Below are positions 1 through 64,000 of a DNA stretch of 64,000 nucleotides, one piece after another. Location: assembly GCA_016185755.1 (NCBI GenBank), contig JACPMX010000016.1, forward strand, positions 985-64,984, read 5' to 3'. Below the pieces are notes generated by a model. The model saw only the letters and a program-made list of their open reading frames with translations. It had not been told where the DNA came from and made no database searches. The position numbers were made by a program, and so were the translations under genes. Source of the DNA: Candidatus Woesearchaeota archaeon. GTDB lineage: Archaea > Nanobdellota > Nanobdellia > Woesearchaeales > GW2011-AR4. How positions within the stretch are numbered: the stretch's first letter is position 1; the number at the start of each line of letters is the position of its first letter.

Positions 1-1053
1 ACACATTCCACTTATTTCGGCTTGTTTTTTGCATTGTACATCATAACTAAAATTGTTCTGGAAAGAAAGCTGCCCGGATGGCACATCGCTGCAGGCATTC
101 TGGGACTGGCATTGTCTTTCGCTGTTTGGTGGCTCCCGATGATTTCCGCTTATGGGTTTGAAGGAACGCTTGAAGGGCTTGGGTTCAGCGTAGGCCGCCT
201 GGGCGAGCTTGGCATCAAAAAATCTTTGGGCGGAACTGGCGACAGGGCTTATACATTTTCTGACTTCTTTTTTGCACAAAAGCAGAACATGATAAACAAT
301 CCGATAGGAATAGGGGTCGTTCTCTCACTTTTAACGCTGGCAGGAATAATATTCCTGATTTTAAAATATAAAAGCCTATTGAAGCAGGAAAGCCACTGGC
401 TTGTGATTTCCCTTGTATGGCTGTTTTTTACGCTCTATGCCGTCAATGCTGACAGGTTTCCCATAAAGCTGTCGCCTTTCAGGGCATGGATGCTGCTGGC
501 AATACCGGTGTGCATATTTGCAGCTGAAGGTGCGCACGGCATCCTGGAGCTCTCAAAAAAATGCGCAGGCAGGATAGGGATGTATATTCTGCTGGCCTTA
601 CTATTGACAGGTATATATTTTACATCGGCACAGCAGAAGATAGCCGTAAACACGGCAACATGGCCGCCAGGGGCATTCTGGAGCTATGCGCAGGACAGCT
701 CAGGAAGGGTATATTCGCCTGAGCTGCAGAGCTATGTATGGATGAGGGAAAACCTTCCGAAAAACTCAAAAGTGTTCACATTTGCAAATAACGGCCCGGT
801 TATAGGAATGGATATGCACACATGCCACTGGTGCAAGGATGTCATAGACTACCAGGAACAGGGCTTTAAGAAAAATGCGCAGGAAAACTACAACTGGCTT
901 AAAAATAACGGCTATGGCTATATCATAATAGACGGCCAGACTGCCAAGAAGTTCGGAGCCAACGAGTCAAATGCAAAAATACAGGAACTGGGCCAGTCAG
1001 GCATGTTCAGGCCTGCGCTTCAAAATCAAGGAGCAATTATATTCAAGATTTGA
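1..1053 (+). CDS. 5'-partial polytopic membrane protein with a C-terminal soluble (extracytoplasmic) domain. It is GT-C-like and paralogous to 48883..50496 and 52501..54141
   Basis: The ORF runs open from the window edge (a TTG was used as start by the track). Several hydrophobic helices are followed by a C-terminal domain whose motif WMRENLPKNSKV...YIIIDG resembles WILQNVPSSANV...YIMIDY in 48883..50496. No WWDYG motif, so it is not a canonical AglB/STT3. Confidence 0.45.
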   Translation, partial: THSTYFGLFFALYIITKIVLERKLPGWHIAAGILGLALSFAVWWLPMISAYGFEGTLEGLGFSVGRLGELGIKKSLGGTGDRAYTFSDFFFAQKQNMINNPIGIGVVLSLLTLAGIIFLILKYKSLLKQESHWLVISLVWLFFTLYAVNADRFPIKLSPFRAWMLLAIPVCIFAAEGAHGILELSKKCAGRIGMYILLALLLTGIYFTSAQQKIAVNTATWPPGAFWSYAQDSSGRVYSPELQSYVWMRENLPKNSKVFTFANNGPVIGMDMHTCHWCKDVIDYQEQGFKKNAQENYNWLKNNGYGYIIIDGQTAKKFGANESNAKIQELGQSGMFRPALQNQGAIIFKI

Positions 1054-1055
1054 GA

Positions 1056-2546
1056 ATGACAAACTACACAAAAAAGGCACTGAAGAATTTTGGAATCATC
1101 TTTTTCATCTCCCTAGTTGCAGCTTTTTTCGGATATTTGGTGAGGGTATATTTTGCAAGAAGCCTTACAGTGGAGGAATTTGGGCTTTTCTATGCCGTGC
1201 TCGCTTTTTTGGGGATATTCGGAATTTTCAAAGGGCTCGGAATGGACGCGGCCTTGGCTTATTTTATCCCCAAGCTGAAGGCAGAATCAAAATTTAAAGA
1301 CGTCAAAAATTCAATAGCATACGCTGGCATTTTCTTGCTTGTGAACAACATTATTTTCATGCTGCTTGTCCTGGCTTTTGCGGACTTTTTGGGCATAAAC
1401 TATTTCAAGCACAAGCTTTCCGCAATGGTTTTGGTTTTCATGGCGATAGGCCTCTTCATAGACAGCTTTGTGCTCCTGATAAAATATGCTTTCCAGGGCT
1501 TTCAAAAAATGGAGATGTTCTCCAGCATAGACCTGGTAAGAATGATTTTAATACTGATTTTCTCGTTTATATTTTTCAAGCTGGGATTCGGAATTTTGAG
1601 CCCGGTTTTATCTTATATCCTATCCCCTTTAATGTTGGTATGCATATACCTTCCTTACCTATACAAGGAAAATGACAGACTATCATCAGGCAACAGATTC
1701 TTCTGGGACAAGAAGTTAGCCAAATCCCTGGCATCTTACGGCATGCACCTGACTTTTCTGTCGTCAGCAGGAATGATAATAGCATATTCTGACAGGATAA
1801 TGCTGACATTCTTCAGGTCGCTTGAAGAAGTTGGAATATACAGCGCAGTATTTCCGACTGCCATGCTGCTCTGGTACATACCGGATGCATTGTCAAAGGT
1901 GCTTTTGCCCCTGTCTTCTGAATTATGGAACAAAGGCCTGAAAAAAGAGATTGAAGAGGGATTAAGGCTGCTTTACAGGTATTCCATGATTATAATGCTT
2001 CCGGCATCTTTCCTGATACTTGCATTCTCCAAATTCATTTTAGAGCTGTTTTACGGGGCTGATTACTCTTCCGGAAGCGCGGCACTGCAGGTGCTGGCTG
2101 TAGGCATGATATTCTACAGCGTGCACAAGCTAAACAACAACGTGTTCCTTGGCATGGGAAAGCCGCAGATAAACACCAAAGTGACTATAATCGGGGCAAT
2201 AGCAAACATAATACTTAATTTTTTGCTGATCCCGCCTTTCGGCTTTCTCGGGGCATCCATAGCGACGATGTCGGCCTTTTTTTTGATGATGGGCGTGGGG
2301 TTTTATTTCCTTAAAAAAGCGGAAGTCACAGACATCCCTTACTTTCCATTGCTGAAGACCTTTTTTGCCTCCATGATTTTCCTGGCTGCAATTTACTATC
2401 TCAATCTCCGGCTTATTATGGGAATATTTATAAAAATCCCGCTTGTAGTATTCCTATCAGGGTCAATTTACATTGCGCTGCTGTTTGCGCTTAAGCTGCT
2501 GACTATTGTGGAGATAAAAGGGCTGATAAAAAGGCTCAAATCATGA
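1056..2546 (+). CDS. wzx: Wzx-like polysaccharide/oligosaccharide flippase (MOP superfamily, polysaccharide biosynthesis protein family)
   Basis: About 12 predicted TM helices. The N-terminal region (ARSLTVEEFGLFYAVLAFLGIF) is typical of PF01943/PF13440 O-unit flippases. ATG at 1056 is preferred over the TTG at 1050. Confidence 0.7.
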   Translation: MTNYTKKALKNFGIIFFISLVAAFFGYLVRVYFARSLTVEEFGLFYAVLAFLGIFGIFKGLGMDAALAYFIPKLKAESKFKDVKNSIAYAGIFLLVNNIIFMLLVLAFADFLGINYFKHKLSAMVLVFMAIGLFIDSFVLLIKYAFQGFQKMEMFSSIDLVRMILILIFSFIFFKLGFGILSPVLSYILSPLMLVCIYLPYLYKENDRLSSGNRFFWDKKLAKSLASYGMHLTFLSSAGMIIAYSDRIMLTFFRSLEEVGIYSAVFPTAMLLWYIPDALSKVLLPLSSELWNKGLKKEIEEGLRLLYRYSMIIMLPASFLILAFSKFILELFYGADYSSGSAALQVLAVGMIFYSVHKLNNNVFLGMGKPQINTKVTIIGAIANIILNFLLIPPFGFLGASIATMSAFFLMMGVGFYFLKKAEVTDIPYFPLLKTFFASMIFLAAIYYLNLRLIMGIFIKIPLVVFLSGSIYIALLFALKLLTIVEIKGLIKRLKS

Positions 2547-2582
2547 CAAGCCCATTTGGTCCGGGATTAAAAAACACTTTGA

Positions 2583-4301
2583 ATGACGGTAAAAATGAAA
2601 GACAAGCTGCAGAAAGTGATTCATCATCTGCCAAAAACTATGCAGAAAATAGCACTTTCCTATTATAATTCCATTGGATTCAGGAAAAGCCACGCATCAA
2701 GGACGCTGCAGCTGGAGTTCCCGATAAAAAGCAAAGACGGCTCGTTCCTATTCCACAAGCCGCTTTTCGGCAACGGGACAAGCCAGGGCTACTTTACCCA
2801 ATATTACAGGGAGCCGGAGATCCCGCAGGTATTCCTGACTGTAGAGGACAGGCTGTCATTAAAGACGGAAACCCTAAAAGGAAGACTATACCAAAAAAAT
2901 AAAAAAGCCAAAAAAAGCATAAAATCAGAATGTATATTGCCGGTTTCTTTGGTAAAAAAAGGATTTGAGGGAAGCTATATCGATAATGACGCCTTGATAC
3001 AGCTCAAAATCAACGGCAAAAAAACGGACCTGAAGGGGCTTGCAATAAACAGATTTCATTACCTGCCTGTACAAGGCAATTCAAAAATAGAATTGTCTTC
3101 CAGCCATGATTTCATTGCCGGTGACGAGCTGGGAAAAAGACAAGGCAAAAAGCACAAGAAGAAGCTTGTGCTGGTTTTATTTATAGACGGCTTTGCAGCG
3201 GAAATCCTTAAAAAATCCCATCTCAAGGACATGATGCCGCACACCTATAGGTTCTTCAGCAAAGGGATAATGTTCAACAACTGCTATTCATCCTCAAAAT
3301 GGACATTGCCAAATCTTGCTTCCATGTTTTCCGGAAAATATGCAAAAAAACACGGCATTTTCCACCCCAGCAAAGAGATAGAGCTGGGAAAGAATTACCC
3401 TGTCATCAGCAATTATTTCCAGGATGACGGCTACCTGACCCTTCATGTGGAGGGCGGATGGCGATTAACCCCCTCTTACGGCTACTGCAAGGGATTTGAC
3501 CGGACAATCTACAAGAAAAACATGCAGGAAAGCGAAATATTGGCAGCCCTTTTTGAGCATATAAGCGCATTTAAGGAAAGAGATAACTTTGCATGGCTCT
3601 CATTCATGGACCTGCACCATGACATGAACCTGCTTCCCGACATAGACATACAGGCGGAAACTCCGATAATGTACCATAGCTACGGCCCGTCAAAAATAAA
3701 ATCTGCGCTGATAAAAAGCTTTGACGAGAAAAAAACATACAAATACGCGAAAAAACTCACTAACATTGATTTTGACCTAAAAAGGATTTATGACTACCTA
3801 GAGGATAATTATAGCAATGACGAGATGCTGGTCGTGCTTGTTTCTGATCACGGCCAGGGATATATACAGGACTCAAAAACAACATTGTCCAAAACAAGGA
3901 CGCACGTCCCCCTAATGGTCAGGGGATGCAAAAATAAAAATACAGGCAGCGACGAGATAGTTTCCAACATGGACCTGCTTCCGATATTGCTGCACCTCTC
4001 GGGAATTCCCTATGACAATGGCAGTTTTGATGGAACTCTTCCAAAGATATTCGGCGGCGAGGGCAGGGAATACGCCATTACAGAGACTATCTACCCTGGA
4101 GAGCCCTACACAGCCGCGATTACCGATGCAGAAAATGAATTTTATTTTGAGACAGAAGCAAATGCCGATGACAGCGGCAATGTAAACGCAAATAAATTCA
4201 AAATTCAGATGATAAACTCTAAGGACGGAAATGATGCAACAGAAAAAAACCCGGAAAAAGCCATGGAGTACAAAAAAATAATTCTAAAGCACATAAGATA
4301 G
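2583..4301 (+). CDS. Type I phosphodiesterase / nucleotide pyrophosphatase family protein (alkaline phosphatase superfamily)
   Basis: LVLVLFIDGF...SSKWTLPNLASMFSGKYAKKHGIF matches the PF01663 core (DG..., PSVTFPNH..TG..P..HGI). A later VLVSDHGQGY matches the AP-superfamily DHG metal site. Confidence 0.6.
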   Translation: MTVKMKDKLQKVIHHLPKTMQKIALSYYNSIGFRKSHASRTLQLEFPIKSKDGSFLFHKPLFGNGTSQGYFTQYYREPEIPQVFLTVEDRLSLKTETLKGRLYQKNKKAKKSIKSECILPVSLVKKGFEGSYIDNDALIQLKINGKKTDLKGLAINRFHYLPVQGNSKIELSSSHDFIAGDELGKRQGKKHKKKLVLVLFIDGFAAEILKKSHLKDMMPHTYRFFSKGIMFNNCYSSSKWTLPNLASMFSGKYAKKHGIFHPSKEIELGKNYPVISNYFQDDGYLTLHVEGGWRLTPSYGYCKGFDRTIYKKNMQESEILAALFEHISAFKERDNFAWLSFMDLHHDMNLLPDIDIQAETPIMYHSYGPSKIKSALIKSFDEKKTYKYAKKLTNIDFDLKRIYDYLEDNYSNDEMLVVLVSDHGQGYIQDSKTTLSKTRTHVPLMVRGCKNKNTGSDEIVSNMDLLPILLHLSGIPYDNGSFDGTLPKIFGGEGREYAITETIYPGEPYTAAITDAENEFYFETEANADDSGNVNANKFKIQMINSKDGNDATEKNPEKAMEYKKIILKHIR

Positions 4302-4362
4302 ATCAGCAAACAGGATTCCGCACTGCTTACATCTTGAATAAAAATACATTAAAATAGAAACC

Positions 4363-4370
4363 TTTATATA
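4363..4370 (+). promoter_or_regulatory. TATA-like box (TTTATATA) upstream of the wHTH/PK-like gene
   Basis: AT-rich octamer about 45 nt upstream of the ATG at 4414. It resembles archaeal TATA boxes; the TSS is unknown. Confidence 0.3.
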
Positions 4371-4376
4371 CTAATA

Positions 4377-4409
4377 TTATTCACTTTTTTATTATAATTA
4401 TTCACTTTT
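4377..4409 (+). promoter_or_regulatory. Direct repeat TTATTCACTTTT x2 (4377-4388 and 4398-4409; 21-bp spacing) just upstream of the ATG at 4414. It is a candidate operator.
   Basis: Two exact 12-mers on the same face of the helix between the TATA-like box and the start codon of a gene encoding a DNA-binding (wHTH) protein. Confidence 0.35.
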
Positions 4410-4413
4410 AAGA

Positions 4414-5826
4414 ATGAGCAACAAATCCAGAGTCTTTGAGTTCCTGTACAGGAACAGCGGCAGCAGGTACAATATCAACCAGATCTCAAGGCTGACTGGC
4501 ATAAGCGTGGGAAGCGCCTTCAAGATCCTGAAAAATCTCGAAAAGGACAACTATGCAAACGCAGAGAAAAGAAACAATTCATTATTATACCAAATCAACC
4601 AAAACGGCCAAACAAAAGATGCTTTTGAGGATATTGAGGAGGAAAAAAGAAGCAAAAACCTGAAGAAAACAAAAATTATATGCACCCTGGGGAAATCTTC
4701 CGAAAGCGGGCCCCTGATTGGGAAATTAATTGAGAAGGGGATGGATGCTGCAAAGATAGACTCCTCCTTTTATGATGAAAAAGGCTCAGCAGGGATAATC
4801 AAAAAAATAAGGGAGATATCGGACCAGATACCAATAATTCTTGACATTTCAAAAAACAGCGAGATAAAGCCATGGGCAAGGGCTGCTATGGAGAACGACA
4901 TTGATTTTATCATAGTCTCAATAAAGAATGCAGATGATATAAGGAGAATAAACCGGCTCCTTGGCTACAGCGACATGAAGCAGGTCATCGGAGAAAAAAT
5001 CAAGGTGCTTGCGCGCCTGGTGGCAGAAAACCTGGGGAACCACAGGGAAATAATAGAAGAAGCTTATGGAGTTGTGGTGGACCGAGACTCGCTTGTAAAG
5101 GGCAAAAGATATGAGATGCTTCCTTTAATGCAGAAGATGATAATAGAAGAATGCAACAAGCAGGGCAAGCCCGCTATAATTTCCGGGCAGGTGCTAAAAT
5201 CAATGGCCGGCAAAAACTTCCCGGAGGCAACTGAAGTTTACAGCATAACCAACATGGTTCTTGACGGGGCTTCCTGCATAATGCTTTCCGGCGAAACCGG
5301 AGCGGGAAATTACCCGGAAGAATCCGTGGCTGCATTATCCAGGATTATCAAGGGGGTGGAGTCAGGCCTGTCAGAAAATTACATTGGGGCAATCCAGGAG
5401 GATTTTGTGCATTCCATAGGAAAAGCGGTATTAGAGGTTGAAAAAAACGCCAATATAGATGCCATACTAATCCTGACGTCTGGAGGCTATTCTGCAAGAA
5501 TGATATCCGGCAGAAGATTAAAATGCAAAGTCATAGCCGCGACATCCAGCAGGAAAATATCCAGGCAGCTCAATATATTGTGGGGAATAAGCCCGCTGCT
5601 TATCAAAGGCAACCTTGAGGACATATCCAGCCGGGAGAAAAAAGAGGCTGTAACCAATTCCCTGAAAAAAGGATTCATAAAAAAGAGCGACCGGATTGCC
5701 ATAGTAGCCTCAGTTTTTCACAGCAAGTCCAAGATAACAAATCTGCTGGAGATACACAAAGTTAACGAGTTTTTGGATTATCTAGATGGCAAGAGCAATG
5801 GCAGGCTAATCACAGAGGTGCGATAA
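4414..5826 (+). CDS. Winged-HTH domain fused to a pyruvate-kinase-like TIM barrel lacking the B (lid) domain; C-terminal PK-like domain present
   Basis: The N-terminal 60 aa resemble MarR/TrmB-like wHTH (ISRLTGISVGSAFKILKNLEKDNY). KIICTLG...ILDISKNSEIKP parallels PK KIVCTIGP...ILLDTKGPEIRT, and LDGASCIMLSGETGAGNYPEESV parallels PK DGTDAVMLSGETAKGKYP. RLNFSHG is replaced by KIDSSFY, and the sequence jumps from the TKGPEIR-equivalent straight to the IDFI block, so the lid is missing. Confidence 0.55.
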   Translation: MSNKSRVFEFLYRNSGSRYNINQISRLTGISVGSAFKILKNLEKDNYANAEKRNNSLLYQINQNGQTKDAFEDIEEEKRSKNLKKTKIICTLGKSSESGPLIGKLIEKGMDAAKIDSSFYDEKGSAGIIKKIREISDQIPIILDISKNSEIKPWARAAMENDIDFIIVSIKNADDIRRINRLLGYSDMKQVIGEKIKVLARLVAENLGNHREIIEEAYGVVVDRDSLVKGKRYEMLPLMQKMIIEECNKQGKPAIISGQVLKSMAGKNFPEATEVYSITNMVLDGASCIMLSGETGAGNYPEESVAALSRIIKGVESGLSENYIGAIQEDFVHSIGKAVLEVEKNANIDAILILTSGGYSARMISGRRLKCKVIAATSSRKISRQLNILWGISPLLIKGNLEDISSREKKEAVTNSLKKGFIKKSDRIAIVASVFHSKSKITNLLEIHKVNEFLDYLDGKSNGRLITEVR

Positions 5827-5827
5827 A

Positions 5828-6898
5828 ATGGCATATTTCCATGAAGCAGCGCTGATAGACAGCACAGATGACATGCAGTTCAAGATATACAGCAGCACGC
5901 ACCCGAAAGGATTTATCATAGCAAAGCCAAAATACATACCAAGCGAGCTGCTTAATCTGGCCGGACTGAAGAAAAGATTTCTTTTCAGCAGGTGCATGTA
6001 CCGCTTCAACCTTTTTAATGATAAGAAGATAGTGGGGAAAAACCTGGAAGAACTAAGGAAAAAATTCCCGGAATGCGTCTATGAATGCAGGAAGCACAAA
6101 AACTGGTTTCTTGGAGTCCCGGAAAAAAAAGTGAAAAAATTCTACGATACTAGAAAAGGACTGCAGGAACTGCTGAAAGTGCCTGTGGAGGACCTTGACA
6201 GCTACTTAAAGGCTGTGAGAAAAATGATAGACATCCTTGCCGAAGCCGGAATAAAATCAAAAGACCTCGGGATTAGCCATTCAACTTTGCTGGGGAACTA
6301 TACCCCGGGAAAATCCGACATAGACATATTGATTTTCGGCATGGGCAACGGCTGGAAAGCTGTTAAGCACCTGGAAAAATGCAAAGATCCTTCATTAAGC
6401 TGGAAATCCAAGGAAGGCTGGGCCAAATATTACAAAGACAGGGTTGTTTCCAAGGTTTACACTGAAAAGGAATATGTCGCGAACATGGTCAGGAAAAAAG
6501 ACGACGGATTTATTGACGGCAACGTATTCTCGCTCTTCTGCATTGAAAATGGGAATGAATCGTGGTATGACTGGGAAGAGGAGCACGAGCCTCTTGCAAC
6601 AGTGAAAATAAAAGCCAAAGTAAAGAATGCATATTATTCCATTGTAAGGCCCGGGTATTACGGGCTGGAAAACAGCAAAGTGCTCGAAGGCTATAAAGAT
6701 GTCCCTATAAAGCGCATTGTCACATGGGCAAGGCCCTTCAGCCTGCAGGCAAAAGAAAACGAGGAAATAGAAGCATGCGGCCTGCTTGAGAAAGTCAAGG
6801 CTGAAGACGGCGAGTTTTACCAGGTAGTGATAGGCTACTTTGATACATATACGACCGGCAGGGGTGAAAAAGAATACCTAAAAGCGTGTATAGACTAA
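5828..6898 (+). CDS. Pol-beta superfamily nucleotidyltransferase-fold protein (paralog A, intact hG[GS]...DhDh-like motif)
   Basis: LGISHSTLLGNYTPGKSDIDILIFG fits the minimal NTase / Cid1-like signature hG[GS]x9-13 DxD. The 356-aa protein has conserved N- and C-terminal extra domains (C-terminus YQVVIGYFDTY). Confidence 0.5.
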   Translation: MAYFHEAALIDSTDDMQFKIYSSTHPKGFIIAKPKYIPSELLNLAGLKKRFLFSRCMYRFNLFNDKKIVGKNLEELRKKFPECVYECRKHKNWFLGVPEKKVKKFYDTRKGLQELLKVPVEDLDSYLKAVRKMIDILAEAGIKSKDLGISHSTLLGNYTPGKSDIDILIFGMGNGWKAVKHLEKCKDPSLSWKSKEGWAKYYKDRVVSKVYTEKEYVANMVRKKDDGFIDGNVFSLFCIENGNESWYDWEEEHEPLATVKIKAKVKNAYYSIVRPGYYGLENSKVLEGYKDVPIKRIVTWARPFSLQAKENEEIEACGLLEKVKAEDGEFYQVVIGYFDTYTTGRGEKEYLKACID

Positions 6899-6899
6899 A

Positions 6900-7988
6900 A
6901 TGCACTTCTACGAATCATCAATAATAACAACAAAAGACGGGCTCCATTGCCAGGTTTACGGCAACGAGCATCCTGAAGGCAGGATACTAGTCAAGCCGAA
7001 GTACATACCGACTGACAGGATATCATGCGATTCCCTGCCTTACAGGTTCATCACCGGCCGGAAGATGAACAGGCTGAACCTCTGGATAGGCCAAAGCAAG
7101 CTTAAGAAATACTTTGATGATTTTGCCAAAGCATATCCCCGATATATATTCAAAAGCCCTGTCCATGAAAAAAGCCCCTTGTTTTTTGCCGTGCCCAAAG
7201 AATGCATTGAAAAAACTTATTCACCAAGGGAAGGGCTTGCAGAGCTCATGAGCATGCCTACAAGCCAGATGGACGACCATCTTAAGGCTGTCTTCGAGTT
7301 AATGTCCTTTCTGCTCACAAGCGGCCTTAAACTGGAGGATTTCGGCATTACCTACTCGACTTTGATGGGCCATTATTCCTCATACAAATCAGACATCAAC
7401 ATTGTTGTCTATGGAAAAAAGAAGTTCTGGCACCTGATGAAATTCCTGGAAAAAACCGGCAATAAGGAGCTGAGGTGGAAGACCTATGAGGAATGGGGGG
7501 AATTCTATAAGAAAAGGAACAGGCACATCATACACAAAAAGGAGAAATACATAGAAGACATGCACAGGAAGAGATCGGAAGGCTTCTTTAAAGGCATACT
7601 GTTTGTAATATTTGCAGTTGAAAACAAAGATGAAACATGGTTCAAATGGGGCGATGAAAAATATAAGAGAATAGGGGCAGCCAAATTTGAAGCTTTTGTA
7701 AAAGAAAATAAAGACTCAGTCGTAAGGCCCGGATGCTATATCATTTCCGATTCCAATTTCATAGGCGGGGATAGTTCATGCAGGGGAATACAAATAAGCA
7801 AAGCCGTCTTTTACTCAAGAGACTACTGCATGCTTGCATATCCGGGCGAGAAAATAGAGATAAGCGGGGTTGTCGAGGAAGTTGCCCGGAAATCGGGCGA
7901 AAAATATTACAGGGTAGTCGTTGGCTACTTTGACTCTTACCTAAGCGGAAGAAGAGATCAAGAATACATAAAAGTTACTGATGATTAA
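6900..7988 (+). CDS. Pol-beta nucleotidyltransferase-fold protein (paralog B; second carboxylate replaced, SDINIV)
   Basis: Colinear with 5828..6898 (KPKYIP, HLKAV, G-I-[ST]-x-STL-G-x-Y, C-terminal YRVVVGYFDSY), about 30-35% identity by eye. Motif is GITYSTLMGHYSSYKSDINIVVYG, with D to N at the second metal ligand. Separated from paralog A by 1 nt. Confidence 0.5.
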   Translation: MHFYESSIITTKDGLHCQVYGNEHPEGRILVKPKYIPTDRISCDSLPYRFITGRKMNRLNLWIGQSKLKKYFDDFAKAYPRYIFKSPVHEKSPLFFAVPKECIEKTYSPREGLAELMSMPTSQMDDHLKAVFELMSFLLTSGLKLEDFGITYSTLMGHYSSYKSDINIVVYGKKKFWHLMKFLEKTGNKELRWKTYEEWGEFYKKRNRHIIHKKEKYIEDMHRKRSEGFFKGILFVIFAVENKDETWFKWGDEKYKRIGAAKFEAFVKENKDSVVRPGCYIISDSNFIGGDSSCRGIQISKAVFYSRDYCMLAYPGEKIEISGVVEEVARKSGEKYYRVVVGYFDSYLSGRRDQEYIKVTDD

Positions 7989-8610
7989 GATGAGCAAAAG
8001 CGAGATTAAAAAACTGCTTGACGAAGATGCAAGCCTTAAGGATGGCTGCAATCTATGCAATGAATCTAAATTCACATCAGGATACGATACAGGATACGGA
8101 ATAATCGTCTACAAGAACGGAACTTTAAAGAACGGCTGGTTCGCAACCCTGTCACCAAAAACCGGCGGGGACCCGGAACACGATTTCACAGTCCAGCTGA
8201 TGCCATGCCTGCATTTGACACATTTCTCACAGATAGCCCCGCATAAGGGCATGATGGAGAATTATGGTGTTGCATTTTCAAGAATTTGCATGGCAATCTC
8301 AGCTGTTTTAATGCAGGAAGAAGGGCTGAAGGCCGGCACTGAAGAAAAAAAGCTGTCCATGCCTTTGGCGACATACGGAAAGAGCACAACATGGAAAAAA
8401 AAGAAGGAGCATCTTCACTTAAAGATTTTCCCGTTTCGCGGGAATATCGGGCAGCCGTATACTGTGGACAGCTCTTTCGGCAAAAAAGAGATTTTTATGG
8501 ACAGCAAGAAGACGGAATTCGTGAAAATGGCGCCTGTGAAGAAAAAGAAACTAAGCAGAGCCAGACTTGGCTACCTGGCAAAAAGGCTGATATCCCTGCT
8601 TGAAAGATAA
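7981..8610 (+). CDS. Atypical HIT-superfamily protein (histidine triad HLHLK variant with about 50-aa insertion)
   Basis: N-terminal CxxC (DGCNLCNE) and ...EHLHLKIFP in the position of the HIT motif H-phi-H-phi-H-phi-phi (third His replaced by Lys). Loosely like GalT/Ap4A-phosphorylase branch proteins. The start may be ATG 7981 (overlapping upstream stop) or ATG 7990. Confidence 0.4.
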   Translation: MIKMSKSEIKKLLDEDASLKDGCNLCNESKFTSGYDTGYGIIVYKNGTLKNGWFATLSPKTGGDPEHDFTVQLMPCLHLTHFSQIAPHKGMMENYGVAFSRICMAISAVLMQEEGLKAGTEEKKLSMPLATYGKSTTWKKKKEHLHLKIFPFRGNIGQPYTVDSSFGKKEIFMDSKKTEFVKMAPVKKKKLSRARLGYLAKRLISLLER

Positions 8611-8611
8611 T

Positions 8612-9490
8612 ATGGCAAAAAAAATAGACTTGCAGTCCCACACTACAGCTTCAGACGGCGAACTGGCTCCCGAAGAGCTGGTTGACCTGGCAATAGAAAA
8701 AGGGCTGAGCGCAATCGCAATAACAGACCACGATTCCGTGGCATCGCTGAAGGCTGCAATTGAGCATTCCAAAGGCAAAAATATTGAAATAGTTACAGGC
8801 GTAGAATTAAGCTGCGACGATCCCATACTAAATTACGACAAAATAGACGTGCTAGGCCTTTTTATAGACCCAAAAAACAAAAAGCTGATGGAATCAATTA
8901 AAAAAATAAACAGGAAAAGGGATGATAACAAAAAGAGGATAATAGGGAAATTAAAAAGCCTCGGCTACGAAATTGAGTATGAAGAAGTCAAAAAAACAGC
9001 CAAAGGGACTTTCGGCAGGCCCCATATTGCAAAATACCTGCTGAAAAAATACCCCTCGGAATTCAGCTCTGTTGCCGACGTTTTCGACAAGCTGATAGGC
9101 ACAGGCAAAAAAGCATTTGTGGGGACCCATGACAGGGTTTCCATCAAGGATGCCGTAAAGACAATAAAAGGCGCTGGCGGCATTTCCATACTGGCTCATC
9201 CGGGAATATACACCAAGGAAGATTCAATCAGGATTATTGATTATTTTATTGACAAAGGAGGCGAGGGAATTGAGACATATTATCCCTACCACATCATATG
9301 CCCGGAGCTTAATGTTGATAAAGAAGGCAATGAAAAAATAATAGGCTTCTACAAAAAAATCGCAAAATCAAAAAGAATACTTGAAAGCGGCGGCAACGAC
9401 CACCACGGCAATTACAGGTTTACTTTGGGAGCTGTTGAAATCCCATACGAAGTTTTGGAAAACCTTAGGAACAGGAAACCTGCCCTGTAG
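8612..9490 (+). CDS. PHP-domain metal-dependent phosphoesterase (TrpH/YciV-like)
   Basis: KIDLQSHTTASDGELAPEELV...AIAITDHDSV is the canonical PHP N-terminal His/Asp motif. Further His-rich motifs (ILAHPG, GGNDHHG) follow. Confidence 0.75.
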   Translation: MAKKIDLQSHTTASDGELAPEELVDLAIEKGLSAIAITDHDSVASLKAAIEHSKGKNIEIVTGVELSCDDPILNYDKIDVLGLFIDPKNKKLMESIKKINRKRDDNKKRIIGKLKSLGYEIEYEEVKKTAKGTFGRPHIAKYLLKKYPSEFSSVADVFDKLIGTGKKAFVGTHDRVSIKDAVKTIKGAGGISILAHPGIYTKEDSIRIIDYFIDKGGEGIETYYPYHIICPELNVDKEGNEKIIGFYKKIAKSKRILESGGNDHHGNYRFTLGAVEIPYEVLENLRNRKPAL

Positions 9491-9499
9491 GCAAACAAA

Positions 9500-10036
9500 A
9501 TGGCAAAATCAGCATGGACTATCTGGTTTGTAGGGCTGCACGGCTCTGGAAAATCAACCATATCAAAAAAAACAGCTGAGATTCTGAGGAAAAAAAACGT
9601 GCCTGTAGTAATTCTTGACGGCGATGAATTAAGGGAAGCAATATCATCCGACCTGGGCTACAGCATAGAAGACAGGGACGAGCACATGAAAAGGACAGCA
9701 GACTTGTGCCGCATAATTTCAGGAAACGGAATACTCTGCATAGCATGCGTTGCATCCCCAACTGAAAAATCCAGGGAATACGCCAAAAAAATGCTCGGAA
9801 AAATAATCATAGTCTATGCCAAATGCCCCCTTGAAGTATGCGAAAAAAGGGATGTCAAGGGGCATTACAGGAAGGCAAGGAACAAAGAAAAGGGATTTGA
9901 AGATTTTTTAGGAATATCCTTGCCTTTCGAAGAGCCAAAGAATGCAGATATAATCCTCAACACTGATAAGGAAAGCGCTGAAGATTCTGTGAGCAGGCTT
10001 CTTAAAAAATTGGCGGAAATGAAGGCAATTGAATGA
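9500..10036 (+). CDS. cysC: Adenylylsulfate (APS) kinase
   Basis: P-loop GLHGSGKST, LDGDELR (CysC LDGDNVR), and KCPLEVCEKRDVKGHYRKAR (CysC CPLEVCEARDPKGLYKKAR). 178 aa. Confidence 0.85.
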   Translation: MAKSAWTIWFVGLHGSGKSTISKKTAEILRKKNVPVVILDGDELREAISSDLGYSIEDRDEHMKRTADLCRIISGNGILCIACVASPTEKSREYAKKMLGKIIIVYAKCPLEVCEKRDVKGHYRKARNKEKGFEDFLGISLPFEEPKNADIILNTDKESAEDSVSRLLKKLAEMKAIE

Positions 10037-10075
10037 CAATTTCAAAGCAGCTTATAAGCAGCCCGCAATATTCAT

Positions 10076-11068
10076 TTAAACTATCCTTGCTTTCCTTAAA
10101 ATATCCTTGATCTGGCTGATGTTTAGGTAACTGGCGTTTTTTGAATTGCTGTCCATATCAGCTTTCCGTTTTTTTGCCATATCAGAAACAGAAGGATGCC
10201 TTATTACATACATATTTCCCATGTCCTCTGAATAAACTGATTCCTCCTGCGTCATTAAAGACTCGTGCATCTTTTCGCCGAATCTGGCCCCGATAAACCT
10301 GAGCTTTATATCTTTAGGCTCATGGCCGTGCTTAGGGGCAAGCTCTTCTATCATGGCATGTGCAAGATCAATGACTTTCAATGCACTCATCTTGAGCACG
10401 AATATCTCCCCGCTCCTGGTGACTTCGGCGGCCTTCAAGACCAAGCTTATCGCATCAGACTTTGTCATGAAGTAACGGCTCATCTCTTTGTCAGTTATGG
10501 TCAACGGGCCCCCATTTTCAATCTGCTTCCTGAATATCGGTATGACAGAACCAACCGAATCCAGCACATTTCCGAACCTTACGCAGCAGAATTTAGTATC
10601 TGCATTGCTTATTGCAGTGTCTATTATCACCTTTTCGCTAAGCAGCTTTGTGGCCCCCATTGTATTGATTGGGTTAACCGCCTTGTCTGTGGAGATTCCT
10701 ATAAACTTTTCAACATTGTTGTCTATGGAAGCTGAAATCAAATTTTCAGTTCCAACGATATTGGTGCTTACAGCTTCAAAAGGGTTGTACTCGCATAAAG
10801 AAACATGCTTCAGGGCTGCAGCGTGGAATATGATATGAGCCCCCTTTACTGCCCTTTGGACCCTGTTCCTGTCCCTGATGTCACCTATAAGCAGCCTTAT
10901 CCTGTCAGTTGCCAGCTCCTGCCCCAGATGGAACAGGTTTGACTCATTATTGTCAAAAACCCTGATTTTCTCCGGATTATACTTCAGCAACTGCTTTACT
11001 ATCTCGCTGCCGATTGAGCCGCACCCGCCTGTCACCAGTATATCTTTTCCTTCAAAGACGCCTTTCAT
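10076..11068 (-). CDS. UDP-GlcNAc 4,6-dehydratase (CapD/PseB/LegB family polysaccharide biosynthesis protein)
   Basis: ILVTGGCGSIGSEI Rossmann motif, extended SDR. Gene order with DegT, acetyltransferase, NeuC, NeuB, NeuA. Confidence 0.85.
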   Translation of the reverse strand: MKGVFEGKDILVTGGCGSIGSEIVKQLLKYNPEKIRVFDNNESNLFHLGQELATDRIRLLIGDIRDRNRVQRAVKGAHIIFHAAALKHVSLCEYNPFEAVSTNIVGTENLISASIDNNVEKFIGISTDKAVNPINTMGATKLLSEKVIIDTAISNADTKFCCVRFGNVLDSVGSVIPIFRKQIENGGPLTITDKEMSRYFMTKSDAISLVLKAAEVTRSGEIFVLKMSALKVIDLAHAMIEELAPKHGHEPKDIKLRFIGARFGEKMHESLMTQEESVYSEDMGNMYVIRHPSVSDMAKKRKADMDSNSKNASYLNISQIKDILRKARIV

Positions 11069-12174
11069 TTTAACCTCCTTAGGATTTTTTTGAGAGAATT
11101 TACAACTGTATGCATATCTTTTTCCTTAATCTGCTCGTAAAAAGGCAAGATCATTATCGTCCTGCTCAGCTTTTCAGCCACCGGAAAATCACCTTCTTTG
11201 CAGCCAAGACTTTCCCTGTAAAACGGCTGCAGGTGAATGCAGGGATGAAAATACGCCTTGCTCTGTATCCCCATGGCGTTCAATTCGCTTATGGCCCTGT
11301 CCCTTATCTTTTCGCTTACCATTACAGGAAAAACAAACCATGAATGCTCATTGCCTTTTCTGATTTTTGGCAGCGTTACGCCATCGATTCCCTTTAATTC
11401 ATCAAGATAGGCATTTGCAAGCTCCTTTCTTTTTTTAATAAAGCCCGGCAATTTTTCAAGCTGCTCTACCCCAATGGCGGCATTTATCTCGTCCATCCTG
11501 TAATTATAGCCAATCCGCTGGTGGGTAAGCCACTGCATGTTATCCGATCTTCCCTGATTCCTGTAGCTTTTGCACAGTGCGCTTGTTTTTTCATAGTTTG
11601 TAACAATCATGCCTCCTTCAGCTGTTGTCATCTGCTTGTTTGGGTAGAATGCAAAAACTCCCGCATCCCCCATTGTTCCGGTATTTTTTCCCTTATAGGT
11701 AGCCAGTATGCTTTCGCATGCATCCTCTACGACTTTCAGCTTGTTTTCCCTTGCTGCCTTTAGTATAGGATCCATATCGCAGCTTTGGCCGAAGACATGC
11801 ACCGGCAAAATGAACCTTGTCTTTGCATTTATTTTTTCCTTTATCAAATCAGGATTAATGTTAAAAGTGTCCTCTTCCACATCGACAAAAACAGGCTTTG
11901 CATTCTCAAACAAGGCGCAGTTTGCAGAGGCAACAAAAGAAAAAGGAGTTGTTATCACCTCATCTCCGGGATTTATGCCCAAAGACTTTAATGCCAGGTG
12001 CAGCCCTGAAGTGCCTGAGTTGACAGCAATGGCATATTTTGACCCCATAAGCCTGGAGAATTTTTCCTCAAATTCTTCCAATTTAGGGCCTAAGCTCAAT
12101 ATTCCTGATTTCAGCACTTTTACTACTGAATTGATCTCTTCTTTTCCTATTGTCGGCCTTGATAATGGTATCAT
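11065..12174 (-). CDS. DegT/DnrJ/EryC1-type PLP-dependent sugar aminotransferase (PseC/LegC-like)
   Basis: Full-length match to the family: VNSGTSGLHLAL, ...PVHVFGQ..D.D, and the FYPNKQMTTAEGGMIVT lysine region. Confidence 0.85.
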   Translation of the reverse strand: MIPLSRPTIGKEEINSVVKVLKSGILSLGPKLEEFEEKFSRLMGSKYAIAVNSGTSGLHLALKSLGINPGDEVITTPFSFVASANCALFENAKPVFVDVEEDTFNINPDLIKEKINAKTRFILPVHVFGQSCDMDPILKAARENKLKVVEDACESILATYKGKNTGTMGDAGVFAFYPNKQMTTAEGGMIVTNYEKTSALCKSYRNQGRSDNMQWLTHQRIGYNYRMDEINAAIGVEQLEKLPGFIKKRKELANAYLDELKGIDGVTLPKIRKGNEHSWFVFPVMVSEKIRDRAISELNAMGIQSKAYFHPCIHLQPFYRESLGCKEGDFPVAEKLSRTIMILPFYEQIKEKDMHTVVNSLKKILRRLK

Positions 12175-12184
12175 TTTAGTGTTT

Positions 12185-12589
12185 TCAATTTTTTATTTTC
12201 TTCACAACTTTAGCCGGGATGCCATAAGCAACAACATTATCCTGGATGTCCCTGTTGACAAACGAAAAAGCCCCTATAACTGAATTTTTCCCTATCGAAA
12301 CCCCGGGCATTATGACAGAATGGCTGCCTATTTTACAGTTTTCCTTTAATGTCACCATTCCTTTCTTGCCGTCTATTGTGCTTATGCTGTATATCGAGCA
12401 GTGGCTTCCTACCTGCACACCATCCTGTATTTCCACGCCGTGCTTCGCGTTTATGTATGTAAATGCGCCTATATCAGTTTTCCTGCCCAGTTTCAGGCCG
12501 CCTTTATTCCGGACCAGCCAGCTGTATTTTGTCATTTTTCCTTCCCTGATTTCCGGGAATTTCCAGCCCTTAAACCTTTCTTCTTCCAT
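12185..12589 (-). CDS. Hexapeptide-repeat (left-handed beta-helix) N-acetyltransferase (PseH/LegH-like)
   Basis: Repeating [LIV]G.... hexads (IGSHSVIMPGVSIGKNSVIGAFSFV). Start set at the internal Met to avoid overlap with the upstream gene, so the start is uncertain. Confidence 0.65.
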   Translation of the reverse strand: MEEERFKGWKFPEIREGKMTKYSWLVRNKGGLKLGRKTDIGAFTYINAKHGVEIQDGVQVGSHCSIYSISTIDGKKGMVTLKENCKIGSHSVIMPGVSIGKNSVIGAFSFVNRDIQDNVVAYGIPAKVVKKIKN

Positions 12590-12593
12590 TTTT

Positions 12594-13733
12594 CTAGTAT
12601 GATATCCTCTTCTGCAGGAGCTTCTCATCAATTTTTATGCTTTTTAGGCATTCAAGCACCTTCTGGAAAGTATCTCCGCTGCCGAAAGGATTCTTCAGGC
12701 TTTTTATTCTCTTCTGAAAACCTTTTGATAAAGCGAGCTTTATGGATTTTTTAATATCTTCCTTCTGATATCCGCAGTCAATGACATTTCCTGCCCTTTC
12801 CCTTCCTTTTTGCCTTGAGCCTATATTGACGGCAGGAAGCCTGAAATATGGGGCCTCTATTATTGCGCTGCTGGAGTTCCCAACAATTACATCAGCAAAG
12901 CCCATAATGCCTATGAATTCTACGTAATCCAGATTTTTCCTTATCCTGAAGCCCGGATTTGAGGCAAATTCGCCAATGGCCTTTATAATTCCACTGTTTC
13001 CGGGGTCTGCATTAGGATAAACAACAAGGCACTGGGCGTCAATTTCAGCTACCGCCTTTAGCGTGTTGAGTATTTGGCTGTATGAGCTGTTTTCCTCGAG
13101 CGTTACAGGATGCTGCAAAACCAGCACAAGAGGCTTTTCATTGCTTAATTCAAATTTTTTGTATAATTCTCTTTTTGAAATCTTTTTCATCTCCCTTATG
13201 TTGCTTACGGAAGGGGAACCGACAACACGTATCCTAAAAGAATCTTCCCCCATTTTTTTTATCCTTTCTGCAGATTTTTCCGTGGCGCAGAAATGCAGAT
13301 GGCTCAGCTTTGTTATTGCATGCCTTGCCGCCTCGTCAACGGTCGAGGTCACTTCGCCGCCATGGAAATGGGCAACAGGTATGGAAAGGTAAGAGCCTGC
13401 AATAGCCCCTCCTAAGGCCTCTATCCTGTCGCCTATGACAAAAATAAAGTCCGGCTTTATCTCGCTAAGTTTTTTTGTCAATTTTTCTATAAAATTACCC
13501 AAAAAAAACAGCATAGATGCCTTGTTGTCTTTCTCGAAAACAGAATTTATCTCTACTGTGCCCAATCCGCTTTTTTTGACCTCATCTATGCTATGGCCGA
13601 ATTTTTCCATCATATGCATGCCTGTTGCAATTACAGTTATCTTAAAGCCTTTAGCCTTATCCAATTTTTTCAGCAGTCCCGACATTATCCCGAAATCCGC
13701 CCTTGTTCCCGATATATAAACAATTTTTTTCAT
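12594..13733 (-). CDS. neuC: UDP-N-acetylglucosamine 2-epimerase, hydrolysing type (NeuC/LegG-like)
   Basis: MKKIVYISGTRADFGIM...HGGE..S..DE..RHAITKLSHLHF is characteristic of the NeuC/WecB epimerase fold. Sits immediately upstream of NeuB. Confidence 0.75.
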   Translation of the reverse strand: MKKIVYISGTRADFGIMSGLLKKLDKAKGFKITVIATGMHMMEKFGHSIDEVKKSGLGTVEINSVFEKDNKASMLFFLGNFIEKLTKKLSEIKPDFIFVIGDRIEALGGAIAGSYLSIPVAHFHGGEVTSTVDEAARHAITKLSHLHFCATEKSAERIKKMGEDSFRIRVVGSPSVSNIREMKKISKRELYKKFELSNEKPLVLVLQHPVTLEENSSYSQILNTLKAVAEIDAQCLVVYPNADPGNSGIIKAIGEFASNPGFRIRKNLDYVEFIGIMGFADVIVGNSSSAIIEAPYFRLPAVNIGSRQKGRERAGNVIDCGYQKEDIKKSIKLALSKGFQKRIKSLKNPFGSGDTFQKVLECLKSIKIDEKLLQKRISY

Positions 13734-14800
13734 TCTATCTTTTCCAAACTTAATAATTCATCTTTCATAATTTGGGCATTCGCTTTTTTCCCTATTATCG
13801 AGTAGATATCTTTAGGCTTCAATCCAATTCCAGGCCTTTTTATTGCAAGATTTCCAAAGCTTAGTTTCTCGCCTTTTGCTATGTTCCTTGCAGCTACTAT
13901 GCTTTTTCTTGCTACTTTGGCATTTTCTATTTCGCTTTTTGTTGGCTTTTTTTCAGCACTCCCCAAAACTCCCCCATCAAGCTTGATTTTCTCATAATCC
14001 TTGTTTTTTATTGCTGTTATCATTTCTTTTAATTCATCAGGCTCCAAAGAAGCTTTGTGGTCAGGCCCTTCCATGCCCCTGTCAAGGGTAAAATGCTTCT
14101 CTATCAGGACCGCGCCTAGCTTAACAGCCATCTGCGGAACATCAATCCCGAGCGTGTGGTCAGAATAGCCCACCAGGCTATCTAATTCCTTCTGCATGGT
14201 CTGCATGGCCCTTAAGTTCACTTCATTTTTTGGGCATGGGTAACTGGTTGTGCAATGCAGCATGATAACTTCCCTGTTGCCTGCTTCATATATTTCACTC
14301 AATGCCTCTTTTACCTCTTCCAAGGTAGACATCCCTGTCCCCAAAATCATGGGCTTGAGCTTTTTTGCAGCCTTTTTCAAAAAAGGGATATTGGTAAGGT
14401 CTCCGGAGCCTATTTTGAATGCAGGCATCATCTTGTCCAAAAAATCTATTGCATCATTTGTATGGGGGGTCGATAAAAAGATAATATCTTTCTCATCACA
14501 ATATTTTTTTAATGCTTTGAAATTGTTGTAATCCAATTCTAATCTCTTCAGCATCTGCAACTGAGTTTCACCTCCTCCAATATTCTCTTCCTGGTATTTC
14601 GCCATTGGAGTTTTTTCAGCAATCAAATCCTCTGATTTAAAAGTCTGGAACTTTACAGCATCAGCTCCCGCATCTTTTGCTGCATCCACAAGCTTTTTTG
14701 CCAATTCCAAAGAGCCGTTGTGGTTCACTCCCGCTTCCGCTATTATGAAGCAAGGCTCATTTTCCCCGATTCCTCTGCCCCCTATGTTTATCCGCATCAT
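13730..14800 (-). CDS. neuB: N-acylneuraminate (nonulosonic acid) synthase, NeuB/LegI/PseI family, with C-terminal SAF domain
   Basis: CFIIAEAGVNHNGSLELAKKLVDAAKDAGADAVKFQTF is the NeuB signature. The antifreeze-like C-terminus is present. Confidence 0.85.
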   Translation of the reverse strand: MMRINIGGRGIGENEPCFIIAEAGVNHNGSLELAKKLVDAAKDAGADAVKFQTFKSEDLIAEKTPMAKYQEENIGGGETQLQMLKRLELDYNNFKALKKYCDEKDIIFLSTPHTNDAIDFLDKMMPAFKIGSGDLTNIPFLKKAAKKLKPMILGTGMSTLEEVKEALSEIYEAGNREVIMLHCTTSYPCPKNEVNLRAMQTMQKELDSLVGYSDHTLGIDVPQMAVKLGAVLIEKHFTLDRGMEGPDHKASLEPDELKEMITAIKNKDYEKIKLDGGVLGSAEKKPTKSEIENAKVARKSIVAARNIAKGEKLSFGNLAIKRPGIGLKPKDIYSIIGKKANAQIMKDELLSLEKIE

Positions 14801-15510
14801 TTGTGCCGCTGAATTATATTCCTGTTTATTTCCATCAGCTTGGGATTCTCAAGAAGAAGTTTAATGATGCTTTTCAGCGGAAAGATATTTTTATCGCCTA
14901 AGCTGTCAAAAATCCTCCTTACAAGCTCCAAATCCTCGCTGAAATCCACGGTCAGCCTTATTTCCGGATGCCTTAACTCTTCTTCAACCTCCAGGTCTAT
15001 CTTTTTCAGGCTGGACTCCCTTTCAAATAGGTTCCCCCATATTTCCGTGTCTTTCTCTTTTTTGGTTTCTATAATTTTCTTAAGAGCATCAATCTTGATT
15101 CCATAGGAAAAAGCGCCCAGCGGAAGATTTTTGCAGGTTATAAAATCAGCATCGGATTCCCTGAAACTGGTGATTATCCTGTCAATATAAGCAGGATCAA
15201 CCAGGGGGTTGTCTGCAGTAACGCTGACTATATGGCTTGCCTTGTATTTTTTTGCTGCATTGAACAGCCTGTCGAGCACGTCATCCTCGCTGCCCCTGAA
15301 CCATTTTATGCCCTCTTTCTCGGCAACATCTATCAATACATCATCCTGGGGATTTGTTGATGTGCAGAGGATTATCCCATCGGCATTTTTTGACAGCTTC
15401 AGCCTGTCTATCTGGTGCTCTATCATAGGCCTTCCTTTTATGTACCTCAGCACTTTTAACGGGAGCCTTTCCGATTTCATCCTTACTGTTATGGTTATTG
15501 CCGCTTTCAT
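14797..15510 (-). CDS. neuA: CMP-nonulosonic acid synthetase (acylneuraminate cytidylyltransferase, NeuA/LegF/PseF)
   Basis: ITVRMKSERLPLKVL...PMIEHQIDRL matches the CMP-sugar cytidylyltransferase N-terminus (GT-A-like nucleotidyltransferase). Confidence 0.8.
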   Translation of the reverse strand: MKAAITITVRMKSERLPLKVLRYIKGRPMIEHQIDRLKLSKNADGIILCTSTNPQDDVLIDVAEKEGIKWFRGSEDDVLDRLFNAAKKYKASHIVSVTADNPLVDPAYIDRIITSFRESDADFITCKNLPLGAFSYGIKIDALKKIIETKKEKDTEIWGNLFERESSLKKIDLEVEEELRHPEIRLTVDFSEDLELVRRIFDSLGDKNIFPLKSIIKLLLENPKLMEINRNIIQRHK

Positions 15511-16547
15511 TTTTCCACATTCCTCCAGCTTATAAGCGAATATTTCTTAATAGGCTCTTTTGCCTTTTTGCCGATTAAGCTAAAGAATTCCCTCTGCTCT
15601 ATGGTATTTTCCTTTTTTGTTCTCCTGAAAGCCAGGTCTTTTTTTCCTATGGAGCTTCCTTTTTTTATGTCACCTGCAGCGACTATTGTAAACTTCATCG
15701 GACCTTTCCTCGCGTATATGTTCTCGTAATCGCTGATTTCAAATGAGCCGTCGCCTTTGGCCTTGTTTAGAATACCCATCTTGCCCCTTATTTCCCTCAG
15801 GCTTTCTGCAGACACCGCAGCGTCGTAATCAGTTCTTTTTTTCCCTGCTTCCAGGGCAACGTGCTTTTCAATTATATTCGGACCTGCCATGAATCCGGCC
15901 AGTGTCATCAGTTCATTGTTTTTGTCGTCCCAGGCAGTATGGTCTGCGTATCCCACAGGAAGACCGAATTTTTCCTTGATTTTTTGCATCCTTCTGAAAT
16001 TTATATATTCATATCTCGTGGGGTAGTTCTGGAAACCGTGCATGAGAAGAATGTCTTTCCTGTCCAGGAATTTAACAGCGAATTCTATGTCTTTGATACC
16101 TGAGCCGCCAATGCCAAGAATTATCGGAACCTTTATGCCTTTCACCCTTTCAAGCATTTCTATGTTGTTCAAGGCCACAGCATGAATTTCAACAGCATCG
16201 ACCAAATCAACATTCTCCTTTACAAAATCAATAGAGTACAGGTCATCAGCCAAGACTATATTGTCAAAACCGGAGCTTTTTGCCTTTTCCAATATCATGA
16301 TCCACTGGCTTTTTGAAAACATGGATTTTTTGATTATGCTGTAAGCGGGATGGTCTTTTGTGAAATAAGAGTCTATGTCGATCATTATGTGGAATTTTAC
16401 CCCATCGCAGCTTTTTTTTGATGCAAGACTGTGGATCAGCCTGTTCATGTAGGAAAAGTTCCCCTCGTGTATATATGCGGTTTCCCCAATTATGTAAGGA
16501 CAGTTCTCATCTTCCATTGCTTCCTTGAACCTGCTTTTTTTTGCCAT
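15507..16547 (-). CDS. Second, divergent NeuB-family (sialic-acid-synthase-like) paralog with SAF domain
   Basis: PYIIGETAYIHEG... parallels NeuB IIAEAGVNHNG. HGFQNYPT and a C-terminal SAF-like segment are present. It is more divergent than 13730..14800. Confidence 0.55.
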   Translation of the reverse strand: MAKKSRFKEAMEDENCPYIIGETAYIHEGNFSYMNRLIHSLASKKSCDGVKFHIMIDIDSYFTKDHPAYSIIKKSMFSKSQWIMILEKAKSSGFDNIVLADDLYSIDFVKENVDLVDAVEIHAVALNNIEMLERVKGIKVPIILGIGGSGIKDIEFAVKFLDRKDILLMHGFQNYPTRYEYINFRRMQKIKEKFGLPVGYADHTAWDDKNNELMTLAGFMAGPNIIEKHVALEAGKKRTDYDAAVSAESLREIRGKMGILNKAKGDGSFEISDYENIYARKGPMKFTIVAAGDIKKGSSIGKKDLAFRRTKKENTIEQREFFSLIGKKAKEPIKKYSLISWRNVEK

Positions 16548-17027
16548 TTATTTATGCCCCATGACCTTGAGCATGTCATAATCCTCAAACTTGTAAACGC
16601 ATGTTGTCAGCGACTCAGACCAGTCGTTTATTATTTTGCTGAATTTGTTCCGGATCGCCCGCGTTATATTCCCAAGGTCCATGCCGTCCCTGGCAATCAC
16701 TACAATGGAAAAGTCCCATTCACCGGAAACAGACATTACTTCAGCTACATTTGGGTGCCCCTTAAGATAGTCTATGAACTCCCTTATGTCGCTATCAGAG
16801 TAATTGTGCGCCTTAATCTTAATGTCAACTATGTTGTTAAACCCAAAATTCCTCGGCCTCAGCTGTATCTTCGGGAAAAAAATATTGTTTTCCTTCATCT
16901 TGATTATCCTCTTTTTAGTCGAATCCACGGACAACTTGACTTTTTTTGCAATGCCTGTCAGGGATTTCCTGCAGTCTGCCTGCAGCATGTTAAGAATAAT
17001 GCAGTCCTTTTCATCAAGCTTTATCAT
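16548..17027 (-). CDS. Lrp/AsnC-family transcriptional regulator
   Basis: LDEKDCIILNMLQADCRKSLTGIAKKVKLSVDSTKKRIIKMKENNI is HTH_AsnC, followed by a C-terminal RAM domain. 159 aa. Confidence 0.8.
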   Translation of the reverse strand: MIKLDEKDCIILNMLQADCRKSLTGIAKKVKLSVDSTKKRIIKMKENNIFFPKIQLRPRNFGFNNIVDIKIKAHNYSDSDIREFIDYLKGHPNVAEVMSVSGEWDFSIVVIARDGMDLGNITRAIRNKFSKIINDWSESLTTCVYKFEDYDMLKVMGHK

Positions 17028-17237
17028 TCTTCTTAAAAATACGATTTTATTTATAAATATTTCTATTTTTTAAGATATATATTTAAATATAGCTTAAAAT
17101 TTAAGCTAATACATGGCAATCTCCTGCGGAAATTAAGACATTATGTGAATTATGAATAACGCGCCCTTCGCAGCCCAGGAGCCATTTTAAAGCGCATAAG
17201 ATTTTTAAACTCACATCCAATTCTTGGCTTCATAAAA
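17028..17237. promoter_or_regulatory. Divergent AT-rich promoter region between the Lrp/AsnC gene and the wbuZ-like operon. It contains TTTATTTATAAATAT, TATA-like.
   Basis: 210-bp intergenic region with several TATA-like AT tracts, flanked by divergently oriented gene strings. Confidence 0.3.
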
Positions 17238-18008
17238 ATGGAGAAAATAAGGATAATAGCCAGGCTGGATGTCAAGGGCCCCAATGTCATCAAAGGGGTG
17301 AATCTCGAAGCCTTGAGGGTGGTTGGAAAGCCGGAAAAGATGGCTGAAGATTATTACAGGCAGGGGGCAGACGAGCTGATATACATAGACATTGTTGCAA
17401 GCCTTTATGGGAGGCAAAATCTCCTTAACATAGTGAACCTGACATCTGACAAGATATTCATACCATTCACTGTTGGCGGCGGGGTAAGGACTCTTGATGA
17501 CATAAGCCTGTTCTTAAAAGCAGGAGCAGACAAGGTGGCAATAAATACTGCAATAACCAAAAACCCGGATTTAATAACGAAAGCTTCAAGGATGTTCGGG
17601 TCGCAATGCATCGTTGCTTCTATAGAGGCAAAAAAGGCACCAGAAAATAAATGGGAGGCATACACTGAAAATGGAAGGGAAAAAACAGGCCTTGATGTGG
17701 TAAAATGGGCAAAGAAAGTGGAAAAACTCGGGGCAGGAGAGATACTCCTGACGTCCATAGACAAAGAAGGCACCAAAAAAGGATTTGATATCGAGCTCAT
17801 AAAGCAGGTTTCTGAAGCTGTTTCTGTCCCGTTGATCGTATGCGGCGGCGCAGGCAATGCCGGCCACATCGTTGAATGCATTGAAAGCGGAAACATCGAT
17901 GCAGTGGCAGTTTCCTCAATTCTTCATTACGGGACATCGACTATCGGCGAGATTAAGAATCACCTTGCCAAGAGTGGAATTAGCGTGAGAAAAAATGCAA
18001 AATTATGA
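17238..18008 (+). CDS. HisF-like cyclase subunit (imidazole glycerol phosphate synthase family) of the glycan-cluster WbuZ type
   Basis: RIIARLDVKG...VVGKPEKMAEDYYRQGADELIYIDI...GGGVRTLDD is the HisF (beta/alpha)8 signature. It is located in a sugar cluster next to the HisH-like gene and the PP-loop amidotransferase, not in a his operon. Confidence 0.8.
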   Translation: MEKIRIIARLDVKGPNVIKGVNLEALRVVGKPEKMAEDYYRQGADELIYIDIVASLYGRQNLLNIVNLTSDKIFIPFTVGGGVRTLDDISLFLKAGADKVAINTAITKNPDLITKASRMFGSQCIVASIEAKKAPENKWEAYTENGREKTGLDVVKWAKKVEKLGAGEILLTSIDKEGTKKGFDIELIKQVSEAVSVPLIVCGGAGNAGHIVECIESGNIDAVAVSSILHYGTSTIGEIKNHLAKSGISVRKNAKL

Positions 18009-18657
18009 AATTCCGGATGTAAGCATAATTGATTACGGAATAAACAATCTCAAGAGTGTAAACATTGCATTCCAAAGCATAGGAAGAACCGCGAAAATAA
18101 TTGACGCTCCCGAGGACGTACAATCGGCAAAATGCCTTGTATTGCCGGGGATAGGCGCATTTCACAGCGCCATGGAAAACCTCAGGAAAAAATCCCTGAC
18201 AGAGCCAATCAGGCAAAAAGTCAAAGACGGAACCCCAATTTTAGGGATATGCCTGGGGATGCAGCTGCTGTTCTCTGAAAGCGAGGAGTTCGGGCTGCAC
18301 AAGGGGCTCGGCCTGGTTCCGGGAAGAGTCATACCATTCAAATCGCCAAAGGAAATTAATATAAAGGGCTATAAAGTACCGCATATAGGCTGGAGCGAGC
18401 TGATATTCCAAAAAAACAGTGTCAAAAATACGCTGCTTGAGAACCTGCCGGAACAATGCGAGGTTTATTTTGTGCATTCATACTTCCCCAAGGCTGATGA
18501 TGCAGGCACTGTATTGGCGACTGCCAAATACGGCGGCCAGGAATTTTGCGCAATAGTCAAAAAAGGCAATATCACGGGAACCCAGTTTCACCCTGAGAAA
18601 AGCGGGGAAATAGGGCTGAGCATGCTAAGGACATTTTGCAATCAAAATTGCAGATGA
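17995..18657 (+). CDS. HisH-like class-I glutamine amidotransferase subunit (WbuY type)
   Basis: IIDYGINNLKSV...VLPGIGAF...GICLGMQLL (Cys nucleophile)...HSY...FHPEKS. Overlaps the upstream gene by 14 nt. Confidence 0.8.
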   Translation: MQNYEIPDVSIIDYGINNLKSVNIAFQSIGRTAKIIDAPEDVQSAKCLVLPGIGAFHSAMENLRKKSLTEPIRQKVKDGTPILGICLGMQLLFSESEEFGLHKGLGLVPGRVIPFKSPKEINIKGYKVPHIGWSELIFQKNSVKNTLLENLPEQCEVYFVHSYFPKADDAGTVLATAKYGGQEFCAIVKKGNITGTQFHPEKSGEIGLSMLRTFCNQNCR

Positions 18658-19892
18658 TTATAAAAGGCGCTGAAATGGTTTCTAAAAAAATACTGGACAG
18701 GCAACTGCCGGATCTGCCCCAAGAGATAAAATTCTGCAGAAAATGCGTGGTTTCCAACCAGCGCCCAAGGATAATTCTTGACGAGGAAGGCGTTTGCAGC
18801 GCGTGCAGGTTTGCATACGAGAAGGAGCATGCCATAGACTGGAAAGAAAGAGAAGACCTGCTTAGGAAACTATGCGACAAGTACAGGAGAAATGACGGAA
18901 GATTTGACATTGTCGTGCCCTCAAGCGGAGGCAAAGACTCGTCAGCAGTCGCGCACAAGCTAAAGCACAAGTATGGGATGCACCCTTTGACAATTACATG
19001 GGCTCCTTTGGACTACACCCCTATAGGCTGGCAGAATTTCAGGAACTTTACAAAGTCAGGATTTAACAATCTCTTATTCACGCAAAATGGCAAGCTGCTT
19101 GCAAAGCTGGCCAGGCTGGCTTTCGAGGCGGTAGGGGACGTTTTCCTTCCGTTCATATACGGCCAGACGTCTTTTGCCTTCCACGTGGCTTTGATGATGG
19201 ACATCAAGCTTGTATTTTTCGGCGAGAACCCGGAAGCGGAATACGGAGGCTCCTTGAAGTACAAGGACAAGCCGGGCATACCGATCAAAGACTGGGCAGA
19301 TACATATTATAAGGGAGTCACTGTGGACGACCTCGTAAAATACGGGCTTGAAGAAACGGATTATTTTACAAAAGACGATTATGACGAATGCGACCTTACA
19401 TTTTACAGGCCCCCTCCCTTGGAAGAATTGGAAAAAAAGGACATACAGTTCCACTGGTTTGGCTTTTATGAAAAATGGGTGCCGCAGGAAAATTATTATC
19501 ATGCCGCTGAAAATACCGGGTTCCAGCCCAATCCGGAAGGAAGGTCGGAAGGCACATATTCAAAGTATGCAAGCCTTGACGACAAATGGGATCCCTTCCA
19601 TTTTTACTTCTCATTCATAAAATTTGGAATCGGAAGGGCGACATCGGACGCATCCCACGAGATAAGGGACGGCCATATAACAAGGGAAGAAGGGACTGCA
19701 TTAGTAAAGAAATTTGACTCGGAGTTCCCTAAAAAGCATTTTAAGGAGTTCCTGGCTTTTATTGGCATGGATGAGGGGCAGTTTTGGAAAACAGTTGACA
19801 AGTTCAGGACAAGCCATATATGGAAAAAAGAAAACGGGGAATGGAAGCTAAGAAAAGCTGTTTATGACGAAGCAATCAGCATCTCCCGATGA
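18636..19892 (+). CDS. N-acetyl sugar amidotransferase (PP-loop ATP pyrophosphatase, WbuX/PseA-like; acetamidino-forming)
   Basis: N-terminal CxxC...CxxC zinc ribbon (CRKCVVSN...CSAC) then the PP-loop VVPSSGGKDSSAV. Characteristic partner of HisH/HisF-like pairs in LPS/glycan loci. The start may be Met 18675. Confidence 0.8.
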   Translation: MQSKLQMIIKGAEMVSKKILDRQLPDLPQEIKFCRKCVVSNQRPRIILDEEGVCSACRFAYEKEHAIDWKEREDLLRKLCDKYRRNDGRFDIVVPSSGGKDSSAVAHKLKHKYGMHPLTITWAPLDYTPIGWQNFRNFTKSGFNNLLFTQNGKLLAKLARLAFEAVGDVFLPFIYGQTSFAFHVALMMDIKLVFFGENPEAEYGGSLKYKDKPGIPIKDWADTYYKGVTVDDLVKYGLEETDYFTKDDYDECDLTFYRPPPLEELEKKDIQFHWFGFYEKWVPQENYYHAAENTGFQPNPEGRSEGTYSKYASLDDKWDPFHFYFSFIKFGIGRATSDASHEIRDGHITREEGTALVKKFDSEFPKKHFKEFLAFIGMDEGQFWKTVDKFRTSHIWKKENGEWKLRKAVYDEAISISR

Positions 19893-19934
19893 TCAGCCAC
19901 GGAGCTTGTTCTTTTAACAGGCATAAATCATAAT

Positions 19935-21911
19935 ATGAACCACTCAACCTATATCTTCATCAGGGATAGTTTTGAGGCATCTCTTTTCAAAAAAACAATA
20001 GCAAAAGGAATGCTGGAGAAGCACGATATAACTGCTGTTTTGTGGAGCGGAGTTGATGCTGATTTTTTTGAAAGCCGGGGCTATAATCATATAAAGCTGG
20101 ACAGCTCCGGAGAAAGGGGAAGCCTAATAAAAATCAGGAAAAATGCGGCAGAGCTTGTCAAGGCACTTCCCCACAAAAAAATTTTTGATGACAGGTCCCT
20201 TGTAGAGCTGCTTGACTACAGGGGATTCTCCCTATGGTGGTTTGTAAGGCAGGATTTCTATACAAATTGCGTGTCTGCCGTCAATGAGATATCAATGATA
20301 AGGAACACCATAAAAGAGAGAAAAGTCAAGAAAATACTGGTTTTGAGCAAAAGCGGCGGATTTCCAGAGGCAATAAAGGAAGCAGCAAAAAACCTCAATG
20401 TAAAGATTACAATACTTGTTCCGCCTGCCTTTGCGCTGCCTTTCAACCCTTCATTTCAAAATGCAGGAAACACTTTATCTGCCTTTTTCCCAAGGTCCAT
20501 AAGGGTGATCCAGGGATTTTTTAGGTCATGGCACGCCCGAAATAAAAAAGGAAAGCAAAATATCCTGCTCTATACGAGGTCAGACTACTGGTCTTATGTC
20601 AAAGAGAACGTAAGAAACGATGCCCATTCCTATACGCTATTAAGGGAGCTGTCAAATTCTCCAAAATATAACCCGGTGCTTTTGGACGTGGCGCTCACCA
20701 AATCAGCAGCGTGGAGCAGCATCAAAGAAAATAAAAAATCATACCTTCCCTTCGAATATTTCCTCTTTAAGAGCTTTTTTGACTTGAGCCTGAAGAAAAA
20801 TATCGACATCCAAAAGAAGCGCCTCGGAAGCCTGTGGGAAAAGCTTGACAAAAACGACAAATTTAATCAGATGCTTGTACTTGACGGAATCTCCCTATAC
20901 GGCGTGCTGAGGCAGCACATAAAATCATACTTCTTTGCCACTTTCGGCTCATTTACAAATGCTATAAGGAACATAGAAACAGCCAGAAAGCTGATGGACT
21001 GGTGCAATATAGATGAGGTGATCTGCCTGGACGAAAACGGCTCTTCGCGCTTCTTGGTTTTTGCTGCGAGAATGAGCGGCATACCTTCCGTAGGAATACA
21101 GCACGGAGCATTCTCGACAGAAGAGAGCATAGTCTATAACTACAGCAAGAGCGACTTATACGGATATGGAAGAAACCTCAACTGCCAGCTTCCAGACATG
21201 ACTGCGGTATTTGGAAACTATTTTAAGAATCTCCTAGTTAAAGAAGCAAGTTATCGGCCTGGCTTGATAGCTGTCACAGGCAGGCCCCAAACAGACATAA
21301 TATACGAGAACAAAGGAAAATACTCTAAGAAGGAATTATGCAGAAAACTTGGAATAAGCGCTGAAAAGAGATTGGTGCTATTCGCATCCCAGCCCCTCGG
21401 GGCGGAAGCCGAAGAAACTTTTATCTCATTAGCCAGCTCGCTGAAGCACTTTAAAAGCATACACCTTGTAGTAAAGCTGCATCCCGGAGACTCCCAAAGT
21501 TTCTTTCAGGACTCGCTGGAGAAAATGAAATACAAGGCAACAATAGTCAAAGATGAGGACATCTTCAGCCTGATAGCATGCTCAGATTTGGTGATATCCA
21601 TACAGTCAACCGTGATTCTTGAGGCGCTGCTGCTCGAAAAGCCGGTGATTCAGCTGAACACGATCGAAAAATATGAAAACCTTTTCGGCGAGCTTGCCGA
21701 AAAGCTCATCAAGCATGTAACGAAAGAGAGCGAGATTAGCAGAGTGATCAAAAGCATGCTGTCTTCCAGACAAGAAAGCAGGAATATGAAAATGAGGAAG
21801 AAATTCATATATGAGTACTACTACAAAATCGACGGGAACTCGTCCAAAAGGGCAATAAGCGAGGCTGAAAAACTTCTCAAAGTAAAAAGCAGCGCTATCC
21901 GGGCATTTTAA
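19935..21911 (+). CDS. TagF/TagB-like GT-B glycosyl/glycerophosphotransferase (PF04464-like C-terminal domain) with an extra N-terminal domain
   Basis: C-terminal HLVVKLHPGDS...IACSDLVISIQSTVILEALLLEKPVIQL matches the K.HP...D.LITDYSS...E....KPVI pattern of CDP-glycerol glycerophosphotransferases / KpsS-like enzymes. Confidence 0.5.
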   Translation: MNHSTYIFIRDSFEASLFKKTIAKGMLEKHDITAVLWSGVDADFFESRGYNHIKLDSSGERGSLIKIRKNAAELVKALPHKKIFDDRSLVELLDYRGFSLWWFVRQDFYTNCVSAVNEISMIRNTIKERKVKKILVLSKSGGFPEAIKEAAKNLNVKITILVPPAFALPFNPSFQNAGNTLSAFFPRSIRVIQGFFRSWHARNKKGKQNILLYTRSDYWSYVKENVRNDAHSYTLLRELSNSPKYNPVLLDVALTKSAAWSSIKENKKSYLPFEYFLFKSFFDLSLKKNIDIQKKRLGSLWEKLDKNDKFNQMLVLDGISLYGVLRQHIKSYFFATFGSFTNAIRNIETARKLMDWCNIDEVICLDENGSSRFLVFAARMSGIPSVGIQHGAFSTEESIVYNYSKSDLYGYGRNLNCQLPDMTAVFGNYFKNLLVKEASYRPGLIAVTGRPQTDIIYENKGKYSKKELCRKLGISAEKRLVLFASQPLGAEAEETFISLASSLKHFKSIHLVVKLHPGDSQSFFQDSLEKMKYKATIVKDEDIFSLIACSDLVISIQSTVILEALLLEKPVIQLNTIEKYENLFGELAEKLIKHVTKESEISRVIKSMLSSRQESRNMKMRKKFIYEYYYKIDGNSSKRAISEAEKLLKVKSSAIRAF

Positions 21912-22749
21912 AGTCATACTTCTCATAGTAAGCCATTCCCTTTTTATGCAGCACATACTGAAAGATTGACCTTAAAACATTGAATCCGTAGGTTATGCTC
22001 TTAACCCTTGAAATCTCATCGCCGTAGAATGTAGGTATGGGAACCTCCTTTATCCTTAATCCCCTGCTGTGGAACTGTATCAAAATTTCAGTGTCAAAAT
22101 GGAAATCATCGGAGCACTTGTTAAAAGGCACTTTCTTCAGCGCATGGCAGCTGTAAGCCCTGTAGCCTGAGTGAAACTCGCTCAGTTTGGATCCGAGAAG
22201 GGCATTCTGGATGAAGGTCAAAAATCGGTTGCCCAGAAATTTGTAGACAGGCATCCCCCCTTTAAGAGGATGACCCATCATTCTCGATCCATTTACCATA
22301 TCAGCTTCATCATCGATTAATGGCTGCAGCATCTTTCCAAGCGCTTCAGGCGCATACTGGGCATCTCCGTGAAGCATGACAACAATATCCTGCCCTTTTT
22401 TAATAGCGTAATTATACCCTTTTTTCTGGTTGCCCCCGTACCCAAGATTTTTGGGATTCCTGTAGACATTCAATTTTTTCAGCGCATTCCTGTATTTGTA
22501 GCCCAGGGCGGCATAGTATGTGTTGTCATCACTGGAGTCATCAATAAGGAATATTTCGTTTACCTTGCCGTAAACCTCTTTAGGTATCCTCCTTATAACC
22601 TCGTCAAAAGTCTTCACGGCCTGATACGCAATGATGAACACCGCTATCTTCTTTACGCTTGTTTTTTTCACCATTGGACATAAAATCCGCCAATTATTTA
22701 AATATCTTGCTTTTGAATATTTTAATTTAAAATCCTCCCATGACATCAA
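21895..22749 (-). CDS. GT2-family glycosyltransferase (polyprenyl-phosphate sugar synthase, ArnC/Dpm1-like)
   Basis: IAVFIIAYQ...IFLIDDSSDDNT...DIVVMLHGDAQYAPE is a GT-A DxD fold. Confidence 0.75.
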   Translation of the reverse strand: MMSWEDFKLKYSKARYLNNWRILCPMVKKTSVKKIAVFIIAYQAVKTFDEVIRRIPKEVYGKVNEIFLIDDSSDDNTYYAALGYKYRNALKKLNVYRNPKNLGYGGNQKKGYNYAIKKGQDIVVMLHGDAQYAPEALGKMLQPLIDDEADMVNGSRMMGHPLKGGMPVYKFLGNRFLTFIQNALLGSKLSEFHSGYRAYSCHALKKVPFNKCSDDFHFDTEILIQFHSRGLRIKEVPIPTFYGDEISRVKSITYGFNVLRSIFQYVLHKKGMAYYEKYDFKMPG

Positions 22750-22789
22750 GCCAAGCAGGAATCAATAAAAGTTGGGATAATTTGCAGAA

Positions 22790-24325
22790 TCATTGCACAT
22801 AATATATGTAGGCATTTCCTTTTGTATTTTTTATCTCTTTGAGAAGCTTCCAGCCTTTTTGCTGCTTAATTATCTCTTCAGGAAAAGACCATCCATAGTT
22901 TTTTGGTATTGAATTCAAAACCTGCCAATCAATTATGATATATGCATTTTTAACCTCTGAAAAATTGATTGAGCTGCTCCCTTTGTAAGGATAATTGCCA
23001 TCCAGGTATATTTTTATGTTTTCTGTGCTTTTATATCCGCTCAGGAAGGCGTATGAGGGGTAAGATGCACCGTCTACATATACGACTATGCCGCTTTTCC
23101 CCTGCTTTGACAGAAAATCAAGCGCTTCTTTTGCATTTGACCTGGAGCCCCTGTCAGGATTAAGGTAAATGAATCCCAAGGAAGTCAAAAGCAGGAATAT
23201 GACGGCAAAAGGCGCCAGATACTTTTTTATTATTTTGTCCTTCTCCGACAGGAAACTTGCAAGTATAAGGACTGCCGGGAAGCTCAGCACTGCAAGATAC
23301 CTTGGGCTCCCTGCCGCCAAAGGTATGTAATTGCCCAAATTGAATGTCGTCGGGCCAAAGTTTATGTACAGGAACATCCCATAAAGCCACAATAAAACCG
23401 TTGTCGTTCCCTCAGTCCTCTTAAAAAACACGTAATACCCGGATGCCATCAAAATAAATATAAAAAAGAAGCCGAACTGGAAATTTGTGAGAACCAGGTA
23501 AGGAAAATGGAAAAACAGCCTTTCAAAGAGCCTTGCCCCGCTATAATCATAGAGATTTTTCATTGCTGTTGAATATTCATGCTCAAACTGGCTCTCTGTT
23601 AGGAATGGATTTCCCGAAACTGAATAATTGTGGAGCATTGCGGCAAAAAACACCACCATGAATCCCGCTAAAATGAGCATGTAGCCCCATTCAATCCTCC
23701 TGATAAAAGGCATCTTTCTTTTTAAAAAGAAAAGCTCGTACAAGCCAAATGCAGCCATAAATATGAATACGAGCAATCCGCTGGTTTTCATGTAATAGGC
23801 TATTCCGGCGGATATCCCTGAGGAGACATATAAAGCCGACTTTCTCCAGCCTGCAGATGCCCTCCTGCCTACAAGGAATGCAAGGACAGCAATGCCCATA
23901 AAAAAGGAATGAGGTATGTCGGGCAGCATAGCCGTGGAGTTGATTACATCCAGCGGGTAAAATGACAGCAGAAAAGCAGCGATCAGCCCAACTTCCCTGC
24001 CAAGCAAAAATGACCCCAGCCAATATACAAGCAAAATTCCAAGCAAGGAAGTAATAAGAGAGAACAAATAAGACGAGAATTCACTCACGCCGAATATTCT
24101 GTAAAAAAACGCTACAGGATATATGTAAGTAATCCTTGTTGAATAATGCACATCTGCTTCTGTCGGACTATACGTGCCTGACACAATCTGATACGCGTAT
24201 TTGTCATGGCTGACATCAGCAGACCCCAGAAGCCCTGTGGGAAAAAAAAGCCTTAGGAATAGTGCAAATACAAGTATACCGGCCAAAAATTTCCAATAAT
24301 TTTTATCCTTAATTTCCAGCAACAC
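22790..24325 (-). CDS. GT-C fold membrane glycosyltransferase (GT39/GT83 ArnT/PMT-like)
   Basis: 511 aa, about 11-13 TM helices. The N-terminal first loop carries an acidic motif (SADVSHDKYAY). It is adjacent to and co-oriented with a polyprenyl-phosphate sugar synthase (the ArnC/ArnT arrangement). Confidence 0.5.
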   Translation of the reverse strand: MLLEIKDKNYWKFLAGILVFALFLRLFFPTGLLGSADVSHDKYAYQIVSGTYSPTEADVHYSTRITYIYPVAFFYRIFGVSEFSSYLFSLITSLLGILLVYWLGSFLLGREVGLIAAFLLSFYPLDVINSTAMLPDIPHSFFMGIAVLAFLVGRRASAGWRKSALYVSSGISAGIAYYMKTSGLLVFIFMAAFGLYELFFLKRKMPFIRRIEWGYMLILAGFMVVFFAAMLHNYSVSGNPFLTESQFEHEYSTAMKNLYDYSGARLFERLFFHFPYLVLTNFQFGFFFIFILMASGYYVFFKRTEGTTTVLLWLYGMFLYINFGPTTFNLGNYIPLAAGSPRYLAVLSFPAVLILASFLSEKDKIIKKYLAPFAVIFLLLTSLGFIYLNPDRGSRSNAKEALDFLSKQGKSGIVVYVDGASYPSYAFLSGYKSTENIKIYLDGNYPYKGSSSINFSEVKNAYIIIDWQVLNSIPKNYGWSFPEEIIKQQKGWKLLKEIKNTKGNAYIYYVQ

Positions 24326-24466
24326 TTAGCATCCAGCCCGGATTATTGCACGCTATTTAAATAAATTTCCCTGAGCAGATGGATCAACTGGCTGACGAAT
24401 GTCGTTTACTCTGTTGCGAAAGCTTTATAAATCGTATCCGAATATTATTTTTGGGCTGGTGGCAAT

Positions 24467-24925
24467 ATGATTGAAGGCGTCCAGATTAAAAAACTAAAAA
24501 AAATAACAGATGAGCGCGGATTCCTGATGGAAATGCTCAGGAATGACGACACTTTCTTCCAAAAATTTGGCCAGGTATACATGACCGTGTGCAATCCAGG
24601 ATACGTCAAGGCATGGCACTACCATAAAAAACAAAGCGATAATTTTGCTGTTGTAAAGGGGACGGGAAGGGTGGGCCTTTATGACAGAAGAAAAGACTCA
24701 ACGACAAAAGGAGATGTGATGGATATGACTATTGGGGAGGGCAACCCTGCGCTCGTATTCATCCCAAAAGGGGTTGTTCACGGATTTGAAGCCGTTGGAA
24801 ACGAGCCATGCTTCCTGATAAATACAGTGACAGAGCCTTACAATTACAATTCCCCCGACGAGGAAAGGATAGACCCGTTTGACAATGATATTCCATTTAA
24901 ATGGAAAAACAAAAAGGGTTGGTAG
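24467..24925 (+). CDS. RmlC-like cupin (dTDP-4-keto-6-deoxyhexose 3,5-epimerase or FdtA/QdtA-type 3,4-ketoisomerase)
   Basis: DERGFLMEM...AWHYHKKQSD...GVVHGFEAVGNEP...IDP.D matches RmlC-type cupins. At 152 aa it is short for RmlC, consistent with the ketoisomerase subgroup. Confidence 0.6.
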   Translation: MIEGVQIKKLKKITDERGFLMEMLRNDDTFFQKFGQVYMTVCNPGYVKAWHYHKKQSDNFAVVKGTGRVGLYDRRKDSTTKGDVMDMTIGEGNPALVFIPKGVVHGFEAVGNEPCFLINTVTEPYNYNSPDEERIDPFDNDIPFKWKNKKGW

Positions 24926-24927
24926 CT

Positions 24928-25926
24928 ATGCGTCTGTTAGTTACCGGGGGCTCGGGCTTTATAGGCTCTAATTTTATAAGGCTTATTCTTTCAAAATATC
25001 CGGGCTACAGTGTGATAAACCTTGACAAGCTTACTTATGCTGGCAACCCTGACAACCTTAAGGATGCTGAAAGCAACAGGAATTACAAATTTGTCAAAGG
25101 AGACATTTGCGATTCCAAGATTGTCAGAGATCTGATGAAAAAAACAGATGCAGTTGTCCATTTCGCAGCAGAAACACATGTCGACAGGAGCATAATGGAC
25201 GCCGGCACCTTTATACAAACGGATGTCTATGGGACATTTGTGCTGCTAAACGAGGCAAGAAAAAGCAACATAAGCAAGTTCATTCACATTTCCACTGATG
25301 AAGTGTATGGCAGCATAGAAAAAGGGTCATTTACCGAAGAAAGCTCGCTGAACCCAACAAACCCATATTCAGCTTCAAAAGCAGGGGCAGACAGGCTGGC
25401 ATATTCCTATTTCAAGACCTTTAATCTGCCGGTTTGCATATCAAGAAGCTCCAATAATTTCGGCCCGTACCAGCATCCGGAAAAATTCATTCCCCTGTTC
25501 ATAACCAACGCAATTGAAAACAAGCCACTGCCGCTTTATGGGGACGGGAAAAACAGGAGAGACTGGATATATTCACCGGATAATTGCCGAGCGATTGATC
25601 TGCTGCTGCACAAGGGAAAAATAGGAGAGGTTTACAATATCGGCGGCGGCAATGAAATGGAGAACATTGAAATCGCAAAAATGATAATTAAGGAGCTCGG
25701 GAAAAATGAAGACATGATAAATCTTGTCAGGGACCGGCCCGGGCACGATAAGAGATACTCGCTAAACAGCAGGAAAATCGGCCACCTTGGATTTAAGCCA
25801 GGCCGGGATTTCAAGAGCGCGCTAAAGGAAACTATAAGATGGTACACCAAAAACACCCAATGGTGGAAAAAAATAAAATCCGGGGAGTACAGACGCTATT
25901 ATGGCAGGCAATATAAAGCTGATTAG
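24928..25926 (+). CDS. rfbB: dTDP-glucose 4,6-dehydratase
   Basis: MRLLVTGGSGFIGSNF...YSASKAGAD... (YxxxK). Full-length RmlB match. Confidence 0.9.
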   Translation: MRLLVTGGSGFIGSNFIRLILSKYPGYSVINLDKLTYAGNPDNLKDAESNRNYKFVKGDICDSKIVRDLMKKTDAVVHFAAETHVDRSIMDAGTFIQTDVYGTFVLLNEARKSNISKFIHISTDEVYGSIEKGSFTEESSLNPTNPYSASKAGADRLAYSYFKTFNLPVCISRSSNNFGPYQHPEKFIPLFITNAIENKPLPLYGDGKNRRDWIYSPDNCRAIDLLLHKGKIGEVYNIGGGNEMENIEIAKMIIKELGKNEDMINLVRDRPGHDKRYSLNSRKIGHLGFKPGRDFKSALKETIRWYTKNTQWWKKIKSGEYRRYYGRQYKAD

Positions 25927-25985
25927 GCAATAACAGCAAAATTTATTATTACGGGCAAAAACCGGATGATTATTCAGATTGCAGG

Positions 25986-26732
25986 ATGCAGCAGGCAAAG
26001 AAAATGAACAAAATCAGGGGAGTGATACTTGCAGGAGGATTTGGCTCAAGGCTAGGCTTACTGACAAGAATAACAAACAAGCACCTGCTGCCGGTTTATG
26101 ACAAGCCAATGATATTCTATCCGCTGCAGAAGCTGCTTGACGCGGGAATCAAGGACATACTCATAGTTTCCGGTCCGGAATACTCCGGGCATTTTCTGAG
26201 GCTGCTGGGCTCCGGCAGGGAATTTGGCGTCAGGTTCACATATGAAATTCAGGACGAAGCCGGAGGCATTGCACAGGCCCTTGGGCTGGCTGAGGGCTTT
26301 GCAGACGGCAATAACGTAGCGGTAATTTTAGGAGATAACATATTTGAGGACAACCTTTCCAATGAAATAAACTCATTTACTGCCGGGGCTAAGCTGTTTT
26401 TGAAGGAAGTTGCCGATGCAAACAGGTTCGGAGTTGCGCAAATATCAGGAAACAAGATTATCGGCATTGAAGAGAAACCAAAAAAACCAAAATCCAGCTA
26501 TGCCGTTACAGGGCTATACCTTTATGACTTCAGGGTGTTTGACATAATAAAATCCCTTAAGCCATCTTCCCGCGGGGAGCTGGAAATCACAGACGTCAAC
26601 AACCATTATATAAAAGACGGAAAAATGTCATATTCAATAGTAAAGGGATTCTGGTCAGATGCAGGCACTTATGATTCCCTGTTAAGGGCATCAACACTCG
26701 TCAAGTCGTCCCGTGACAAGAAGAAAGAATAG
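25986..26732 (+). CDS. rfbA: Sugar-1-phosphate nucleotidyltransferase (glucose-1-phosphate thymidylyltransferase-like, short form)
   Basis: GVILAGGFGSRLGLLTRITNKHLLPVYDKPMIFYPL is the RmlA G-x-G-[TS]-R-L signature. Confidence 0.75.
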   Translation: MQQAKKMNKIRGVILAGGFGSRLGLLTRITNKHLLPVYDKPMIFYPLQKLLDAGIKDILIVSGPEYSGHFLRLLGSGREFGVRFTYEIQDEAGGIAQALGLAEGFADGNNVAVILGDNIFEDNLSNEINSFTAGAKLFLKEVADANRFGVAQISGNKIIGIEEKPKKPKSSYAVTGLYLYDFRVFDIIKSLKPSSRGELEITDVNNHYIKDGKMSYSIVKGFWSDAGTYDSLLRASTLVKSSRDKKKE

Positions 26733-26766
26733 AAATTGCCTAAATTTCAGCCCTAATAAAAATAAA

Positions 26767-27873
26767 ATGATACCCTTATTCAAGCCATGTTCCGATGAAG
26801 AGGAGATACGCGCGGTAGCCGAAGCTCTTAAGAGCGGATGGTGGGGCCTAGGTCCAAAGACAAAGGAATTCGAGGAAAAATTCGCAGAGTACATAGGCAC
26901 AAAGTATGCGGTATGCCTGAATTCAGCCACTGCAGCACTGCACCTTTCATTAAAAGCACTCGACCTTCCTGAAGGAAGCGAAGTAATAACAACTCCCATA
27001 AGCTTCATTTCCACGTCATTTGCTGCGCACTACAACAATCTAAAGCCCGTGTTTGCAGATGTTAGCAGAGATACACTTAACTTAGACCCGGAGGATGTGC
27101 GCAGGAAAATCACCCCTAAGACAAAAGCAATCATGCCAGTGCATTTTGGCGGCCATATATGCGATATTGAGGAGCTGACATCAATAGCTTCGGAGCACAG
27201 CCTTGCTATTGTTGAAGATGCTGCGCATGCTGCAGGAAGCGAGTTCAATGGCAAAAAGGCAGGAAGCTTTGGCAAATTCGGGTGTTTTTCGTTCCACGCT
27301 GTCAAGAACCTTGCAACAGGGGACGGTGGAATGGTAACTACTAATGACAAAAAGGCATATGAGAGGCTTGTGCGTTTGCGATGGCTTGGAATTGACAAAT
27401 CTACATTCTCAAGGACGCTGAACTCAAACTATACTTGGGATTATGATGTAAGGGAGCTTGGCTTCAAGTGCCACGGCAATGACATATTATCCAGCATAGG
27501 CATAGTGCAGCTTAAAAAACTGGAAAGCACAAATAAAAGGCGAAGAGAAATTTTTAAAGAATACAATGATGCCCTTAAGGATGTTGTGGAAACTCCATCA
27601 TGGAGAAAAGGCCATATCAGCGCATGCCATAATTACGTTGCGAAAGCCGATGACAGGGACAGCCTTATAGCCCACCTCAATGCCAATGGAATATCTGCAG
27701 GAGTGCATTACAAGCCCCTTTACCTTCATTCCTATTACAAAGGGCTGAAAGCTGACTGTCCAGTGTCAGATGAAGTATGGCAAAAAATGATATCCCTCCC
27801 CCTGTTTCCAGACTTAAAAGAAAAAGAAATAAGAAGGGTCATCAGCTGCATCAAGGAATTCTACGGGAAATAA
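26767..27873 (+). CDS. DegT/DnrJ-type PLP-dependent aminotransferase (dTDP-keto-6-deoxyhexose aminotransferase)
   Basis: MIPLFKP...GWWGLGPKTKEFEEKFAEYIGTKYAVCLNSATAALHL...FSFHAVKNLATGDGGMV. Start set at ATG 26767 (the track start 26713 is a GTG overlapping rfbA). Confidence 0.85.
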   Translation: MIPLFKPCSDEEEIRAVAEALKSGWWGLGPKTKEFEEKFAEYIGTKYAVCLNSATAALHLSLKALDLPEGSEVITTPISFISTSFAAHYNNLKPVFADVSRDTLNLDPEDVRRKITPKTKAIMPVHFGGHICDIEELTSIASEHSLAIVEDAAHAAGSEFNGKKAGSFGKFGCFSFHAVKNLATGDGGMVTTNDKKAYERLVRLRWLGIDKSTFSRTLNSNYTWDYDVRELGFKCHGNDILSSIGIVQLKKLESTNKRRREIFKEYNDALKDVVETPSWRKGHISACHNYVAKADDRDSLIAHLNANGISAGVHYKPLYLHSYYKGLKADCPVSDEVWQKMISLPLFPDLKEKEIRRVISCIKEFYGK

Positions 27874-27925
27874 CTCATTCCTCTTTTTCCATAATTTTTA
27901 TATACCTCCCAGCTTTTCTTTCCTG

Positions 27926-28609
27926 ATGGCACTTTACACGTTTAAGGAGGACAAGTACAGCAGCCATATGCAGATAGGAGACATAATAAAATCTCTCGGG
28001 CTTAAGCCAAATTCAAAAATACTTGATGTAGGCTGCTCAAAGGGATTTGCAGCAAAAAATCTCAGCAGCATGAATTTCGATTTTTACGGCATAGAAATGG
28101 ACAAAAAAGATGCCAAAATTGCCAAGCCTTACTACATAAATATAAATATCTGCGACCTGGATTTAAATCCTCCTGAATACAAAAACGAATTTTTTGACGC
28201 AATCATCATGGCAGACATACTGGAGCATCTGAGAGACCCATTAAATGCACTAAACCACTTCAGAAAATCTCTGAAAAATGGCGGCTGGGTCATCATGTCA
28301 ACAGGCAACGTTGCCAATCTTTGGGTAAGAATCAACCTTCTTTTTGGAAAATTTGAGTATACAGACAAAGGCATACTGGACAGGACGCATACCCGCCTTT
28401 ATACGCTAAAGACTTTCAAGAGGCTTGCGAAGGATGCAGGATTAGAAATCAAAAAAATAGCCGTTACGCCCATACCATTGCCATTAGTATCCTCGCTGTT
28501 TGCCAAGGATGGGATTCTCTATTTTCTGCATAAAATAAGCTATTTTTTGGCGATTTTGCATAAAAAGCTTTTTGGCTACCAGTTCATTCTGGTCTGCAGC
28601 AAGAAATGA
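27926..28609 (+). CDS. Class I SAM-dependent methyltransferase
   Basis: ILDVGCSKGF (motif I GxGxG-like), DAIIMADILEHLRDP, LKNGGWVIMS match Methyltransf_11/12. Confidence 0.75.
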   Translation: MALYTFKEDKYSSHMQIGDIIKSLGLKPNSKILDVGCSKGFAAKNLSSMNFDFYGIEMDKKDAKIAKPYYININICDLDLNPPEYKNEFFDAIIMADILEHLRDPLNALNHFRKSLKNGGWVIMSTGNVANLWVRINLLFGKFEYTDKGILDRTHTRLYTLKTFKRLAKDAGLEIKKIAVTPIPLPLVSSLFAKDGILYFLHKISYFLAILHKKLFGYQFILVCSKK

Positions 28610-28613
28610 ATTT

Positions 28614-29357
28614 TTACTCAAGCAAATAATACCTAAAAATTCCGTAGTTATGCAGCTTGTACCTTATAATTTTCCAAAACAGGTTCAGCCCGTATTTCAC
28701 GCATGTCGGAAATGAAGTGGATGAAGATTCTTCCTCGTATTTTGTCGGTATCGGGATTTCCGCAATCCTGAAATTTCTTGACACCACCTGGATCATTGCC
28801 TCCTCGTCAAATGTAAACCCGTCAGAATTCTTTACGAATGGTATGGACTTGAGCACTTTACTTGAATATGCTATATATCCTGTGGCAGCATCGGTTATTT
28901 TTATATTAAGGAATATCCGAAAATAGAATGTAAGGGCACGGTTCCCAAGCCTCTTCCACCAGGGCATGCCGCCTTTTTTCGCATCGCCTTTGACCAGCAT
29001 CCTGGAGCCGTAAACAACATCTGCCCTGTTTTCTTTTATCGGGCTTATGATTTCCGGAATTTTTTTTGGGCTGTACTGGTAGTCGGGGTGCAGCAGAACT
29101 ATGATATCGGCACCCTTCCTGAGAGCATTCCTGTAGCACGTTTTCTGGTTTGCGCCATACCCCTTATTCTTTTTATGTATGATAACATCCAGCCCAAGTT
29201 TTCTCGCTATTTCAGCCGTATTGTCCTTGCTGCAGTCATCAACCAGTAAAATCCCATCTACATGGCTCTTTGGAATCTCCTTATACGTTTTTTCAAGCGT
29301 CTTTGATGCGTTATAGGCAGGCATCACGACAATAACCTTTAATTTTTCTTCCGGCAT
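28614..29357 (-). CDS. GT2-family glycosyltransferase (Dpm1/polyprenyl-phosphate glycosyltransferase-like)
   Basis: VIVVMPAYNASKTLEKT...ILLVDDCSKDNT...IIVLLHPDYQYSP. Confidence 0.75.
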   Translation of the reverse strand: MPEEKLKVIVVMPAYNASKTLEKTYKEIPKSHVDGILLVDDCSKDNTAEIARKLGLDVIIHKKNKGYGANQKTCYRNALRKGADIIVLLHPDYQYSPKKIPEIISPIKENRADVVYGSRMLVKGDAKKGGMPWWKRLGNRALTFYFRIFLNIKITDAATGYIAYSSKVLKSIPFVKNSDGFTFDEEAMIQVVSRNFRIAEIPIPTKYEEESSSTSFPTCVKYGLNLFWKIIRYKLHNYGIFRYYLLE

Positions 29358-29393
29358 AGAATCACGCTAAATCCATGGCTATTTAAAATTTAT

Positions 29394-30527
29394 TTAATTT
29401 TTGACAAACGCACTGTAAATCCTTTCAGCAACTATGTCAACAGAAAAATTATCCAGAATCCTCTTCCCTCCTTTTTCTGCCATCCTTGCAGCCGCTTTTT
29501 TATTCTTTATTAAAAATTCTATTTTTTCAGCCATGTCACCGACATCGAGCTTTTTTGACACTAACCCGCAGCTCTCATCCGGAATGACAAAATCCCTTCC
29601 GCCGCATTCCATCACCACTACTGGAACCTGGCAGGCCATGGCCTCGTTTACGGCAGGGGTCATCTCCTGGAAATTTGCCAGTACAAATATATCGGAGAGG
29701 TTATAAATCTTCGCCAAGTCATCATGGCCCTTTTTTCCAAGGAATTTGACATTTTTGCTTACATCAAGAGCCTTTGACAGCCTTTCAAGGGAGCCTTTGT
29801 AATAACCGTCCCCGACAATCCATAATTCTGCATTCTTATGGCCTTTGTCTATTAATCTTTTCAAAGCTTTGATAATTATGTGATGGCCTTTTATCTTGTA
29901 TAACCCCCCGACAGACAAAAGAACAATTTTGCTTTTGTCTTTTTTTAAATTCAGCGGCCTGAATGTTCTTGTGTCTGTGGCATGGCCTATGATGATGGAC
30001 TTTTTTGAATGATTTATCAGCCCCAATCTTATGGCCCTTTCCTCTGCCTGGGGGTTTGTGAATAAAAGGGATGACGCGTAGCCATATGCCTTCCTTGCAA
30101 TTGGAGCAACAAGCAGCCTTGTCAATCTGAAAAGGAAAAACCCGTCAACTGTCTGGGATGTCCTGTAAATAAGCCTTGCATTGTATTTTCTTGCTGCCCT
30201 GTAGGACTGGTATGCGAAGCCATAAAATTCAGGATTGCTTGATTCTATGACATCATAGCCTTTCAGCTTCCCGACCAAATCAGCGTACCAGAACCTCGGG
30301 ATTCCAAGTACAAACAATATCTTTTCAAGGATTGTCCTGTAATCAATGCCGCTTATTTTTTCAATTTTGAAATCTCCGTATTTGACATTGTTTTTTTTAT
30401 CCGTGAATATTGTGACTTCCACATCCCTGTTTTTTATCAAAAACCCGTAGACTTTCAGCAGGTTCGCGAGGGAGGAATGCATGTCAAAGTGCGTGGGAAT
30501 GACCACGGCAACTTTCAGTTTTTTCAT
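29394..30527 (-). CDS. GT4-family (GT-B) glycosyltransferase
   Basis: C-terminal EX7E region FQEMTPAVNEAMACQVPVVV...GGRDFV is typical of Glycos_transf_1. Confidence 0.75.
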   Translation of the reverse strand: MKKLKVAVVIPTHFDMHSSLANLLKVYGFLIKNRDVEVTIFTDKKNNVKYGDFKIEKISGIDYRTILEKILFVLGIPRFWYADLVGKLKGYDVIESSNPEFYGFAYQSYRAARKYNARLIYRTSQTVDGFFLFRLTRLLVAPIARKAYGYASSLLFTNPQAEERAIRLGLINHSKKSIIIGHATDTRTFRPLNLKKDKSKIVLLSVGGLYKIKGHHIIIKALKRLIDKGHKNAELWIVGDGYYKGSLERLSKALDVSKNVKFLGKKGHDDLAKIYNLSDIFVLANFQEMTPAVNEAMACQVPVVVMECGGRDFVIPDESCGLVSKKLDVGDMAEKIEFLIKNKKAAARMAEKGGKRILDNFSVDIVAERIYSAFVKN

Positions 30528-30577
30528 AGGAAAAAGCTATGAGAAACTATTTAAATAGCTTTAGTTTCTTGGAGCGC

Positions 30578-31693
30578 ATGAAAATTGTAAGCATCGCAGG
30601 CACAAGGCCGAATTTCATGAAGATAGCCCCGCTGGCAAATGAATTCAAAAAGCATAAAATAGAGCATATTCTGGTGCACACGGGGCAGCACTATGACAGG
30701 GAAATGAGCAAACTCTTCTTTGACGACCTTAAAATACCAAAGCCGGATGCTGACCTTGGAGTGGGCTCTGAAACAAGAGAAAAGCAGATTGAAACCATAA
30801 AGCAAAAACTCGCAGCAATTCTTAAAAAAGAGAATCCGGACATTGTTATAGTTGTAGGAGACGTGAATTCAACCCTTGCAGGAGCTGAAGCAGCGCATGA
30901 ACTTGGCATAAAGGTTGCCCATGTCGAAGCAGGCCTGAGAAGCTTTGACAAGTCCATGCCGGAAGAAATCAACAGAATACGAACAGACGAGGTAAGCGAC
31001 TTTCTTTTTACAACAGAGAAAAGCGGCAATGAAAATTTGCTGAGAGAAGGCATAATCAGGGACAAAATATTTTTTGTAGGAAATGTCATGATAGACACAC
31101 TGTTAAAACACAGAGAAAAAGCAAAAGCAAAAAAATCAAAAATGCTGAAGGAACTGAAAATACATGAGAAAGATTATTGCGTTTTAACACTGCACAGGCC
31201 CAGCAATGTAGATAACAAAGAACCTTTTGAGAACATCCTATCCATCATCGAAAAAATAGGGGATAAAATAAAAATAGTCTTCCCGCTGCACCCAAGAACG
31301 CAAAAAAACCTGGAACTATTAGGATTGTCAAAAAGAATTGGAAAAATAAAAAACCTGATAATAACAAAACCTCTCGGCTATTTAGACTTCCTTTGCCTGA
31401 TGGACAACAGCAAGCTTGTCCTGACAGACTCTGGAGGAATACAGGAGGAAACAACTGTACTTGGGGTGCCGTGCATCACATTGAGAAACAGCACCGAGAG
31501 GCCGGTTACGGTTGAGGAAGGGACAAACATGATTGTAAGCACAGACCCAGTTAAGGTGGCAGAAAAGGCGTTGGAAATAATCAACAGCAATATAATGATA
31601 AATAAAAAAATCCCTGAAATGTGGGACGGGAAAGCCGCAGAAAGGATAGTCGAAATTATCCTGAAACAATTTAGCCAAAATGGGAAAAATTGA
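30578..31693 (+). CDS. wecB: UDP-N-acetylglucosamine 2-epimerase (non-hydrolysing)
   Basis: MKIVSIAGTRPNFMKIAPL...HTGQHYD...GDVNSTLAGA...HVEAGLRS matches the WecB/MnaA signature throughout. Confidence 0.85.
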   Translation: MKIVSIAGTRPNFMKIAPLANEFKKHKIEHILVHTGQHYDREMSKLFFDDLKIPKPDADLGVGSETREKQIETIKQKLAAILKKENPDIVIVVGDVNSTLAGAEAAHELGIKVAHVEAGLRSFDKSMPEEINRIRTDEVSDFLFTTEKSGNENLLREGIIRDKIFFVGNVMIDTLLKHREKAKAKKSKMLKELKIHEKDYCVLTLHRPSNVDNKEPFENILSIIEKIGDKIKIVFPLHPRTQKNLELLGLSKRIGKIKNLIITKPLGYLDFLCLMDNSKLVLTDSGGIQEETTVLGVPCITLRNSTERPVTVEEGTNMIVSTDPVKVAEKALEIINSNIMINKKIPEMWDGKAAERIVEIILKQFSQNGKN

Positions 31694-32579
31694 GAAAAGC
31701 AGGCAGGCAAGGTCTTTTAAGGAGCGGGCCAAAAAATACATCCCGCTGAGCATCCAGAAGCGGCTGTACAGCATAATAAAAAAAGCAAGGCACATAAAAA
31801 ACATAAAGTCAGGAAGGGTAATAACAAAAAAACACCTTCAGAACGCTTTTAGGCAGGCAGGCCTGAAGAGCGGAAATATTGTACTTGTACATTCTTCCCT
31901 TGGCAGGATAGGGCATGTGGAGAACGGGCCCGAAACTGTAATTGATGCATTGCTTGAGATAATCGGAAAAAGCGGGCTGCTTGTCATGCCGGGATTTTCA
32001 GCGCTGAATTACGACAAAAAGCGCAATATGTACGTATTTGATGTGCAAGACACCCCAACTTACACGGGAGCAATTCCGGAAGCTTTCAGAAAAAGAAACG
32101 GGGTGAAAAGAAGCATGTCCCCTACGCATTCATTGTGCGCTTTTGGAAAAAATGCCGGCAAGCTTATAGAAGGCCACGACAAGGTTGACAACCCATTCGC
32201 GATGAACGGCCCTTTTGGAAAGCTTTACAGGTGGAAGGCCAAGATAATGCTGCTTGGGGTTGACCACCTTGCAAACTCCTCCCTTCACATAGTGGAGGAC
32301 AAGCCTTATTTTCCTGTCAAAGTTTTCACCGAGAAATTCAGAGTCCTGATGAAGGACAATGGGAAAGAGAAAATAATAGAAGCCAGAAGGCATACTGACC
32401 ACTCAAGAAAAACAAGAGACCCGAACATAATGGAAAAATACTGCCTTAGGCACAAAGCAATGAAAATCCTTAAAATCGGCAACACAGAGCTAAGGGTGAT
32501 AGACATAAAGAAATTCGTCGATATGATGGACGGGCTTTGCAAAAGAGGCATAACAATCTATCCCGCAGGCATTAAATGA
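31680..32579 (+). CDS. AAC(3)-family (aminoglycoside 3-N-acetyltransferase fold, PF02522) acyltransferase in glycan context
   Basis: IVLVHSSLGRIGHVENGPETVIDALLEIIGKSGLLVMPGF...SMSPTHSLCAFGKNA parallels AAC(3) VHSSL..G.v.GG...vi.al...lG..GTLvmPt...S. Overlaps the wecB stop by 14 nt. Confidence 0.6.
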   Translation: MGKIEKSRQARSFKERAKKYIPLSIQKRLYSIIKKARHIKNIKSGRVITKKHLQNAFRQAGLKSGNIVLVHSSLGRIGHVENGPETVIDALLEIIGKSGLLVMPGFSALNYDKKRNMYVFDVQDTPTYTGAIPEAFRKRNGVKRSMSPTHSLCAFGKNAGKLIEGHDKVDNPFAMNGPFGKLYRWKAKIMLLGVDHLANSSLHIVEDKPYFPVKVFTEKFRVLMKDNGKEKIIEARRHTDHSRKTRDPNIMEKYCLRHKAMKILKIGNTELRVIDIKKFVDMMDGLCKRGITIYPAGIK

Positions 32580-33738
32580 TTTTTCTGTGCATTCCAGGCT
32601 TTGATTCCAGCATAAGTGAGTCCACAAAGAACTTGGCAGCCCAGTTTATGAAGCAGAAGGGGGCGTACCAGCCGTATATGGGGAACGCCCCTGGAATTCC
32701 CCCCCTAATCCCTTTATTGAGAGATTTCATATTCTGCACCCTTTTCATGTAATTGTTGCTTTTTTTTGCAGCAATCAAAAATTTTTCATCTTTTGTTTCT
32801 ATGAATAATTTTTGCCATATTATTGACATCTGGGCGTTCCCGGTCAAGCAGGACCATCTTACGCTGCTTTTCCAGCCTTTGCCAAAGCTCCCCGGAAGAG
32901 AGCCGTCTTTTCTTTGCGCATCAAGCAAGGCTGTTGCTGCCTTTTTTGCCGAGTCTATGTATCTTTTTTTCCCTAAGCAAATCCCTGACTCAAGAATGCC
33001 CCTTATTGAATATGCAATGGTGTGCACCAAAGGCTCCTGCCCGGGATAAAAGGCGTTGTTTTGCAGCCATCCGCTTTCCTGCTGCTGCGTTAAAGCCCAG
33101 TCTATATTTTTTTCAGCCGCTTTTTTGAATTCTGCATTTTTTGCCAGGCTATAAGCCATTAAAAGCCCCCACGCCGTCCTGGCATTGTATGTATGCACAT
33201 GATTAAGGTACTCGTGCTTTCTCCAGCACCCGTCTTTGTCCATGACTGACACAAGCCAGCAGGCCGCCTTTTCAGCGGCTTTTTTATATTCCTCCTTTTT
33301 TGATTCCTCATAGGCCCTGCAAAGCCCGAAAATCACCTGGCCTGTATTGAAGACAACGGGAACATTTTTTGTTCCTGCACCTGGGAAGGCCCCGGAAGGA
33401 AGCTGGCTCCTTAACTCAAAATCCGCCATCTCAAATGCCTTTTTTCTATAAACCGGATTTTTTGAAAAAACCGCATAATTAAAAAAAGTAGGTATGATGT
33501 AGCCGGTTGTCTCTATGTAGGAATGCGCCCACCCGTCAAACAAGGAGTAAAGGGCGCTTACACCCCCATCATTATTTTGCTCCTGAGCATAAGACAGCCA
33601 TTCCATTGCAGCCTTAATGTGGGAATTGTTTGAGAGCGTTTTATTATAGGCCCGAAAGCAATCCTTAACAGAAAGAGATGAAAGATAATAGAAATTCCTT
33701 GGGTTAATCCCCTTTATAAAATATTTTAAGTATCTCAT
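32572..33738 (-). CDS. (alpha/alpha)6-barrel protein (AGE / six-hairpin-like or terpenoid-cyclase-like repeats); function uncertain
   Basis: Repeated aromatic/Gly-rich hairpin motifs (NNDGGVSALY, DKDGCWRKHEY, QRKDGSLPGSFGKGW) typical of toroid folds. No catalytic assignment possible. Confidence 0.35.
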   Translation of the reverse strand: MRYLKYFIKGINPRNFYYLSSLSVKDCFRAYNKTLSNNSHIKAAMEWLSYAQEQNNDGGVSALYSLFDGWAHSYIETTGYIIPTFFNYAVFSKNPVYRKKAFEMADFELRSQLPSGAFPGAGTKNVPVVFNTGQVIFGLCRAYEESKKEEYKKAAEKAACWLVSVMDKDGCWRKHEYLNHVHTYNARTAWGLLMAYSLAKNAEFKKAAEKNIDWALTQQQESGWLQNNAFYPGQEPLVHTIAYSIRGILESGICLGKKRYIDSAKKAATALLDAQRKDGSLPGSFGKGWKSSVRWSCLTGNAQMSIIWQKLFIETKDEKFLIAAKKSNNYMKRVQNMKSLNKGIRGGIPGAFPIYGWYAPFCFINWAAKFFVDSLMLESKPGMHRKII

Positions 33739-34562
33739 TCTTGATAATCATAAAATCCTTTCTTTGTCTTCCTGCCAAGCCTTTTCTCCTTAAGCATACT
33801 AAGCAGGATCGGGGAAGGAGCGTATTTGCCGTCCTTAAGCTCTTCCTGCATGTTCTTAAGTATATCTACAGTCACATCAACACCGACAAGATCTATAATC
33901 TTCAGCGGCCCAATAGGGTGGTTTGCACCCAGCACCATGGCCTTGTCGATTTCCTCTTTAGTGGCCAGATTTTCATTTAGGATATTTGCAGCCTCGTTAA
34001 GCATGACAAACAGCATCCTGTTGAGGAGGAATCCCGGCGCATCCTTCACGATGACAGCATCCTTGCCCAATTTTTTCACTAATTCCAGTATTTTATCCAC
34101 TGTTTCCTTGGATGTGAATTCAGGAACAGCTATCTCTACAATCTTCATATGGACTGCAGGGTTTGAGAAATGAAGGCCGATTATATTATGCCTGTTTTTG
34201 CAGTTTTTAGCTATGAGCGCGATTGGTATGGATGAAGTGTTGGAAGCAATGATTGTGCCGCTGCCAGCTATATCGCCAAGCTTTTCGAATATCTCCTGCT
34301 TTGCCTTGAGGTCTTCCTTGATGCTCTCAATTACGAAATCCCTGCCTTTCAAGTCCTGTATTCTTGTTGCGACAGAAAGCTTGCCTGGCAATCCTTTTTG
34401 CCTTGATTTCTCGGAAAATCCCCTTAAGGCTTCGCCATTTCTTGAGCATATAGTAACATTAAATCCATACTTCAAAAACAGCTCTGCAATCTGCAGCCCC
34501 ATGGTGCCGGAACCCACTATGCCTATCTCCCTTATTTCCATGTTTTTTGCTAACTTCAGCAA
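33735..34562 (-). CDS. 3-hydroxyacyl-CoA dehydrogenase family protein (Hbd-like, NAD-binding)
   Basis: IGIVGSGTMGLQIA Rossmann motif, ...SNTSSIPI...GLHFSNPAVHMKIVEI...GFLLNRM, full-length 3HCDH_N/3HCDH architecture. Confidence 0.75.
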   Translation of the reverse strand: MLKLAKNMEIREIGIVGSGTMGLQIAELFLKYGFNVTICSRNGEALRGFSEKSRQKGLPGKLSVATRIQDLKGRDFVIESIKEDLKAKQEIFEKLGDIAGSGTIIASNTSSIPIALIAKNCKNRHNIIGLHFSNPAVHMKIVEIAVPEFTSKETVDKILELVKKLGKDAVIVKDAPGFLLNRMLFVMLNEAANILNENLATKEEIDKAMVLGANHPIGPLKIIDLVGVDVTVDILKNMQEELKDGKYAPSPILLSMLKEKRLGRKTKKGFYDYQE

Positions 34563-34659
34563 TTTTATAAATATATCGAAGCAAAATGCCTGCAGATCCC
34601 TTTATTTTTTGCGCCGGCAACCAGATAATTTTATAAACCACCCTTGGTTTTTCCAGCGC

Positions 34660-35592
34660 ATGAAAATACTGGTTACAGGCGGAAACGGCTTCATAGGGCA
34701 TACCTTGGTGAGGCATTTGCTTAATGAGGGAAACGAAGTAAAAGTCATAGACATCAAGCCAATCAAGTTCACGCATCCAAAGCTTGAGTTTGTTAAGAAA
34801 TCGGTTCTTGAAGACATAAGATGGGAAATGAGGGACTGCGATGCAGTCTATCACCTTGCAGCTGAGCTTGGAGTTATAAGCTCTGACAGGAGGCCCCTGA
34901 ATACCCTGGCAGTCAACATAGACGGAACTGTAAATGTCTTCAGGTGCGCCCTTGGCACAGGCGTGAAGAAGATAGTCTATACTTCCTCTTCTGAAGTTTA
35001 CGGGGAGGCAAGGGAAATTCCACTGAAGGAAGACAGCCCTAAAAGCCCTGTGAGCATTTACGGTGTTTCAAAACTGGCAGCTGAGATGTATTCGAAAGGA
35101 TATGTGCAGGAATACGGGATGGACATCAACCCGGTAAGGCTGTTCAATGTCTACGGGCCCGGACAGGGATCTGACTGGGTCATGCCCATATTTATCCAAA
35201 AAGTGCTGAATAATGAGGAGCCTGTTGTCTTTGGAGACGGAAGCCAGGTCAGATGCTTCACTTACATTGCAGACATTGTCAGCGGGATAGAGGCAGTCAT
35301 GAAGAAAGGGCTCAAGGGAGAGGCTTACAATATTGCCAATACCGACCAGATCACGATGAAGAAGCTTGCCGAGCTGATAATAAAAATATCAGGCAAGAAA
35401 CTAAATCCGAAAATTGCCGGCTTTGGGAAAGAGACAAGGGCAAGGGAAAGGGAGATAATGACAAGAGTGCCTTCAATTGAAAAACTGAAAAGCCTTGGGT
35501 GGAAGCCTGAGATCAATGCTGAGGAAGGAATCAAAAAGACGTATGAGTGGTACAAAAGCAATCTAGGCAAAGAGGAATTGTTTTATGAATAA
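34660..35592 (+). CDS. NAD-dependent sugar epimerase/dehydratase (UDP-hexose 4-epimerase-like extended SDR)
   Basis: MKILVTGGNGFIGH...YHLAA...YGVSKLAAE (YxxxK). The track ORF 34198.. extends upstream in-frame through the oppositely oriented Hbd-like gene, so the true start is taken as ATG 34660. Confidence 0.8.
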   Translation: MKILVTGGNGFIGHTLVRHLLNEGNEVKVIDIKPIKFTHPKLEFVKKSVLEDIRWEMRDCDAVYHLAAELGVISSDRRPLNTLAVNIDGTVNVFRCALGTGVKKIVYTSSSEVYGEAREIPLKEDSPKSPVSIYGVSKLAAEMYSKGYVQEYGMDINPVRLFNVYGPGQGSDWVMPIFIQKVLNNEEPVVFGDGSQVRCFTYIADIVSGIEAVMKKGLKGEAYNIANTDQITMKKLAELIIKISGKKLNPKIAGFGKETRAREREIMTRVPSIEKLKSLGWKPEINAEEGIKKTYEWYKSNLGKEELFYE

Positions 35593-36885
35593 TCAGCTTC
35601 TCCCAATTCCATGGTAAAGGATCCCCATTGACTTGATTCTCTCCTTGTCAAGGCAGTTCCTGCCGTCGATGACGACAAGGATTTTATGCTTCTTTAGCTT
35701 TTCCAGGCCCATTTCCTTGAATTCTCTGTGGTCTGTCACTAAAATTATATAGTCTGATTTATTCAGCAATTCATCCAAGTCCTTTACATTGCCTCCATTT
35801 TTGACATGAGGGTCAAAAACAAAGACTTCTGCGCCTTTCGTCTTAAGCACATTTATGACTTCAAATGCGGGGCTTTCTCTTGTGTCATCGACATTTGCCT
35901 TGTATGCAAGCCCGAGAACCCCCACTTTCGCGCCTTTTAGGGCTTTTTTTATTTTTTTCAGCTCATTCTCAAGAAGCTCGACGGTATAATGCGGCATGTA
36001 ATTATTTATTTTACGGGCCAGCTTTAGGAATTCATGATTGAAACCAAGCTGCTTTCCTCTTTCTATCATGTAATAAGGGTCCTGGGCGATGCAGTGCCCG
36101 CCCACCCCTGCACCAGGGTAATGCGGCATAAAAGCAAAAGGCTTTGTTGAAGCGACCTGAATCACTTCCATTATGTCAATCCCGGCTTTGTCGAAACTTT
36201 GCGCCATTTCATTCACAAATGCAATATTTACGTCTCTGAATGTGTTCTCTATTATCTTGGTCGCTTCTGCAGTCTTCAAATTGCTTACTTCAGTAACGCT
36301 TGCATCTATAATAGACCTATAGAATTCAGCAGCTTTTTCAGCAGCTTCTTTTGTTATGCCTCCAACCACTCTCGGCAGATTGTTGACTTTAAACTGCTTG
36401 TTGCCCGGGTCGATCCTTTCAGGGCAATGCGCGACCAGAACATCATTCCTGTAAGCGTCAAATTTCTGCTTTTTCAATATAGGCAAAACAATTTCCTCTA
36501 TTGTTCCTGGATAAATTGTTGACTCTATAATCAAAAGGGTTCCCGGCTTTATAAATTTTGAAATTGTCGATGCAGAATTCATGACTGCAGTCAAGTCTGG
36601 GGAATTGTTCCTGTCAACAGGCGTTGGAACGCAGACAATCACAACATCAGAGTTTGGGATGCACTCATTTGGATCAGCGGTTGCATGTATCCTGTTCCTG
36701 AGGCTTTTTAATTTGCCTACTATATATTCATCATCAATCGGGCTGGTTTGCCTGTTTACAGAATCGACTTTGTTTTTGTCAACGTCAAAGCCATAAACCT
36801 TAAGGCCCTTCTCGGCGCAAAGGCAGGCAAGAGGCAGCCCCACATAGCCCAGTCCCACTATTGTTACTGACACCATCAAAGCCAA
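35593..36885 (-). CDS. Nucleotide-sugar dehydrogenase (UDP-ManNAc/UDP-GlcNAc 6-dehydrogenase, WecC/WbpA-like)
   Basis: VTIVGLGYVGLPLA...GGHCI (catalytic Cys)... UDPG_MGDP_dh N, central and C-terminal domains. Confidence 0.85.
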   Translation of the reverse strand: MALMVSVTIVGLGYVGLPLACLCAEKGLKVYGFDVDKNKVDSVNRQTSPIDDEYIVGKLKSLRNRIHATADPNECIPNSDVVIVCVPTPVDRNNSPDLTAVMNSASTISKFIKPGTLLIIESTIYPGTIEEIVLPILKKQKFDAYRNDVLVAHCPERIDPGNKQFKVNNLPRVVGGITKEAAEKAAEFYRSIIDASVTEVSNLKTAEATKIIENTFRDVNIAFVNEMAQSFDKAGIDIMEVIQVASTKPFAFMPHYPGAGVGGHCIAQDPYYMIERGKQLGFNHEFLKLARKINNYMPHYTVELLENELKKIKKALKGAKVGVLGLAYKANVDDTRESPAFEVINVLKTKGAEVFVFDPHVKNGGNVKDLDELLNKSDYIILVTDHREFKEMGLEKLKKHKILVVIDGRNCLDKERIKSMGILYHGIGRS

Positions 36886-37017
36886 AAGACTCTTGGCTGG
36901 TTTATAAATTTTTGTGCCATAGATTCCAACTGCCGTTTAGAAAGATTTAAATATGATTATTCGTCCTTGTTTCAATTGGTATAACTCTATAAACTTAATT
37001 TGAATCCTGGCCCTAAA

Positions 37018-38529
37018 ATGAAAATACTATTAATAAATCCCCCTTTGGTCGGAAGCAAAAATGAGCTGCCAAGGATAGGCGTTCCTCTCGGTATCCTGCA
37101 GATTGCGGCTTTCCTGGAAAAAAAAGGGAAAAAAATCGAAGTATTTGACTCTTTAACATATTCTCCAAAATTGGAAACAGCAGAGCTGGACGAGAATACC
37201 ATACAAATAGGGGCATCCTGGGAATGCATAAAGGACAAGATAAGGGAATCAAGGCCAAACTATGTCGGAGTCGCCTGCCAGTTTTCCATTCTTGTGCCGA
37301 CCATCATCCAGCTTTCAAAGGCAATCAAGGAAGCAGACGGCAGCGTAAAAGTCATTGTAGGCGCCAACCCCGCCACCGCCAACCCGGATATTTTCCTGGG
37401 CGAGCCTTCTATAGACTTTATCATAATGTCAGAAGGGGAGCACACGATGAATGAGCTTATTGACTGCCTGGAGGAAAACAGGGACTTCAGTACAATTCCA
37501 AACCTTTCTTACAAGAAAGACGGAAAGATTGTGCAAAACCCAATCAAATTCATATACGAGCTGGACGAGCTGCCATTCCCGGCAATTCACCATTACAACC
37601 TGGAGAGATATTTTGAGCTTGTCGAGAAGGGAATGGGCGGAAGGGTACTGACTTCTTCCAACTCCAACAGGCAGTTTTCAGTTGTTACAAGCAGGGGGTG
37701 CCCGTTTTTCTGCAATTTCTGCTCAATTTTCATCCATATGGGAAGAGACTTAAGGAAACATTCGAGCAGCTACATCCTGGATTATCTGGAGATGCTGGTG
37801 GATAAGCATAAAATAGACCACATAAACTTCGAGGATGACAACCTTACTTTGGACCTCAAGAGGTTTGAAGAAATTCTTGACGGCATTATCGAAAGAAAGC
37901 TGAATATAACATGGGACACACCAAACGGCATAAGGGCAAACCTTCTTGATGAAAGAATAGTGGCAAAGGTGAAGGAGACTGGGTGCACTGGGCTAAAAAT
38001 CGGAGTCGAGTCAGGAAACCAGGATGTACTGGATAAAATCATTGTCAAGGGACTGAGGCTGGAAAGCGTAGAAAAAATGTCAAAACTATGCCACAAATAC
38101 AGGATTCCGCTGAGTGCTTTCTTTATCATAGGATTTCCCGGCGAAACCAAAAAAAACATCCAGGAGACGCTGGACTTTGCATACATGCTGAAGAAAAAAT
38201 ATGATGTAAACCCAATACTGCACAACGCAATTCCCCTGCCGGGAACGGCGCTTTACAACGAATGCAAGGAAAAAAACTATTTAGTCGAGCGAAAAGAGGA
38301 AAAGTCGTGGTTCAATTACGGAGAAATCGCGATAAAGACAGGGGAGTTTGACCCGCAGTTCCTGATGGAGAAAACAAAATCGTTTTATAGGAACATCCTG
38401 TTCCTGGAAAGCCTGAGCGTGCTAAAAAGCCCTGCAAAAATTATGGGCTATATGGGCATGCTGGCCAACCAGCCGAGAAAATTCTTCAGCCTGTCGAAGA
38501 GGCTTTTTGCAATAGTCTTTAATGCATGA
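37018..38529 (+). CDS. B12-binding-domain radical SAM enzyme (class B radical SAM)
   Basis: N-terminal MKILLINPP...GVPLGILQIAAFL (cobalamin-binding Rossmann) then the radical SAM core SRGCPFFCNFCS (CxxxCxxC). Confidence 0.75.
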   Translation: MKILLINPPLVGSKNELPRIGVPLGILQIAAFLEKKGKKIEVFDSLTYSPKLETAELDENTIQIGASWECIKDKIRESRPNYVGVACQFSILVPTIIQLSKAIKEADGSVKVIVGANPATANPDIFLGEPSIDFIIMSEGEHTMNELIDCLEENRDFSTIPNLSYKKDGKIVQNPIKFIYELDELPFPAIHHYNLERYFELVEKGMGGRVLTSSNSNRQFSVVTSRGCPFFCNFCSIFIHMGRDLRKHSSSYILDYLEMLVDKHKIDHINFEDDNLTLDLKRFEEILDGIIERKLNITWDTPNGIRANLLDERIVAKVKETGCTGLKIGVESGNQDVLDKIIVKGLRLESVEKMSKLCHKYRIPLSAFFIIGFPGETKKNIQETLDFAYMLKKKYDVNPILHNAIPLPGTALYNECKEKNYLVERKEEKSWFNYGEIAIKTGEFDPQFLMEKTKSFYRNILFLESLSVLKSPAKIMGYMGMLANQPRKFFSLSKRLFAIVFNA

Positions 38530-39211
38530 GCCTTATCTTGATTAAGTCAATAAACATCCTTATAGAGTCCTTTACAGGGCTGAGCTTGCTGTGAGCGGAA
38601 TTATTCCAGACCACAGGGACTTCCTTGATTTTGTATCCTGCGCTTTTAGCCAGATAGAGCGTCTCCACGTCAAAGCAAAATCCTTTAATCTTCTGCTTTC
38701 TGAAGATGTCCATGGCTGCCTTCCGCTTAAACAATTTAAAGCCGCATTGCGTGTCCCTTATTCCCCTTAAGGTTGTAAGATTGACCAATACAGGAAATAT
38801 CTTTCCCGGTATCCTCCTGTGAAGCGGCTGCCTTCCGGCTATTACGGAGCCTTTCATCCTTCTGGATCCGATTACAATGTCATAATCTCCGATATATTTC
38901 AGGAAACTGTCCAATGACTCAATCGGCGTGCTCAAGTCAGCGTCAGAGAAAAGTACAAGATTTTTTTTGGACATCAAAACTCCTCTTTTTACAGAATACC
39001 CTTTCCCCGAGTTTTTGCTGTTACTTACCAATCTTAGCCTTCCTGACTTAAATCCCTTTACAATGGCAGCAGTGCCGTCTTTTGAACAGTCATCCACCAC
39101 GATAATCTCATAGCCAAGCTTCTTGTTTTCAAGAAACTTCATTATTGCCGAGATGCTTTTTTTAATCCTGCCCTCTTCATTGTATGCCGGTATTACAACA
39201 GAAATCTCCAT
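38519..39211 (-). CDS. GT2-family glycosyltransferase (dolichyl/polyprenyl-phosphate sugar synthase-like)
   Basis: ISVVIPAYNEEGRI...IIVVDDCSKDGT...FSDADLSTP. Confidence 0.75.
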   Translation of the reverse strand: MEISVVIPAYNEEGRIKKSISAIMKFLENKKLGYEIIVVDDCSKDGTAAIVKGFKSGRLRLVSNSKNSGKGYSVKRGVLMSKKNLVLFSDADLSTPIESLDSFLKYIGDYDIVIGSRRMKGSVIAGRQPLHRRIPGKIFPVLVNLTTLRGIRDTQCGFKLFKRKAAMDIFRKQKIKGFCFDVETLYLAKSAGYKIKEVPVVWNNSAHSKLSPVKDSIRMFIDLIKIRLMH

Positions 39212-39257
39212 ATTTTAGCCAAATAACGGGCAAATTTTTAAATTTTTTTAAAAATGG

Positions 39258-40451
39258 TCAAATCTTCGAAGCTATGCTTATTATTTTCGGGTAAAACTTC
39301 GGGTTGAACAGTATGTTAACAGTATTAAAGCACTCATGCGTGCAAAAACAGTTTGTACCGCGGATAAACTTTACCTCATCCATTGATTTCTGCGACAACC
39401 ATAGCTTTCTGAAATCAAGGCCATAATCACGTATGTTCCCCATCTTGTGCGAAGAGCCCAAGATTTCGCACGGATAAACATCGCCTTCAGGGTACATGAC
39501 TCCGCTCAAGTTGCCGGAGTAGCACGGCATCTGGTACTGGTTGGTCTGGTAAATCCGCTGAATCTGTTCATTCAGAATTATCCTTGCTGCAGTTGCCAGC
39601 TTGTTTCCTTTGAACCTCCTTTGGCCAGTCATCTTCTTCGAATAAAACAAGTCGTCCCTGAATTTTACAGCCTCCCTGTAAAGATTCATGTCCAGATTCA
39701 GGTTCACTTTTTCCTTGGGATTTCCCCTTACAAGGTTGATGGCTATATTATCCGGCTTTGCTATTTCGTATATTCCTTTTATTACATCAATAAAATTATT
39801 CTGATTCTGGGAGGTGAAAGTGGTTATAGTCCCTATGTTTATCCTGTCGTATTTTTTCTGCAGCTCCTTGAGCGCCATTATTGTGCCAATGGCCCTGTCA
39901 AAGCATCCTTTTATCCCCCTTATCTTCTCGTGCTCCTCATGAAGCCCGTCTATCGAGATTTGCTGGTTCAGCACGAGCTCAGGGCACCACTCCATCATGT
40001 TCGTTATCTGATTTATCATTCTTTCCTTAAAAAACCCGTTTGAGGGTATAGAAACAATCGGGACCCTTGTGTTATCATAAAATATCTTCACTATCCTGTC
40101 GATATCCCCCCTGACATACGGCTCCCCGCCGGTTACCACCAGATGCAGCAGCGGGTCCATTGTCTTTGTCATCTTGTCAATCTCTTCCAAGGTCAGCTCG
40201 CTAAACTTCTTGTTAAGGCTGTCGTGGTAAAAGCAATGGGAGCAGGTCATATTGCACCTGCTTGTGGGATATAAAATAAAATAAGAAGGCAGCTGGTTTT
40301 TCTTGCTGAAAGCCTTTGACAAATGGCTGTAATAATTTTTAGGCCGATTGCCGTTGGTGCCCATTTCAGGGGCATGCTCCTGCGAGGTGGCATCTTCCTT
40401 TTTATCCAGGCTTTCACCGGAAGGAACCTTTATTTCAATTACCTGCTCCAT
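39258..40451 (-). CDS. Radical SAM domain protein (C-terminal Cys-rich, SPASM/twitch-like)
   Basis: YPTSRCNMTCSHCFY (CxxxCxxC) and GGEP glycine-rich SAM motif. C-terminal CFCTHEC cluster. Confidence 0.7.
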   Translation of the reverse strand: MEQVIEIKVPSGESLDKKEDATSQEHAPEMGTNGNRPKNYYSHLSKAFSKKNQLPSYFILYPTSRCNMTCSHCFYHDSLNKKFSELTLEEIDKMTKTMDPLLHLVVTGGEPYVRGDIDRIVKIFYDNTRVPIVSIPSNGFFKERMINQITNMMEWCPELVLNQQISIDGLHEEHEKIRGIKGCFDRAIGTIMALKELQKKYDRINIGTITTFTSQNQNNFIDVIKGIYEIAKPDNIAINLVRGNPKEKVNLNLDMNLYREAVKFRDDLFYSKKMTGQRRFKGNKLATAARIILNEQIQRIYQTNQYQMPCYSGNLSGVMYPEGDVYPCEILGSSHKMGNIRDYGLDFRKLWLSQKSMDEVKFIRGTNCFCTHECFNTVNILFNPKFYPKIISIASKI

Positions 40452-40595
40452 AGCGACCGCATTGATATGCCGTTAAACCATTAATTTTATTAATATATTA
40501 TGAAGAACGGACCATATATAAATCTATCGAGCAGGAACGGGCATATCCAAAAATTTATATGCCGAAAATATGCCATCCATCCAAACCAACAAAAA

Positions 40596-41597
40596 ATGAA
40601 ACTATTTTTTTCAATCATAATCCCATTCGGGAAAGCAGACAAATACCTGCTGGAATGCGTGAAGGCGTGCTCCAGCCAAAGCTATGGAAAATTCGAGATA
40701 ATTTTACTGCCTGACAGCAAAACCGGGCTCCCATTCGGCAGGCAGATGAAAAATATAAGAATTATAGAAACCGGAAAAGTGTACCCCTCAAAAAAGAGGA
40801 ACATCGGGATGAAGAATTCCAAGGGAAACATGTGCTCATTTATCGATTCCGATGCATTCCCAAAGAAAGACTGGCTGAAAAACTCCGCACGGTATTTTAA
40901 GGACCAGGGCATAGCTGCCGTAGGCGGCCCGAACCTCATCCCAAAAAATGAGCCTTTCCTGGTTCAGCTGTCAGGGATGGCAATAACCAATTTTTTTGCC
41001 ACAGGGCCTGTTGCAAAAAGATTCAAAGTTTTCAGGAGGAATTATTTTGCCCCTGAGCTGTCAGCATCAAATTTGATAGTGAGAAAATCCATAATGGAGA
41101 AGCTCAACGGGTTTGACGAGAGGTTTTTAACAGGCGAGGATTCCAAATTATGCCGCCAAATCAATGAATCGGGAAAGAAAATACTCTATGCCAGAGACGT
41201 GCAGGTTTACCACCATCAAAGAAAATGGCCGTTTTCCTACGGCAGGCAGATATTTACATGGGGGAGGAACAGGGGAACCTTAGTTTCAAAAAAAGAGGCG
41301 GATATGAGAGTGGAATACCTGGCGCTGCTTTCTTTTGCATTATTCATGCTTATCGGAGGCATACTTTCTTTTTTTATACACCAGCTCCTATTGGCATACC
41401 TGCTTGCGGCAGCCTCATACCTTTCAGCATGCCTGATTTTCTCGTTTAGCAACGGGATTAAATTCTCTCCCTTCCTTTTTATCAGCTTCCCCCTGACTCA
41501 TTTTACTTACTCCCTGGGATTTCTGCTGGGATTCATCGGCTTAGGCAAGGGATGCAAAAACACAAAAAATTTTTGCGCCGGCAACCTGCGGCAATAG
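40596..41597 (+). CDS. GT2-family glycosyltransferase with C-terminal transmembrane helices
   Basis: MKLFFSIIIPFGKADKYL...FIDSDAF (DxD)... then two to four hydrophobic helices. An alternative start at ATG 40500 is possible. Confidence 0.65.
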   Translation: MKLFFSIIIPFGKADKYLLECVKACSSQSYGKFEIILLPDSKTGLPFGRQMKNIRIIETGKVYPSKKRNIGMKNSKGNMCSFIDSDAFPKKDWLKNSARYFKDQGIAAVGGPNLIPKNEPFLVQLSGMAITNFFATGPVAKRFKVFRRNYFAPELSASNLIVRKSIMEKLNGFDERFLTGEDSKLCRQINESGKKILYARDVQVYHHQRKWPFSYGRQIFTWGRNRGTLVSKKEADMRVEYLALLSFALFMLIGGILSFFIHQLLLAYLLAAASYLSACLIFSFSNGIKFSPFLFISFPLTHFTYSLGFLLGFIGLGKGCKNTKNFCAGNLRQ

Positions 41598-41634
41598 AAT
41601 AAGCTTTAAATATGCCGCTTCTGTTCTTTGGGAT

Positions 41635-42357
41635 ATGAAAGTCATGATTACAGGCGGGAACGGCGCACTCGGGAAATCGCTGAAAAAGGCTTTTCCTGAT
41701 GCATACTTCCCAACACACCGGGAAATGGATGTTGCAGATGCTGATGGAGTAAATAAGGCTGTCCTAGGATACAAGCCTGACGCACTGATTCATGCAGCGG
41801 CATTTGTAGACATAAGGGGATGCGAGAATGACAAGAAAAAGGCATGGGATACAAATGTAGAGGGCACGCAAAATATTATGGATGCGCTCAGTAGGGCAAA
41901 CAAAAACTGCTATCTTATCTACATCTCAACTGCATGCGTCTTTGCAGGGGAGCATGAGAAATACTATACGGAAGACGACATCCCATCACCAAAGAATTAT
42001 TACTCCTTCACAAAATTATGCGGGGAACTTGTTGCAAGGCAGCATCCAAATACATGCATCATAAGGACGAATTTTGTCCCAAAAGAGCAGTGGAAATACC
42101 CGAAAGCATTTACAGACAGGTTCGGGACTTATCTTTTCACAGACAATGCTGCACAGGGAATCAAGGACGTTTTTGATAAAAAAGAAAAAGGGATAATCCA
42201 CATTGTTGGAGACAGGAGAATGAGCATGTACGAGCTGGCAAAGCTCGCAGGCTCAAAAGATGTTGGAAAGATCACATTAAAGGAATACGATGGCCCAATG
42301 GTGACTGTTGACATGAGCCTGTCCACCAATAGATGGAAAAAATACAAAATCCGCTGA
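41635..42357 (+). CDS. RmlD-like NAD(P)-dependent sugar nucleotide reductase (dTDP-4-dehydrorhamnose reductase family)
   Basis: MKVMITGGNGALG...DALIHAAAFVDIRGCE...YSFTKLCGE (YxxxK). About 240 aa, short SDR of the RmlD_sub_bind type. Confidence 0.65.
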   Translation: MKVMITGGNGALGKSLKKAFPDAYFPTHREMDVADADGVNKAVLGYKPDALIHAAAFVDIRGCENDKKKAWDTNVEGTQNIMDALSRANKNCYLIYISTACVFAGEHEKYYTEDDIPSPKNYYSFTKLCGELVARQHPNTCIIRTNFVPKEQWKYPKAFTDRFGTYLFTDNAAQGIKDVFDKKEKGIIHIVGDRRMSMYELAKLAGSKDVGKITLKEYDGPMVTVDMSLSTNRWKKYKIR

Positions 42358-42359
42358 CT

Positions 42360-43037
42360 ATGAAGCCTAAAATCCTGTTTTGCGGATACAGGGAATGGTC
42401 GCTTAAAATTTATGGCCATATCGAGGGCAAGTTCAGGGATAAGGCAGAGCTGAAGCTGGCAAGGGACGAGAAGGAATTTGAAGACACAATAAAATCATTC
42501 AATCCTGGCCTGGTATTGTTCATAGGCTGGAGCTGGATAATAGACAAGGGCACAGTAAGCAAATTTTTATGCATATGCCTGCATCCCTCGCCTCTGCCAA
42601 AATACAGGGGGGGCAGCCCGCTGCAGCACCAGATGATAAACGGCGAAAAGGAAAGCGCAGCCACGCTTTTCAGGATGAACGACAAGGTCGACAAGGGCCC
42701 GATATTATGGCAGGAGAAGTTTTCCCTGGATGGGAATTTAAGCGAAATTTTCGAAAGAATGTATGAGAAAGGAAAAAAAGGAACTGAAGAAATAATAAAA
42801 AAATTCCTCAATAATGAAAGCTTTGAGGGAACGGCACAGGATGAAAGCAAAGCCACATACTTCAAAAGGAGGACACCGGAAATGAGCGAAATAAAAGCAG
42901 AGGATTTTGAAAATAATACTGCCGAGGAGCTTTACAACAAGATAAGGGCGCTGCAGGACCCCTATCCAAATGCATTTATAAGGTGCAGGAACAACACAAA
43001 ACTTTATATTCAGAAAGCAAAAATTGATGAAAAATGA
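42360..43037 (+). CDS. Formyltransferase-fold protein (sugar N-formyltransferase / Fmt-PurN-like)
   Basis: CLHPSPLPKYRGGSPLQHQMING...D.G.I matches the formyl_trans_N HxSLLPxxRG and catalytic His/Asp arrangement. Confidence 0.7.
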   Translation: MKPKILFCGYREWSLKIYGHIEGKFRDKAELKLARDEKEFEDTIKSFNPGLVLFIGWSWIIDKGTVSKFLCICLHPSPLPKYRGGSPLQHQMINGEKESAATLFRMNDKVDKGPILWQEKFSLDGNLSEIFERMYEKGKKGTEEIIKKFLNNESFEGTAQDESKATYFKRRTPEMSEIKAEDFENNTAEELYNKIRALQDPYPNAFIRCRNNTKLYIQKAKIDEK

Positions 43038-43645
43038 AAATGAAAAAACTTGTGATATCCCCCCATATAGATGATGAAGTTCTTGGATGCGGGGGAATAC
43101 TTGACAAGGACACATTCGTGCTGCACTGCGGAGTTGAGGACAGGAGCTACGCGAGCGCGGAAGAAAGGCTAAAGGAGATAAAAGAAGCGCAGAAAATAGC
43201 GGGGTTCCAGATGAAGCTCCTTAAGAATGAAGTCAACCACTATGCGGAAGCAGACTTGATAGGGGATTTTGAAAGCACCATAAATGAAATCAAGCCTGAG
43301 ATGGCATTCATACCGCACCCATCCTACAACCAGGACCACAGGGCAGTGTACAATGCCGCGCTGATTGCATTAAGGCAGCATGACATAAACTTTTTCGTGA
43401 AGAAAGTGCTGGTATACGAGCAGCCTCAGGATGTTTTCTGGGACTTCAACAGTGAAAAAGGCTTCAAGCCGAATTATTTCGTGCCTATTGACATTGAAAG
43501 AAAACTGAAACTGTACTCGCTGCTTAAAACACAGGTAAGGCCGTTCAGGAGCCTTGAGCATGTAAGGGCGATTGCTGTCCTGAGGGGGGGCCAGAGCAAC
43601 TGCAGGCATGCAGAGGGCTTTGAAGCTTTGAGATGGATTGACTAG
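43034..43645 (+). CDS. PIG-L/LmbE-family N-acetylglucosaminyl deacetylase
   Basis: LVISPHIDDEVLGCGG is the zinc-binding H-x-D-D-E signature. ATGA overlap with the formyltransferase gene. Confidence 0.8.
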   Translation: MKMKKLVISPHIDDEVLGCGGILDKDTFVLHCGVEDRSYASAEERLKEIKEAQKIAGFQMKLLKNEVNHYAEADLIGDFESTINEIKPEMAFIPHPSYNQDHRAVYNAALIALRQHDINFFVKKVLVYEQPQDVFWDFNSEKGFKPNYFVPIDIERKLKLYSLLKTQVRPFRSLEHVRAIAVLRGGQSNCRHAEGFEALRWID

Positions 43646-43649
43646 CACT

Positions 43650-44618
43650 ATGAAATATCCTTTTATATCTCTTGTTGTAGTAAATTACAATGGCGAAGAG
43701 ATAATCGGGAAATGCCTTAGTTCTTTGGTTAAAGCTGATTACCCCAAAAACAAGTACGAGATTATTGCTGTTGACAATGCATCTACAGACAATAGCCTTT
43801 CAATCATCAAGGGATTTCCCAAAGCTAAAATAATACGAAACAAAACAAACCTTGGCTATGTGGGGGTAAATTCCTGCCTGGGCAGGGCAAGGGGAAAATA
43901 CATATTCGTGCTGAACAATGACCTTGAGATGGAAAAGAAATGCCTGAAAAAGGCAGTTGAAGCAATCGAGAAGGACAATTCAATTGGTGTCATTGCCCCT
44001 AAGTTCGTCAATTATTACAGCAGAAACGTCGAGTCAAACGGCACGTGGGTTTCAAGGTCATTCTACACAGGCCATTACATCGACAGGAATGAAGAGCAGA
44101 AAGCAAAGGAAATCCCATACCTTGGCATTGAGATGATAAGGGCAGATATAGCGAAAAAATTCGGATATATCTATGACAAGGATTATTTCATTTACGGGGA
44201 AGACTTGGACCTTTCCTTGCGCTTCAGGCTTTTGGGGTATAAGACAATGTACGTTCCTGATGCAGTGATATACCACATGCACGCTGCCACGACAAAAAAG
44301 AGCAGAAGCCATAAGATGACTTTTTTACTGGAGCGGAACTTGCTGATGACCTACTTCAAAATACTGTCTTTTAAGAATACTCTCCTTTTTTTCCCATATG
44401 TTTTTTCCATGAGGATGATTGGGATATTAAAGGATATCCTGACGCTTCAGCTTATGAATGCCTTTGCAAGGATAAAAGCAATTTTTTGGATAGCTGCACA
44501 TTTCCCGCTTGTAATGAAAAAACGGAAAAAAATTCAGGGAATGAGGAAAAAAACAGACAAATTCTTGCTTGAAGTATTCAGCGAAAAGCGCCTTTTTGGG
44601 AGAAAAACTAATCTCTAA
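43650..44618 (+). CDS. GT2-family glycosyltransferase
   Basis: ISLVVVNYNGEE...IIAVDNASTDNS...VLNNDLEME (DxD / GT-A). Confidence 0.75.
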   Translation: MKYPFISLVVVNYNGEEIIGKCLSSLVKADYPKNKYEIIAVDNASTDNSLSIIKGFPKAKIIRNKTNLGYVGVNSCLGRARGKYIFVLNNDLEMEKKCLKKAVEAIEKDNSIGVIAPKFVNYYSRNVESNGTWVSRSFYTGHYIDRNEEQKAKEIPYLGIEMIRADIAKKFGYIYDKDYFIYGEDLDLSLRFRLLGYKTMYVPDAVIYHMHAATTKKSRSHKMTFLLERNLLMTYFKILSFKNTLLFFPYVFSMRMIGILKDILTLQLMNAFARIKAIFWIAAHFPLVMKKRKKIQGMRKKTDKFLLEVFSEKRLFGRKTNL

Positions 44619-46071
44619 GCGAATAAATCTCGGTTTTTGAATCCTGGTTCCTGTAAACAAGGCTTTTTTTCCTTATAGAGCCGAGAACGCCTTCAGGAGT
44701 CTTCGCCCTCAGCCTGTCAACAGCGAAATCCTGGTTTACAAATGCATACCTGGCTTTTCCGATATTTTCCTGCTTTGGCCACACCTGAAGCCTGCCAAGA
44801 TAGAATGACATGCACTGGCCGCCTGCCATGATCAGGTCGCTTTCCTGCGTGTTTGCCTTTACCCATTCAAAATCTTGCTGGTAAAAATCCCAGCTCTGCC
44901 TTGCCAGCCTGAATTTAAATGCCTCTGTGCCGATGAAGCCTGCAGATATTATGATTAAGAGAATAAAAAATATTTTTCCTGCTGGCTTGCCTGCAATCCT
45001 GCCCATGCCGATGCCGTAAAAAAATGCAAGCGCAAGGAATGACGGCATGAGCATTCTTGATACAAATGCCCCTACATTTGAGACGTAAAGGAAGAAAAGC
45101 GGGACAAAAGAAGCCAGCAATACATACCATATCATGCGGCTTTTGCCTTTCCCGAGGCCGAAGAACAGCGGAATGAGGAAAATTATTGTCGCCATGATGT
45201 AAATGCCCAGCAATAATGCAAAGTTTGGCAAATTTGCAAAGAAAAGCGCATTGTAGTTCCCGTCAGGAACGCCAAAAAAGCCAAGGTAAAGCGCAAGGTA
45301 GGTTCCTTTCGAGATTATGTTTTCAGCTGCAAAGTCAAGGTAGGAATGCATTTCCATTCCATGGAAAATGTTGTTCATGAAAGGCCATATGGGGTTTCCC
45401 ATGCTGAGCCAGTTCCTTAAAAGCCATGGTGAAGCTATTATCCCCGGCATTATGGCAACAAAAAACAGATTTTTCAGCAGCCCATTTTTTCCGCTTTTTT
45501 TCCATGCAATGTAAGCCAATACGGGAATGAGGAAAATGCCGTTGTTCTTTGTCAGCATTGCAAGCCCAGTTGCCGCTCCTGCAAGAAAAAACCTTTTTTC
45601 CAGTGCAAGGTAAATGCCTGCTGCAAAGAGGAATGTAAGGACAGATTCAACGTAGCCAAGCACGTTGTAGTCTATGTACAGCGGAATGAACGAAAGAAAG
45701 AATATCGCATAAAATGACTGTTTCTCATCGAGCATCTTGCGGAAAAGGAAATATGCAACTATCAAAGTGAGGCTTCCGAACAATGGCGACACCAGCTTCA
45801 ATCCAGTCTCTCCAAATACAAGATAAAAAGCAGCTGCGATGAAATGGAACAACGGGGGAGGCCAGAACGGCTCGTCCCTCCCGACCCCGTCAAAAAGCGG
45901 GATTTCCAGATTTTCTGCCATGAACCTTGCCGCAGACAGGTGCCAGCACGCGTCTCCTGAAACAGCGTAAACAGAAGTTAATGCAAACCTCAGGATTATT
46001 GCTATAACTATTGTTATTAAAGCGTATTTTTCGTATTTACTGATAGTTTTTAATCTTGAAATTAGTTTCAT
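44608..46071 (-). CDS. GT-C fold polytopic membrane glycosyltransferase (PMT_2/ArnT-like)
   Basis: 487 aa with more than 10 TM helices. Last gene of a minus-strand string with GT9, Dpm1-like GT2 and GT4. Confidence 0.5.
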   Translation of the reverse strand: MKLISRLKTISKYEKYALITIVIAIILRFALTSVYAVSGDACWHLSAARFMAENLEIPLFDGVGRDEPFWPPPLFHFIAAAFYLVFGETGLKLVSPLFGSLTLIVAYFLFRKMLDEKQSFYAIFFLSFIPLYIDYNVLGYVESVLTFLFAAGIYLALEKRFFLAGAATGLAMLTKNNGIFLIPVLAYIAWKKSGKNGLLKNLFFVAIMPGIIASPWLLRNWLSMGNPIWPFMNNIFHGMEMHSYLDFAAENIISKGTYLALYLGFFGVPDGNYNALFFANLPNFALLLGIYIMATIIFLIPLFFGLGKGKSRMIWYVLLASFVPLFFLYVSNVGAFVSRMLMPSFLALAFFYGIGMGRIAGKPAGKIFFILLIIISAGFIGTEAFKFRLARQSWDFYQQDFEWVKANTQESDLIMAGGQCMSFYLGRLQVWPKQENIGKARYAFVNQDFAVDRLRAKTPEGVLGSIRKKSLVYRNQDSKTEIYSLRD

Positions 46072-47081
46072 TTTTTGAGCAGGCTTATTACCGCATTTGA
46101 GAATGCTTCAACATCATTCTTTTTCACCAAAATCCCGCTCTTCACGATTTCCGGGTGCGAGCCTATTGCAAAAGCAACAACTTTCCTGCCGCAGGCCTGG
46201 GCTTCTGCAGCCGGAAGGTTGAAGCCTTCCCACAGTGAAGCTGTAACGTACAGGTCGCATGCAGCATAGTAATAAGGCAGCTCCCTGTCTTCTATAAACT
46301 CCCTGAAAATGACATTCTTGTTTGCATGGCTTTTCAGCTCATTGTAATACCTTTTGAAAGTTGGCTTGCCTGCAACCAGCAGTTTAGCGTTTGGCAGCTT
46401 GCCATTTACAATATCAAAAATTTTCAGGAGAGTATGGACGTTTTTATGGGGAGAAATCCTTCCAATAAAGAACAATAATTTTTCATTGGCTTTTATTCCC
46501 AATTTTTTTCTTATTTTTGCCCCGTCAATGCCTTTTTTGTACCTGCTGTCAAGCTTATTGTATTTAACCTCGCTTTCAATCCCAGTTTCCCTTTTCAGCT
46601 CGTCCCTCAAAAATTTGCTTACGGAGAATGCAGAGTCTACATTGCTTATTGACATCTTATTGAAGCAGGCAAATAAGCTCATGTACAATCTTTCAAACAT
46701 ATTTGTGAACAATTCGCTGTAGCCTATGCCGTGGTTATGGTAAATGTACTTCACTCCAAACTTTTTTTTGGCACTTGAGGCAATTAGGTTCATTGGGTAA
46801 AAATGGGATATAATAATATCAAAATCTTTCAGCTTATTGACAGCTTTGCTGAATTTTATAAAATCCAAAAAGAAAAACAGCCTGTACAATCTCTGCAAAA
46901 ACAGGCTTTTTGGCATCCCTATGACTTCAAGCTTAAACCTCCTAGGCTTCAAGTCCGCTTCCAAGGCAAATACTGTAACTTTGTTTCCCTTCCTTGAATG
47001 ATCCATTGCCTGCTGCTCCACAACCCTGTCTATGCCGCTGTAATGCGAGAATGTAGGCGTAAGAATTGCTATTTTCATCAA
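46068..47081 (-). CDS. GT4-family (GT-B) glycosyltransferase
   Basis: C-terminal FIGRISPHKN...ASLWEGFNLPAAEAQACGRKVVAF (E-X7-E region). Confidence 0.75.
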   Translation of the reverse strand: MMKIAILTPTFSHYSGIDRVVEQQAMDHSRKGNKVTVFALEADLKPRRFKLEVIGMPKSLFLQRLYRLFFFLDFIKFSKAVNKLKDFDIIISHFYPMNLIASSAKKKFGVKYIYHNHGIGYSELFTNMFERLYMSLFACFNKMSISNVDSAFSVSKFLRDELKRETGIESEVKYNKLDSRYKKGIDGAKIRKKLGIKANEKLLFFIGRISPHKNVHTLLKIFDIVNGKLPNAKLLVAGKPTFKRYYNELKSHANKNVIFREFIEDRELPYYYAACDLYVTASLWEGFNLPAAEAQACGRKVVAFAIGSHPEIVKSGILVKKNDVEAFSNAVISLLKK

Positions 47082-47794
47082 ATCCCACCAACCACTTTCA
47101 AAATTTTCAGCTTCAAAACCATGAAATACCCTGACACAAGCTGGGGAATCCCGAGCTTTGAACGGCCTTTTGTCCTGTTTACGAAGGTTATGGGTATTTC
47201 CTTTATCCTGAATCCCTTCAAATGCGCCTTGAAAAGCACTTCCTGGACTATTGAGGGGCCTTTTGACTGGAGCTTTTCAGGCTTTATAGATTCCAGAACT
47301 TTCCTTTTGAAGCACCTGAAGCCGGAATTGCAGTCCATGACTTTCAGCCCAAGAACAGCCCTTATGTAAAGGTTTGCGCCAAATGTAACAAGCCTCCTGA
47401 ATGCGCTTCTTCCAATCTCATCGCCTCCCCGGACCCTTCTTGAGCCAAGGATTAAATCAGCGTTTTTCAATTCATTAAGCATGATGGGAATATATTTAGG
47501 GTCATGCGACATGTCGGCATCCATCTCGACAACAGCATCAGCCCCGTGCTTCAGGCAGTATATGAAGCCGTCTTTTCCTGCAGAGCCCCTTCCCTTGTCC
47601 TTTTTCCTGAGCAATAGATGGACATTTCTGTTTTTTTTTGAAATTGCCTCAACAATTTTTGAAGTGCCATCCGGGCTGCTGTCATCGGCAACAACAACAT
47701 GGAGATTTTTTATTTTCAGCTTCAGTATTTTATCTATCAAATTGCCTATGTTCTCGCTTTCATTGTAGGTTGGAATCATTACAAAGGTTTTCAT
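47078..47794 (-). CDS. Dolichyl/polyprenyl-phosphate mannose (hexose) synthase-like GT2
   Basis: FVMIPTYNESENI...VVVADDSSPDGT...VVEMDADMSHDP is a close match to Dpm1/GtrB-type enzymes. Confidence 0.8.
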   Translation of the reverse strand: MKTFVMIPTYNESENIGNLIDKILKLKIKNLHVVVADDSSPDGTSKIVEAISKKNRNVHLLLRKKDKGRGSAGKDGFIYCLKHGADAVVEMDADMSHDPKYIPIMLNELKNADLILGSRRVRGGDEIGRSAFRRLVTFGANLYIRAVLGLKVMDCNSGFRCFKRKVLESIKPEKLQSKGPSIVQEVLFKAHLKGFRIKEIPITFVNRTKGRSKLGIPQLVSGYFMVLKLKILKVVGGI

Positions 47795-48801
47795 TTTTTA
47801 ATCAGCTTCTTGACAGCCTTGACAAACTCATCAACATCCCATTCTGGAGGATAGTCGCATTTGGGCTTGTACGAGCAATAGTCTTTTCCTTTCCCCATGA
47901 TTTTTATTCCCCTGCCGTATAATTCAATTTCTGCACTGCTAGTTGGATAGAAAAAAGCCGCAACTTTCTTCTTCAATGCAACCCCGATGTGCAATGCAAG
48001 GCTGTCGCTTGTTACCAGAACATCGCACAAATTAACGAGAGAGACAAACTCCATCAGGGAATTGCTGCAGCCAGCGTCTATAACTCCTGTTCCGGCAAGC
48101 TTCTTTATTTTTTTATTTCTTTCCATCTCTTCAGGCCCGCCGAACAAAATTGGCCTTGCGTTTTTTATCTGCATGTTTAACTTATCAATCAGCTCCGCTG
48201 TTTTTTCAATGCTTAATTTCTTGTCTTCCCACCTGCCTCCAGCCCCTGTATTGATCCCTATGGCAAAATCTGATTTTCTAATGCCGTGCTTTTTGGCAAA
48301 CCTGCCTCCAAAATCCAGCTCTTTCCTGCCTAAAGCCAGCATCGGCTCCTGCTTCAGGTATTTTAGCCCGAGAATCCTGTACATTATTTCAGGATAGGTT
48401 TTTTTGTTTTTTGCCTTCAGCAAATCCGCTTTCCGCTTTCCAAGCCTTGAAATCAGGCCCATGTCAAACCAAGGCGAAGAATTGTCTGTATACATTCTTT
48501 TGCCGTTTTTCAGACATGAGCCTATAATCTTTTTGGATGGCATACTTGATGCCAGCTCGCAGGCCTCATAGTCATCGTCCAGGCTTATGAGAATGTCGTA
48601 TTTCTTATGCCTCAGCTTTTCAGCATCTTCAATCAAGTAGATTTTGCCTATCAAGCCATTGTTTTTCAGGAAGCCGGCAGAGCCCTTTTTCGTGGCCCAG
48701 TCTATCCTGCAGCCCCCGTATTTTTCCTTAAGGCCAGGAAGCACAGCGGTTGTCCTGATTACATCGCCCAATGCGCCGAGCTTGATTATGAGTATTTTCA
48801 T
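47791..48801 (-). CDS. GT9-family glycosyltransferase (ADP-heptose:LPS heptosyltransferase fold)
   Basis: MKILIIKLGALGDVIRTTAVLPGLK is the classic GT9 N-terminus, with C-terminal GGPEE...SDSLALHIG. ATG 48801 is preferred over the TTG at 48846. Confidence 0.7.
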   Translation of the reverse strand: MKILIIKLGALGDVIRTTAVLPGLKEKYGGCRIDWATKKGSAGFLKNNGLIGKIYLIEDAEKLRHKKYDILISLDDDYEACELASSMPSKKIIGSCLKNGKRMYTDNSSPWFDMGLISRLGKRKADLLKAKNKKTYPEIMYRILGLKYLKQEPMLALGRKELDFGGRFAKKHGIRKSDFAIGINTGAGGRWEDKKLSIEKTAELIDKLNMQIKNARPILFGGPEEMERNKKIKKLAGTGVIDAGCSNSLMEFVSLVNLCDVLVTSDSLALHIGVALKKKVAAFFYPTSSAEIELYGRGIKIMGKGKDYCSYKPKCDYPPEWDVDEFVKAVKKLIKK

Positions 48802-48882
48802 CAGCAGCAATAAACCTGAGCCTATTTTAAAGCTTTTCTTTACCAAAAATATTTATAAAGCCGGCTTCCTGACTATAGCCTG

Positions 48883-50496
48883 ATGAAATTAAACAAGAAC
48901 TACATCCAGACTTCCATATTCATAGCCCTATACCTTTTCGCCATTTATTTCTGGACGCAGCCGCTGCAGGAAAGAAAGCTGCCTTACGGGGAATATGACG
49001 CAATGTCCCATTTTGAAGTTGCCGATTACATGGCATACAATGACAGATCCTTCATGAAATTGCCTGACTACATCGACTTGAGGTACGGCCTCGACAACAA
49101 ATACAAGCCCCATACACTGTGGTATCCTCCCCCATTCCATGCATCGCTTGGGGTGGCTGAGACGATCGGTGGGGAAAGAATAGTGCCTGTATTTTTGCTC
49201 AACACTGTCATGTCAACATTCATCATGATAAGCGTTTATTTTGTAATAAATTCATTGTTCGGGTTTTTGCCGGCCATCCTGTCATCGCTGCTGCTGGTTT
49301 TTTCACCAAGGGACTTCATGCCATATTTATGGGGGCAGTGGCCGGAAAGGTTTGCTTATGCACTTGTCCCGATAATCCTGTACTGCTTTTACATGTATTT
49401 CACCAGCTTTTCAAAAGAAGACAAGAAGCCAATTTACCTTTACATGGCTGCACTGTTCCTGGGAATAAACATATTAATCCATCCTCTTGTGTTTTTCCAT
49501 TCAGCTGCAGGACTGGCTTTGCTTTACATTTTCCTGTCCATAAAGCAGAAAAAGCTTGTTTTTGAGTGGAAGCATATTGCTGTTTCTGCAATGATTTTTC
49601 TGGCATTGTTTTTGCTCTTTCCATACCAGACATTCAACATATTCCCGAAATTCACAGGAAGCGAAGAAACTGGGGAAGCAAACCCTTTTGACCTGTCAAG
49701 GCTGTTCCAGTGGTCATTAAACCCGGCAGATTATGCAGGAAGCGTGCCTCCAAGTTATTTTTCATTCAGGGATATGCACGGCCTCTGGACTTTGCCGCTT
49801 TTGCTGGCCGGCATACTGTTTTTGGCTTGGAGAAGAGAGGAAAGAGACCTGCTTTTGATGGCATGGCTTGCAAGCCTTTACATTGTGCTGCACAGGGATT
49901 TGATAGGGCAGGCATCATTTTTGCACAGGTCATTGTCAGCCTCTGCCCATATATTCGCCCCATTGGCTGCGATTGGCGCAGTTTACCTTGCTTCAATCAT
50001 AAAGCTGCCTTCAAATTTAAACAAGTACCTGAAATACGGCATCGCAGCTGCTTTTGTTTTTCTTGTTATTTCGGTAAACATGGCATACGCGTCAAAATTG
50101 CTGAACAAGGACACTTACAATGATTTTTTCGGCACTTTGAACAGGGAGGAGTTTGAAGCGGCAGAATGGATTTTGCAAAATGTGCCCAGCTCTGCAAATG
50201 TGACTGTACTTGGAATTCCTCATGAGCCTGACAAAGTATTGTCTGTAACTTCCAAAAAAATAAGATGGCTTGCAGCTGCATCGCAGCATGTTTCAAGGTT
50301 TTACTATCTAAGGGAAGACCAGGAGCAGATTTTGAAATCAAAAGACTGGTACATAATGATTGACTACACAATGCTCGGCCCCCTAAATGACAGGCAGACT
50401 TTTGAAAAAATGCAGAAGTTTGAAAAAGAGTCTTTAATTAAACATAAGTTAGTTTATGACAAAAACAGCATAAAGGTGTATAATCTTGAAGATTAG
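48883..50496 (+). CDS. GT-C-like polytopic membrane protein with C-terminal extracytoplasmic domain (paralog of 1..1053 and 52501..54141)
   Basis: 537 aa. The N-terminal loop PYGEYDAMSHFEVADY (compare PYGYFASDAFQHQTRVEW in 52501..54141), about 11 TM helices, and C-terminal WILQNVPSSANVTVLG...YIMIDY. Confidence 0.45.
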   Translation: MKLNKNYIQTSIFIALYLFAIYFWTQPLQERKLPYGEYDAMSHFEVADYMAYNDRSFMKLPDYIDLRYGLDNKYKPHTLWYPPPFHASLGVAETIGGERIVPVFLLNTVMSTFIMISVYFVINSLFGFLPAILSSLLLVFSPRDFMPYLWGQWPERFAYALVPIILYCFYMYFTSFSKEDKKPIYLYMAALFLGINILIHPLVFFHSAAGLALLYIFLSIKQKKLVFEWKHIAVSAMIFLALFLLFPYQTFNIFPKFTGSEETGEANPFDLSRLFQWSLNPADYAGSVPPSYFSFRDMHGLWTLPLLLAGILFLAWRREERDLLLMAWLASLYIVLHRDLIGQASFLHRSLSASAHIFAPLAAIGAVYLASIIKLPSNLNKYLKYGIAAAFVFLVISVNMAYASKLLNKDTYNDFFGTLNREEFEAAEWILQNVPSSANVTVLGIPHEPDKVLSVTSKKIRWLAAASQHVSRFYYLREDQEQILKSKDWYIMIDYTMLGPLNDRQTFEKMQKFEKESLIKHKLVYDKNSIKVYNLED

Positions 50497-50836
50497 CAAC
50501 GGGCAAAAGGAAATTGCAGCATTCTCTTCCATTATCCTATTGGCATGCCTTATTTTCTCATTTGTGCTTTTTGGCATTGCAGGCGTAAGGGTTGTTTTTG
50601 GGATAGTGCTTGTGTCATTGCCATTTTACCTTATTTTAAACAATTTCGAGTTTAACGAATCAGAAAAATTTGTATTTTCAATCCTGCTGGGGCTTACAGT
50701 ATTCCCCTTGCTTGCCTATCTGCTGGGATTCATCACAAGCTTCAAATGGGCAATAGCAATAACTTTTGTTCTGTTGATGGCTGCAGCATTCATGCCGAAG
50801 ATGAAGAAATTAATTATTTCTTATGGGAAAGTATAA
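50486..50836 (+). CDS. Small 3-4 TM membrane protein (paralog of 52164..52520), coupled to the upstream GT-C-like gene
   Basis: TTG start overlapping the stop of 48883..50496. Hydrophobic segments; the C-terminal half resembles that of 52164..52520 (GLTVFPLLAYLLGF / GIAVSLAVAGIASYYLGVFG). Confidence 0.4.
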   Translation: MKISNGQKEIAAFSSIILLACLIFSFVLFGIAGVRVVFGIVLVSLPFYLILNNFEFNESEKFVFSILLGLTVFPLLAYLLGFITSFKWAIAITFVLLMAAAFMPKMKKLIISYGKV

Positions 50837-50988
50837 ATACTAGCTTTAACAGGAAATTTTTGGGGGTGTAAAATTTGCTTTTAAGAATAGGTGTTAGCCT
50901 GTTTTATTGTACGTAAAGTTCTTTTTTCCAAATAGCATATTCTCCGTCAGAAAAACTTTTATAATTTCTGAAACTTTGAGGTGATTTT

Positions 50989-51228
50989 ATGTACTCTGTA
51001 AGGCAAATCATAAAGGAAAACTGGAAATCTTATCTTAAAACACATAGCCCTACAGCCCATCAAAAAGAAGAAATTCAGAAGATGATTGACTGCTCAAAGA
51101 ATAGCTGCAACAGCAGGATATGCAGCTCCTGCGGGAAAAGATATGCTGACGATTGGGCAAACAATCTTGTAAACGCCTATGCCCGCTTCCATGCAAGGCA
51201 TGTGGTTTTGACAACCCCTTCTTTCTAA
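50989..51228 (+). pseudogene. Truncated IS91-family transposase (N-terminal zinc-binding domain fragment only)
   Basis: SCNSRICSSCGKRYADDWANNL...HARHVVLTTPSF parallels IS91 TnpA SCRNRHCPRCQGLRRAQWL...YFHVVFTLP. The ORF stops after 79 aa where full-length TnpA is about 400 aa. Confidence 0.5.
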
Positions 51229-51388
51229 GGCCTGTTTTAAGGAATCTTGGCATCTTAATGAGTTCTTCAAAGGATTTGGCTCGGTAGGGTGTAGTGAAAT
51301 CTCGGCTTGGCAGGCTTTTTTTAATAGAAAAGTTTAAATACAAGATTAATCTTATTTGTCTTATTAACAAGATAAGTGGAGGTCAAAA

Positions 51389-51649
51389 ATGGGAACAATA
51401 ATTGAAATGGGAAAAATTAGTTCAAGGGGACAGATTGCAATCCCTGCGGATATAAGGGAACAATTAGGTTTAGATGAAGGGACAAAAGTCTTGTTCTTTA
51501 CCGAACAGGATACTTTGATGATGAAAAAGGTAACAGAACAAAGCTTTGCTCAGATAACAAAGCCTTTAAAATTAGCAGCAAAACAGGCTGGCTTAAAAGA
51601 AGAAGATGTTCCAAATATTGTCCAAAGGTTTAGGAAGAAGAAAAGATGA
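51389..51649 (+). CDS. AbrB/SpoVT/MazE-type antitoxin
   Basis: ISSRGQIAIPADIREQLGLDEGTKV is a swapped-hairpin AbrB-like domain. GGAGGT SD-like sequence upstream. Overlaps the PIN gene by 4 nt. Confidence 0.7.
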   Translation: MGTIIEMGKISSRGQIAIPADIREQLGLDEGTKVLFFTEQDTLMMKKVTEQSFAQITKPLKLAAKQAGLKEEDVPNIVQRFRKKKR

Positions 51650-52062
51650 AAATAACCGTAGATACAAATATTCTAGTCTCAGCTACATTTTGGAATGGAG
51701 CTTCTGATAAAATAATTTCCAAAGTCGAAGCAAAAGAAATAGAATTAGTGTTATCTGCAGAAATTCTAAATGAGTATGCTGGAGTTTTGGAATATGATGA
51801 AATCAAGAGCAAAATAAAAGACAAGAATTTGGAAACTAAAAGAACTATAAGCAAGATTATAGCCATATCATCCATTATCGAGCCAAAGATTAGACTAAGT
51901 GTAATAAAAGATGACCCAGATGATGATAGAATATTAGAATGCGCAATTGCGGGAAGAGTAGATTATATTGTAAGCAGTAATAATCACTTACTGAAGTTGA
52001 AAACTTATGAAGGTATACAAATAGTAACTCCGCAAGAATTCTTAGACAAATTATCTAAGTAG
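51646..52062 (+). CDS. PIN-domain toxin (VapC-like)
   Basis: MKITVDTNILVSA...DDPDDDRILECAIAGRVDYIVSSNNHLL contains the conserved acidic PIN residues (D6, E/D cluster). Confidence 0.75.
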   Translation: MKITVDTNILVSATFWNGASDKIISKVEAKEIELVLSAEILNEYAGVLEYDEIKSKIKDKNLETKRTISKIIAISSIIEPKIRLSVIKDDPDDDRILECAIAGRVDYIVSSNNHLLKLKTYEGIQIVTPQEFLDKLSK

Positions 52063-52163
52063 CCAAATCGAATATATGACGGCTTTGCAAATATTATACA
52101 AATAAAAACACCATCTAATAACTAACAGCGAATAATAAAAAAGGAATTTAACATTACTCAGGC

Positions 52164-52520
52164 CTATTTCCTCAAATTAATAATTGCCCCCATTAAAATC
52201 AAAATCAACGGCAGTATTACAATATGGTGCTTTATGTCCAGCCCAAAAACCCCAAGGTAATAGCTTGCTATGCCTGCAACAGCCAGCGAAACTGCGATGC
52301 CAATCACAAATCTCTCGGCAAAATCAAGCTTTTCATGCCAGTAAAGCGTCAGGAAATAGCCCGGCAATGCGAACAGCCAGAATAAGGCCAAAACAGCCCT
52401 TGCAGCGGAAATAAAACCCCCCCTGTAAAACATTATCCAGAAAATAACTATAAATAATACTAAAAGCGCCGCTATATTCAGCAGTTCCTTTTTCATCCTA
52501 TCAAAAATTTCTTTCTTCAA
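52164..52520 (-). CDS. Small 3-4 TM membrane protein (paralog of 50486..50836), downstream of a GT-C-like gene
   Basis: 118 aa, hydrophobic. Overlaps the end of 52501..54141 by 20 nt (translational coupling). Confidence 0.4.
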   Translation of the reverse strand: MKKEIFDRMKKELLNIAALLVLFIVIFWIMFYRGGFISAARAVLALFWLFALPGYFLTLYWHEKLDFAERFVIGIAVSLAVAGIASYYLGVFGLDIKHHIVILPLILILMGAIINLRK

Positions 52521-54141
52521 TGCAATCCTCCCCCGGATTTTTGTTTTTCAATATGACTACCAGCTGGTTTTCAAAAACAGGGCTTATAAAATTCTTCTTG
52601 AGCAGCTCGTTTGCCAATAATAAGTTGTACTGGGCAAAAGCCTGCTGCCCTGAAGTTTTGTCAAAAACAAGATAATCAAAACTGCAGATATCCTTTTTTC
52701 CTGACAAATCATTCCTGATGTCATCTGCTGCAAAATGGAATGAAAAGAACGATGGCCTCTGGACCGCACCCCCGCCACCATCCCCAGGCATCTCAGTCTC
52801 GTAAAACCTTCTTAACTCTCTTTTGCTTATGGCATCGGCATAATCTTCAGGCACAATAAGCCCATGCAGCCTTTTTGCATTTCTCAGCACGGCATCCTGG
52901 CCGTACATGTCGCCATAAAAAAAGTATACCCTGGCGCTGTTATCAGTGCTTTTGCCGAGCCATTGAAAAGCCTGCCAATGAAAATTGTCCATAATCCCCT
53001 GGGCTGTCATTTTTTTGTAGCCTGGGATGAATGCAAAAGAGGCTGTTGTTAAAACTATAATAAGCGCAACAGAGGCTATAACAGAGTGCAGGATTTTCCA
53101 GTTTCTATATAATGTATTGGCAATATAAAAAATCCCCAATCCTAAAAGAAACGAAAGGTAAACCGGCCAGAAAAATCTCAGCTGGAAAGCTCTTGTGTCA
53201 AAGCCGATATAGTTGGTGTAGCTGAACAGCAGCATTGACGCTGCAATCACAAACGGAAGCATGTCTTTTTTCCTAAGCCAGGTAAGGGACACTATAATCC
53301 CTGCTGCAAAAAATACCAGCAGCAACCCAAAATCGCCGAAAAACATCAATGGAGCATCCCATGCCCTTTTTATGGAAAGCTCGAAAGGCTGCCTGACTGC
53401 CCACACAAGCTTGAATATAACAAGGAAATTGAACGTCGCAACGACAGTTATTATCGAGCCGTACACTGCATTTTTTATAATTCCAAGGCTGAATTCTTTC
53501 CGCAGCAGCTTATAAGCGAGAAATATGGCAAAGAACATTGCCGCGAAAATGGCCTCGGCAGTATGCGTCAGGATTATTGCGCTCAGGAACACGGCAAAGA
53601 AGATGAATGAATGTTTAAGGTCAATGTTTGCCGCATACCAGAAAAATGCAACAAGGAAGAACTGGGACAATAAGGATGGCCAGTGTCCCCAAGTAAAGCC
53701 TGTATAAATGCCGTTGTAGAACAAGAGCACAGCCAAAGGCATGGATAAAATTGCGACATTTTTGCTGAAGTTCCTGATTATGAAGTACATCACAATGGCT
53801 GCAATAGCAGCTGCAAAGAAAACCATGAACTGCAGAGTGTCGTATGTTTCAAGCCCGCTTGCGTATGACAGCAGCACGCTTAAATGGTATATGACCGGCG
53901 GATAATAGCCTATGACATCCCTGATGCCAAATACTATGTAAGGAGCCTCGTTTCTATAGTTTCCTTCATCCTTTATCCACTCGACCCTTGTCTGGTGCTG
54001 GAAAGCGTCAGAGGCAAAATATCCATAAGGAAAGTCATGGCCCAGGCTGTGGTCCACAAGATTGGCATAGCCCAGAAATAGCAATAGGGAAAATACAGAG
54101 ATTAGGTAGATGTTTTCAAGGTCCAACTTTAAGTTTAGCAT
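52501..54141 (-). CDS. GT-C-like polytopic membrane protein with C-terminal extracytoplasmic domain (paralog of 48883..50496)
   Basis: 546 aa, more than 10 TM helices. C-terminal QAFQWLGKSTDNSARVYFFYGD...SFDYLVFD parallels the C-terminal domains of the two paralogs. Confidence 0.45.
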   Translation of the reverse strand: MLNLKLDLENIYLISVFSLLLFLGYANLVDHSLGHDFPYGYFASDAFQHQTRVEWIKDEGNYRNEAPYIVFGIRDVIGYYPPVIYHLSVLLSYASGLETYDTLQFMVFFAAAIAAIVMYFIIRNFSKNVAILSMPLAVLLFYNGIYTGFTWGHWPSLLSQFFLVAFFWYAANIDLKHSFIFFAVFLSAIILTHTAEAIFAAMFFAIFLAYKLLRKEFSLGIIKNAVYGSIITVVATFNFLVIFKLVWAVRQPFELSIKRAWDAPLMFFGDFGLLLVFFAAGIIVSLTWLRKKDMLPFVIAASMLLFSYTNYIGFDTRAFQLRFFWPVYLSFLLGLGIFYIANTLYRNWKILHSVIASVALIIVLTTASFAFIPGYKKMTAQGIMDNFHWQAFQWLGKSTDNSARVYFFYGDMYGQDAVLRNAKRLHGLIVPEDYADAISKRELRRFYETEMPGDGGGGAVQRPSFFSFHFAADDIRNDLSGKKDICSFDYLVFDKTSGQQAFAQYNLLLANELLKKNFISPVFENQLVVILKNKNPGEDCIEERNF

Positions 54142-54142
54142 T

Positions 54143-56455
54143 TTATATCGTTATCGTTAAATTTCTTGAGTCCGTCAAGCTGTTGTTTCTTGCGGTTGCA
54201 TTTACATTATACGTTCCACTTGCTGTGAAATTGTAATCTATATAAATAAACATCTGCTCGCTCGGCTGCAATATGCTTGATATTGTGCTGTTTATTATAT
54301 TGCTGTTATTGGTGTTCAAGGACCAGTTTACGCCAGTTAGATTTATATTCAGATTGTTTTTTATTACAAATTCAAATATTCTTTTATTTCCTGATTCATT
54401 TACTATGCTTAAATTAAACGCTTCCAGGTGCTTAATATCAAGATTTAATGTTTTTGAGTCTGAATATGTTTGGTTTGTAACAGTAGCCACAAGGCTGTAA
54501 GTGCCGCTAGCCCCATAGTCATATTTTACGAATATAAAGATTGTCTCGTTAGGCTGGATAGATGCAAACTGGCTTGTTGAGTTTATAATACCATTGTTTC
54601 CAGTTGTTAAAGACCAGTTGACATTGGTTATATTGCTTTCCAAATTGTTTTTAGCCTGTATTTCAAAAATTACTTTGGCAACATCCGTATTTACATCATC
54701 AAAGCTTGTTATTGCCAAATCCCCTACTCCAATGCTGGAGCTTAAAGAAGAGCTTATTATAGTTGATTGGCTCAATCCGGTCGCATTTGCTCTTATATTG
54801 TAAGAGCCTTCATCCGAGAAATTGTATTGTACATATACAAAAGCCCTTTCATTCACAGCCAAGGAGCTTATATTGGAAGTGCTGTTTATTATGTAGCTGT
54901 CATTCGTGTCAAACCACCATTGTACATCGGTTACTGCTGTGTCTCCGTCATTCAGAATAACAAATTCAAAGATTTTGAGTGTACCATTGGTGTACATTGC
55001 GGTTATAGATTCTATAGCTAAAGAAACAATTGTTGGAGGAGTATTCTGCACAATGTTGTTGCTTTCGTTGCTTTCATCAACCAGATTGTCGAAGTCTGCT
55101 ATGGCTGTGAACAGGGTTATATTGGATGTATTGCTTACTATAAAATTATAAATTTGTGATTCGTTAACATTTAGTATCACAGTACTATTTATAGCTGAAA
55201 AAGTTTCATTGTTAAAAACATCAAGGAATACATTAAAAGCTGTTGACTCTCCAGTATTATTGAGTTTTATTGTAACATTAGATTGATTTGTTGTCTGGTT
55301 GAAAATTACAGTCATATTCAGTTTCAAATCAGGCAAAGGCGGCCTTTCAAAATCTGTATAAGTTAAATTTGTTATTGTATGCGGCTCAAACTGCTTGTCT
55401 GTAATATTCCCATTTTCTATTAGCCTTGTGACACTTAATATATATGGACCGCTTATCTTTGCAGCATAGATGTCAGAGCCATTTATTCTTATGCTTACAG
55501 TCTGATTTCCAATAGACAAGCTTTGTGATGCAGACAGATTTTTGACAAAATTGTTGAATTGGTCATACATTTCAGCTTGTATTTCATAAGTATTTGTGCT
55601 TTTAACTGCTACAGTAAAGTTTACTTCCAGAAACTCCGACAAATTATTTGCATTAGTATCTATGCCAGTGCTGCTATAGTTTCTAAAGTAAGAAGTTTTT
55701 GCAAAGTCTTCATAATTATAAATTGATGTTGAATATGATGGCTTAATAAGTTTTCTGCCTATTAACACAGAGTCCAATGTAAAGTTTCCAGTGTAATGGG
55801 TGGATTTTATAGTCTCATTGTCAAAATCCAATGAAATTGTTTGCAATCCAGATGATAAGGTTACTTGTTTTGTTGCGCTAATTATAGTTTCATTAAATTT
55901 CAAATATGCAGTGATATTTGCATCTTGATTTTGGGAGACATTGAGTGTTAAGTTTATTCTAATATGATTGCTGTTTAAATTCTCATCTGTTATTCTGTTT
56001 ATATTTGTGCCATTACCAAAACCGCTGTAAGTGTTTGTCTCTATATTGTACTTGCTGAAAACCAGAATATTCGTTGTGTTATAAATTCTTACAGAATAAT
56101 TATACTTATTTTTGGTTAATAAGCGAGTGTCAAAGCTTATATTGACGTTGGATATACCTGAAGAAATGCTTTGATTAATCCTGTTGGACAATGTTCCGCT
56201 TTCTTCTGACAAATCAAAATAAACTTCGAAAAAAGCAGTGTAAGTTGAGTTTACGGTGATATTTATAATCAATGTATCGTTCTGTCCATTTGAGTTAGAA
56301 TCCAACATGTAATCAGAAAACTGATTAATATTAAGTGTACCATCATTATAGCCAAAATTGTAAGAGTCTATTAGTTCTTGAAGTGTTATCGAGTAGGCAG
56401 ATGGGACTAGTAAAAATAAATATAATAACCATATAATTAGATTTTTACACTTCAT
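54143..56455 (-). CDS. Secreted, sequon-dense surface protein (candidate S-layer / cell-surface glycoprotein)
   Basis: Signal peptide MKCKNLIIWLLYLFLLVPSAYS. Very high Asn/Thr/Ser content with dozens of N-x-S/T sequons (NQSI, NISF, NTTN, NGTN, NLTL...). AT-rich coding sequence. Confidence 0.55.
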   Translation of the reverse strand: MKCKNLIIWLLYLFLLVPSAYSITLQELIDSYNFGYNDGTLNINQFSDYMLDSNSNGQNDTLIINITVNSTYTAFFEVYFDLSEESGTLSNRINQSISSGISNVNISFDTRLLTKNKYNYSVRIYNTTNILVFSKYNIETNTYSGFGNGTNINRITDENLNSNHIRINLTLNVSQNQDANITAYLKFNETIISATKQVTLSSGLQTISLDFDNETIKSTHYTGNFTLDSVLIGRKLIKPSYSTSIYNYEDFAKTSYFRNYSSTGIDTNANNLSEFLEVNFTVAVKSTNTYEIQAEMYDQFNNFVKNLSASQSLSIGNQTVSIRINGSDIYAAKISGPYILSVTRLIENGNITDKQFEPHTITNLTYTDFERPPLPDLKLNMTVIFNQTTNQSNVTIKLNNTGESTAFNVFLDVFNNETFSAINSTVILNVNESQIYNFIVSNTSNITLFTAIADFDNLVDESNESNNIVQNTPPTIVSLAIESITAMYTNGTLKIFEFVILNDGDTAVTDVQWWFDTNDSYIINSTSNISSLAVNERAFVYVQYNFSDEGSYNIRANATGLSQSTIISSSLSSSIGVGDLAITSFDDVNTDVAKVIFEIQAKNNLESNITNVNWSLTTGNNGIINSTSQFASIQPNETIFIFVKYDYGASGTYSLVATVTNQTYSDSKTLNLDIKHLEAFNLSIVNESGNKRIFEFVIKNNLNINLTGVNWSLNTNNSNIINSTISSILQPSEQMFIYIDYNFTASGTYNVNATARNNSLTDSRNLTITI

Positions 56456-56780
56456 TTATAGTTACCTCTTGATTTTCATCAGTATGTAAGTAATCAAAGA
56501 CAAAAATTCCGTCTAAGTCTTCCTCTGAGACATAATCTATTTTTTCAGTAACAGATTTGCTAAAGTAGAATTCCCTATCATCAACCAATTTACGTAAAGC
56601 AGCAAGTTCGCCGTCAATATCATTGCCTAGAACGTAAATGTTATTGCCGCTTCTTATCACAATGCCATTATATGGCAGTCCCTCAATTATTGTTATATTA
56701 AAAACTAAAATAGCTAAAACTAATATGGGCGATATTTTAACTTTTAAATTTTGTTTGAAGGTCACTTTTTGATAGGTCAT
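56445..56780 (-). CDS. Small signal-anchored protein consisting of one copy of the EGLPYNG...FYFSKSV...DLDG.FVFDYLHTDENQ domain
   Basis: N-terminal hydrophobic segment then a domain about 60% identical to segments of 57117..58877 and 59148..63473. DNA-level similarity is also visible. Confidence 0.4.
   Translation of the reverse strand: MTYQKVTFKQNLKVKISPILVLAILVFNITIIEGLPYNGIVIRSGNNIYVLGNDIDGELAALRKLVDDREFYFSKSVTEKIDYVSEEDLDGIFVFDYLHTDENQEVTINEV
56470..56720. repeat. Shorter, more diverged third copy of the repeated segment (shared-domain portion)
   Basis: catcagtatgtaagtaatcaaagacaaaaattccgtctaagtcttcctc... is alignable with 58225.. and 60258.. Confidence 0.45.
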
Positions 56781-56786
56781 TTTTAG

Positions 56787-57113
56787 TTAAAGGCTTTTTG
56801 ATACAGACAATACTATTACAATAAATACCATATACAATGTAAAGACTAATATAATTACAAAAAATATTATCTGTAAGATTAACTTGATTGTCATATAGTT
56901 TTTCTTTATCAATAAATTAATAATAAAGTCAAAAATTAAACCGATAGTTAGATAGATAAAAATAATTAAGGAGTAAGTCAATAGAATTTTTCCTCCTACA
57001 ACTTCTTTTAATTCATTTCCTTTCGATAATGCAACAAAAATAAAGATGATAATAAATATCGAAATGCAAATTAAATTAAATATGGTATGTTTAAATTTTT
57101 TAAGTTGTATCAT
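56787..57113 (-). CDS. Small hydrophobic membrane protein
   Basis: 108 aa, three hydrophobic helices, extremely Ile/Leu/Phe-rich. Could also be a compositional artefact of the AT-rich region. Confidence 0.3.
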   Translation of the reverse strand: MIQLKKFKHTIFNLICISIFIIIFIFVALSKGNELKEVVGGKILLTYSLIIFIYLTIGLIFDFIINLLIKKNYMTIKLILQIIFFVIILVFTLYMVFIVIVLSVSKSL

Positions 57114-57116
57114 TTT

Positions 57117-58660
57117 TCAATCCTCCTCTATGCTCCATACAATTTTATCAAACCTAGAATAGGTAACGTCGTTTAAAAAAGCCGAGATCAAGTAATAGGT
57201 GCCTGGAAAGTCTGCCATAGAAGCATGAATATCAACTATAGCGGCTTTGTATTTTTTAGTAGAATTAGAATTTTGATAAATAGATTGAATATCAGTATCT
57301 GGAATAACACCATCATCACTGAAACCTCCCAATCTACTTCTTACAAGTAATAATTTATTTATTGATGTTAATGAAGGATTAGAATCAGATTTGTTTATTA
57401 CCCTATTCTGTATATCTATCCATAGATTATATGATACAACTCCATCACTCTGAGTTACTAAATGTAATAGTTTACAGTCAATTTCGTACCATTTACAAAC
57501 CTTGTTAATTGAATCACTAATATTTTTTTGAGATATATGGTTATATTGTGAAAGTGCAGATTTTGTTTGGTTGCCATGCCTATCGATTATTGCTGTAAAT
57601 CTGGTTGTTCCATTAAAAGTCCCCATAGGTGCAAGTAGTACCATATGGTCTACAAAATTTGCTGAAAGATTGAAGGTTGTCCAATTTCCAGAATCATTTA
57701 AATAGTAACCAATAGTATTTGATGTTCCTTGATAATATTGGGTGTAAGAATCTAATGCGAGACCACCACCTAAAGAATAGCCAACATAATCAACACTATT
57801 TTTATTTGAATATTTTAGAACTCCTCCTAGTAAGGCTGGCCAATAATAAGTTTTTAAAGTGTTATAATCGTAATTTGGACATGTGCTACATTCTGTATTA
57901 GGACCGCCAGTATATTCTATTAACCATACATCTCTTACATATTTGCCGTTAAAAGCGTTATCTTTAGCTATTTTATTAGCTAACTTCTCAAGTGAGAATA
58001 AATCTCCAAATACCCCATGCCCTAATACAACAGGTCTAGGATTAGAAAAATTTTTATATTTTACACTTAATTCTGCATTTATGTTTTTTAGTCTCAAACT
58101 TGTATTATCATTAGCGGTGAGGACCCTTTTAATCGAAAGTGATGTAACATCGCTATTCAAAACATTCTCCACAACTTTCCTAAAATTCTCATTATTCTTC
58201 CTGTACTTAGCTTGGTTTTCATCAGTATGCAGATAATCAAATACGAACAGCCCATCCAAATCTTCTTCACTTATGTAATCCGCCCTTGAAGAAACACTCT
58301 TACTAAAGTAAAATTCTTGATTATCTACTAGTTTTCTTAAAGCTGCTATGTCACCGTCTATCTCATTGCCAAATACATAAATATTTGTACCATCTTTTAC
58401 TACAAGGCCATTATAAGGCAAGCCTTCACTCTTTGATGTGTATGTTATGATATTATTTTCATATTTCCAGTTTTTATTGTCTGTTTTTTGTAAATCTTTT
58501 GGAAGATTAGAATTCTTCCTTCCAACATAAATATTTACATCCTGACCGCTGGAAACAATATCAATATAATCATCCAAATAATTATTAATTACAGAAGTTA
58601 AAACTGGATAATCAGTTACAATGTCTATATAAGCCTTTGTTGCTGGACGAGCAGCTTTTT
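57117..58660. repeat. Paralogous DNA segment (copy 1) encoding a lipase-like module, about 75-80% nt identity with 59148..60700
   Basis: Example: 58215-58450 against 60250-60485, with long runs of identical bases (ctcatcagtatgca.ataatcaaa.ac.aaca.cccatccaaatcttcttca). Confidence 0.55.
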
Positions 58661-58877
58661 TGATATAATTATTTTTCTCGTCAGTTTCTGCTATTATGAA
58701 AAATATATATGTGGTATTATATTCAAATATTGGTTTGGTGGTATATTCAAAAGAATAAATTAACAATATTATAATTGAATTATTTTCATTAGCGTATGAA
58801 GTGGAGGATAAGGTAATTAATGTTATACTAAATAATAAAATTAACTCCAGTACTTTTATAATTTTTTGTTTAGTCAT
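57117..58877 (-). CDS. Secreted alpha/beta-hydrolase (lipase/esterase-like) protein. It carries the shared N-terminal domain and is paralogous to the C-terminal 515 aa of 59148..63473
   Basis: Signal peptide. VVLGHGVFGD (oxyanion HG) and VGYSLGGGL (GxSxG nucleophile elbow). About 75% identity to the C-terminal region of the 1441-aa protein. Confidence 0.55.
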   Translation of the reverse strand: MTKQKIIKVLELILLFSITLITLSSTSYANENNSIIILLIYSFEYTTKPIFEYNTTYIFFIIAETDEKNNYIKKAARPATKAYIDIVTDYPVLTSVINNYLDDYIDIVSSGQDVNIYVGRKNSNLPKDLQKTDNKNWKYENNIITYTSKSEGLPYNGLVVKDGTNIYVFGNEIDGDIAALRKLVDNQEFYFSKSVSSRADYISEEDLDGLFVFDYLHTDENQAKYRKNNENFRKVVENVLNSDVTSLSIKRVLTANDNTSLRLKNINAELSVKYKNFSNPRPVVLGHGVFGDLFSLEKLANKIAKDNAFNGKYVRDVWLIEYTGGPNTECSTCPNYDYNTLKTYYWPALLGGVLKYSNKNSVDYVGYSLGGGLALDSYTQYYQGTSNTIGYYLNDSGNWTTFNLSANFVDHMVLLAPMGTFNGTTRFTAIIDRHGNQTKSALSQYNHISQKNISDSINKVCKWYEIDCKLLHLVTQSDGVVSYNLWIDIQNRVINKSDSNPSLTSINKLLLVRSRLGGFSDDGVIPDTDIQSIYQNSNSTKKYKAAIVDIHASMADFPGTYYLISAFLNDVTYSRFDKIVWSIEED

Positions 58878-59164
58878 TTTTTCTTTAATCTCCAGTACCT
58901 TCTATAAATAAAAAATGAAATTGTTATTAACCAGTAAAGAATTAAAAGACCCAATCCCAAAGTTAATAAATATCCTATTGCCAAAGCTAACCCGATTCCT
59001 CCTAAACCACCATCGTCTAATTTAGGAATTTTGATTGCCACCATAAGCAAAATCAAATTAAATAAATGAATTAAAGTGCCTGAAATAATCCAGATGATTT
59101 TGAACATACTCTTATTCTTTTTTTCCCTGATTTTTCTACTTGCCATTTTAGTCTTCCTCAACAA
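58874..59164 (-). CDS. Small membrane protein (2 TM)
   Basis: 96 aa, two hydrophobic helices with a Gly-rich loop (DDGGLGGIG). Overlaps neighbours on both sides. Confidence 0.3.
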   Translation of the reverse strand: MLRKTKMASRKIREKKNKSMFKIIWIISGTLIHLFNLILLMVAIKIPKLDDGGLGGIGLALAIGYLLTLGLGLLILYWLITISFFIYRRYWRLKKK

Positions 59165-60700
59165 TATATCTTAAATTGTCGAAAAATGAATATGTTATAT
59201 TATTCAAAAATTTACTAAGAAGGGGATCATAGGTTTCAGGTTCATCTGGTAAGTTTGAATGTCCAGTAATTTGGAAAGTCCTACCTTTATATTTCTTCGA
59301 AGCATTTGAGTTAGTATAAATATAGGAAATATCTGCATCAGGTATAACAAAGTCATCACTGAACCCCCCTATTGCATTATATATAACTAATAGTTTATTA
59401 ATTGAAGATAGCTTTGGATTTGTATTACTTTTATTTTGTACTTCTGTTACTATATCGACCCAGAAATTATAAGATATATTATTTGTACTCGGCAATTGAC
59501 GAAAGACAAACTCTTGTAATGTATTTAGATTACAAACTTTTAACGAAGCATCTATTATATCTTTTCTATTAATATGAGACTTGGTTGAAAGTTGGTTATT
59601 TATCTTTATTCCACAAGAATCAACTAAAGAAGTAAACCTAGTCGTCCCATCAAACGCCGCCATAGGAGCAATTAAAGCCATTTGCTCAACAAAATTGGCT
59701 GGCAGGCTAAAATTAACCCATTGACCTGAGTTATTTAAAAAATAACCCATTGGGTTAGTAGTACCTTGGTAATATTTTTCGTAAGACCTTAAACCAAGCC
59801 CGCCTCCTGCAGAATAGCCTACATAATCTACTTTATTTGTATTAGCATATTTTAATACACCTCCAATTAAGGCTGGCCAGTAGTAGTCAACTAAAGTGCC
59901 ATAAGTGTAGTTTGGACAATTAGCACATTCTGTGTTTGGTCCTCCTGAATATTCTATTAGCCAAGTATCTCTAACATATTTTCCTTGAAACTTTTGGTCT
60001 GTAGCTATTTTCAAACCAAGTTTCTCCATACCAAATAAGTCACCAAATAAACCATGTCCCAAGACTACAGGTCTAGGGTTAGAGAAGTTTTTAAATTTTG
60101 GGCTTAATTCTGCATTTATATTTTTTAGCCGTAAGCTAGTATTATCATTAGCAGTCAAAACTCTCTTTATTGCCAAACTATAAACATTAGCATTTAAAAC
60201 ATTCTCCACAACCTTAACAAAGTTTGCGTTATTCTTCCTATACTTAGCCTGATTCTCATCAGTATGCAAATAATCAAAAACAAACAACCCATCCAAATCT
60301 TCTTCAGAAATATAGTCGACTCTTGAAGCTACAGATTTGCTAAAGTAAAATTCTTGGTTATCTACTAGCTTTCTTAGAGTTGCAATATCGCCGTCTATCT
60401 CATTACCAAAAACGTAAATATTATTTCCGCTTCTTACAACTATTCCGTTGTAAGGCAGTCCTTCTTTTTTAGAATTATATTGAACTAAATTTCCAGTCAG
60501 CATCCAGTTTTGGCCTGAAGTTTTTGTCAATGTTTCTTTTGGTATATTGCTATTCTTTCTTCCAACATAGATATTTACATCTTGACCGCTAGAAACGACA
60601 TTAACATATTGTCCTAGAAAATTCTTGATAGTGTTTACTAATACTGGATAATCGGTAGTAACATCAATATATGCATTTATTGGTTTGCTAGTTGATTTCT
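59148..60700. repeat. Paralogous DNA segment (copy 2) inside the 3' third of the giant protease-lipase gene
   Basis: See copy 1. Direct (same-strand) orientation; the copies are about 2 kb apart. Confidence 0.55.
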
Positions 60701-63473
60701 TGATGTAATTATTCTTATCGTCTGTTTCGGCTACAACATTTGTAAAATCAACCGTTATTGATACAAAATCAGTTGAATTTGTATCCCAAAGAACAGAAAC
60801 GTTTTGATTTACATATTGAGAAACAGAAATTATCTTGCTCTCATTCTGTGTTGGCTTTCCGGTTTGGCTATTCAGTCCTCTGAAATCTATTACCACATTA
60901 TTTTGATTTACTTTCTCAACAGTTATCAAAGCAGTTATATTAGATTTTCCGCCTTGAGTTTTAATAGTTACATCTGATGTCTTAATTGACAAATCAGTCT
61001 TATTAATACAGATACTGCAATCAAACATTAAAGAATCATAATCGTTATTATTGTCAATAGTGCTTGATTTAGTGCCGCAAAAAGTGCTATTATCGCTGCA
61101 ATAAATATCAATTGATTGGCTATTGCCACAAACTGCATCTCTATAGTTTATTTCTTTGAAACCATCTGAATCAGTTGTGCCATTTAAAATTCCATTATTA
61201 TAAACTTTAGTTCCGTTTATTGGATTGCTTTTTGAATCAGTTACAATTACAGATATAGTGCCATTGCAAAGATTTGTTGTTGTCCCTGAAGTGCAAGGAG
61301 AAGCAGGTGTGGAATTTCCATTTGTCCCAAAGTCTGCATTTGCTTCATCGGCGTTGGAATCACAAGAAGTGTCTGCTGGGCATGTAATAGTACCTATGTC
61401 TATTGTGCCTCCTGTGTAAAAGCATCTATCCGCATATTGTGTTGTGCTTGTGCATACATATTGTCTGCTACTGCATATATAATAAAACCGTTGTGGCATT
61501 CCTCTTGTTTTGTAGCCTGCGCTGTTATAGCAGTACAAGCTGTCTATCTCTTTACTTTGTGAAGTTGATGTAGGAGCAGAATGCTCTCCCAATGAGCCAT
61601 CAGAAGTGCAGCTTGGGCTTGCTTCTTGGCATGCAGTATCAAATGTAGTATTTGTCCTGCAATTATCGATATCAGTTTGAGTTCCAAAGCATTTATCATA
61701 AACATTATCATTAGTCCAATCAAAGCATTCGGCAAGAATTGTTTCTGCAGGCTGAGGTATATTTTTTGCATTTAAAGCCCAGTTTTTAAAAACTACTGAA
61801 TCATGCTTGCAATCTATGCCTGTTGGGCATGCAAGAATATAATCGTCCGATAGATTTATGATATGGGACAAAAGTATTAAAGTACCAAATTCATCTACAT
61901 TATAAATGTTTGATTTTTTGCTTCCATCATCAAAAGTTAGATTAACCAAATAATACCCGGGCATAAAACTAACATCATCAATAGTTCCAGTTCCATTTAA
62001 CCAGAAATTATAAGTAATATTCGGCAGTCCGAAATTACTAATATTAAAAACCTCATAAAAGTAAGTTAAATTTGTTATTGTAAAATTGGTAGTTTGCAAG
62101 TTTACTTGTACTAATCCATACCCATACAAGTCATCCTTTTCAGCTTGCCCTAAATCCAAAGCATCGTTTCTAAGTTTTGCCCTTATTTGTTCATTAGTTA
62201 ATGAATTATTAAAAGCTTTAATCAAGGCAGCTACTCCTGCGACATGAGGAGCAGCCATAGAAGTTCCAGAAGAAACAGAATAACCATTGCCTAGATAAGT
62301 GGAATTAATATCAATTCCAGGCGCAACTAATTCCTGCTCAAAGCCGTAAGAGGAAAAAGAAGCCAAGTTATCGTTTTCTGCGGTAGCTCCTACTGCTATA
62401 ACAGTATCATATTTTGCAGGATAAAGAATGTTATCTTGTCCATTGTTGCCTGAAGCTGCGATTAGTAAAATATTATTGTTGTAAGCTTCCTGCAGAACTT
62501 CTTTAAATATTTGTGAATAAGAATCAAAACCGAAACTCATTGAAACTATGCTGATATTATTGTCAATGGCCCATTCAATCCCTGCAATAGCATTGCTCAA
62601 ATCACCGGTGGAGCCTTGCATTATCTTGACAGAATACAAAGAAACTTCAGGAGCAACCCCTGCCAATCCTTCATAATTCAATAGGGCAGCTATCACTCCA
62701 GCAATAGATGTTCCGTGCCCGTTGCTGTCAAAATAATTATTGTCAACAAAAGAAATACCCCCTGCAATGGCTAAATCATCATGCATGCCAATTCCTGTGT
62801 CTAATACAGCAACTTTAACACCAGAACCATTGCTCAAATTCCAAACAGAATCGGCTTTAATCTTTTTTATGTTGAATGGCGTAATTTCTCCTAAAACTTC
62901 TACATTCTGCTCTAACTCAAAGAATTCTACTTCGTTGTCCTCAATCAAATCTTCTATATCTTCTACTTCACCTTTAATTTTAGTTACTTTGAATCTTTCA
63001 ATCTTCTTATCTAAAGTAACATTAACAAGCTTACTTTCATCTATAGAATTCCTGAATTTAATTATATAATCTTTGACTTCTTTCTTATCTTTTATATTTT
63101 TTAAATATTTTTCAGTTTCATTGTTAAATTTATTTTTATGTTTTTCAATAATTTCCGATAAATTTTTTAGTTTTTTAGGTAATGATTGATTAATTATTGT
63201 TAAGTTCTCTATAGGAACAGATAAATTTATAATTATTGTTTGGTTTGTTAATGTTATATTTTCTAATGCTTGATTTTGAGTTGTTAGATTGCTTGTTTCG
63301 TTAGTGGGCAATGTTGTATTTGTTATGGGAGTTTCATTAACAATATTAACCAGTGTTATATTTAAAGACTCATTGGTAGAATTAGTCACAACAGCGCTTG
63401 CAACCAAAAGGGAGTTTAAAATAATGATAAAAGCAGGAACAATCCCCGCTTGCCCTCTTTTTTTGTTTTTCAT
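59148..63473 (-). CDS. Giant secreted multidomain protein: sequon-rich N-terminus, subtilisin-like S8 peptidase, Cys-rich region, shared domain and a C-terminal lipase-like alpha/beta hydrolase
   Basis: Signal peptide. S8 triad motifs VAVLDTGI (Asp), HGTSIAG (His), GTSMAAPHVAG (Ser). A region of about 350 aa has many Cys and NxT. The C-terminal VVLGHGLFGD...VGYSAGGGL module is duplicated in 57117..58877. Confidence 0.75.
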   Translation of the reverse strand: MKNKKRGQAGIVPAFIIILNSLLVASAVVTNSTNESLNITLVNIVNETPITNTTLPTNETSNLTTQNQALENITLTNQTIIINLSVPIENLTIINQSLPKKLKNLSEIIEKHKNKFNNETEKYLKNIKDKKEVKDYIIKFRNSIDESKLVNVTLDKKIERFKVTKIKGEVEDIEDLIEDNEVEFFELEQNVEVLGEITPFNIKKIKADSVWNLSNGSGVKVAVLDTGIGMHDDLAIAGGISFVDNNYFDSNGHGTSIAGVIAALLNYEGLAGVAPEVSLYSVKIMQGSTGDLSNAIAGIEWAIDNNISIVSMSFGFDSYSQIFKEVLQEAYNNNILLIAASGNNGQDNILYPAKYDTVIAVGATAENDNLASFSSYGFEQELVAPGIDINSTYLGNGYSVSSGTSMAAPHVAGVAALIKAFNNSLTNEQIRAKLRNDALDLGQAEKDDLYGYGLVQVNLQTTNFTITNLTYFYEVFNISNFGLPNITYNFWLNGTGTIDDVSFMPGYYLVNLTFDDGSKKSNIYNVDEFGTLILLSHIINLSDDYILACPTGIDCKHDSVVFKNWALNAKNIPQPAETILAECFDWTNDNVYDKCFGTQTDIDNCRTNTTFDTACQEASPSCTSDGSLGEHSAPTSTSQSKEIDSLYCYNSAGYKTRGMPQRFYYICSSRQYVCTSTTQYADRCFYTGGTIDIGTITCPADTSCDSNADEANADFGTNGNSTPASPCTSGTTTNLCNGTISVIVTDSKSNPINGTKVYNNGILNGTTDSDGFKEINYRDAVCGNSQSIDIYCSDNSTFCGTKSSTIDNNNDYDSLMFDCSICINKTDLSIKTSDVTIKTQGGKSNITALITVEKVNQNNVVIDFRGLNSQTGKPTQNESKIISVSQYVNQNVSVLWDTNSTDFVSITVDFTNVVAETDDKNNYIKKSTSKPINAYIDVTTDYPVLVNTIKNFLGQYVNVVSSGQDVNIYVGRKNSNIPKETLTKTSGQNWMLTGNLVQYNSKKEGLPYNGIVVRSGNNIYVFGNEIDGDIATLRKLVDNQEFYFSKSVASRVDYISEEDLDGLFVFDYLHTDENQAKYRKNNANFVKVVENVLNANVYSLAIKRVLTANDNTSLRLKNINAELSPKFKNFSNPRPVVLGHGLFGDLFGMEKLGLKIATDQKFQGKYVRDTWLIEYSGGPNTECANCPNYTYGTLVDYYWPALIGGVLKYANTNKVDYVGYSAGGGLGLRSYEKYYQGTTNPMGYFLNNSGQWVNFSLPANFVEQMALIAPMAAFDGTTRFTSLVDSCGIKINNQLSTKSHINRKDIIDASLKVCNLNTLQEFVFRQLPSTNNISYNFWVDIVTEVQNKSNTNPKLSSINKLLVIYNAIGGFSDDFVIPDADISYIYTNSNASKKYKGRTFQITGHSNLPDEPETYDPLLSKFLNNITYSFFDNLRYIVEED

Positions 63474-63499
63474 GAGCTTGGTACCTCTTTGTAATCACC

Positions 63500-64000
63500 T
63501 CACTTAGTTGCGTTAATCAGCTTTTCAACCTCCAAAGTGATGTTGCTGGAAGTCTTATTTGCCAACTCCAAAGTATACAGCACGGGAGTCAGGTTAAACA
63601 TATTCACATAGCTATCAGAAACTCCTATGCGATTGAAAGCCCACACCTTATTATTTTTCTTGACAGCCCTGTCAAAGGTGCCTCTTGCTTGACCATTGCT
63701 TAGGTTTCTGGCATAAATCTGCAGGTCTGTATAGTTAGTGTAGCCGCTCAGCAAAGCATTTTGAACTCCAATACCTATAGAACTCCTTCCGGCAGCCTCC
63801 AAGCCGGTTATTGAAAGCGATAAAGCTCCGCTTGTGCTGTTTTCCTGCGTGTTGTTGCTGGCGTCCTTGCAGCTAATGAAAAGATAAGACGTATCATAAA
63901 CCAGCTCGTCTTGCGAAGTTAGCGTGCATAGATGGCTGGTTGTTCCTTCTCCAGCCGAAGCTCCTGTGCAGTTTCTGGAACTTCCTATGGCTGTATAATT
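63500..64000 (-). CDS. 3'-portion of a minus-strand gene encoding a sequon-rich secreted protein (the gene probably continues beyond the window)
   Basis: The reading frame is open to the window edge. The translated C-terminus contains NxT/S sequons (NYTD, NLSN, NLTP, NKTS, NITL). Confidence 0.3.
   Translation of the reverse strand, partial: NYTAIGSSRNCTGASAGEGTTSHLCTLTSQDELVYDTSYLFISCKDASNNTQENSTSGALSLSITGLEAAGRSSIGIGVQNALLSGYTNYTDLQIYARNLSNGQARGTFDRAVKKNNKVWAFNRIGVSDSYVNMFNLTPVLYTLELANKTSSNITLEVEKLINATK

Follow-up and report, generated by a model that had tools for sequence, protein, structure and literature searches.

The two convergent gene pairs A-a and b-B, carried by a 64,000-nucleotide stretch of DNA (the window) from a Woesearchaeota (DPANN) archaeon, are on balance best explained as copies of a single two-gene unit that diverged long ago; A with a, and B with b, would each constitute a split, two-chain GT-C transferase of the DUF6541 type. 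These split enzymes probably build a conserved cell-surface glycan. The large chain of the first pair, A (48883..50496, forward strand), is a 537-aa ORF and that of the second pair, B (52501..54141, reverse strand), an ORF of 546 aa; both start with ATG and were found intact by inspection of the ORFs of the window. Each of them is followed by an overlapping small ORF with a TTG start and four predicted TM helices. The partner of A, named a (50486..50836, forward strand, 116 aa), overlaps the 3' end of its large gene by 11 nt, with the Shine-Dalgarno-like motif GGTG 9 nt ahead of the TTG. The partner of B, named b (52164..52520, reverse strand, 118 aa), overlaps by 20 nt, with the motif GGGGGAGG 7 nt ahead of the TTG. 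These four ORFs had been correctly placed by the initial annotation. A third paralog, C (1..1053, forward strand), is open from the window start, so that only the C-terminal 350 aa of a fused-type protein are present and its N-terminal loop lies outside the window.

The architecture of about 11 TM helices plus a C-terminal domain, initially attributed to all three large proteins, is found in A and B by AlphaFold2 modelling (pLDDT 68 and 74.9, respectively) and hydropathy. The C-terminal domain is an external alpha/beta domain of about 115-160 aa (residues 421-537 of A and 385-545 of B). C departs from this description. Its full-length orthologs (L052-L067), of 603-625 aa, carry about 95 additional N-terminal residues, forming 3 TM helices, before the region shared with A and B, for a total of 3 + 11 TM. 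When the models of A and B were submitted to Foldseek, GT-C enzymes were the only matches above noise, with top TM-scores of 0.4-0.5. The top matches were STT3 (2.4e-6), ArnT (1.5e-5), ALG12, AglB and AftA for A, and STT3 (2.3e-6), PglB, AglB, AftD, DPY19, AftA and ArnT for B. On the basis of these models, A and B have the GT-C fold, in agreement with the initial proposal. The conserved external loops, and with them the geometry of the active site, are of low confidence in both models. In the first external loop of A, within the motif PYGEYDAMSH, residues E37, D39 and H43 are invariant across the family, as are D44, Q47 and H48 in the corresponding loop of B; the invariant acidic residues of the two families lie 12-19 residues past TM1. 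A second motif, WGQWPE, occurs at positions 150-155 of A, and WGHWP at 150-154 of B.

The suggestion of a novel family has to be abandoned, since both A (45.9 bits, profile positions 102-486 of 646) and the C fragment (31.7 bits) exceed the gathering score of 29 of Pfam DUF6541 (PF20176), and GenBank already labels A as 'glycosyltransferase family 39 protein' or 'DUF6541 family protein'. By these profile matches, A and C fall within a known, uncharacterised family, of which no mention was found in the papers searched. A also matches Pfam PMT_2 at 26.5 bits, barely passing the threshold, and its 277 homologs all lie within the Woese-, Pace- and Nanoarchaeota. No Pfam family matches B as it stands in the window, a point against the DUF6541-type reading, although some of its orthologs do carry PF20176.

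The term 'paralogous', used in the initial annotation for the large and for the small proteins, is justified at the level of family profiles but not by direct comparison. Pairwise BLASTP is not significant between A and B (E 0.058), A and C (E 0.059), B and C (E 0.017) or a and b (E 7.1). With hhalign, however, the A and B families align end to end over 452 columns (probability 98.2%, E 4.6e-14, ~20% identity), and residues 104-625 of the C family align with residues 2-532 of A (94.4%, E 9e-8) and 5-532 of B (96.4%, E 1.2e-9). The small families a and b align over 110 columns (93.1%, E 3.3e-7, ~24% identity), or at 66.6% and E 5e-5 under a different column setting. At profile level, A, B and C are collinear homologs. 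The shared motifs noticed at the outset are genuine: the N-loop motif PYGEYDAMSH of A is aligned with PYGYFASDAFQH in B and with YPYLEDDDSWSH in the orthologs of C, and the C-terminal-domain motifs W[ILM]..N...[AS].V...G and Y[IL].[IF]D are aligned across the families.

The pairing of large and small genes could be assessed in 44 loci from species-representative genomes of Woesearchaeota. A homolog of a lies directly 3' of A in all 44 of them (E 1e-13 to 1e-33), and a convergent b-B pair is located near A-a in 37 (b at E 1e-25 to 1e-42). In these loci b is always 3' of B, and the start and stop codons of the small and large genes overlap or abut without exception; the b/B overlap ranges from 20 to 107 nt when the longest ORF is considered, 20 nt being the commonest value. 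The pairing is strict and paralog-specific, and the convergent arrangement proposed initially is a recurrent layout in Woesearchaeota. The small ORFs might have been dismissed as spurious overlapping reading frames, given their TTG starts, their short and hydrophobic sequences and the absence of a Pfam family for either. This explanation is ruled out by conservation, since in these genomes both remain uninterrupted reading frames at an unchanged place. In addition, b has 635 homologous proteins at E <= 0.01 and 370 cluster representatives in a library of 1.84 billion proteins, the 150 best of which all measure 81-190 aa. Both genes are preceded by Shine-Dalgarno-like motifs, and invariant residues are kept across orthologs that are 39-58% identical to the window b, and across orthologs at 44-64%. 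From their charge distribution, a and b are predicted to adopt an N-in/C-in topology. Their conserved motif is a cytoplasmic loop (F-x-x-x-E-K in a, with E60 invariant; PGY...W.EKL.F.ER in b), and no conserved charged residue is found in TM2-TM4.

In 26 of the 37 related loci, no more than 50 nt separate the 3' ends of a and b. In the window, they are separated by an insertion of 1,327 nt (50837..52163) that does not belong to the A-a/b-B module. It contains an IS91-type transposase zinc-finger remnant (50989..51228, forward strand; Pfam Zn_Tnp_IS91, 1.1e-12), a MazE/AbrB-type antitoxin (51389..51649, forward strand; MazE_antitoxin, 3.4e-9) and a PIN toxin (51646..52062, forward strand; PIN_3, 4.5e-20). 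The GC content falls to 0.36 in this insertion. No DNA-level inverted repeat joining A-a and b-B was found, and any duplication must therefore be ancient.

The module and its neighbours constitute a conserved glycan-assembly cluster of Woesearchaeota. Divergent from A, a block of reverse-strand genes (44608..48846) identified by Pfam has similarly placed orthologs (E 1e-100 to 1e-167) in related loci. It comprises a GT9 (47791..48846, ~27 related loci), a Dpm1-like soluble GT2 of 238 aa (47078..47794, ~20 loci), a GT4 (46068..47081, ~18 loci) and a PMT_2-type GT-C (44608..46071, ~11 loci). A second Dpm1-like GT2 is often found immediately upstream of B, and Dpm1-like GT2 genes are conserved near both pairs. 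In this particular genome, the gene immediately upstream of B encodes a 770-aa secreted protein carrying 54 N-x-S/T sequons; this neighbour is not conserved in related loci.

The idea of a dedicated small subunit, put forward in the initial annotation, receives independent support from the full-length orthologs of C, in which a module equivalent to a and b forms the N-terminal part of the same chain as the GT-C core. An HMM of this N-terminal module was searched, without filters, against 1,599 six-frame ORFs from 50 loci and the window. Each of the eight best matches was a b protein (E 3e-5 to 2e-3), and 25 of the best 30 were a or b. Control profiles performed far worse. With the reversed profile, the best E-value was 0.3 and a or b accounted for 6 of the best 30 matches; with eight column-shuffled profiles, the best E-values were 0.02-0.26 and a or b accounted for 0-4. 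In hhalign the module aligns with a at 55-57% (E 1e-4) and, in the same register, with b at E 1e-3 to 4e-3, the probabilities of 9-57% being weak in absolute terms. C-type loci contain no free-standing a or b gene. The DUF6541 model itself points in the same direction: its N-terminus (profile positions 3-64) is matched, always sub-threshold, by 7 of 35 members of the b family. The N-terminus of DUF1616 gives sub-threshold matches as well, in 21 of 35. With the module joined covalently to the core in C but encoded separately as a or b, A+a and B+b are most likely split enzymes. The predicted topology is compatible with a fusion, as the small chain ends, and the GT-C core begins, on the cytoplasmic side. 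The order of the genes, with the large one first, is nevertheless opposite to that expected from the simple fission of a C-type gene, and counts against the split-enzyme reading.

According to the proposed mechanism, A and B would each form the 11-TM core of a DUF6541-type GT-C glycosyltransferase, whose catalytic acidic residues are presumably those of the first external loop (E37/D39 in A, D44 in B), which comes just after TM1. The acceptor would be bound by the other conserved external loops together with the C-terminal alpha/beta domain. The small chain, whose translation begins at a start codon within the 3' end of the large gene, would be the free-standing equivalent of the N-terminal TM module fused in C (and possibly, at a sub-threshold level, in the DUF6541 model), and would pack against the GT-C helix bundle. 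On the model of all characterised GT-C enzymes, the donor sugar would come from a dolichyl- or polyprenyl-phosphate carrier. Loading of this carrier would take place on the cytoplasmic side, probably through the Dpm1-like GT2 enzymes encoded nearby. On the outer side of the membrane, the sugar would pass to a glycan growing on a lipid or surface protein. A+a and B+b would add different sugars or linkages. We infer from these comparisons that the chains associate physically, that the donor is lipid-linked and what the acceptor would be, and the small chain may act transiently, as a flippase or a recruiter, in place of being a stable subunit.

Indeed, a and b could be dedicated flippases of the polyprenyl-phosphate-sugar donor, analogous in function to ArnE/ArnF or GtrA/GtcA, each serving its own GT-C without being a structural subunit, although this is rather unlikely. 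Proteins of about 115 aa with 4 TM would suit such a role, and the layout recalls that of E. coli arnT-arnE-arnF, in which the stop of the GT-C gene and the start of a 4-TM gene coding for 111 aa overlap. Dpm1-like GT2 genes are conserved beside both pairs, and the module has no other flippase on a consistent basis. The C module shows sub-threshold matches to EamA in 5 of 10 orthologs (best E 1.1e-4, 22.9 bits for a cut-off of 28.2), but these five orthologs are 63-85% identical to each other and their matches are thus not independent. Against this role, a Pfam search of 80 a/b family members at a cut-off as permissive as E <= 1 gave no match to EamA, SMR or GtrA, and hhalign found nothing between E. 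coli ArnE or ArnF and the a, b or C-module profiles. The motif conserved in the small proteins is a cytoplasmic loop, with no conserved charge in TM2-TM4, and the covalent fusion in C is more simply accommodated by a structural role. In favour of a flippase, the choice between flippase and GT-C anchor is debated for the GtrA family itself (PMC7389260). A flippase fused or bound to the GT-C is conceivable as well and would be compatible with the split-enzyme reading.

The large chains could also be regarded as divergent AglB/STT3-like oligosaccharyltransferases transferring a glycan en bloc to protein, with the small chains comparable to OST accessory subunits. This proposal draws on the STT3 chains as top Foldseek match of both A and B, on the external domain that follows their last TM helix and on the sequon-rich protein next to B. 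It is nevertheless improbable. The motif WWD[YWF]G, whose absence had been noted from the start, is found in none of the 48 A-family members and none of the 39 of the B family, neither A nor B matches the STT3 Pfam family or NCBIfam archaeo_STT3, their C-terminal domain is far smaller than that of AglB, and the sequon-rich neighbour is not conserved. Moreover, ArnT, Alg and Aft enzymes score nearly as high as STT3, so that the fold match is a generic GT-C one; no evidence favours an oligosaccharyltransferase over an ordinary GT-C transferase dependent on a lipid-phosphate sugar. The related idea of glycan polymerases or ligases of the Wzy/WaaL type is very hard to sustain. It could appeal to the multi-pass nature of these proteins and to a Wzx-like flippase (1050..2546) in the same polysaccharide locus, but this gene lies 46 kb from the pairs and is not conserved beside C orthologs. 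As had been noticed from the sequence, hallmarks of this type are missing: A and B have no Wzy_C or O-antigen ligase match in Pfam, and no WaaL or Wzy structure is among the significant Foldseek matches of their models. No characterised family was found to match the large proteins end to end, and the small ORFs are conserved; the outcome is the opposite of what would have refuted the initial proposal.

The closest relative of these split enzymes is DUF6541 itself. The TM core is collinear with it, even if its profile does not recognise the window copy of B; its first ~100 positions are absent from A, and are matched sub-threshold by the separate small protein, one b ortholog covering positions 3-64. 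STT3, AglB and PglB share the fold (E ~2e-6, TM ~0.5) and the external C-terminal domain, and small membrane subunits in eukaryotic OST recall the accessory role considered for a and b; they differ by their 13 TM helices against 11, and no STT3-family sequence match was found for A or B. The Arn system of E. coli (arnBCADTEF) likewise combines a GT-C gene with an overlapping 4-TM gene of ~110-130 aa, and a candidate carrier-charging GT2 is found near A and B too; ArnT is among their significant fold matches. It uses a pair of small proteins, whereas A and B each have one, and ArnE and ArnF, like EamA, SMR and GtrA proteins, show no detectable sequence relationship to a or b. A fusion to the transferase, as seen for the small module in C, is not known for ArnE/F. 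In archaea, AglR of Haloferax volcanii is a large Wzx-like protein, not a 4-TM one. It has been linked to the flipping of DolP-mannose, between the Dol-P-mannose synthase AglD and the external Dol-P-Man mannosyltransferase AglS, a precedent for the addition of a single sugar outside the cell from a separate dolichol-phosphate carrier (PMC3871713). The combination of a GT2, carrier flipping and an external GT-C therefore has precedents both in archaea (PMC3871713) and in the bacterial CsbB/GtcA/YfhO system, which, with Arn and GtrA/GtrB/GtrC, is one of the three-component lipid-carrier glycosylation systems (PMC7389260). Finally, the mycobacterial 3-4-TM protein Rv3789 is associated with the GT-C arabinosyltransferase AftA, a significant fold match of A and B. 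Rv3789 comes from different organisms and belongs to the GtrA family, which a and b do not match in Pfam. Its role is debated between carrier-lipid flippase and recruiting anchor (PMC7389260), and both readings can be considered for a and b.

The large GT-C-like membrane proteins A and B and their small 4-TM partners a and b are encoded by two converging gene pairs. On the plus strand, A (48883..50496, 537 aa, ATG start) is followed by a (50486..50836, 116 aa, TTG start) with an 11-nt overlap at the end of A. On the minus strand, B (52501..54141, 546 aa, ATG start) is followed by b (52164..52520, 118 aa, TTG start), which overlaps the end of B by 20 nt. A Shine-Dalgarno-like sequence precedes each TTG codon, AAAGGTG within A, 9 nt before the start of a, and GGGGGAGG within B, 7 nt before that of b, and the N-termini of the a and b orthologs fall at the same positions as these starts. 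A third, fused-type relative, C, is represented by a C-terminal fragment whose reading frame is open at the window edge (window start..1053, plus strand). These five ORFs are as described in the initial annotation.

Both pairs are widely conserved. Protein A has an identical counterpart (100%) in GenBank, from a Candidatus Woesearchaeota MAG, and 277 relatives were detected, every given source name being Woese-, Pace- or Nanoarchaeota. Their GenBank names are 'glycosyltransferase family 39 protein', 'DUF6541 family protein' or 'hypothetical protein', and the 261 relatives of B are all named 'hypothetical'. Two distant A homologs (67% and 55% identity) are likewise followed by a small ORF and then, converging on it, by a second small ORF with B. 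The pairing was surveyed using one genome per GTDB species, which yielded 46 loci whose six-frame ORFs were searched with the window proteins. In every one of the 44 loci with downstream sequence, A is directly followed by a homolog of a (E 1e-13 to 1e-33), at a spacing of -29 to +1 nt, and a b-B pair converges on A-a in 37 of these 44, a 20-nt overlap between b and B being the most frequent value across species. The b family counts 635 members at E <= 0.01 in a 90%-clustered database, and a search across 1.84 billion proteins with filters off gave 370 cluster representatives. The view that a and b are spurious ORFs, for which TTG starts and the absence of any Pfam family above threshold might have been invoked, is disfavored by this survey: given their conservation and pairing across species genomes, the small ORFs are real and specifically paired with A and B.

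The A and a genes were never seen apart in the loci examined. Three genomes (L011, L028 and L046) contain A-a and no b-B within 4-6.6 kb downstream, so the B-b unit can be lost or relocated. This Woesearchaeota-type module is also carried by MAGs titled 'uncultured Methanosarcinales archaeon' (L009, L011, L015-L017, L019, L024, L039, L040, L042-L044 and L049), with A proteins 45-73% identical; these MAGs are probably mislabelled taxonomically. The ends of a and b lie within 50 nt of each other in 26 of the 37 loci with both pairs. In the window, they are separated by 1,327 nt (50837..52163) with a GC content of about 0.36, versus about 0.43 in the flanks. This mobile-looking insert, located exactly at the junction of the converging gene ends, contains the remnant of an IS91-type transposase zinc finger (50989-51228) and a MazE/AbrB antitoxin and PIN toxin pair (51389-52062). 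The junction seems to be an insertion hotspot, because different inserts of 0.3-5.7 kb occupy the same spot in 11 of the 37 loci, much as in the window.

The description of A and B, and of a and b, as paralogs is not apparent from pairwise BLASTP, in which no comparison is significant (E of 0.058 for A/B, 0.059 for A/C, 0.017 for B/C and 7.1 for a/b), and family profiles were therefore needed. At this level the description stands. The A and B families align end to end over 452 columns with a probability of 98.2% (E 4.6e-14) at about 20% identity, and the a and b families over 110 columns with a probability of 93.1% (E 3.3e-7), or 66.6% with another column setting. Two a proteins were also matched by phmmer using b as query (E ~1e-4). 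A recent inverted duplication of the pairs is ruled out, as no DNA-level inverted repeat was found linking A-a to b-B. The two pairs are ancient duplicates that co-diverged as units.

By sequence, the large proteins are members of DUF6541, a catalogued and functionally uncharacterized GT-C family. Indeed, A matches the Pfam model PF20176 with 45.9 bits and C with 31.7 bits, both above the gathering threshold of 29 bits; B of the window has no Pfam match, and several of its orthologs carry a precomputed PF20176 match. The GT39 label given to A in GenBank is, on the Pfam scores, an over-annotation, because it rests on a borderline PMT_2 match (26.5 bits for a cut-off of 26.1). True protein O-mannosyltransferases (PMTs) possess a MIR-containing luminal loop; neither PMT (PF02366) nor MIR is matched by A, and none of PMT, PMT_2 and MIR by B, so that GT39 membership of A and B is rejected. 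A search of NCBIfam added nothing for the large proteins, and no relatives of any of the four families were detected among PDB sequences with single-sequence phmmer or profile HMM searches.

The fold was approached with AlphaFold2 models of medium quality (pLDDT of 68 for A and 75 for B), confident in the TM bundles and C-terminal domains but of low confidence in the long external loops, including the acidic site of the first loop. In agreement with hydropathy, both models display 11 TM helices and a C-terminal alpha/beta domain. The large proteins had been proposed to be GT-C-like, and Foldseek returned GT-C enzymes alone above noise with both models: every PDB match at E <= 1e-3 belongs to this class (TMq 0.36-0.52), STT3 being the best (E ~2e-6, TM ~0.5), along with PglB, AglB, ArnT, AftA, AftD, DPY19, ALG9 and ALG12. 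On these predicted structures, the GT-C assignment is solid but generic. The catalytic acid of GT-C enzymes characteristically sits shortly after TM1, as is established for PglB, ArnT and PMT. Invariant acidic residues are found soon after TM1 in A (E37 and D39, TM1 at 5-25) and B (D44, TM1 at 7-28), the C orthologs have EDDD at the equivalent site, and these residues co-align in hhalign. By analogy, E37/D39, D44 and EDDD are candidate catalytic residues.

A link between the small and large proteins is provided by C, whose full-length form is known from metagenomic orthologs (603-625 aa, 59-67% identical). From residue ~104 to the end, these orthologs are collinear in profile alignment with full-length A (94.4%) and full-length B (96.4%). 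They possess in addition, ahead of this part, about 95 N-terminal residues with three TM helices, arranged as a TM helix, an acidic E-x-F-x-E-R loop, a TM helix, a short loop, a TM helix and a basic linker. The TM2-TM4 part of a and b is laid out in the same way. An HMM of this C module was run with all filters off against the 1,599 six-frame ORFs of 50 loci and the window. The best eight matches were all b proteins (E 3e-5 to 2e-3), and 25 of the best 30 were a or b. The reversed profile gave a best E of 0.3 and six a or b among 30 matches, and eight column-shuffled profiles a best E of 0.02-0.26 and zero to four. With hhalign, the module aligned in the same register with a (55-57%, E 1e-4) and b (E 1e-3 to 4e-3), versus E 0.02-0.07 over 11-31 columns for reversed controls.

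The DUF6541 model independently points the same way. Its 646 positions are not covered whole in one polypeptide, A spanning 102-486 only, and positions 3-64 are matched below threshold by residues 49-112 of one b ortholog (E 0.0046); weak matches are present in 7 of 35 b members. No free a- or b-like ORF was found at the C-type loci, and no natural b fusion among the best 150 of the 370 matches to the b profile, all of 81-190 aa. Judged by charge distribution, the two termini of a and b are cytoplasmic, as is the N-terminus of the GT-C core, a topology that would allow a covalent link between them. As judged from these alignments, the C module and the free a and b proteins show a Rosetta-stone pattern of the classical kind. 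Most simply, a would bind A, and b would bind B, as detached equivalents of the N-terminal module of C, and the initial suggestion of a dedicated small subunit gains from finding the equivalent module fused to the GT-C core.

The a/b family has no match above threshold in the Pfam copy searched. DUF1616 (PF07760) gave a best E of 8e-4, with ~16 bits for a gathering threshold of 31.6 bits, and the sub-threshold matches, seen in 21 of 35 b members, are confined to positions 4-109 of 307. This suggests a shared 4-TM module rather than membership. Since these 21 proteins weakly match the first ~109 positions of an archaeal family, the b-type module may elsewhere be joined to a different domain, probably an extracellular one. 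A literature search on the function of DUF1616 found it only as the name of a Haloferax glycoprotein.

Other functions were considered for the large proteins. The structural resemblance to STT3, PglB and AglB would be that expected of oligosaccharyltransferases. However, as noted initially, the WWDYG motif is missing: the expression WWD[YWF]G was found in none of 48 A-family and 39 B-family members and not in C. Neither A nor B matched the STT3 Pfam family, TIGR04154 or, by phmmer or profile search of PDB sequences, solved OST chains. Membership of the AglB/STT3/PglB family is thus rejected and this function is disfavored. The proposal that these proteins are glycan polymerases or ligases fared no better, and is likewise disfavored: no Wzy_C/O-antigen ligase domain was matched in Pfam and no WaaL or Wzy appears among the listed Foldseek matches, which rejects membership of these families.

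The main rival concerns the small proteins, which could be dedicated carrier-lipid flippases. The gene layout is that of arnT-arnE-arnF, a and b being 4-TM proteins in the ~110-130 aa range encoded directly after a GT-C gene, a resemblance of layout only. Moreover, the C module (the N-terminal ~95 aa of the orthologs at L052-L067) matches EamA below threshold in 5 of 10 orthologs (best E 1.1e-4, 22.9 bits, cut-off 28.2), the five matches not being independent in view of the close relatedness of the sequences. Free-standing a and b, on the other hand, have no EamA match, and neither EamA nor SMR nor GtrA (PF04138) was matched by any of 80 members (35 b and 45 a) at E <= 1, so that membership of these families is rejected. 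ArnE and ArnF of E. coli could not be aligned with a and b: hhalign against the a, b and C-module profiles gave at most 0.5%, and homology is rejected within the limits of a weak test based on single ArnE/F sequences. Finally, the TM helices of a and b are devoid of conserved charges. It seems rather unlikely that the 4-TM module is an unrecognized class of polyprenyl/dolichyl-phosphate-sugar flippase, unrelated to GtrA, SMR/EamA and Wzx and bound or fused to its GT-C. If it were, a single machine would channel both the flipping of the carrier and the transfer of the sugar, with a bearing on the long-open identity of the Dol-P-sugar flippases. The same ambiguity between flippase and partner surrounds the mycobacterial Rv3789 with AftA (PMC7389260). 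The flippase and split-enzyme readings are not mutually exclusive.

With its five GT-C genes, the window as a whole forms an island of glycan biosynthesis. Upstream of A and divergent from it lie, according to Pfam, a GT9, a 238-aa soluble Dpm1-like GT2, a GT4 and a PMT_2-type GT-C; these flanking genes keep the same relative position in ~11-27 related loci (E 1e-100 to 1e-167), and a second Dpm1-like GT2 is often found directly upstream of B. A Wzx/MurJ-type (MOP) flippase gene (1050-2546, plus strand) starts 4 nt before the stop of C; it is rejected as a conserved partner, since this adjacency is limited to the present genome and absent beside other C orthologs. The island also contains a sulfatase/phosphodiesterase-type protein (2583-4301), the fifth GT-C gene, of PMT_2/PMT type (22790-24325, minus strand, 511 aa), and two radical-SAM genes, one with a B12-binding (37000-38529) and one with a SPASM (39258-40451) domain. 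The region 41635-46071 recalls the bacterial Arn (aminoarabinose) pathway, with an RmlD-like reductase/epimerase, a formyltransferase of the ArnA N-domain type, a PIG-L deacetylase, a 326-aa GT2 and a PMT_2/ArnT-like GT-C with a weak Agl23 (TIGR03663) match; the product of this set may be an amino sugar, formylated or deacetylated, attached to a lipid carrier. Large secreted proteins are encoded on the minus strand in a low-GC block (0.29-0.36) at 54143-56455, 57117-58877 and 59148-63473, and are probably heavily N-glycosylated surface proteins; in other genomes they are not kept beside B. One, of 770 aa, has a signal peptide and, at 7 per 100 aa, 54 N-x-S/T sequons, and its gene ends 2 nt upstream of the B start; it was rejected as a conserved substrate, not being kept beside B in related loci. 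Another, of 1,441 aa with 47 sequons, has a relative in the third protein of 586 aa.

Among the products of GT-C enzymes are N-glycans, O-mannans, modifications of lipopolysaccharide and the cell walls of mycobacteria, and to our knowledge almost all characterized prokaryotic GT-C enzymes are single polypeptides. Here, one GT-C family is present in one genome in two forms, fused in C, and as a core with a separately translated 4-TM chain in A+a and B+b. The split form is kept across the Woesearchaeota, a DPANN lineage with an essentially uncharted cell-surface chemistry. These pairs offer a natural experiment on the extra TM module, which might contribute a carrier-lipid groove, enzyme stabilization or donor flipping. 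They also mark a highly conserved cluster (GT9, Dpm1-like GT2, GT4, PMT_2, A-a and b-B) that is probably responsible for a core glycoconjugate in the envelope of these episymbiotic archaea. A literature search found no description of DUF6541, of this module or of GT-C enzymes in DPANN/Woesearchaeota, and the split/fused relationship appears to be undescribed so far.

In the proposed mechanism, A+a and B+b would act as split DUF6541-type GT-C transferases. A polyprenyl-(di)phosphate-linked donor for A and B would fit the context of Dpm1-like GT2 genes conserved beside the module: the adjoining GT2 would make a polyprenyl- or dolichyl-phosphate sugar at the cytoplasmic face, and this lipid-linked sugar would then be presented at the outer face. 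There, the acidic site of the first loop would transfer the sugar to an acceptor that the external loops and C-terminal domain keep in place, the two pairs adding different residues of one conserved glycan. Such a route would mirror both the AglD/AglR/AglS system of Haloferax (PMC3871713) and the bacterial three-component systems (PMC7389260).

Follow-up and report, generated by a model that had tools for sequence, protein, structure and literature searches.

Related systems in bacteria and archaea

In the catalogue of polymorphic toxin systems by Zhang et al. 2012 (PMC3482391), which describes such systems as rare in archaea, the components include lipase-like heads (Tox-ABhydrolase), processing domains of the subtilisin type, and cassettes lying downstream. 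The systems closest to the locus described here are Tox-ABhydrolase-1/2/3 and the Tle/Tli pairs of the T6SS, in which, as here, a GxSxG alpha/beta-hydrolase head forms the C terminus of a secreted multidomain protein. The likeness extends to a protease on the same polypeptide (subtilisin being among the listed processing proteases), a small gene directly after the head, downstream 5′-truncated head copies each with a small gene of its own, replacement of the head via recombination at a conserved pre-head region, and an atypical composition of the locus. The family studied here nevertheless departs from these bacterial systems in several respects: its host is a DPANN archaeon; every head has the same fold, so that swaps exchange subtypes only; diversity is greater in the N-terminal halves; the loci carry neither a PT-domain nor RHS or filamentous repeats, nor any known marker of a secretion system; and the candidate immunity proteins are very small polytopic proteins of the membrane instead of binders that are soluble or lipoproteins.

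Within the archaea, the VARTIG modules of Thermococcales (Makarova et al. 2021, PMC8416519) likewise form islands with a large secreted Ig-domain protein, the C-terminal part of which is shuffled by recombination and followed by variable genes, and a comparison with polymorphic toxin systems has been drawn for their organisation too. In VARTIG, however, it is an Ig domain that varies rather than an enzyme, the lineages differ, and VARTIG lacks the hydrolase, the N-domain, and the pattern of small transmembrane (TM) partners reported below. DPANN archaea, unable to synthesise lipids themselves, rely on their hosts for them, while the molecules used at the DPANN–host contact site are largely unknown (PMC11291902).

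Gene organisation and composition of the island

The locus lies in the genome (a MAG) of a Candidatus Woesearchaeota archaeon, a member of the DPANN, which are tiny symbionts; the stretch of DNA analysed, 64,000 nucleotides long and hereafter the window, covers most of an operon-like island of ~10–12 kb. The first-pass annotation had reported three adjacent genes for secreted proteins, and all three were located at the coordinates given there, on the minus strand, interleaved with two further ORFs for small membrane proteins. In the direction of transcription, a 1441-aa secreted multidomain protein (59148..63473), identical to database protein P0169 and named 'S8 family serine peptidase' by NCBI, is followed by a 96-aa ORF with two predicted TM helices (58874..59164), which abuts or overlaps the stop of the larger gene. 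Next come the 586-aa paralogue HYX08_07300 (57117..58877) and, 3 nt later, a 108-aa ORF with three predicted TM helices (56787..57113). The 111-aa ORF HYX08_07295 (56445..56780), which has no hydrolase, overlaps by 11 nt at its end the start of the conserved last gene of the island (54143..56455), encoding a secreted protein of 770 aa with Ig/PKD/CARDB-like repeats and 54 sequons (7 per 100 aa). Homologues of the 770-aa protein come after the pair of hydrolase gene and small ORF in distant loci as well, CARDB proteins occupying this position in loci L005–L008.

The island differs from its surroundings in both base and protein composition: GC3 is ~0.25 against ~0.5 in the flanks, and island proteins carry 2–7 sequons per 100 aa against 0–0.9 elsewhere in the window. 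Glycosyltransferases are encoded by the genes neighbouring the island, and a hydrophobic N terminus is present in 73 of 90 long members of the family. An extracellular location is supported by these three observations—sequon density, hydrophobic N-termini, and glycosyltransferase neighbours—and the proteins are secreted and heavily N-glycosylated.

Domain architecture of the two long proteins

The 1441-aa protein begins with a hydrophobic N terminus and a sequon-rich stretch (47 N-x-S/T sequons in the whole protein), followed by an I9-like propeptide region and a Peptidase_S8 domain at residues 216–453 (62115..62828; Pfam E = 1.3e-55). Its triad runs in the order Asp–His–Ser, with D225 in VLDTG, H253 in HGT, and S405 in GTSMA, as in the subtilases (MEROPS S8). 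Twenty cysteines at residues 549–822 (61008..61829) mark a Cys-rich region, within which phmmer searches of sub-segments revealed a segment, residues 736–812, common to 39 family members. The sequon-rich, S8, and Cys-rich parts are thus present as the first-pass annotation had listed them. An all-beta segment at residues 824–927 (60693..61004; model residues 13–116) is an Ig-like beta-sandwich, putatively of CARDB type, ending in AETDxxNNY; CARDB (PF07705) is matched in Pfam by 20 of 40 relatives and by none of the window proteins, and the model shows a beta-sandwich with a D-x-x-NN end.

The remainder forms a C-terminal unit of three parts, delimited on an AlphaFold2 (AF2) model of residues 812–1441 that was built from 81 sequences and reaches a pLDDT of 91. 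These are the N-domain (residues 933–1075; 60249..60677), assigned from AF2 secondary structure, a conserved linker of helices and a beta-hairpin (residues 1076–1131; 60081..60248), and an alpha/beta-hydrolase domain of subtype A (residues 1132–1441; 59151..60080), assigned from the model and conservation of the triad. The 81-sequence model replaced one from 23 sequences, in which the pLDDT of the N-domain was only 30–60.

A signal-peptide-like N terminus and a vestige of the Ig domain precede the same unit in the 586-aa protein, whose N-domain occupies residues 80–222 (58212–58640) and whose subtype-A hydrolase occupies residues 279–586 (57120–58043, by model and triad conservation). The two proteins share 65% identity over 530 residues (586:61–586 = 1441:913–1441; BLASTP E = 0), in keeping with the original description of the shorter one as the shared domain plus an alpha/beta hydrolase. 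The HG...GYSxGG motifs and the ...EED ends ascribed to both long proteins were likewise found. Neither a C-terminal TM segment nor a known sorting signal is present in these proteins.

A divergent alpha/beta hydrolase

The shared C-terminal module is, as judged from sequence and model, an alpha/beta hydrolase with an intact Ser–Asp–His triad. At E ≤ 1e-3, Foldseek searches of the PDB gave 587 matches for one model and 132 for the other; all of the 50 listed per model are alpha/beta hydrolases (TM to target 0.5–0.65), as are the top structures matched in the viral library. The 1441-aa hydrolase has its oxyanion motif at G1139-H-G, its nucleophile at S1221 (GYSAG), D1374, H1405, and a cysteine pair, C1183/C1186; the 586-aa hydrolase has an elbow at G366-Y-S368-L-G370 together with D522 and H551. 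In the model, the predicted triad residues fall at strand–helix junctions after strands b5, b7, and b8, in the right order, and a four-helix cap is inserted between b6 and b7. Absence of the triad from a structural model had been named beforehand as grounds for abandoning the hydrolase assignment; across the family, the three positions are conserved at 91%–99%, with Ser in 143 of 157 members (the other 14 have Asp), Asp in 136 of 137, and His in 127 of 129.

Abhydrolase_1-type cap hydrolases (gastric/lysosomal acid lipase 1k8q/6v7n, YbfF esterase 3bf7 of E. coli, monoglyceride lipase, PhaZ/PhaC) share with the window hydrolase the fold and the sequence of its elements, from the oxyanion loop through the elbow and the b6–b7 cap to an Asp behind b7 and a His behind b8. 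Foldseek E values against these structures are 1e-9 to 1e-7, with a sequence identity of only 10%–16%, and the window hydrolase differs from them in an additional conserved GGPxTECxxCP loop and in its obligatory fusion behind the N-domain. No window protein matched Abhydrolase_1 (PF00561) in Pfam at E ≤ 0.01, the 586-aa protein reaching 14.4 bits (E = 0.031) against a gathering score of 25.8 bits; eight of 40 distant relatives do match at E ≤ 1e-3 (best 1.7e-8). Because their score is sub-threshold, the window proteins are regarded as divergent relatives and are not called members. The evidence that makes the module a candidate lipase or phospholipase is its modelled helical cap and its matches to acid-lipase folds: gastric/lysosomal acid lipase heads the list with YbfF esterase, monoglyceride lipase, PhaZ, and PhaC, and the esterase, epoxide hydrolase, and PhaC matches are equally good. 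Divergence between paralogues is highest in the cap.

Family range and N-terminal partners

The C-terminal unit defines a family of at least 414 clusters (E ≤ 1e-3), almost wholly annotated as hypothetical, in which it always stands at the C terminus. All named members are from DPANN archaea (Woesearchaeota, Pacearchaeota, Nanoarchaeota), with the exception of one record labelled Methanococcoides; a scan of genome contigs with an alignment of close members returned five loci, all of them in Woesearchaeota or Nanoarchaeota. The family joins adhesin- or protease-type domains to a conserved serine hydrolase, the partners N-terminal to the unit being S8 protease, FG-GAP propeller, beta-helix, CARDB, and VWA. 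All ~160 representatives examined end in one alpha/beta-hydrolase fold, and what varies is the subtype and the N-terminal domains. The fusion of a protease to a lipase-like domain, initially considered unusual, recurs in at least 23 of these ~160 representatives; literature searches returned no description of the S8–hydrolase fusion or of the family.

The N-domain and its hydrolase-less copies

The region shared by the proteins of the array had been described as an ~80-aa domain plus a lipase. A shared region does exist, but the real unit consists of an ~145-aa domain, the linker, and the hydrolase, and the shorter domain proposed earlier (EGLPYNG...HTDENQ, residues 1004–1075) corresponds to the C-terminal half of this N-domain. 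AF2 models the N-domain as an alpha/beta structure (b-a-b, hairpin, b-b-a-b-a) with a pLDDT of around 90. As first suspected, it belongs to no family that can be named: its profile found nothing below E = 0.016 in Pfam or below E = 0.79 among PDB sequences, and fold searches with whole models were dominated by alpha/beta hydrolases and Ig domains, which swamped the N-domain signal. Outside proteins that carry this hydrolase, it is confined to truncated ORFs of these loci, and its alpha/beta fold and restricted occurrence dispose of the idea that it is a common beta-sandwich spacer of secreted proteins. It is also the most conserved segment of the proteins, at 93%–97% aa identity between paralogues against 20%–80% for the hydrolase. 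Recent gene conversion was considered as a cause of this conservation and rejected, nucleotide identity being only ~82% against 93%–97% at the aa level, with saturated dS.

The role first suggested for this domain was that of an intramolecular chaperone or inhibitor of the hydrolase or the protease, comparable to the foldases of lipases or the propeptides of subtilisins. Its constant position upstream of the hydrolase and the existence of a free-standing copy accord with such a role, which is nonetheless highly improbable. Conservation far above that of the enzyme it would serve is unlike typical propeptides; the stand-alone copies hold half a domain and adjoin the 770-aa gene rather than a hydrolase; and the N-domain is modelled as a separate globular domain joined via a linker. 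As in subtilisins with I9 propeptides, moreover, the S8 part is already preceded by an I9-like region of its own, to which the N-domain is unrelated (profile–profile hhalign probability 0.2%).

The 111-aa ORF was first read as the shared domain alone. It does lack a hydrolase, but beyond a hydrophobic N terminus it holds only the C-terminal half of the N-domain (residues 33–104; 56469–56684), with 81% identity to the 1441-aa protein over 72 residues (E = 2e-41). In all three related loci the array terminates in such a hydrolase-less copy, and at least four further genomes have truncated ORFs of this stand-alone kind; the counterparts are 100–348 aa long and all stop just after HTDEN. Over 71 shared codons, dN is 0.08–0.18, with values of 0.11–0.18 for the 111-aa ORF, and dS is >1.2, saturated, or not computable, giving an omega of about 0.03–0.09 where computable, and codon substitutions thus indicate that the hydrolase-less copy is under purifying selection. 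Low dN with saturated dS led to rejection of the 111-aa ORF as a dead remnant. It is very unlikely that this ORF, and possibly other short or truncated copies with it, are functionless, decaying leftovers of tandem duplications, even though 5′ ends are variable, several copies lack a signal peptide, and the 111-aa ORF carries half a domain: besides the low omega, the frame is open with the same 3′ end in at least seven genomes, and the 11-nt overlap with the start of the 770/771-aa gene is conserved in three.

Exchange of hydrolase subtypes

DNA identity between the window paralogues is 72% over 1114 nt and 68% over 196 nt (66% over all 525 aligned codons), lower and over a shorter span than the 75%–80% over ~1.5 kb of the first-pass annotation, and the longest exact match is 19 nt. 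These values are too low for easy homologous recombination at present; of the earlier proposal that the array can recombine, what stands is that copies were exchanged in the past.

The traces of this exchange are seen when the 1441-aa protein is compared with its orthologues. Up to residue ~1120, it is 65%–95% identical to the S8 protein of L002 and 50%–97% identical to that of L001 (with one 40-aa segment at 38%); after residue ~1120, identity to the S8 orthologues is only 15%–57%. Its hydrolase instead resembles that of L002_683, the second gene of a related array, at 72%–97% in six of eight segments compared (minimum 42%), and the same mosaic pattern is found at the DNA level. The switch from orthologue-like to paralogue-like identity starts at the end of the linker, at residue ~1115–1137 (window positions about 60060–60130). 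The crossover itself can be placed only within residues ~800–1115, an interval in which the window gene resembles the two donors to the same degree.

The pattern is not confined to this gene. For the 53 pairs whose N-domains are at least 65% identical, hydrolase identity has a bimodal distribution (0.31–0.44 or 0.51–0.75), and the converse is also found; N-domain similarity tracks the genome, whereas hydrolase similarity tracks the subtype. Sequence comparison thus indicates that recombination has swapped old hydrolase subtypes, with breakpoints inside the constant N-domain/linker region or at its end. An abrupt C-terminal difference between close relatives, as expected of polymorphic toxins, is therefore found (at about residue 1120), while the many unrelated head folds on one scaffold that are equally expected of them are not, the ~160 representatives having one fold. 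L002_683 and L002_619 are 5′-truncated and without a signal peptide, with their ORFs intact; the 586-aa copy has a signal peptide of its own and is thus not a silent cassette.

Small membrane-protein ORFs

A small ORF with two to four TM helices lies directly after ten out of ten hydrolase genes (two in the window, three in L002, one in L001, and one each in L005–L008), and after none of the hydrolase-less ORFs. These ORFs are hypervariable, differing in sequence, in length, and in the number of TM helices, and their sequence does not follow the hydrolase subtype. The 108-aa ORF is homologous to the 106-aa ORF after the second hydrolase gene of L002 (E = 2e-11); other similarities among the small ORFs are hydrophobic noise and not significant. 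In lipA–lif operons, a membrane-anchored protein is similarly encoded directly downstream of a lipase-like gene. The downstream proteins here, however, are 96–164 aa long and consist almost wholly of two to four TM helices, without a large lipase-embracing helical domain; having almost no soluble mass, they cannot be Lif-type foldases.

Possible functions

We propose, with about as much confidence as doubt, that the hydrolase proteins are secreted effectors of the esterase/lipase type that follow a logic like that of polymorphic toxins, a proposal drawn in part from the analogies above. The proteins would be displayed on the surface or released as serine esterases or lipases, in the long form combined with a protease, and would act on the envelope of other cells, plausibly that of the host of the DPANN archaeon. 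Their cap-variable catalytic heads would be diversified and swapped as in polymorphic toxin systems, and the small membrane protein may be a cognate protective (immunity-like) or docking partner. The invariant N-domain could serve as a constant docking or 'pre-head' module, possibly one that binds the 770-aa glycoprotein. Against such effectors stand the one fold of the heads and the greater variability of the N-terminal halves, the reverse of classical polymorphic toxins, and the age of the exchanges (about 75% DNA identity, the longest exact match in the window being 19 nt). Membrane proteins with two to four TM helices and short loops are, in addition, unlike known lipase immunity proteins, and archaeal membrane lipids are ether-linked and would not be cleaved by an esterase. 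The signal peptide of the 586-aa copy, which is thus no silent cassette, also weighs against the proposal. In its fullest form—a DPANN counterpart of polymorphic effectors in which adhesin or protease fronts and a constant, hitherto undescribed docking domain would carry interchangeable lipase-like heads that breach or harvest host membranes, the producer being protected from each head by a small membrane immunity protein of its own and new heads arriving through cassette recombination—the proposal is tentative and, on present evidence, unlikely to hold as a whole. Were the heads to act on foreign membranes, they would be a concrete candidate for host attack or lipid acquisition and an example of polymorphic-toxin-like logic in archaea, where it is considered rare. 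Even on a conservative view, the analysis establishes the N-domain as a new family of domains, identifies a conserved triad of genes (for the hydrolase protein, the small TM protein, and the CARDB glycoprotein), and adds a set of unannotated small genes.

Two other explanations were weighed. The proteins may be ordinary nutrient-scavenging exoenzymes of a genome-reduced heterotroph, a protease–esterase and isozymes with differing caps that digest environmental or host-derived polymers, in which case the small ORFs would be incidental or simple anchors and the duplications ordinary isozyme expansion. Degradation outside the cell is the role usually given to DPANN S08A peptidases (PMC8561730), and the intact S8 and Ser–Asp–His sites, the signatures of secretion and glycosylation, and the concentration of paralogue differences in the substrate-defining cap are as such enzymes would have them. 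We consider exoenzymes a serious but improbable answer, one that leaves unexplained why most of the family has the hydrolase fused C-terminally to domains of adhesin type (FG-GAP, beta-helix, VWA, CARDB), why each of the ten hydrolase genes is followed by a small membrane ORF, why 5′-truncated copies without signal peptides are kept intact, and why exchange takes place at the level of domains.

Alternatively, the C-terminal unit may be a module for attachment to, or assembly of, the cell envelope, an unchanging base from which variable 'passenger' domains face outwards; the N-domain would then dock on an S-layer-like lattice of the 770-aa glycoprotein, anchorage in the membrane would fall to the small protein, and the hydrolase would act as a transacylase or a lipid-binding foot rather than a weapon. 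That the unit is invariably C-terminal beneath highly varied N-terminal parts fits this arrangement, as does an N-domain that is the most conserved part and common to all paralogues of a genome. The lack of any C-terminal TM segment or sorting signal, the CARDB glycoprotein gene after the hydrolase/small-ORF pair in distant loci, and the stand-alone N-domain ORF—whose translation is coupled to that of the 770-aa gene in the three related genomes, with similarly truncated ORFs in no fewer than four others—point the same way. We hold an attachment module to be quite unlikely all the same: conservation would be expected of a docking partner, whereas the small ORFs vary strongly in sequence, length, and TM helices, and a structural foot would need neither a near-universal catalytic triad nor a hypervariable cap.

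Other features of the window

Rfam and tRNA scans of the window gave no matches, and a search of the array flanks for inverted repeats found none. PADLOC matched the subtilase part only, and NCBIfam returned S8-type matches only. The gene upstream of the 1441-aa gene (63500..64000, minus strand), cut by the end of the window so that only its 3′ end is present, is the orthologue of the sequon-rich 484/499-aa protein encoded just ahead of the S8 gene in the related islands.

Organisation of the island and related loci

Six co-oriented genes on the minus strand, with neighbouring stops and starts overlapping or at most 6 nt apart, form the island. The ORF listing orders them as 1441 aa (59148–63473), 96 aa (58874–59164; two predicted transmembrane helices), 586 aa (57117–58877; protein identical to HYX08_07300 from a Candidatus Woesearchaeota MAG), 108 aa (56787–57113; three predicted transmembrane helices), 111 aa (56445–56780; HYX08_07295), and 770 aa (54143–56455; a secreted glycoprotein). 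The first-pass annotation recorded three adjacent genes here: the minus-strand run is confirmed, but strict adjacency is not, as the interleaved 96- and 108-aa ORFs had been overlooked. Because its flanking genes carry consecutive tags (HYX08_07295 and HYX08_07300), the 108-aa gene is apparently unannotated at NCBI.

The island proteins are secreted, glycosylated, and multidomain. The 1441-aa protein, annotated at NCBI as 'S8 family serine peptidase', contains a Peptidase_S8 domain (Pfam, E = 1.3e-55) with D225, H253, and S405 all present, 20 cysteines within residues 549–822, and 47 sequons. Its residues 913–1441 share 65% identity with the 586-aa protein over 530 residues, and the 111-aa protein matches it at 81% over 72 residues. 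DNA identity between the paralogues, previously put at 75%–80% over about 1.5 kb, was measured at 72% in one segment (1114 nt) and 68% in another (196 nt), with 66% across all aligned codons, and their longest exact match is 19 nt.

Related genomes carry the same island at two loci, L001 and L002. L002 (with copies L003 and L004) opens with 201- and 484-aa genes, followed by a 1421-aa S8 fusion with a 98-aa transmembrane ORF and then by two paralogues, each likewise paired (683 aa with 106 aa; 619 aa with 114 aa); it closes with a 145-aa ORF consisting only of the N-domain, the α/β domain that precedes the hydrolase, and a 771-aa glycoprotein gene. The order in L001 is 212 aa, 499 aa, a 1445-aa S8 fusion, a 105-aa transmembrane ORF (9682–9999) that is also uncalled, a 348-aa hydrolase-less ORF, and 771 aa. 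Several downstream paralogues in these loci lack a signal peptide and start mid-domain (L002 10001–12052, 12391–14250, and 14594–15031; L001 10001–11047); their long ORFs are intact and catalytic residues are kept, resembling orphan cassettes.

A small transmembrane partner lies directly after all ten hydrolase genes in the window, L001, L002, and four distant loci (L005–L008), and after none of three hydrolase-less ORFs. In the distant loci, this ORF encodes 118–164 aa with 2–4 transmembrane helices, lies no more than 3 nt past the family gene or overlaps it, and is followed by a CARDB protein and then, in three of the four, by a LamG protein. Hydrolase genes are thus positionally partnered with small membrane ORFs and a CARDB glycoprotein. 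The small ORFs can scarcely be aligned with one another, clear homology being confined to the 108-aa protein and its 106-aa counterpart in L002 (E = 2e-11). Stop-codon frequencies give an estimated chance of about 1e-4 per frame for an open frame of some 100 codons in DNA of 21%–30% GC, and it is very unlikely that these are chance open frames.

Structure and catalytic residues of the C-terminal unit

From 23 sequences, AlphaFold produced a good model of the hydrolase alone; raising the alignment to 81 sequences brought the C-terminal 630 residues of the 1441-aa protein to pLDDT 91 and pTM 0.73. In model numbering (to which 811 is added for protein numbering), an Ig-like sandwich (13–116) precedes the N-domain (122–264; α/β, with the order b-a-b, hairpin, b-b-a-b-a), a linker (272–320), and an α/β hydrolase with a four-helix cap between b6 and b7 (321–630). 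The shared domain of about 80 aa proposed earlier is indeed a conserved segment but not a complete domain: EGLPYNG...HTDENQ corresponds to model residues 193–264, the C-terminal half of the N-domain. The N-domain itself is new and strongly constrained, its profile finding no relative among Pfam and PDB sequences. The suggestion that the shared domain serves as a chaperone or inhibitor is poorly supported, since the N-domain profile is also unrelated to the I9-like propeptide region that the 1441-aa protein already carries.

The lipase-like hydrolase of the first-pass annotation is borne out. All matches listed by Foldseek against PDB are α/β hydrolases (E 1e-9 to 1e-7; 10%–16% identity), including acid lipases, the YbfF esterase, monoglyceride lipase, PhaZ/PhaC, and epoxide hydrolases; with Pfam Abhydrolase_1, the window proteins fall under threshold and 8 of 40 relatives match. 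The predicted catalytic residues (S368/D522/H551 in the 586-aa protein; S1221/D1374/H1405 in the 1441-aa protein) occupy canonical topological positions in the predicted model and are conserved across the family (Ser in 143/157 members, Asp in 136/137, His in 127/129); within the 'HG' oxyanion motif, only the glycine is conserved. The cap-bearing serine hydrolase is conserved and probably active. In 14 of 157 members, aspartate replaces serine at the nucleophile elbow (position 368 of the 586-aa protein), as in members P0012 (GYDLGG) and P0059 (GYDLGC), which suggests different chemistry or inactive variants.

A near-invariant motif, GGPxTEC-x-x-CP, occupies the loop after hydrolase strand b4 throughout the family. 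Its cysteine pair (C330/C333 in the 586-aa protein, 57879–57890; C1183/C1186 in the 1441-aa protein, 59916–59927) probably forms a disulfide or metal site by the active-site face, and the motif is not known from standard α/β hydrolases.

Family distribution and architectures

A profile search against 1.84 billion cluster representatives recovered 414 clusters at E ≤ 1e-3, of which 235 reach E ≤ 1e-30; the match falls at the extreme C-terminus of proteins of up to 1875 aa. The named sources are Woesearchaeota, Pacearchaeota, and Nanoarchaeota, alongside entries given only as 'archaeon' and a single record carrying the label Methanococcoides sp. SA1. An S8 protease forms the front end in at least 23 of some 160 representatives; hence, the protease–hydrolase fusion, at first regarded as unusual, is a recurrent architecture of the lineage rather than a one-genome oddity. 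Among 40 other members, front ends include CARDB (20), FG-GAP (14), beta-helix/NosD (13), and VWA (1). By themselves, the hydrolase fold and S8 domain are ordinary. In the literature searched, no account combines a DPANN-restricted C-terminal unit that includes a new domain with an obligatory small membrane partner, a half-domain gene standing alone, and head exchange between array members.

The short hydrolase-less ORF

Hydrolase-less ORFs of 100–348 aa, the 111-aa ORF among them, occur in at least seven genomes, and every one ends 3–12 residues past HTDEN; in three genomes, the ORF shares its last 11 nt with the beginning of the 770/771-aa gene. Over 71 shared codons, dN is low (0.08–0.18) and dS exceeds 1.2 or is not computable, indicating purifying selection. 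This selection and the shared 3′ end in at least seven genomes argue against a dead remnant, and a pseudogene reading of the short ORF is poorly supported. Between full paralogues, the same segment retains 93%–97% protein identity at only about 82% DNA identity, pointing to conservation for function and excluding recent gene conversion as its cause. Over the last 40–60 or so codons of the N-domain (window about 60250–60360; L001 about 10900–11020), the 1441-aa gene is 88%–94% DNA-identical to the 348-aa ORF of L001, exceeding every other copy; this tract may reflect a short conversion or transfer, although the windows are small and the reading is uncertain.

Exchange of hydrolase heads

Across residues 121 to about 1120, taken in windows of 40, the 1441-aa protein is 65%–95% identical to the S8 protein of L002 and 50%–97% identical to that of L001 (one window, 38%). 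Its hydrolase shares only 15%–57% identity with both, and instead matches the 683-aa protein, second gene of the L002 array, at 72%–97% in six of eight windows, with 42%–57% in the cap region. BLASTN and codon-level scans agree with this switch, which places a crossover somewhere in residues ~800–1115, with divergence from about 1115. Hydrolase heads have therefore been exchanged in the past; the earlier proposal of array recombination holds to this extent, though not on the DNA identity from which it was argued.

Across ten genes, N-domain identity sorts by genome and hydrolase identity by subtype: subtype A carries GHGxFG...GYSxGG, subtype B carries A[RG]GLWSNLF...G[FH]SNGC, and further subtypes are present. 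The 1441-aa protein and the 1421-aa S8 fusion of L002 have identities of 0.79 in the N-domain and 0.33 in the hydrolase, as against 0.46 and 0.50 with distant L005. Among 90 family members, the 53 pairs whose N-domains are at least 65% identical split by hydrolase identity into 35 pairs at 0.31–0.44 and 18 at 0.51–0.75, and many pairs show the converse pattern. The window paralogues are most divergent in the cap (20%–43% identity).

Possible functions

By analogy, the locus layout would follow the logic of polymorphic toxins, with the heads acting on foreign cell envelopes. Polymorphic toxin systems as catalogued by Zhang et al. include lipase-like Tox-ABhydrolase heads, subtilisin as a processing domain, and downstream cassettes with immunity genes, and are noted there to be rare in archaea (PMC3482391). 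An archaeal analogue is VARTIG, in which the shuffled part is the C-terminal Ig domain (PMC8416519). Lipids of DPANN archaea must come from their hosts (PMC11291902). Unlike polymorphic toxins, however, this family has a single head fold, and its N-terminal halves are more variable than its C-terminal ones. Three further points weigh against this reading: every head exchange detected is old; small-ORF sequence does not track head subtype in the gene set compared; and ether lipids are not esterase substrates.

Two alternatives to the toxin-like reading are serious. The proteins could be plain scavenging exoenzymes. Alternatively, the C-terminal unit could be an envelope-anchoring module, the N-domain docking on the 770-aa glycoprotein, homologues of which also lie downstream of the hydrolase pair in distant loci.

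Composition and surroundings of the island

In the 770-aa protein, N-x-S/T sequons number 54 (7 per 100 aa, against 0–0.9 in other window proteins), alongside CARDB-like repeats and weak matches to DUF4785_3rd and PKD; at the DNA level, its gene shares about 80% identity with the 771-aa genes in both L001 and L002. The protein is a candidate glycoprotein of an S-layer or surface lattice.

The island is atypical in composition: GC3 is 0.22–0.33 in its genes against 0.43–0.58 in 29 other window genes, and its small ORFs have a GC of 0.21–0.30. The same GC3 contrast in L002 (3360–17336) is seen, and in the window the distinct segment spans 54143–63473 and continues beyond 64000. The contrast points to lateral acquisition or else a special codon regime. 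The abutting gene (52501–54141), which starts 1 nt past the 770-aa gene stop, encodes a polytopic membrane protein of 546 aa with no Pfam, NCBIfam, or PADLOC match; it is host-like (GC3 0.51), counts among the 29 genes compared, and is absent from the island in L001 and L002. A long glycosylation region adjoins the island (37000–50496), comprising three GT2, one GT4/GT1, and one GT9 enzyme, two PMT_2-type membrane glycosyltransferases, an RmlD-like reductase, and two radical-SAM/B12 enzymes, which plausibly supply glycans for the sequon-rich proteins.
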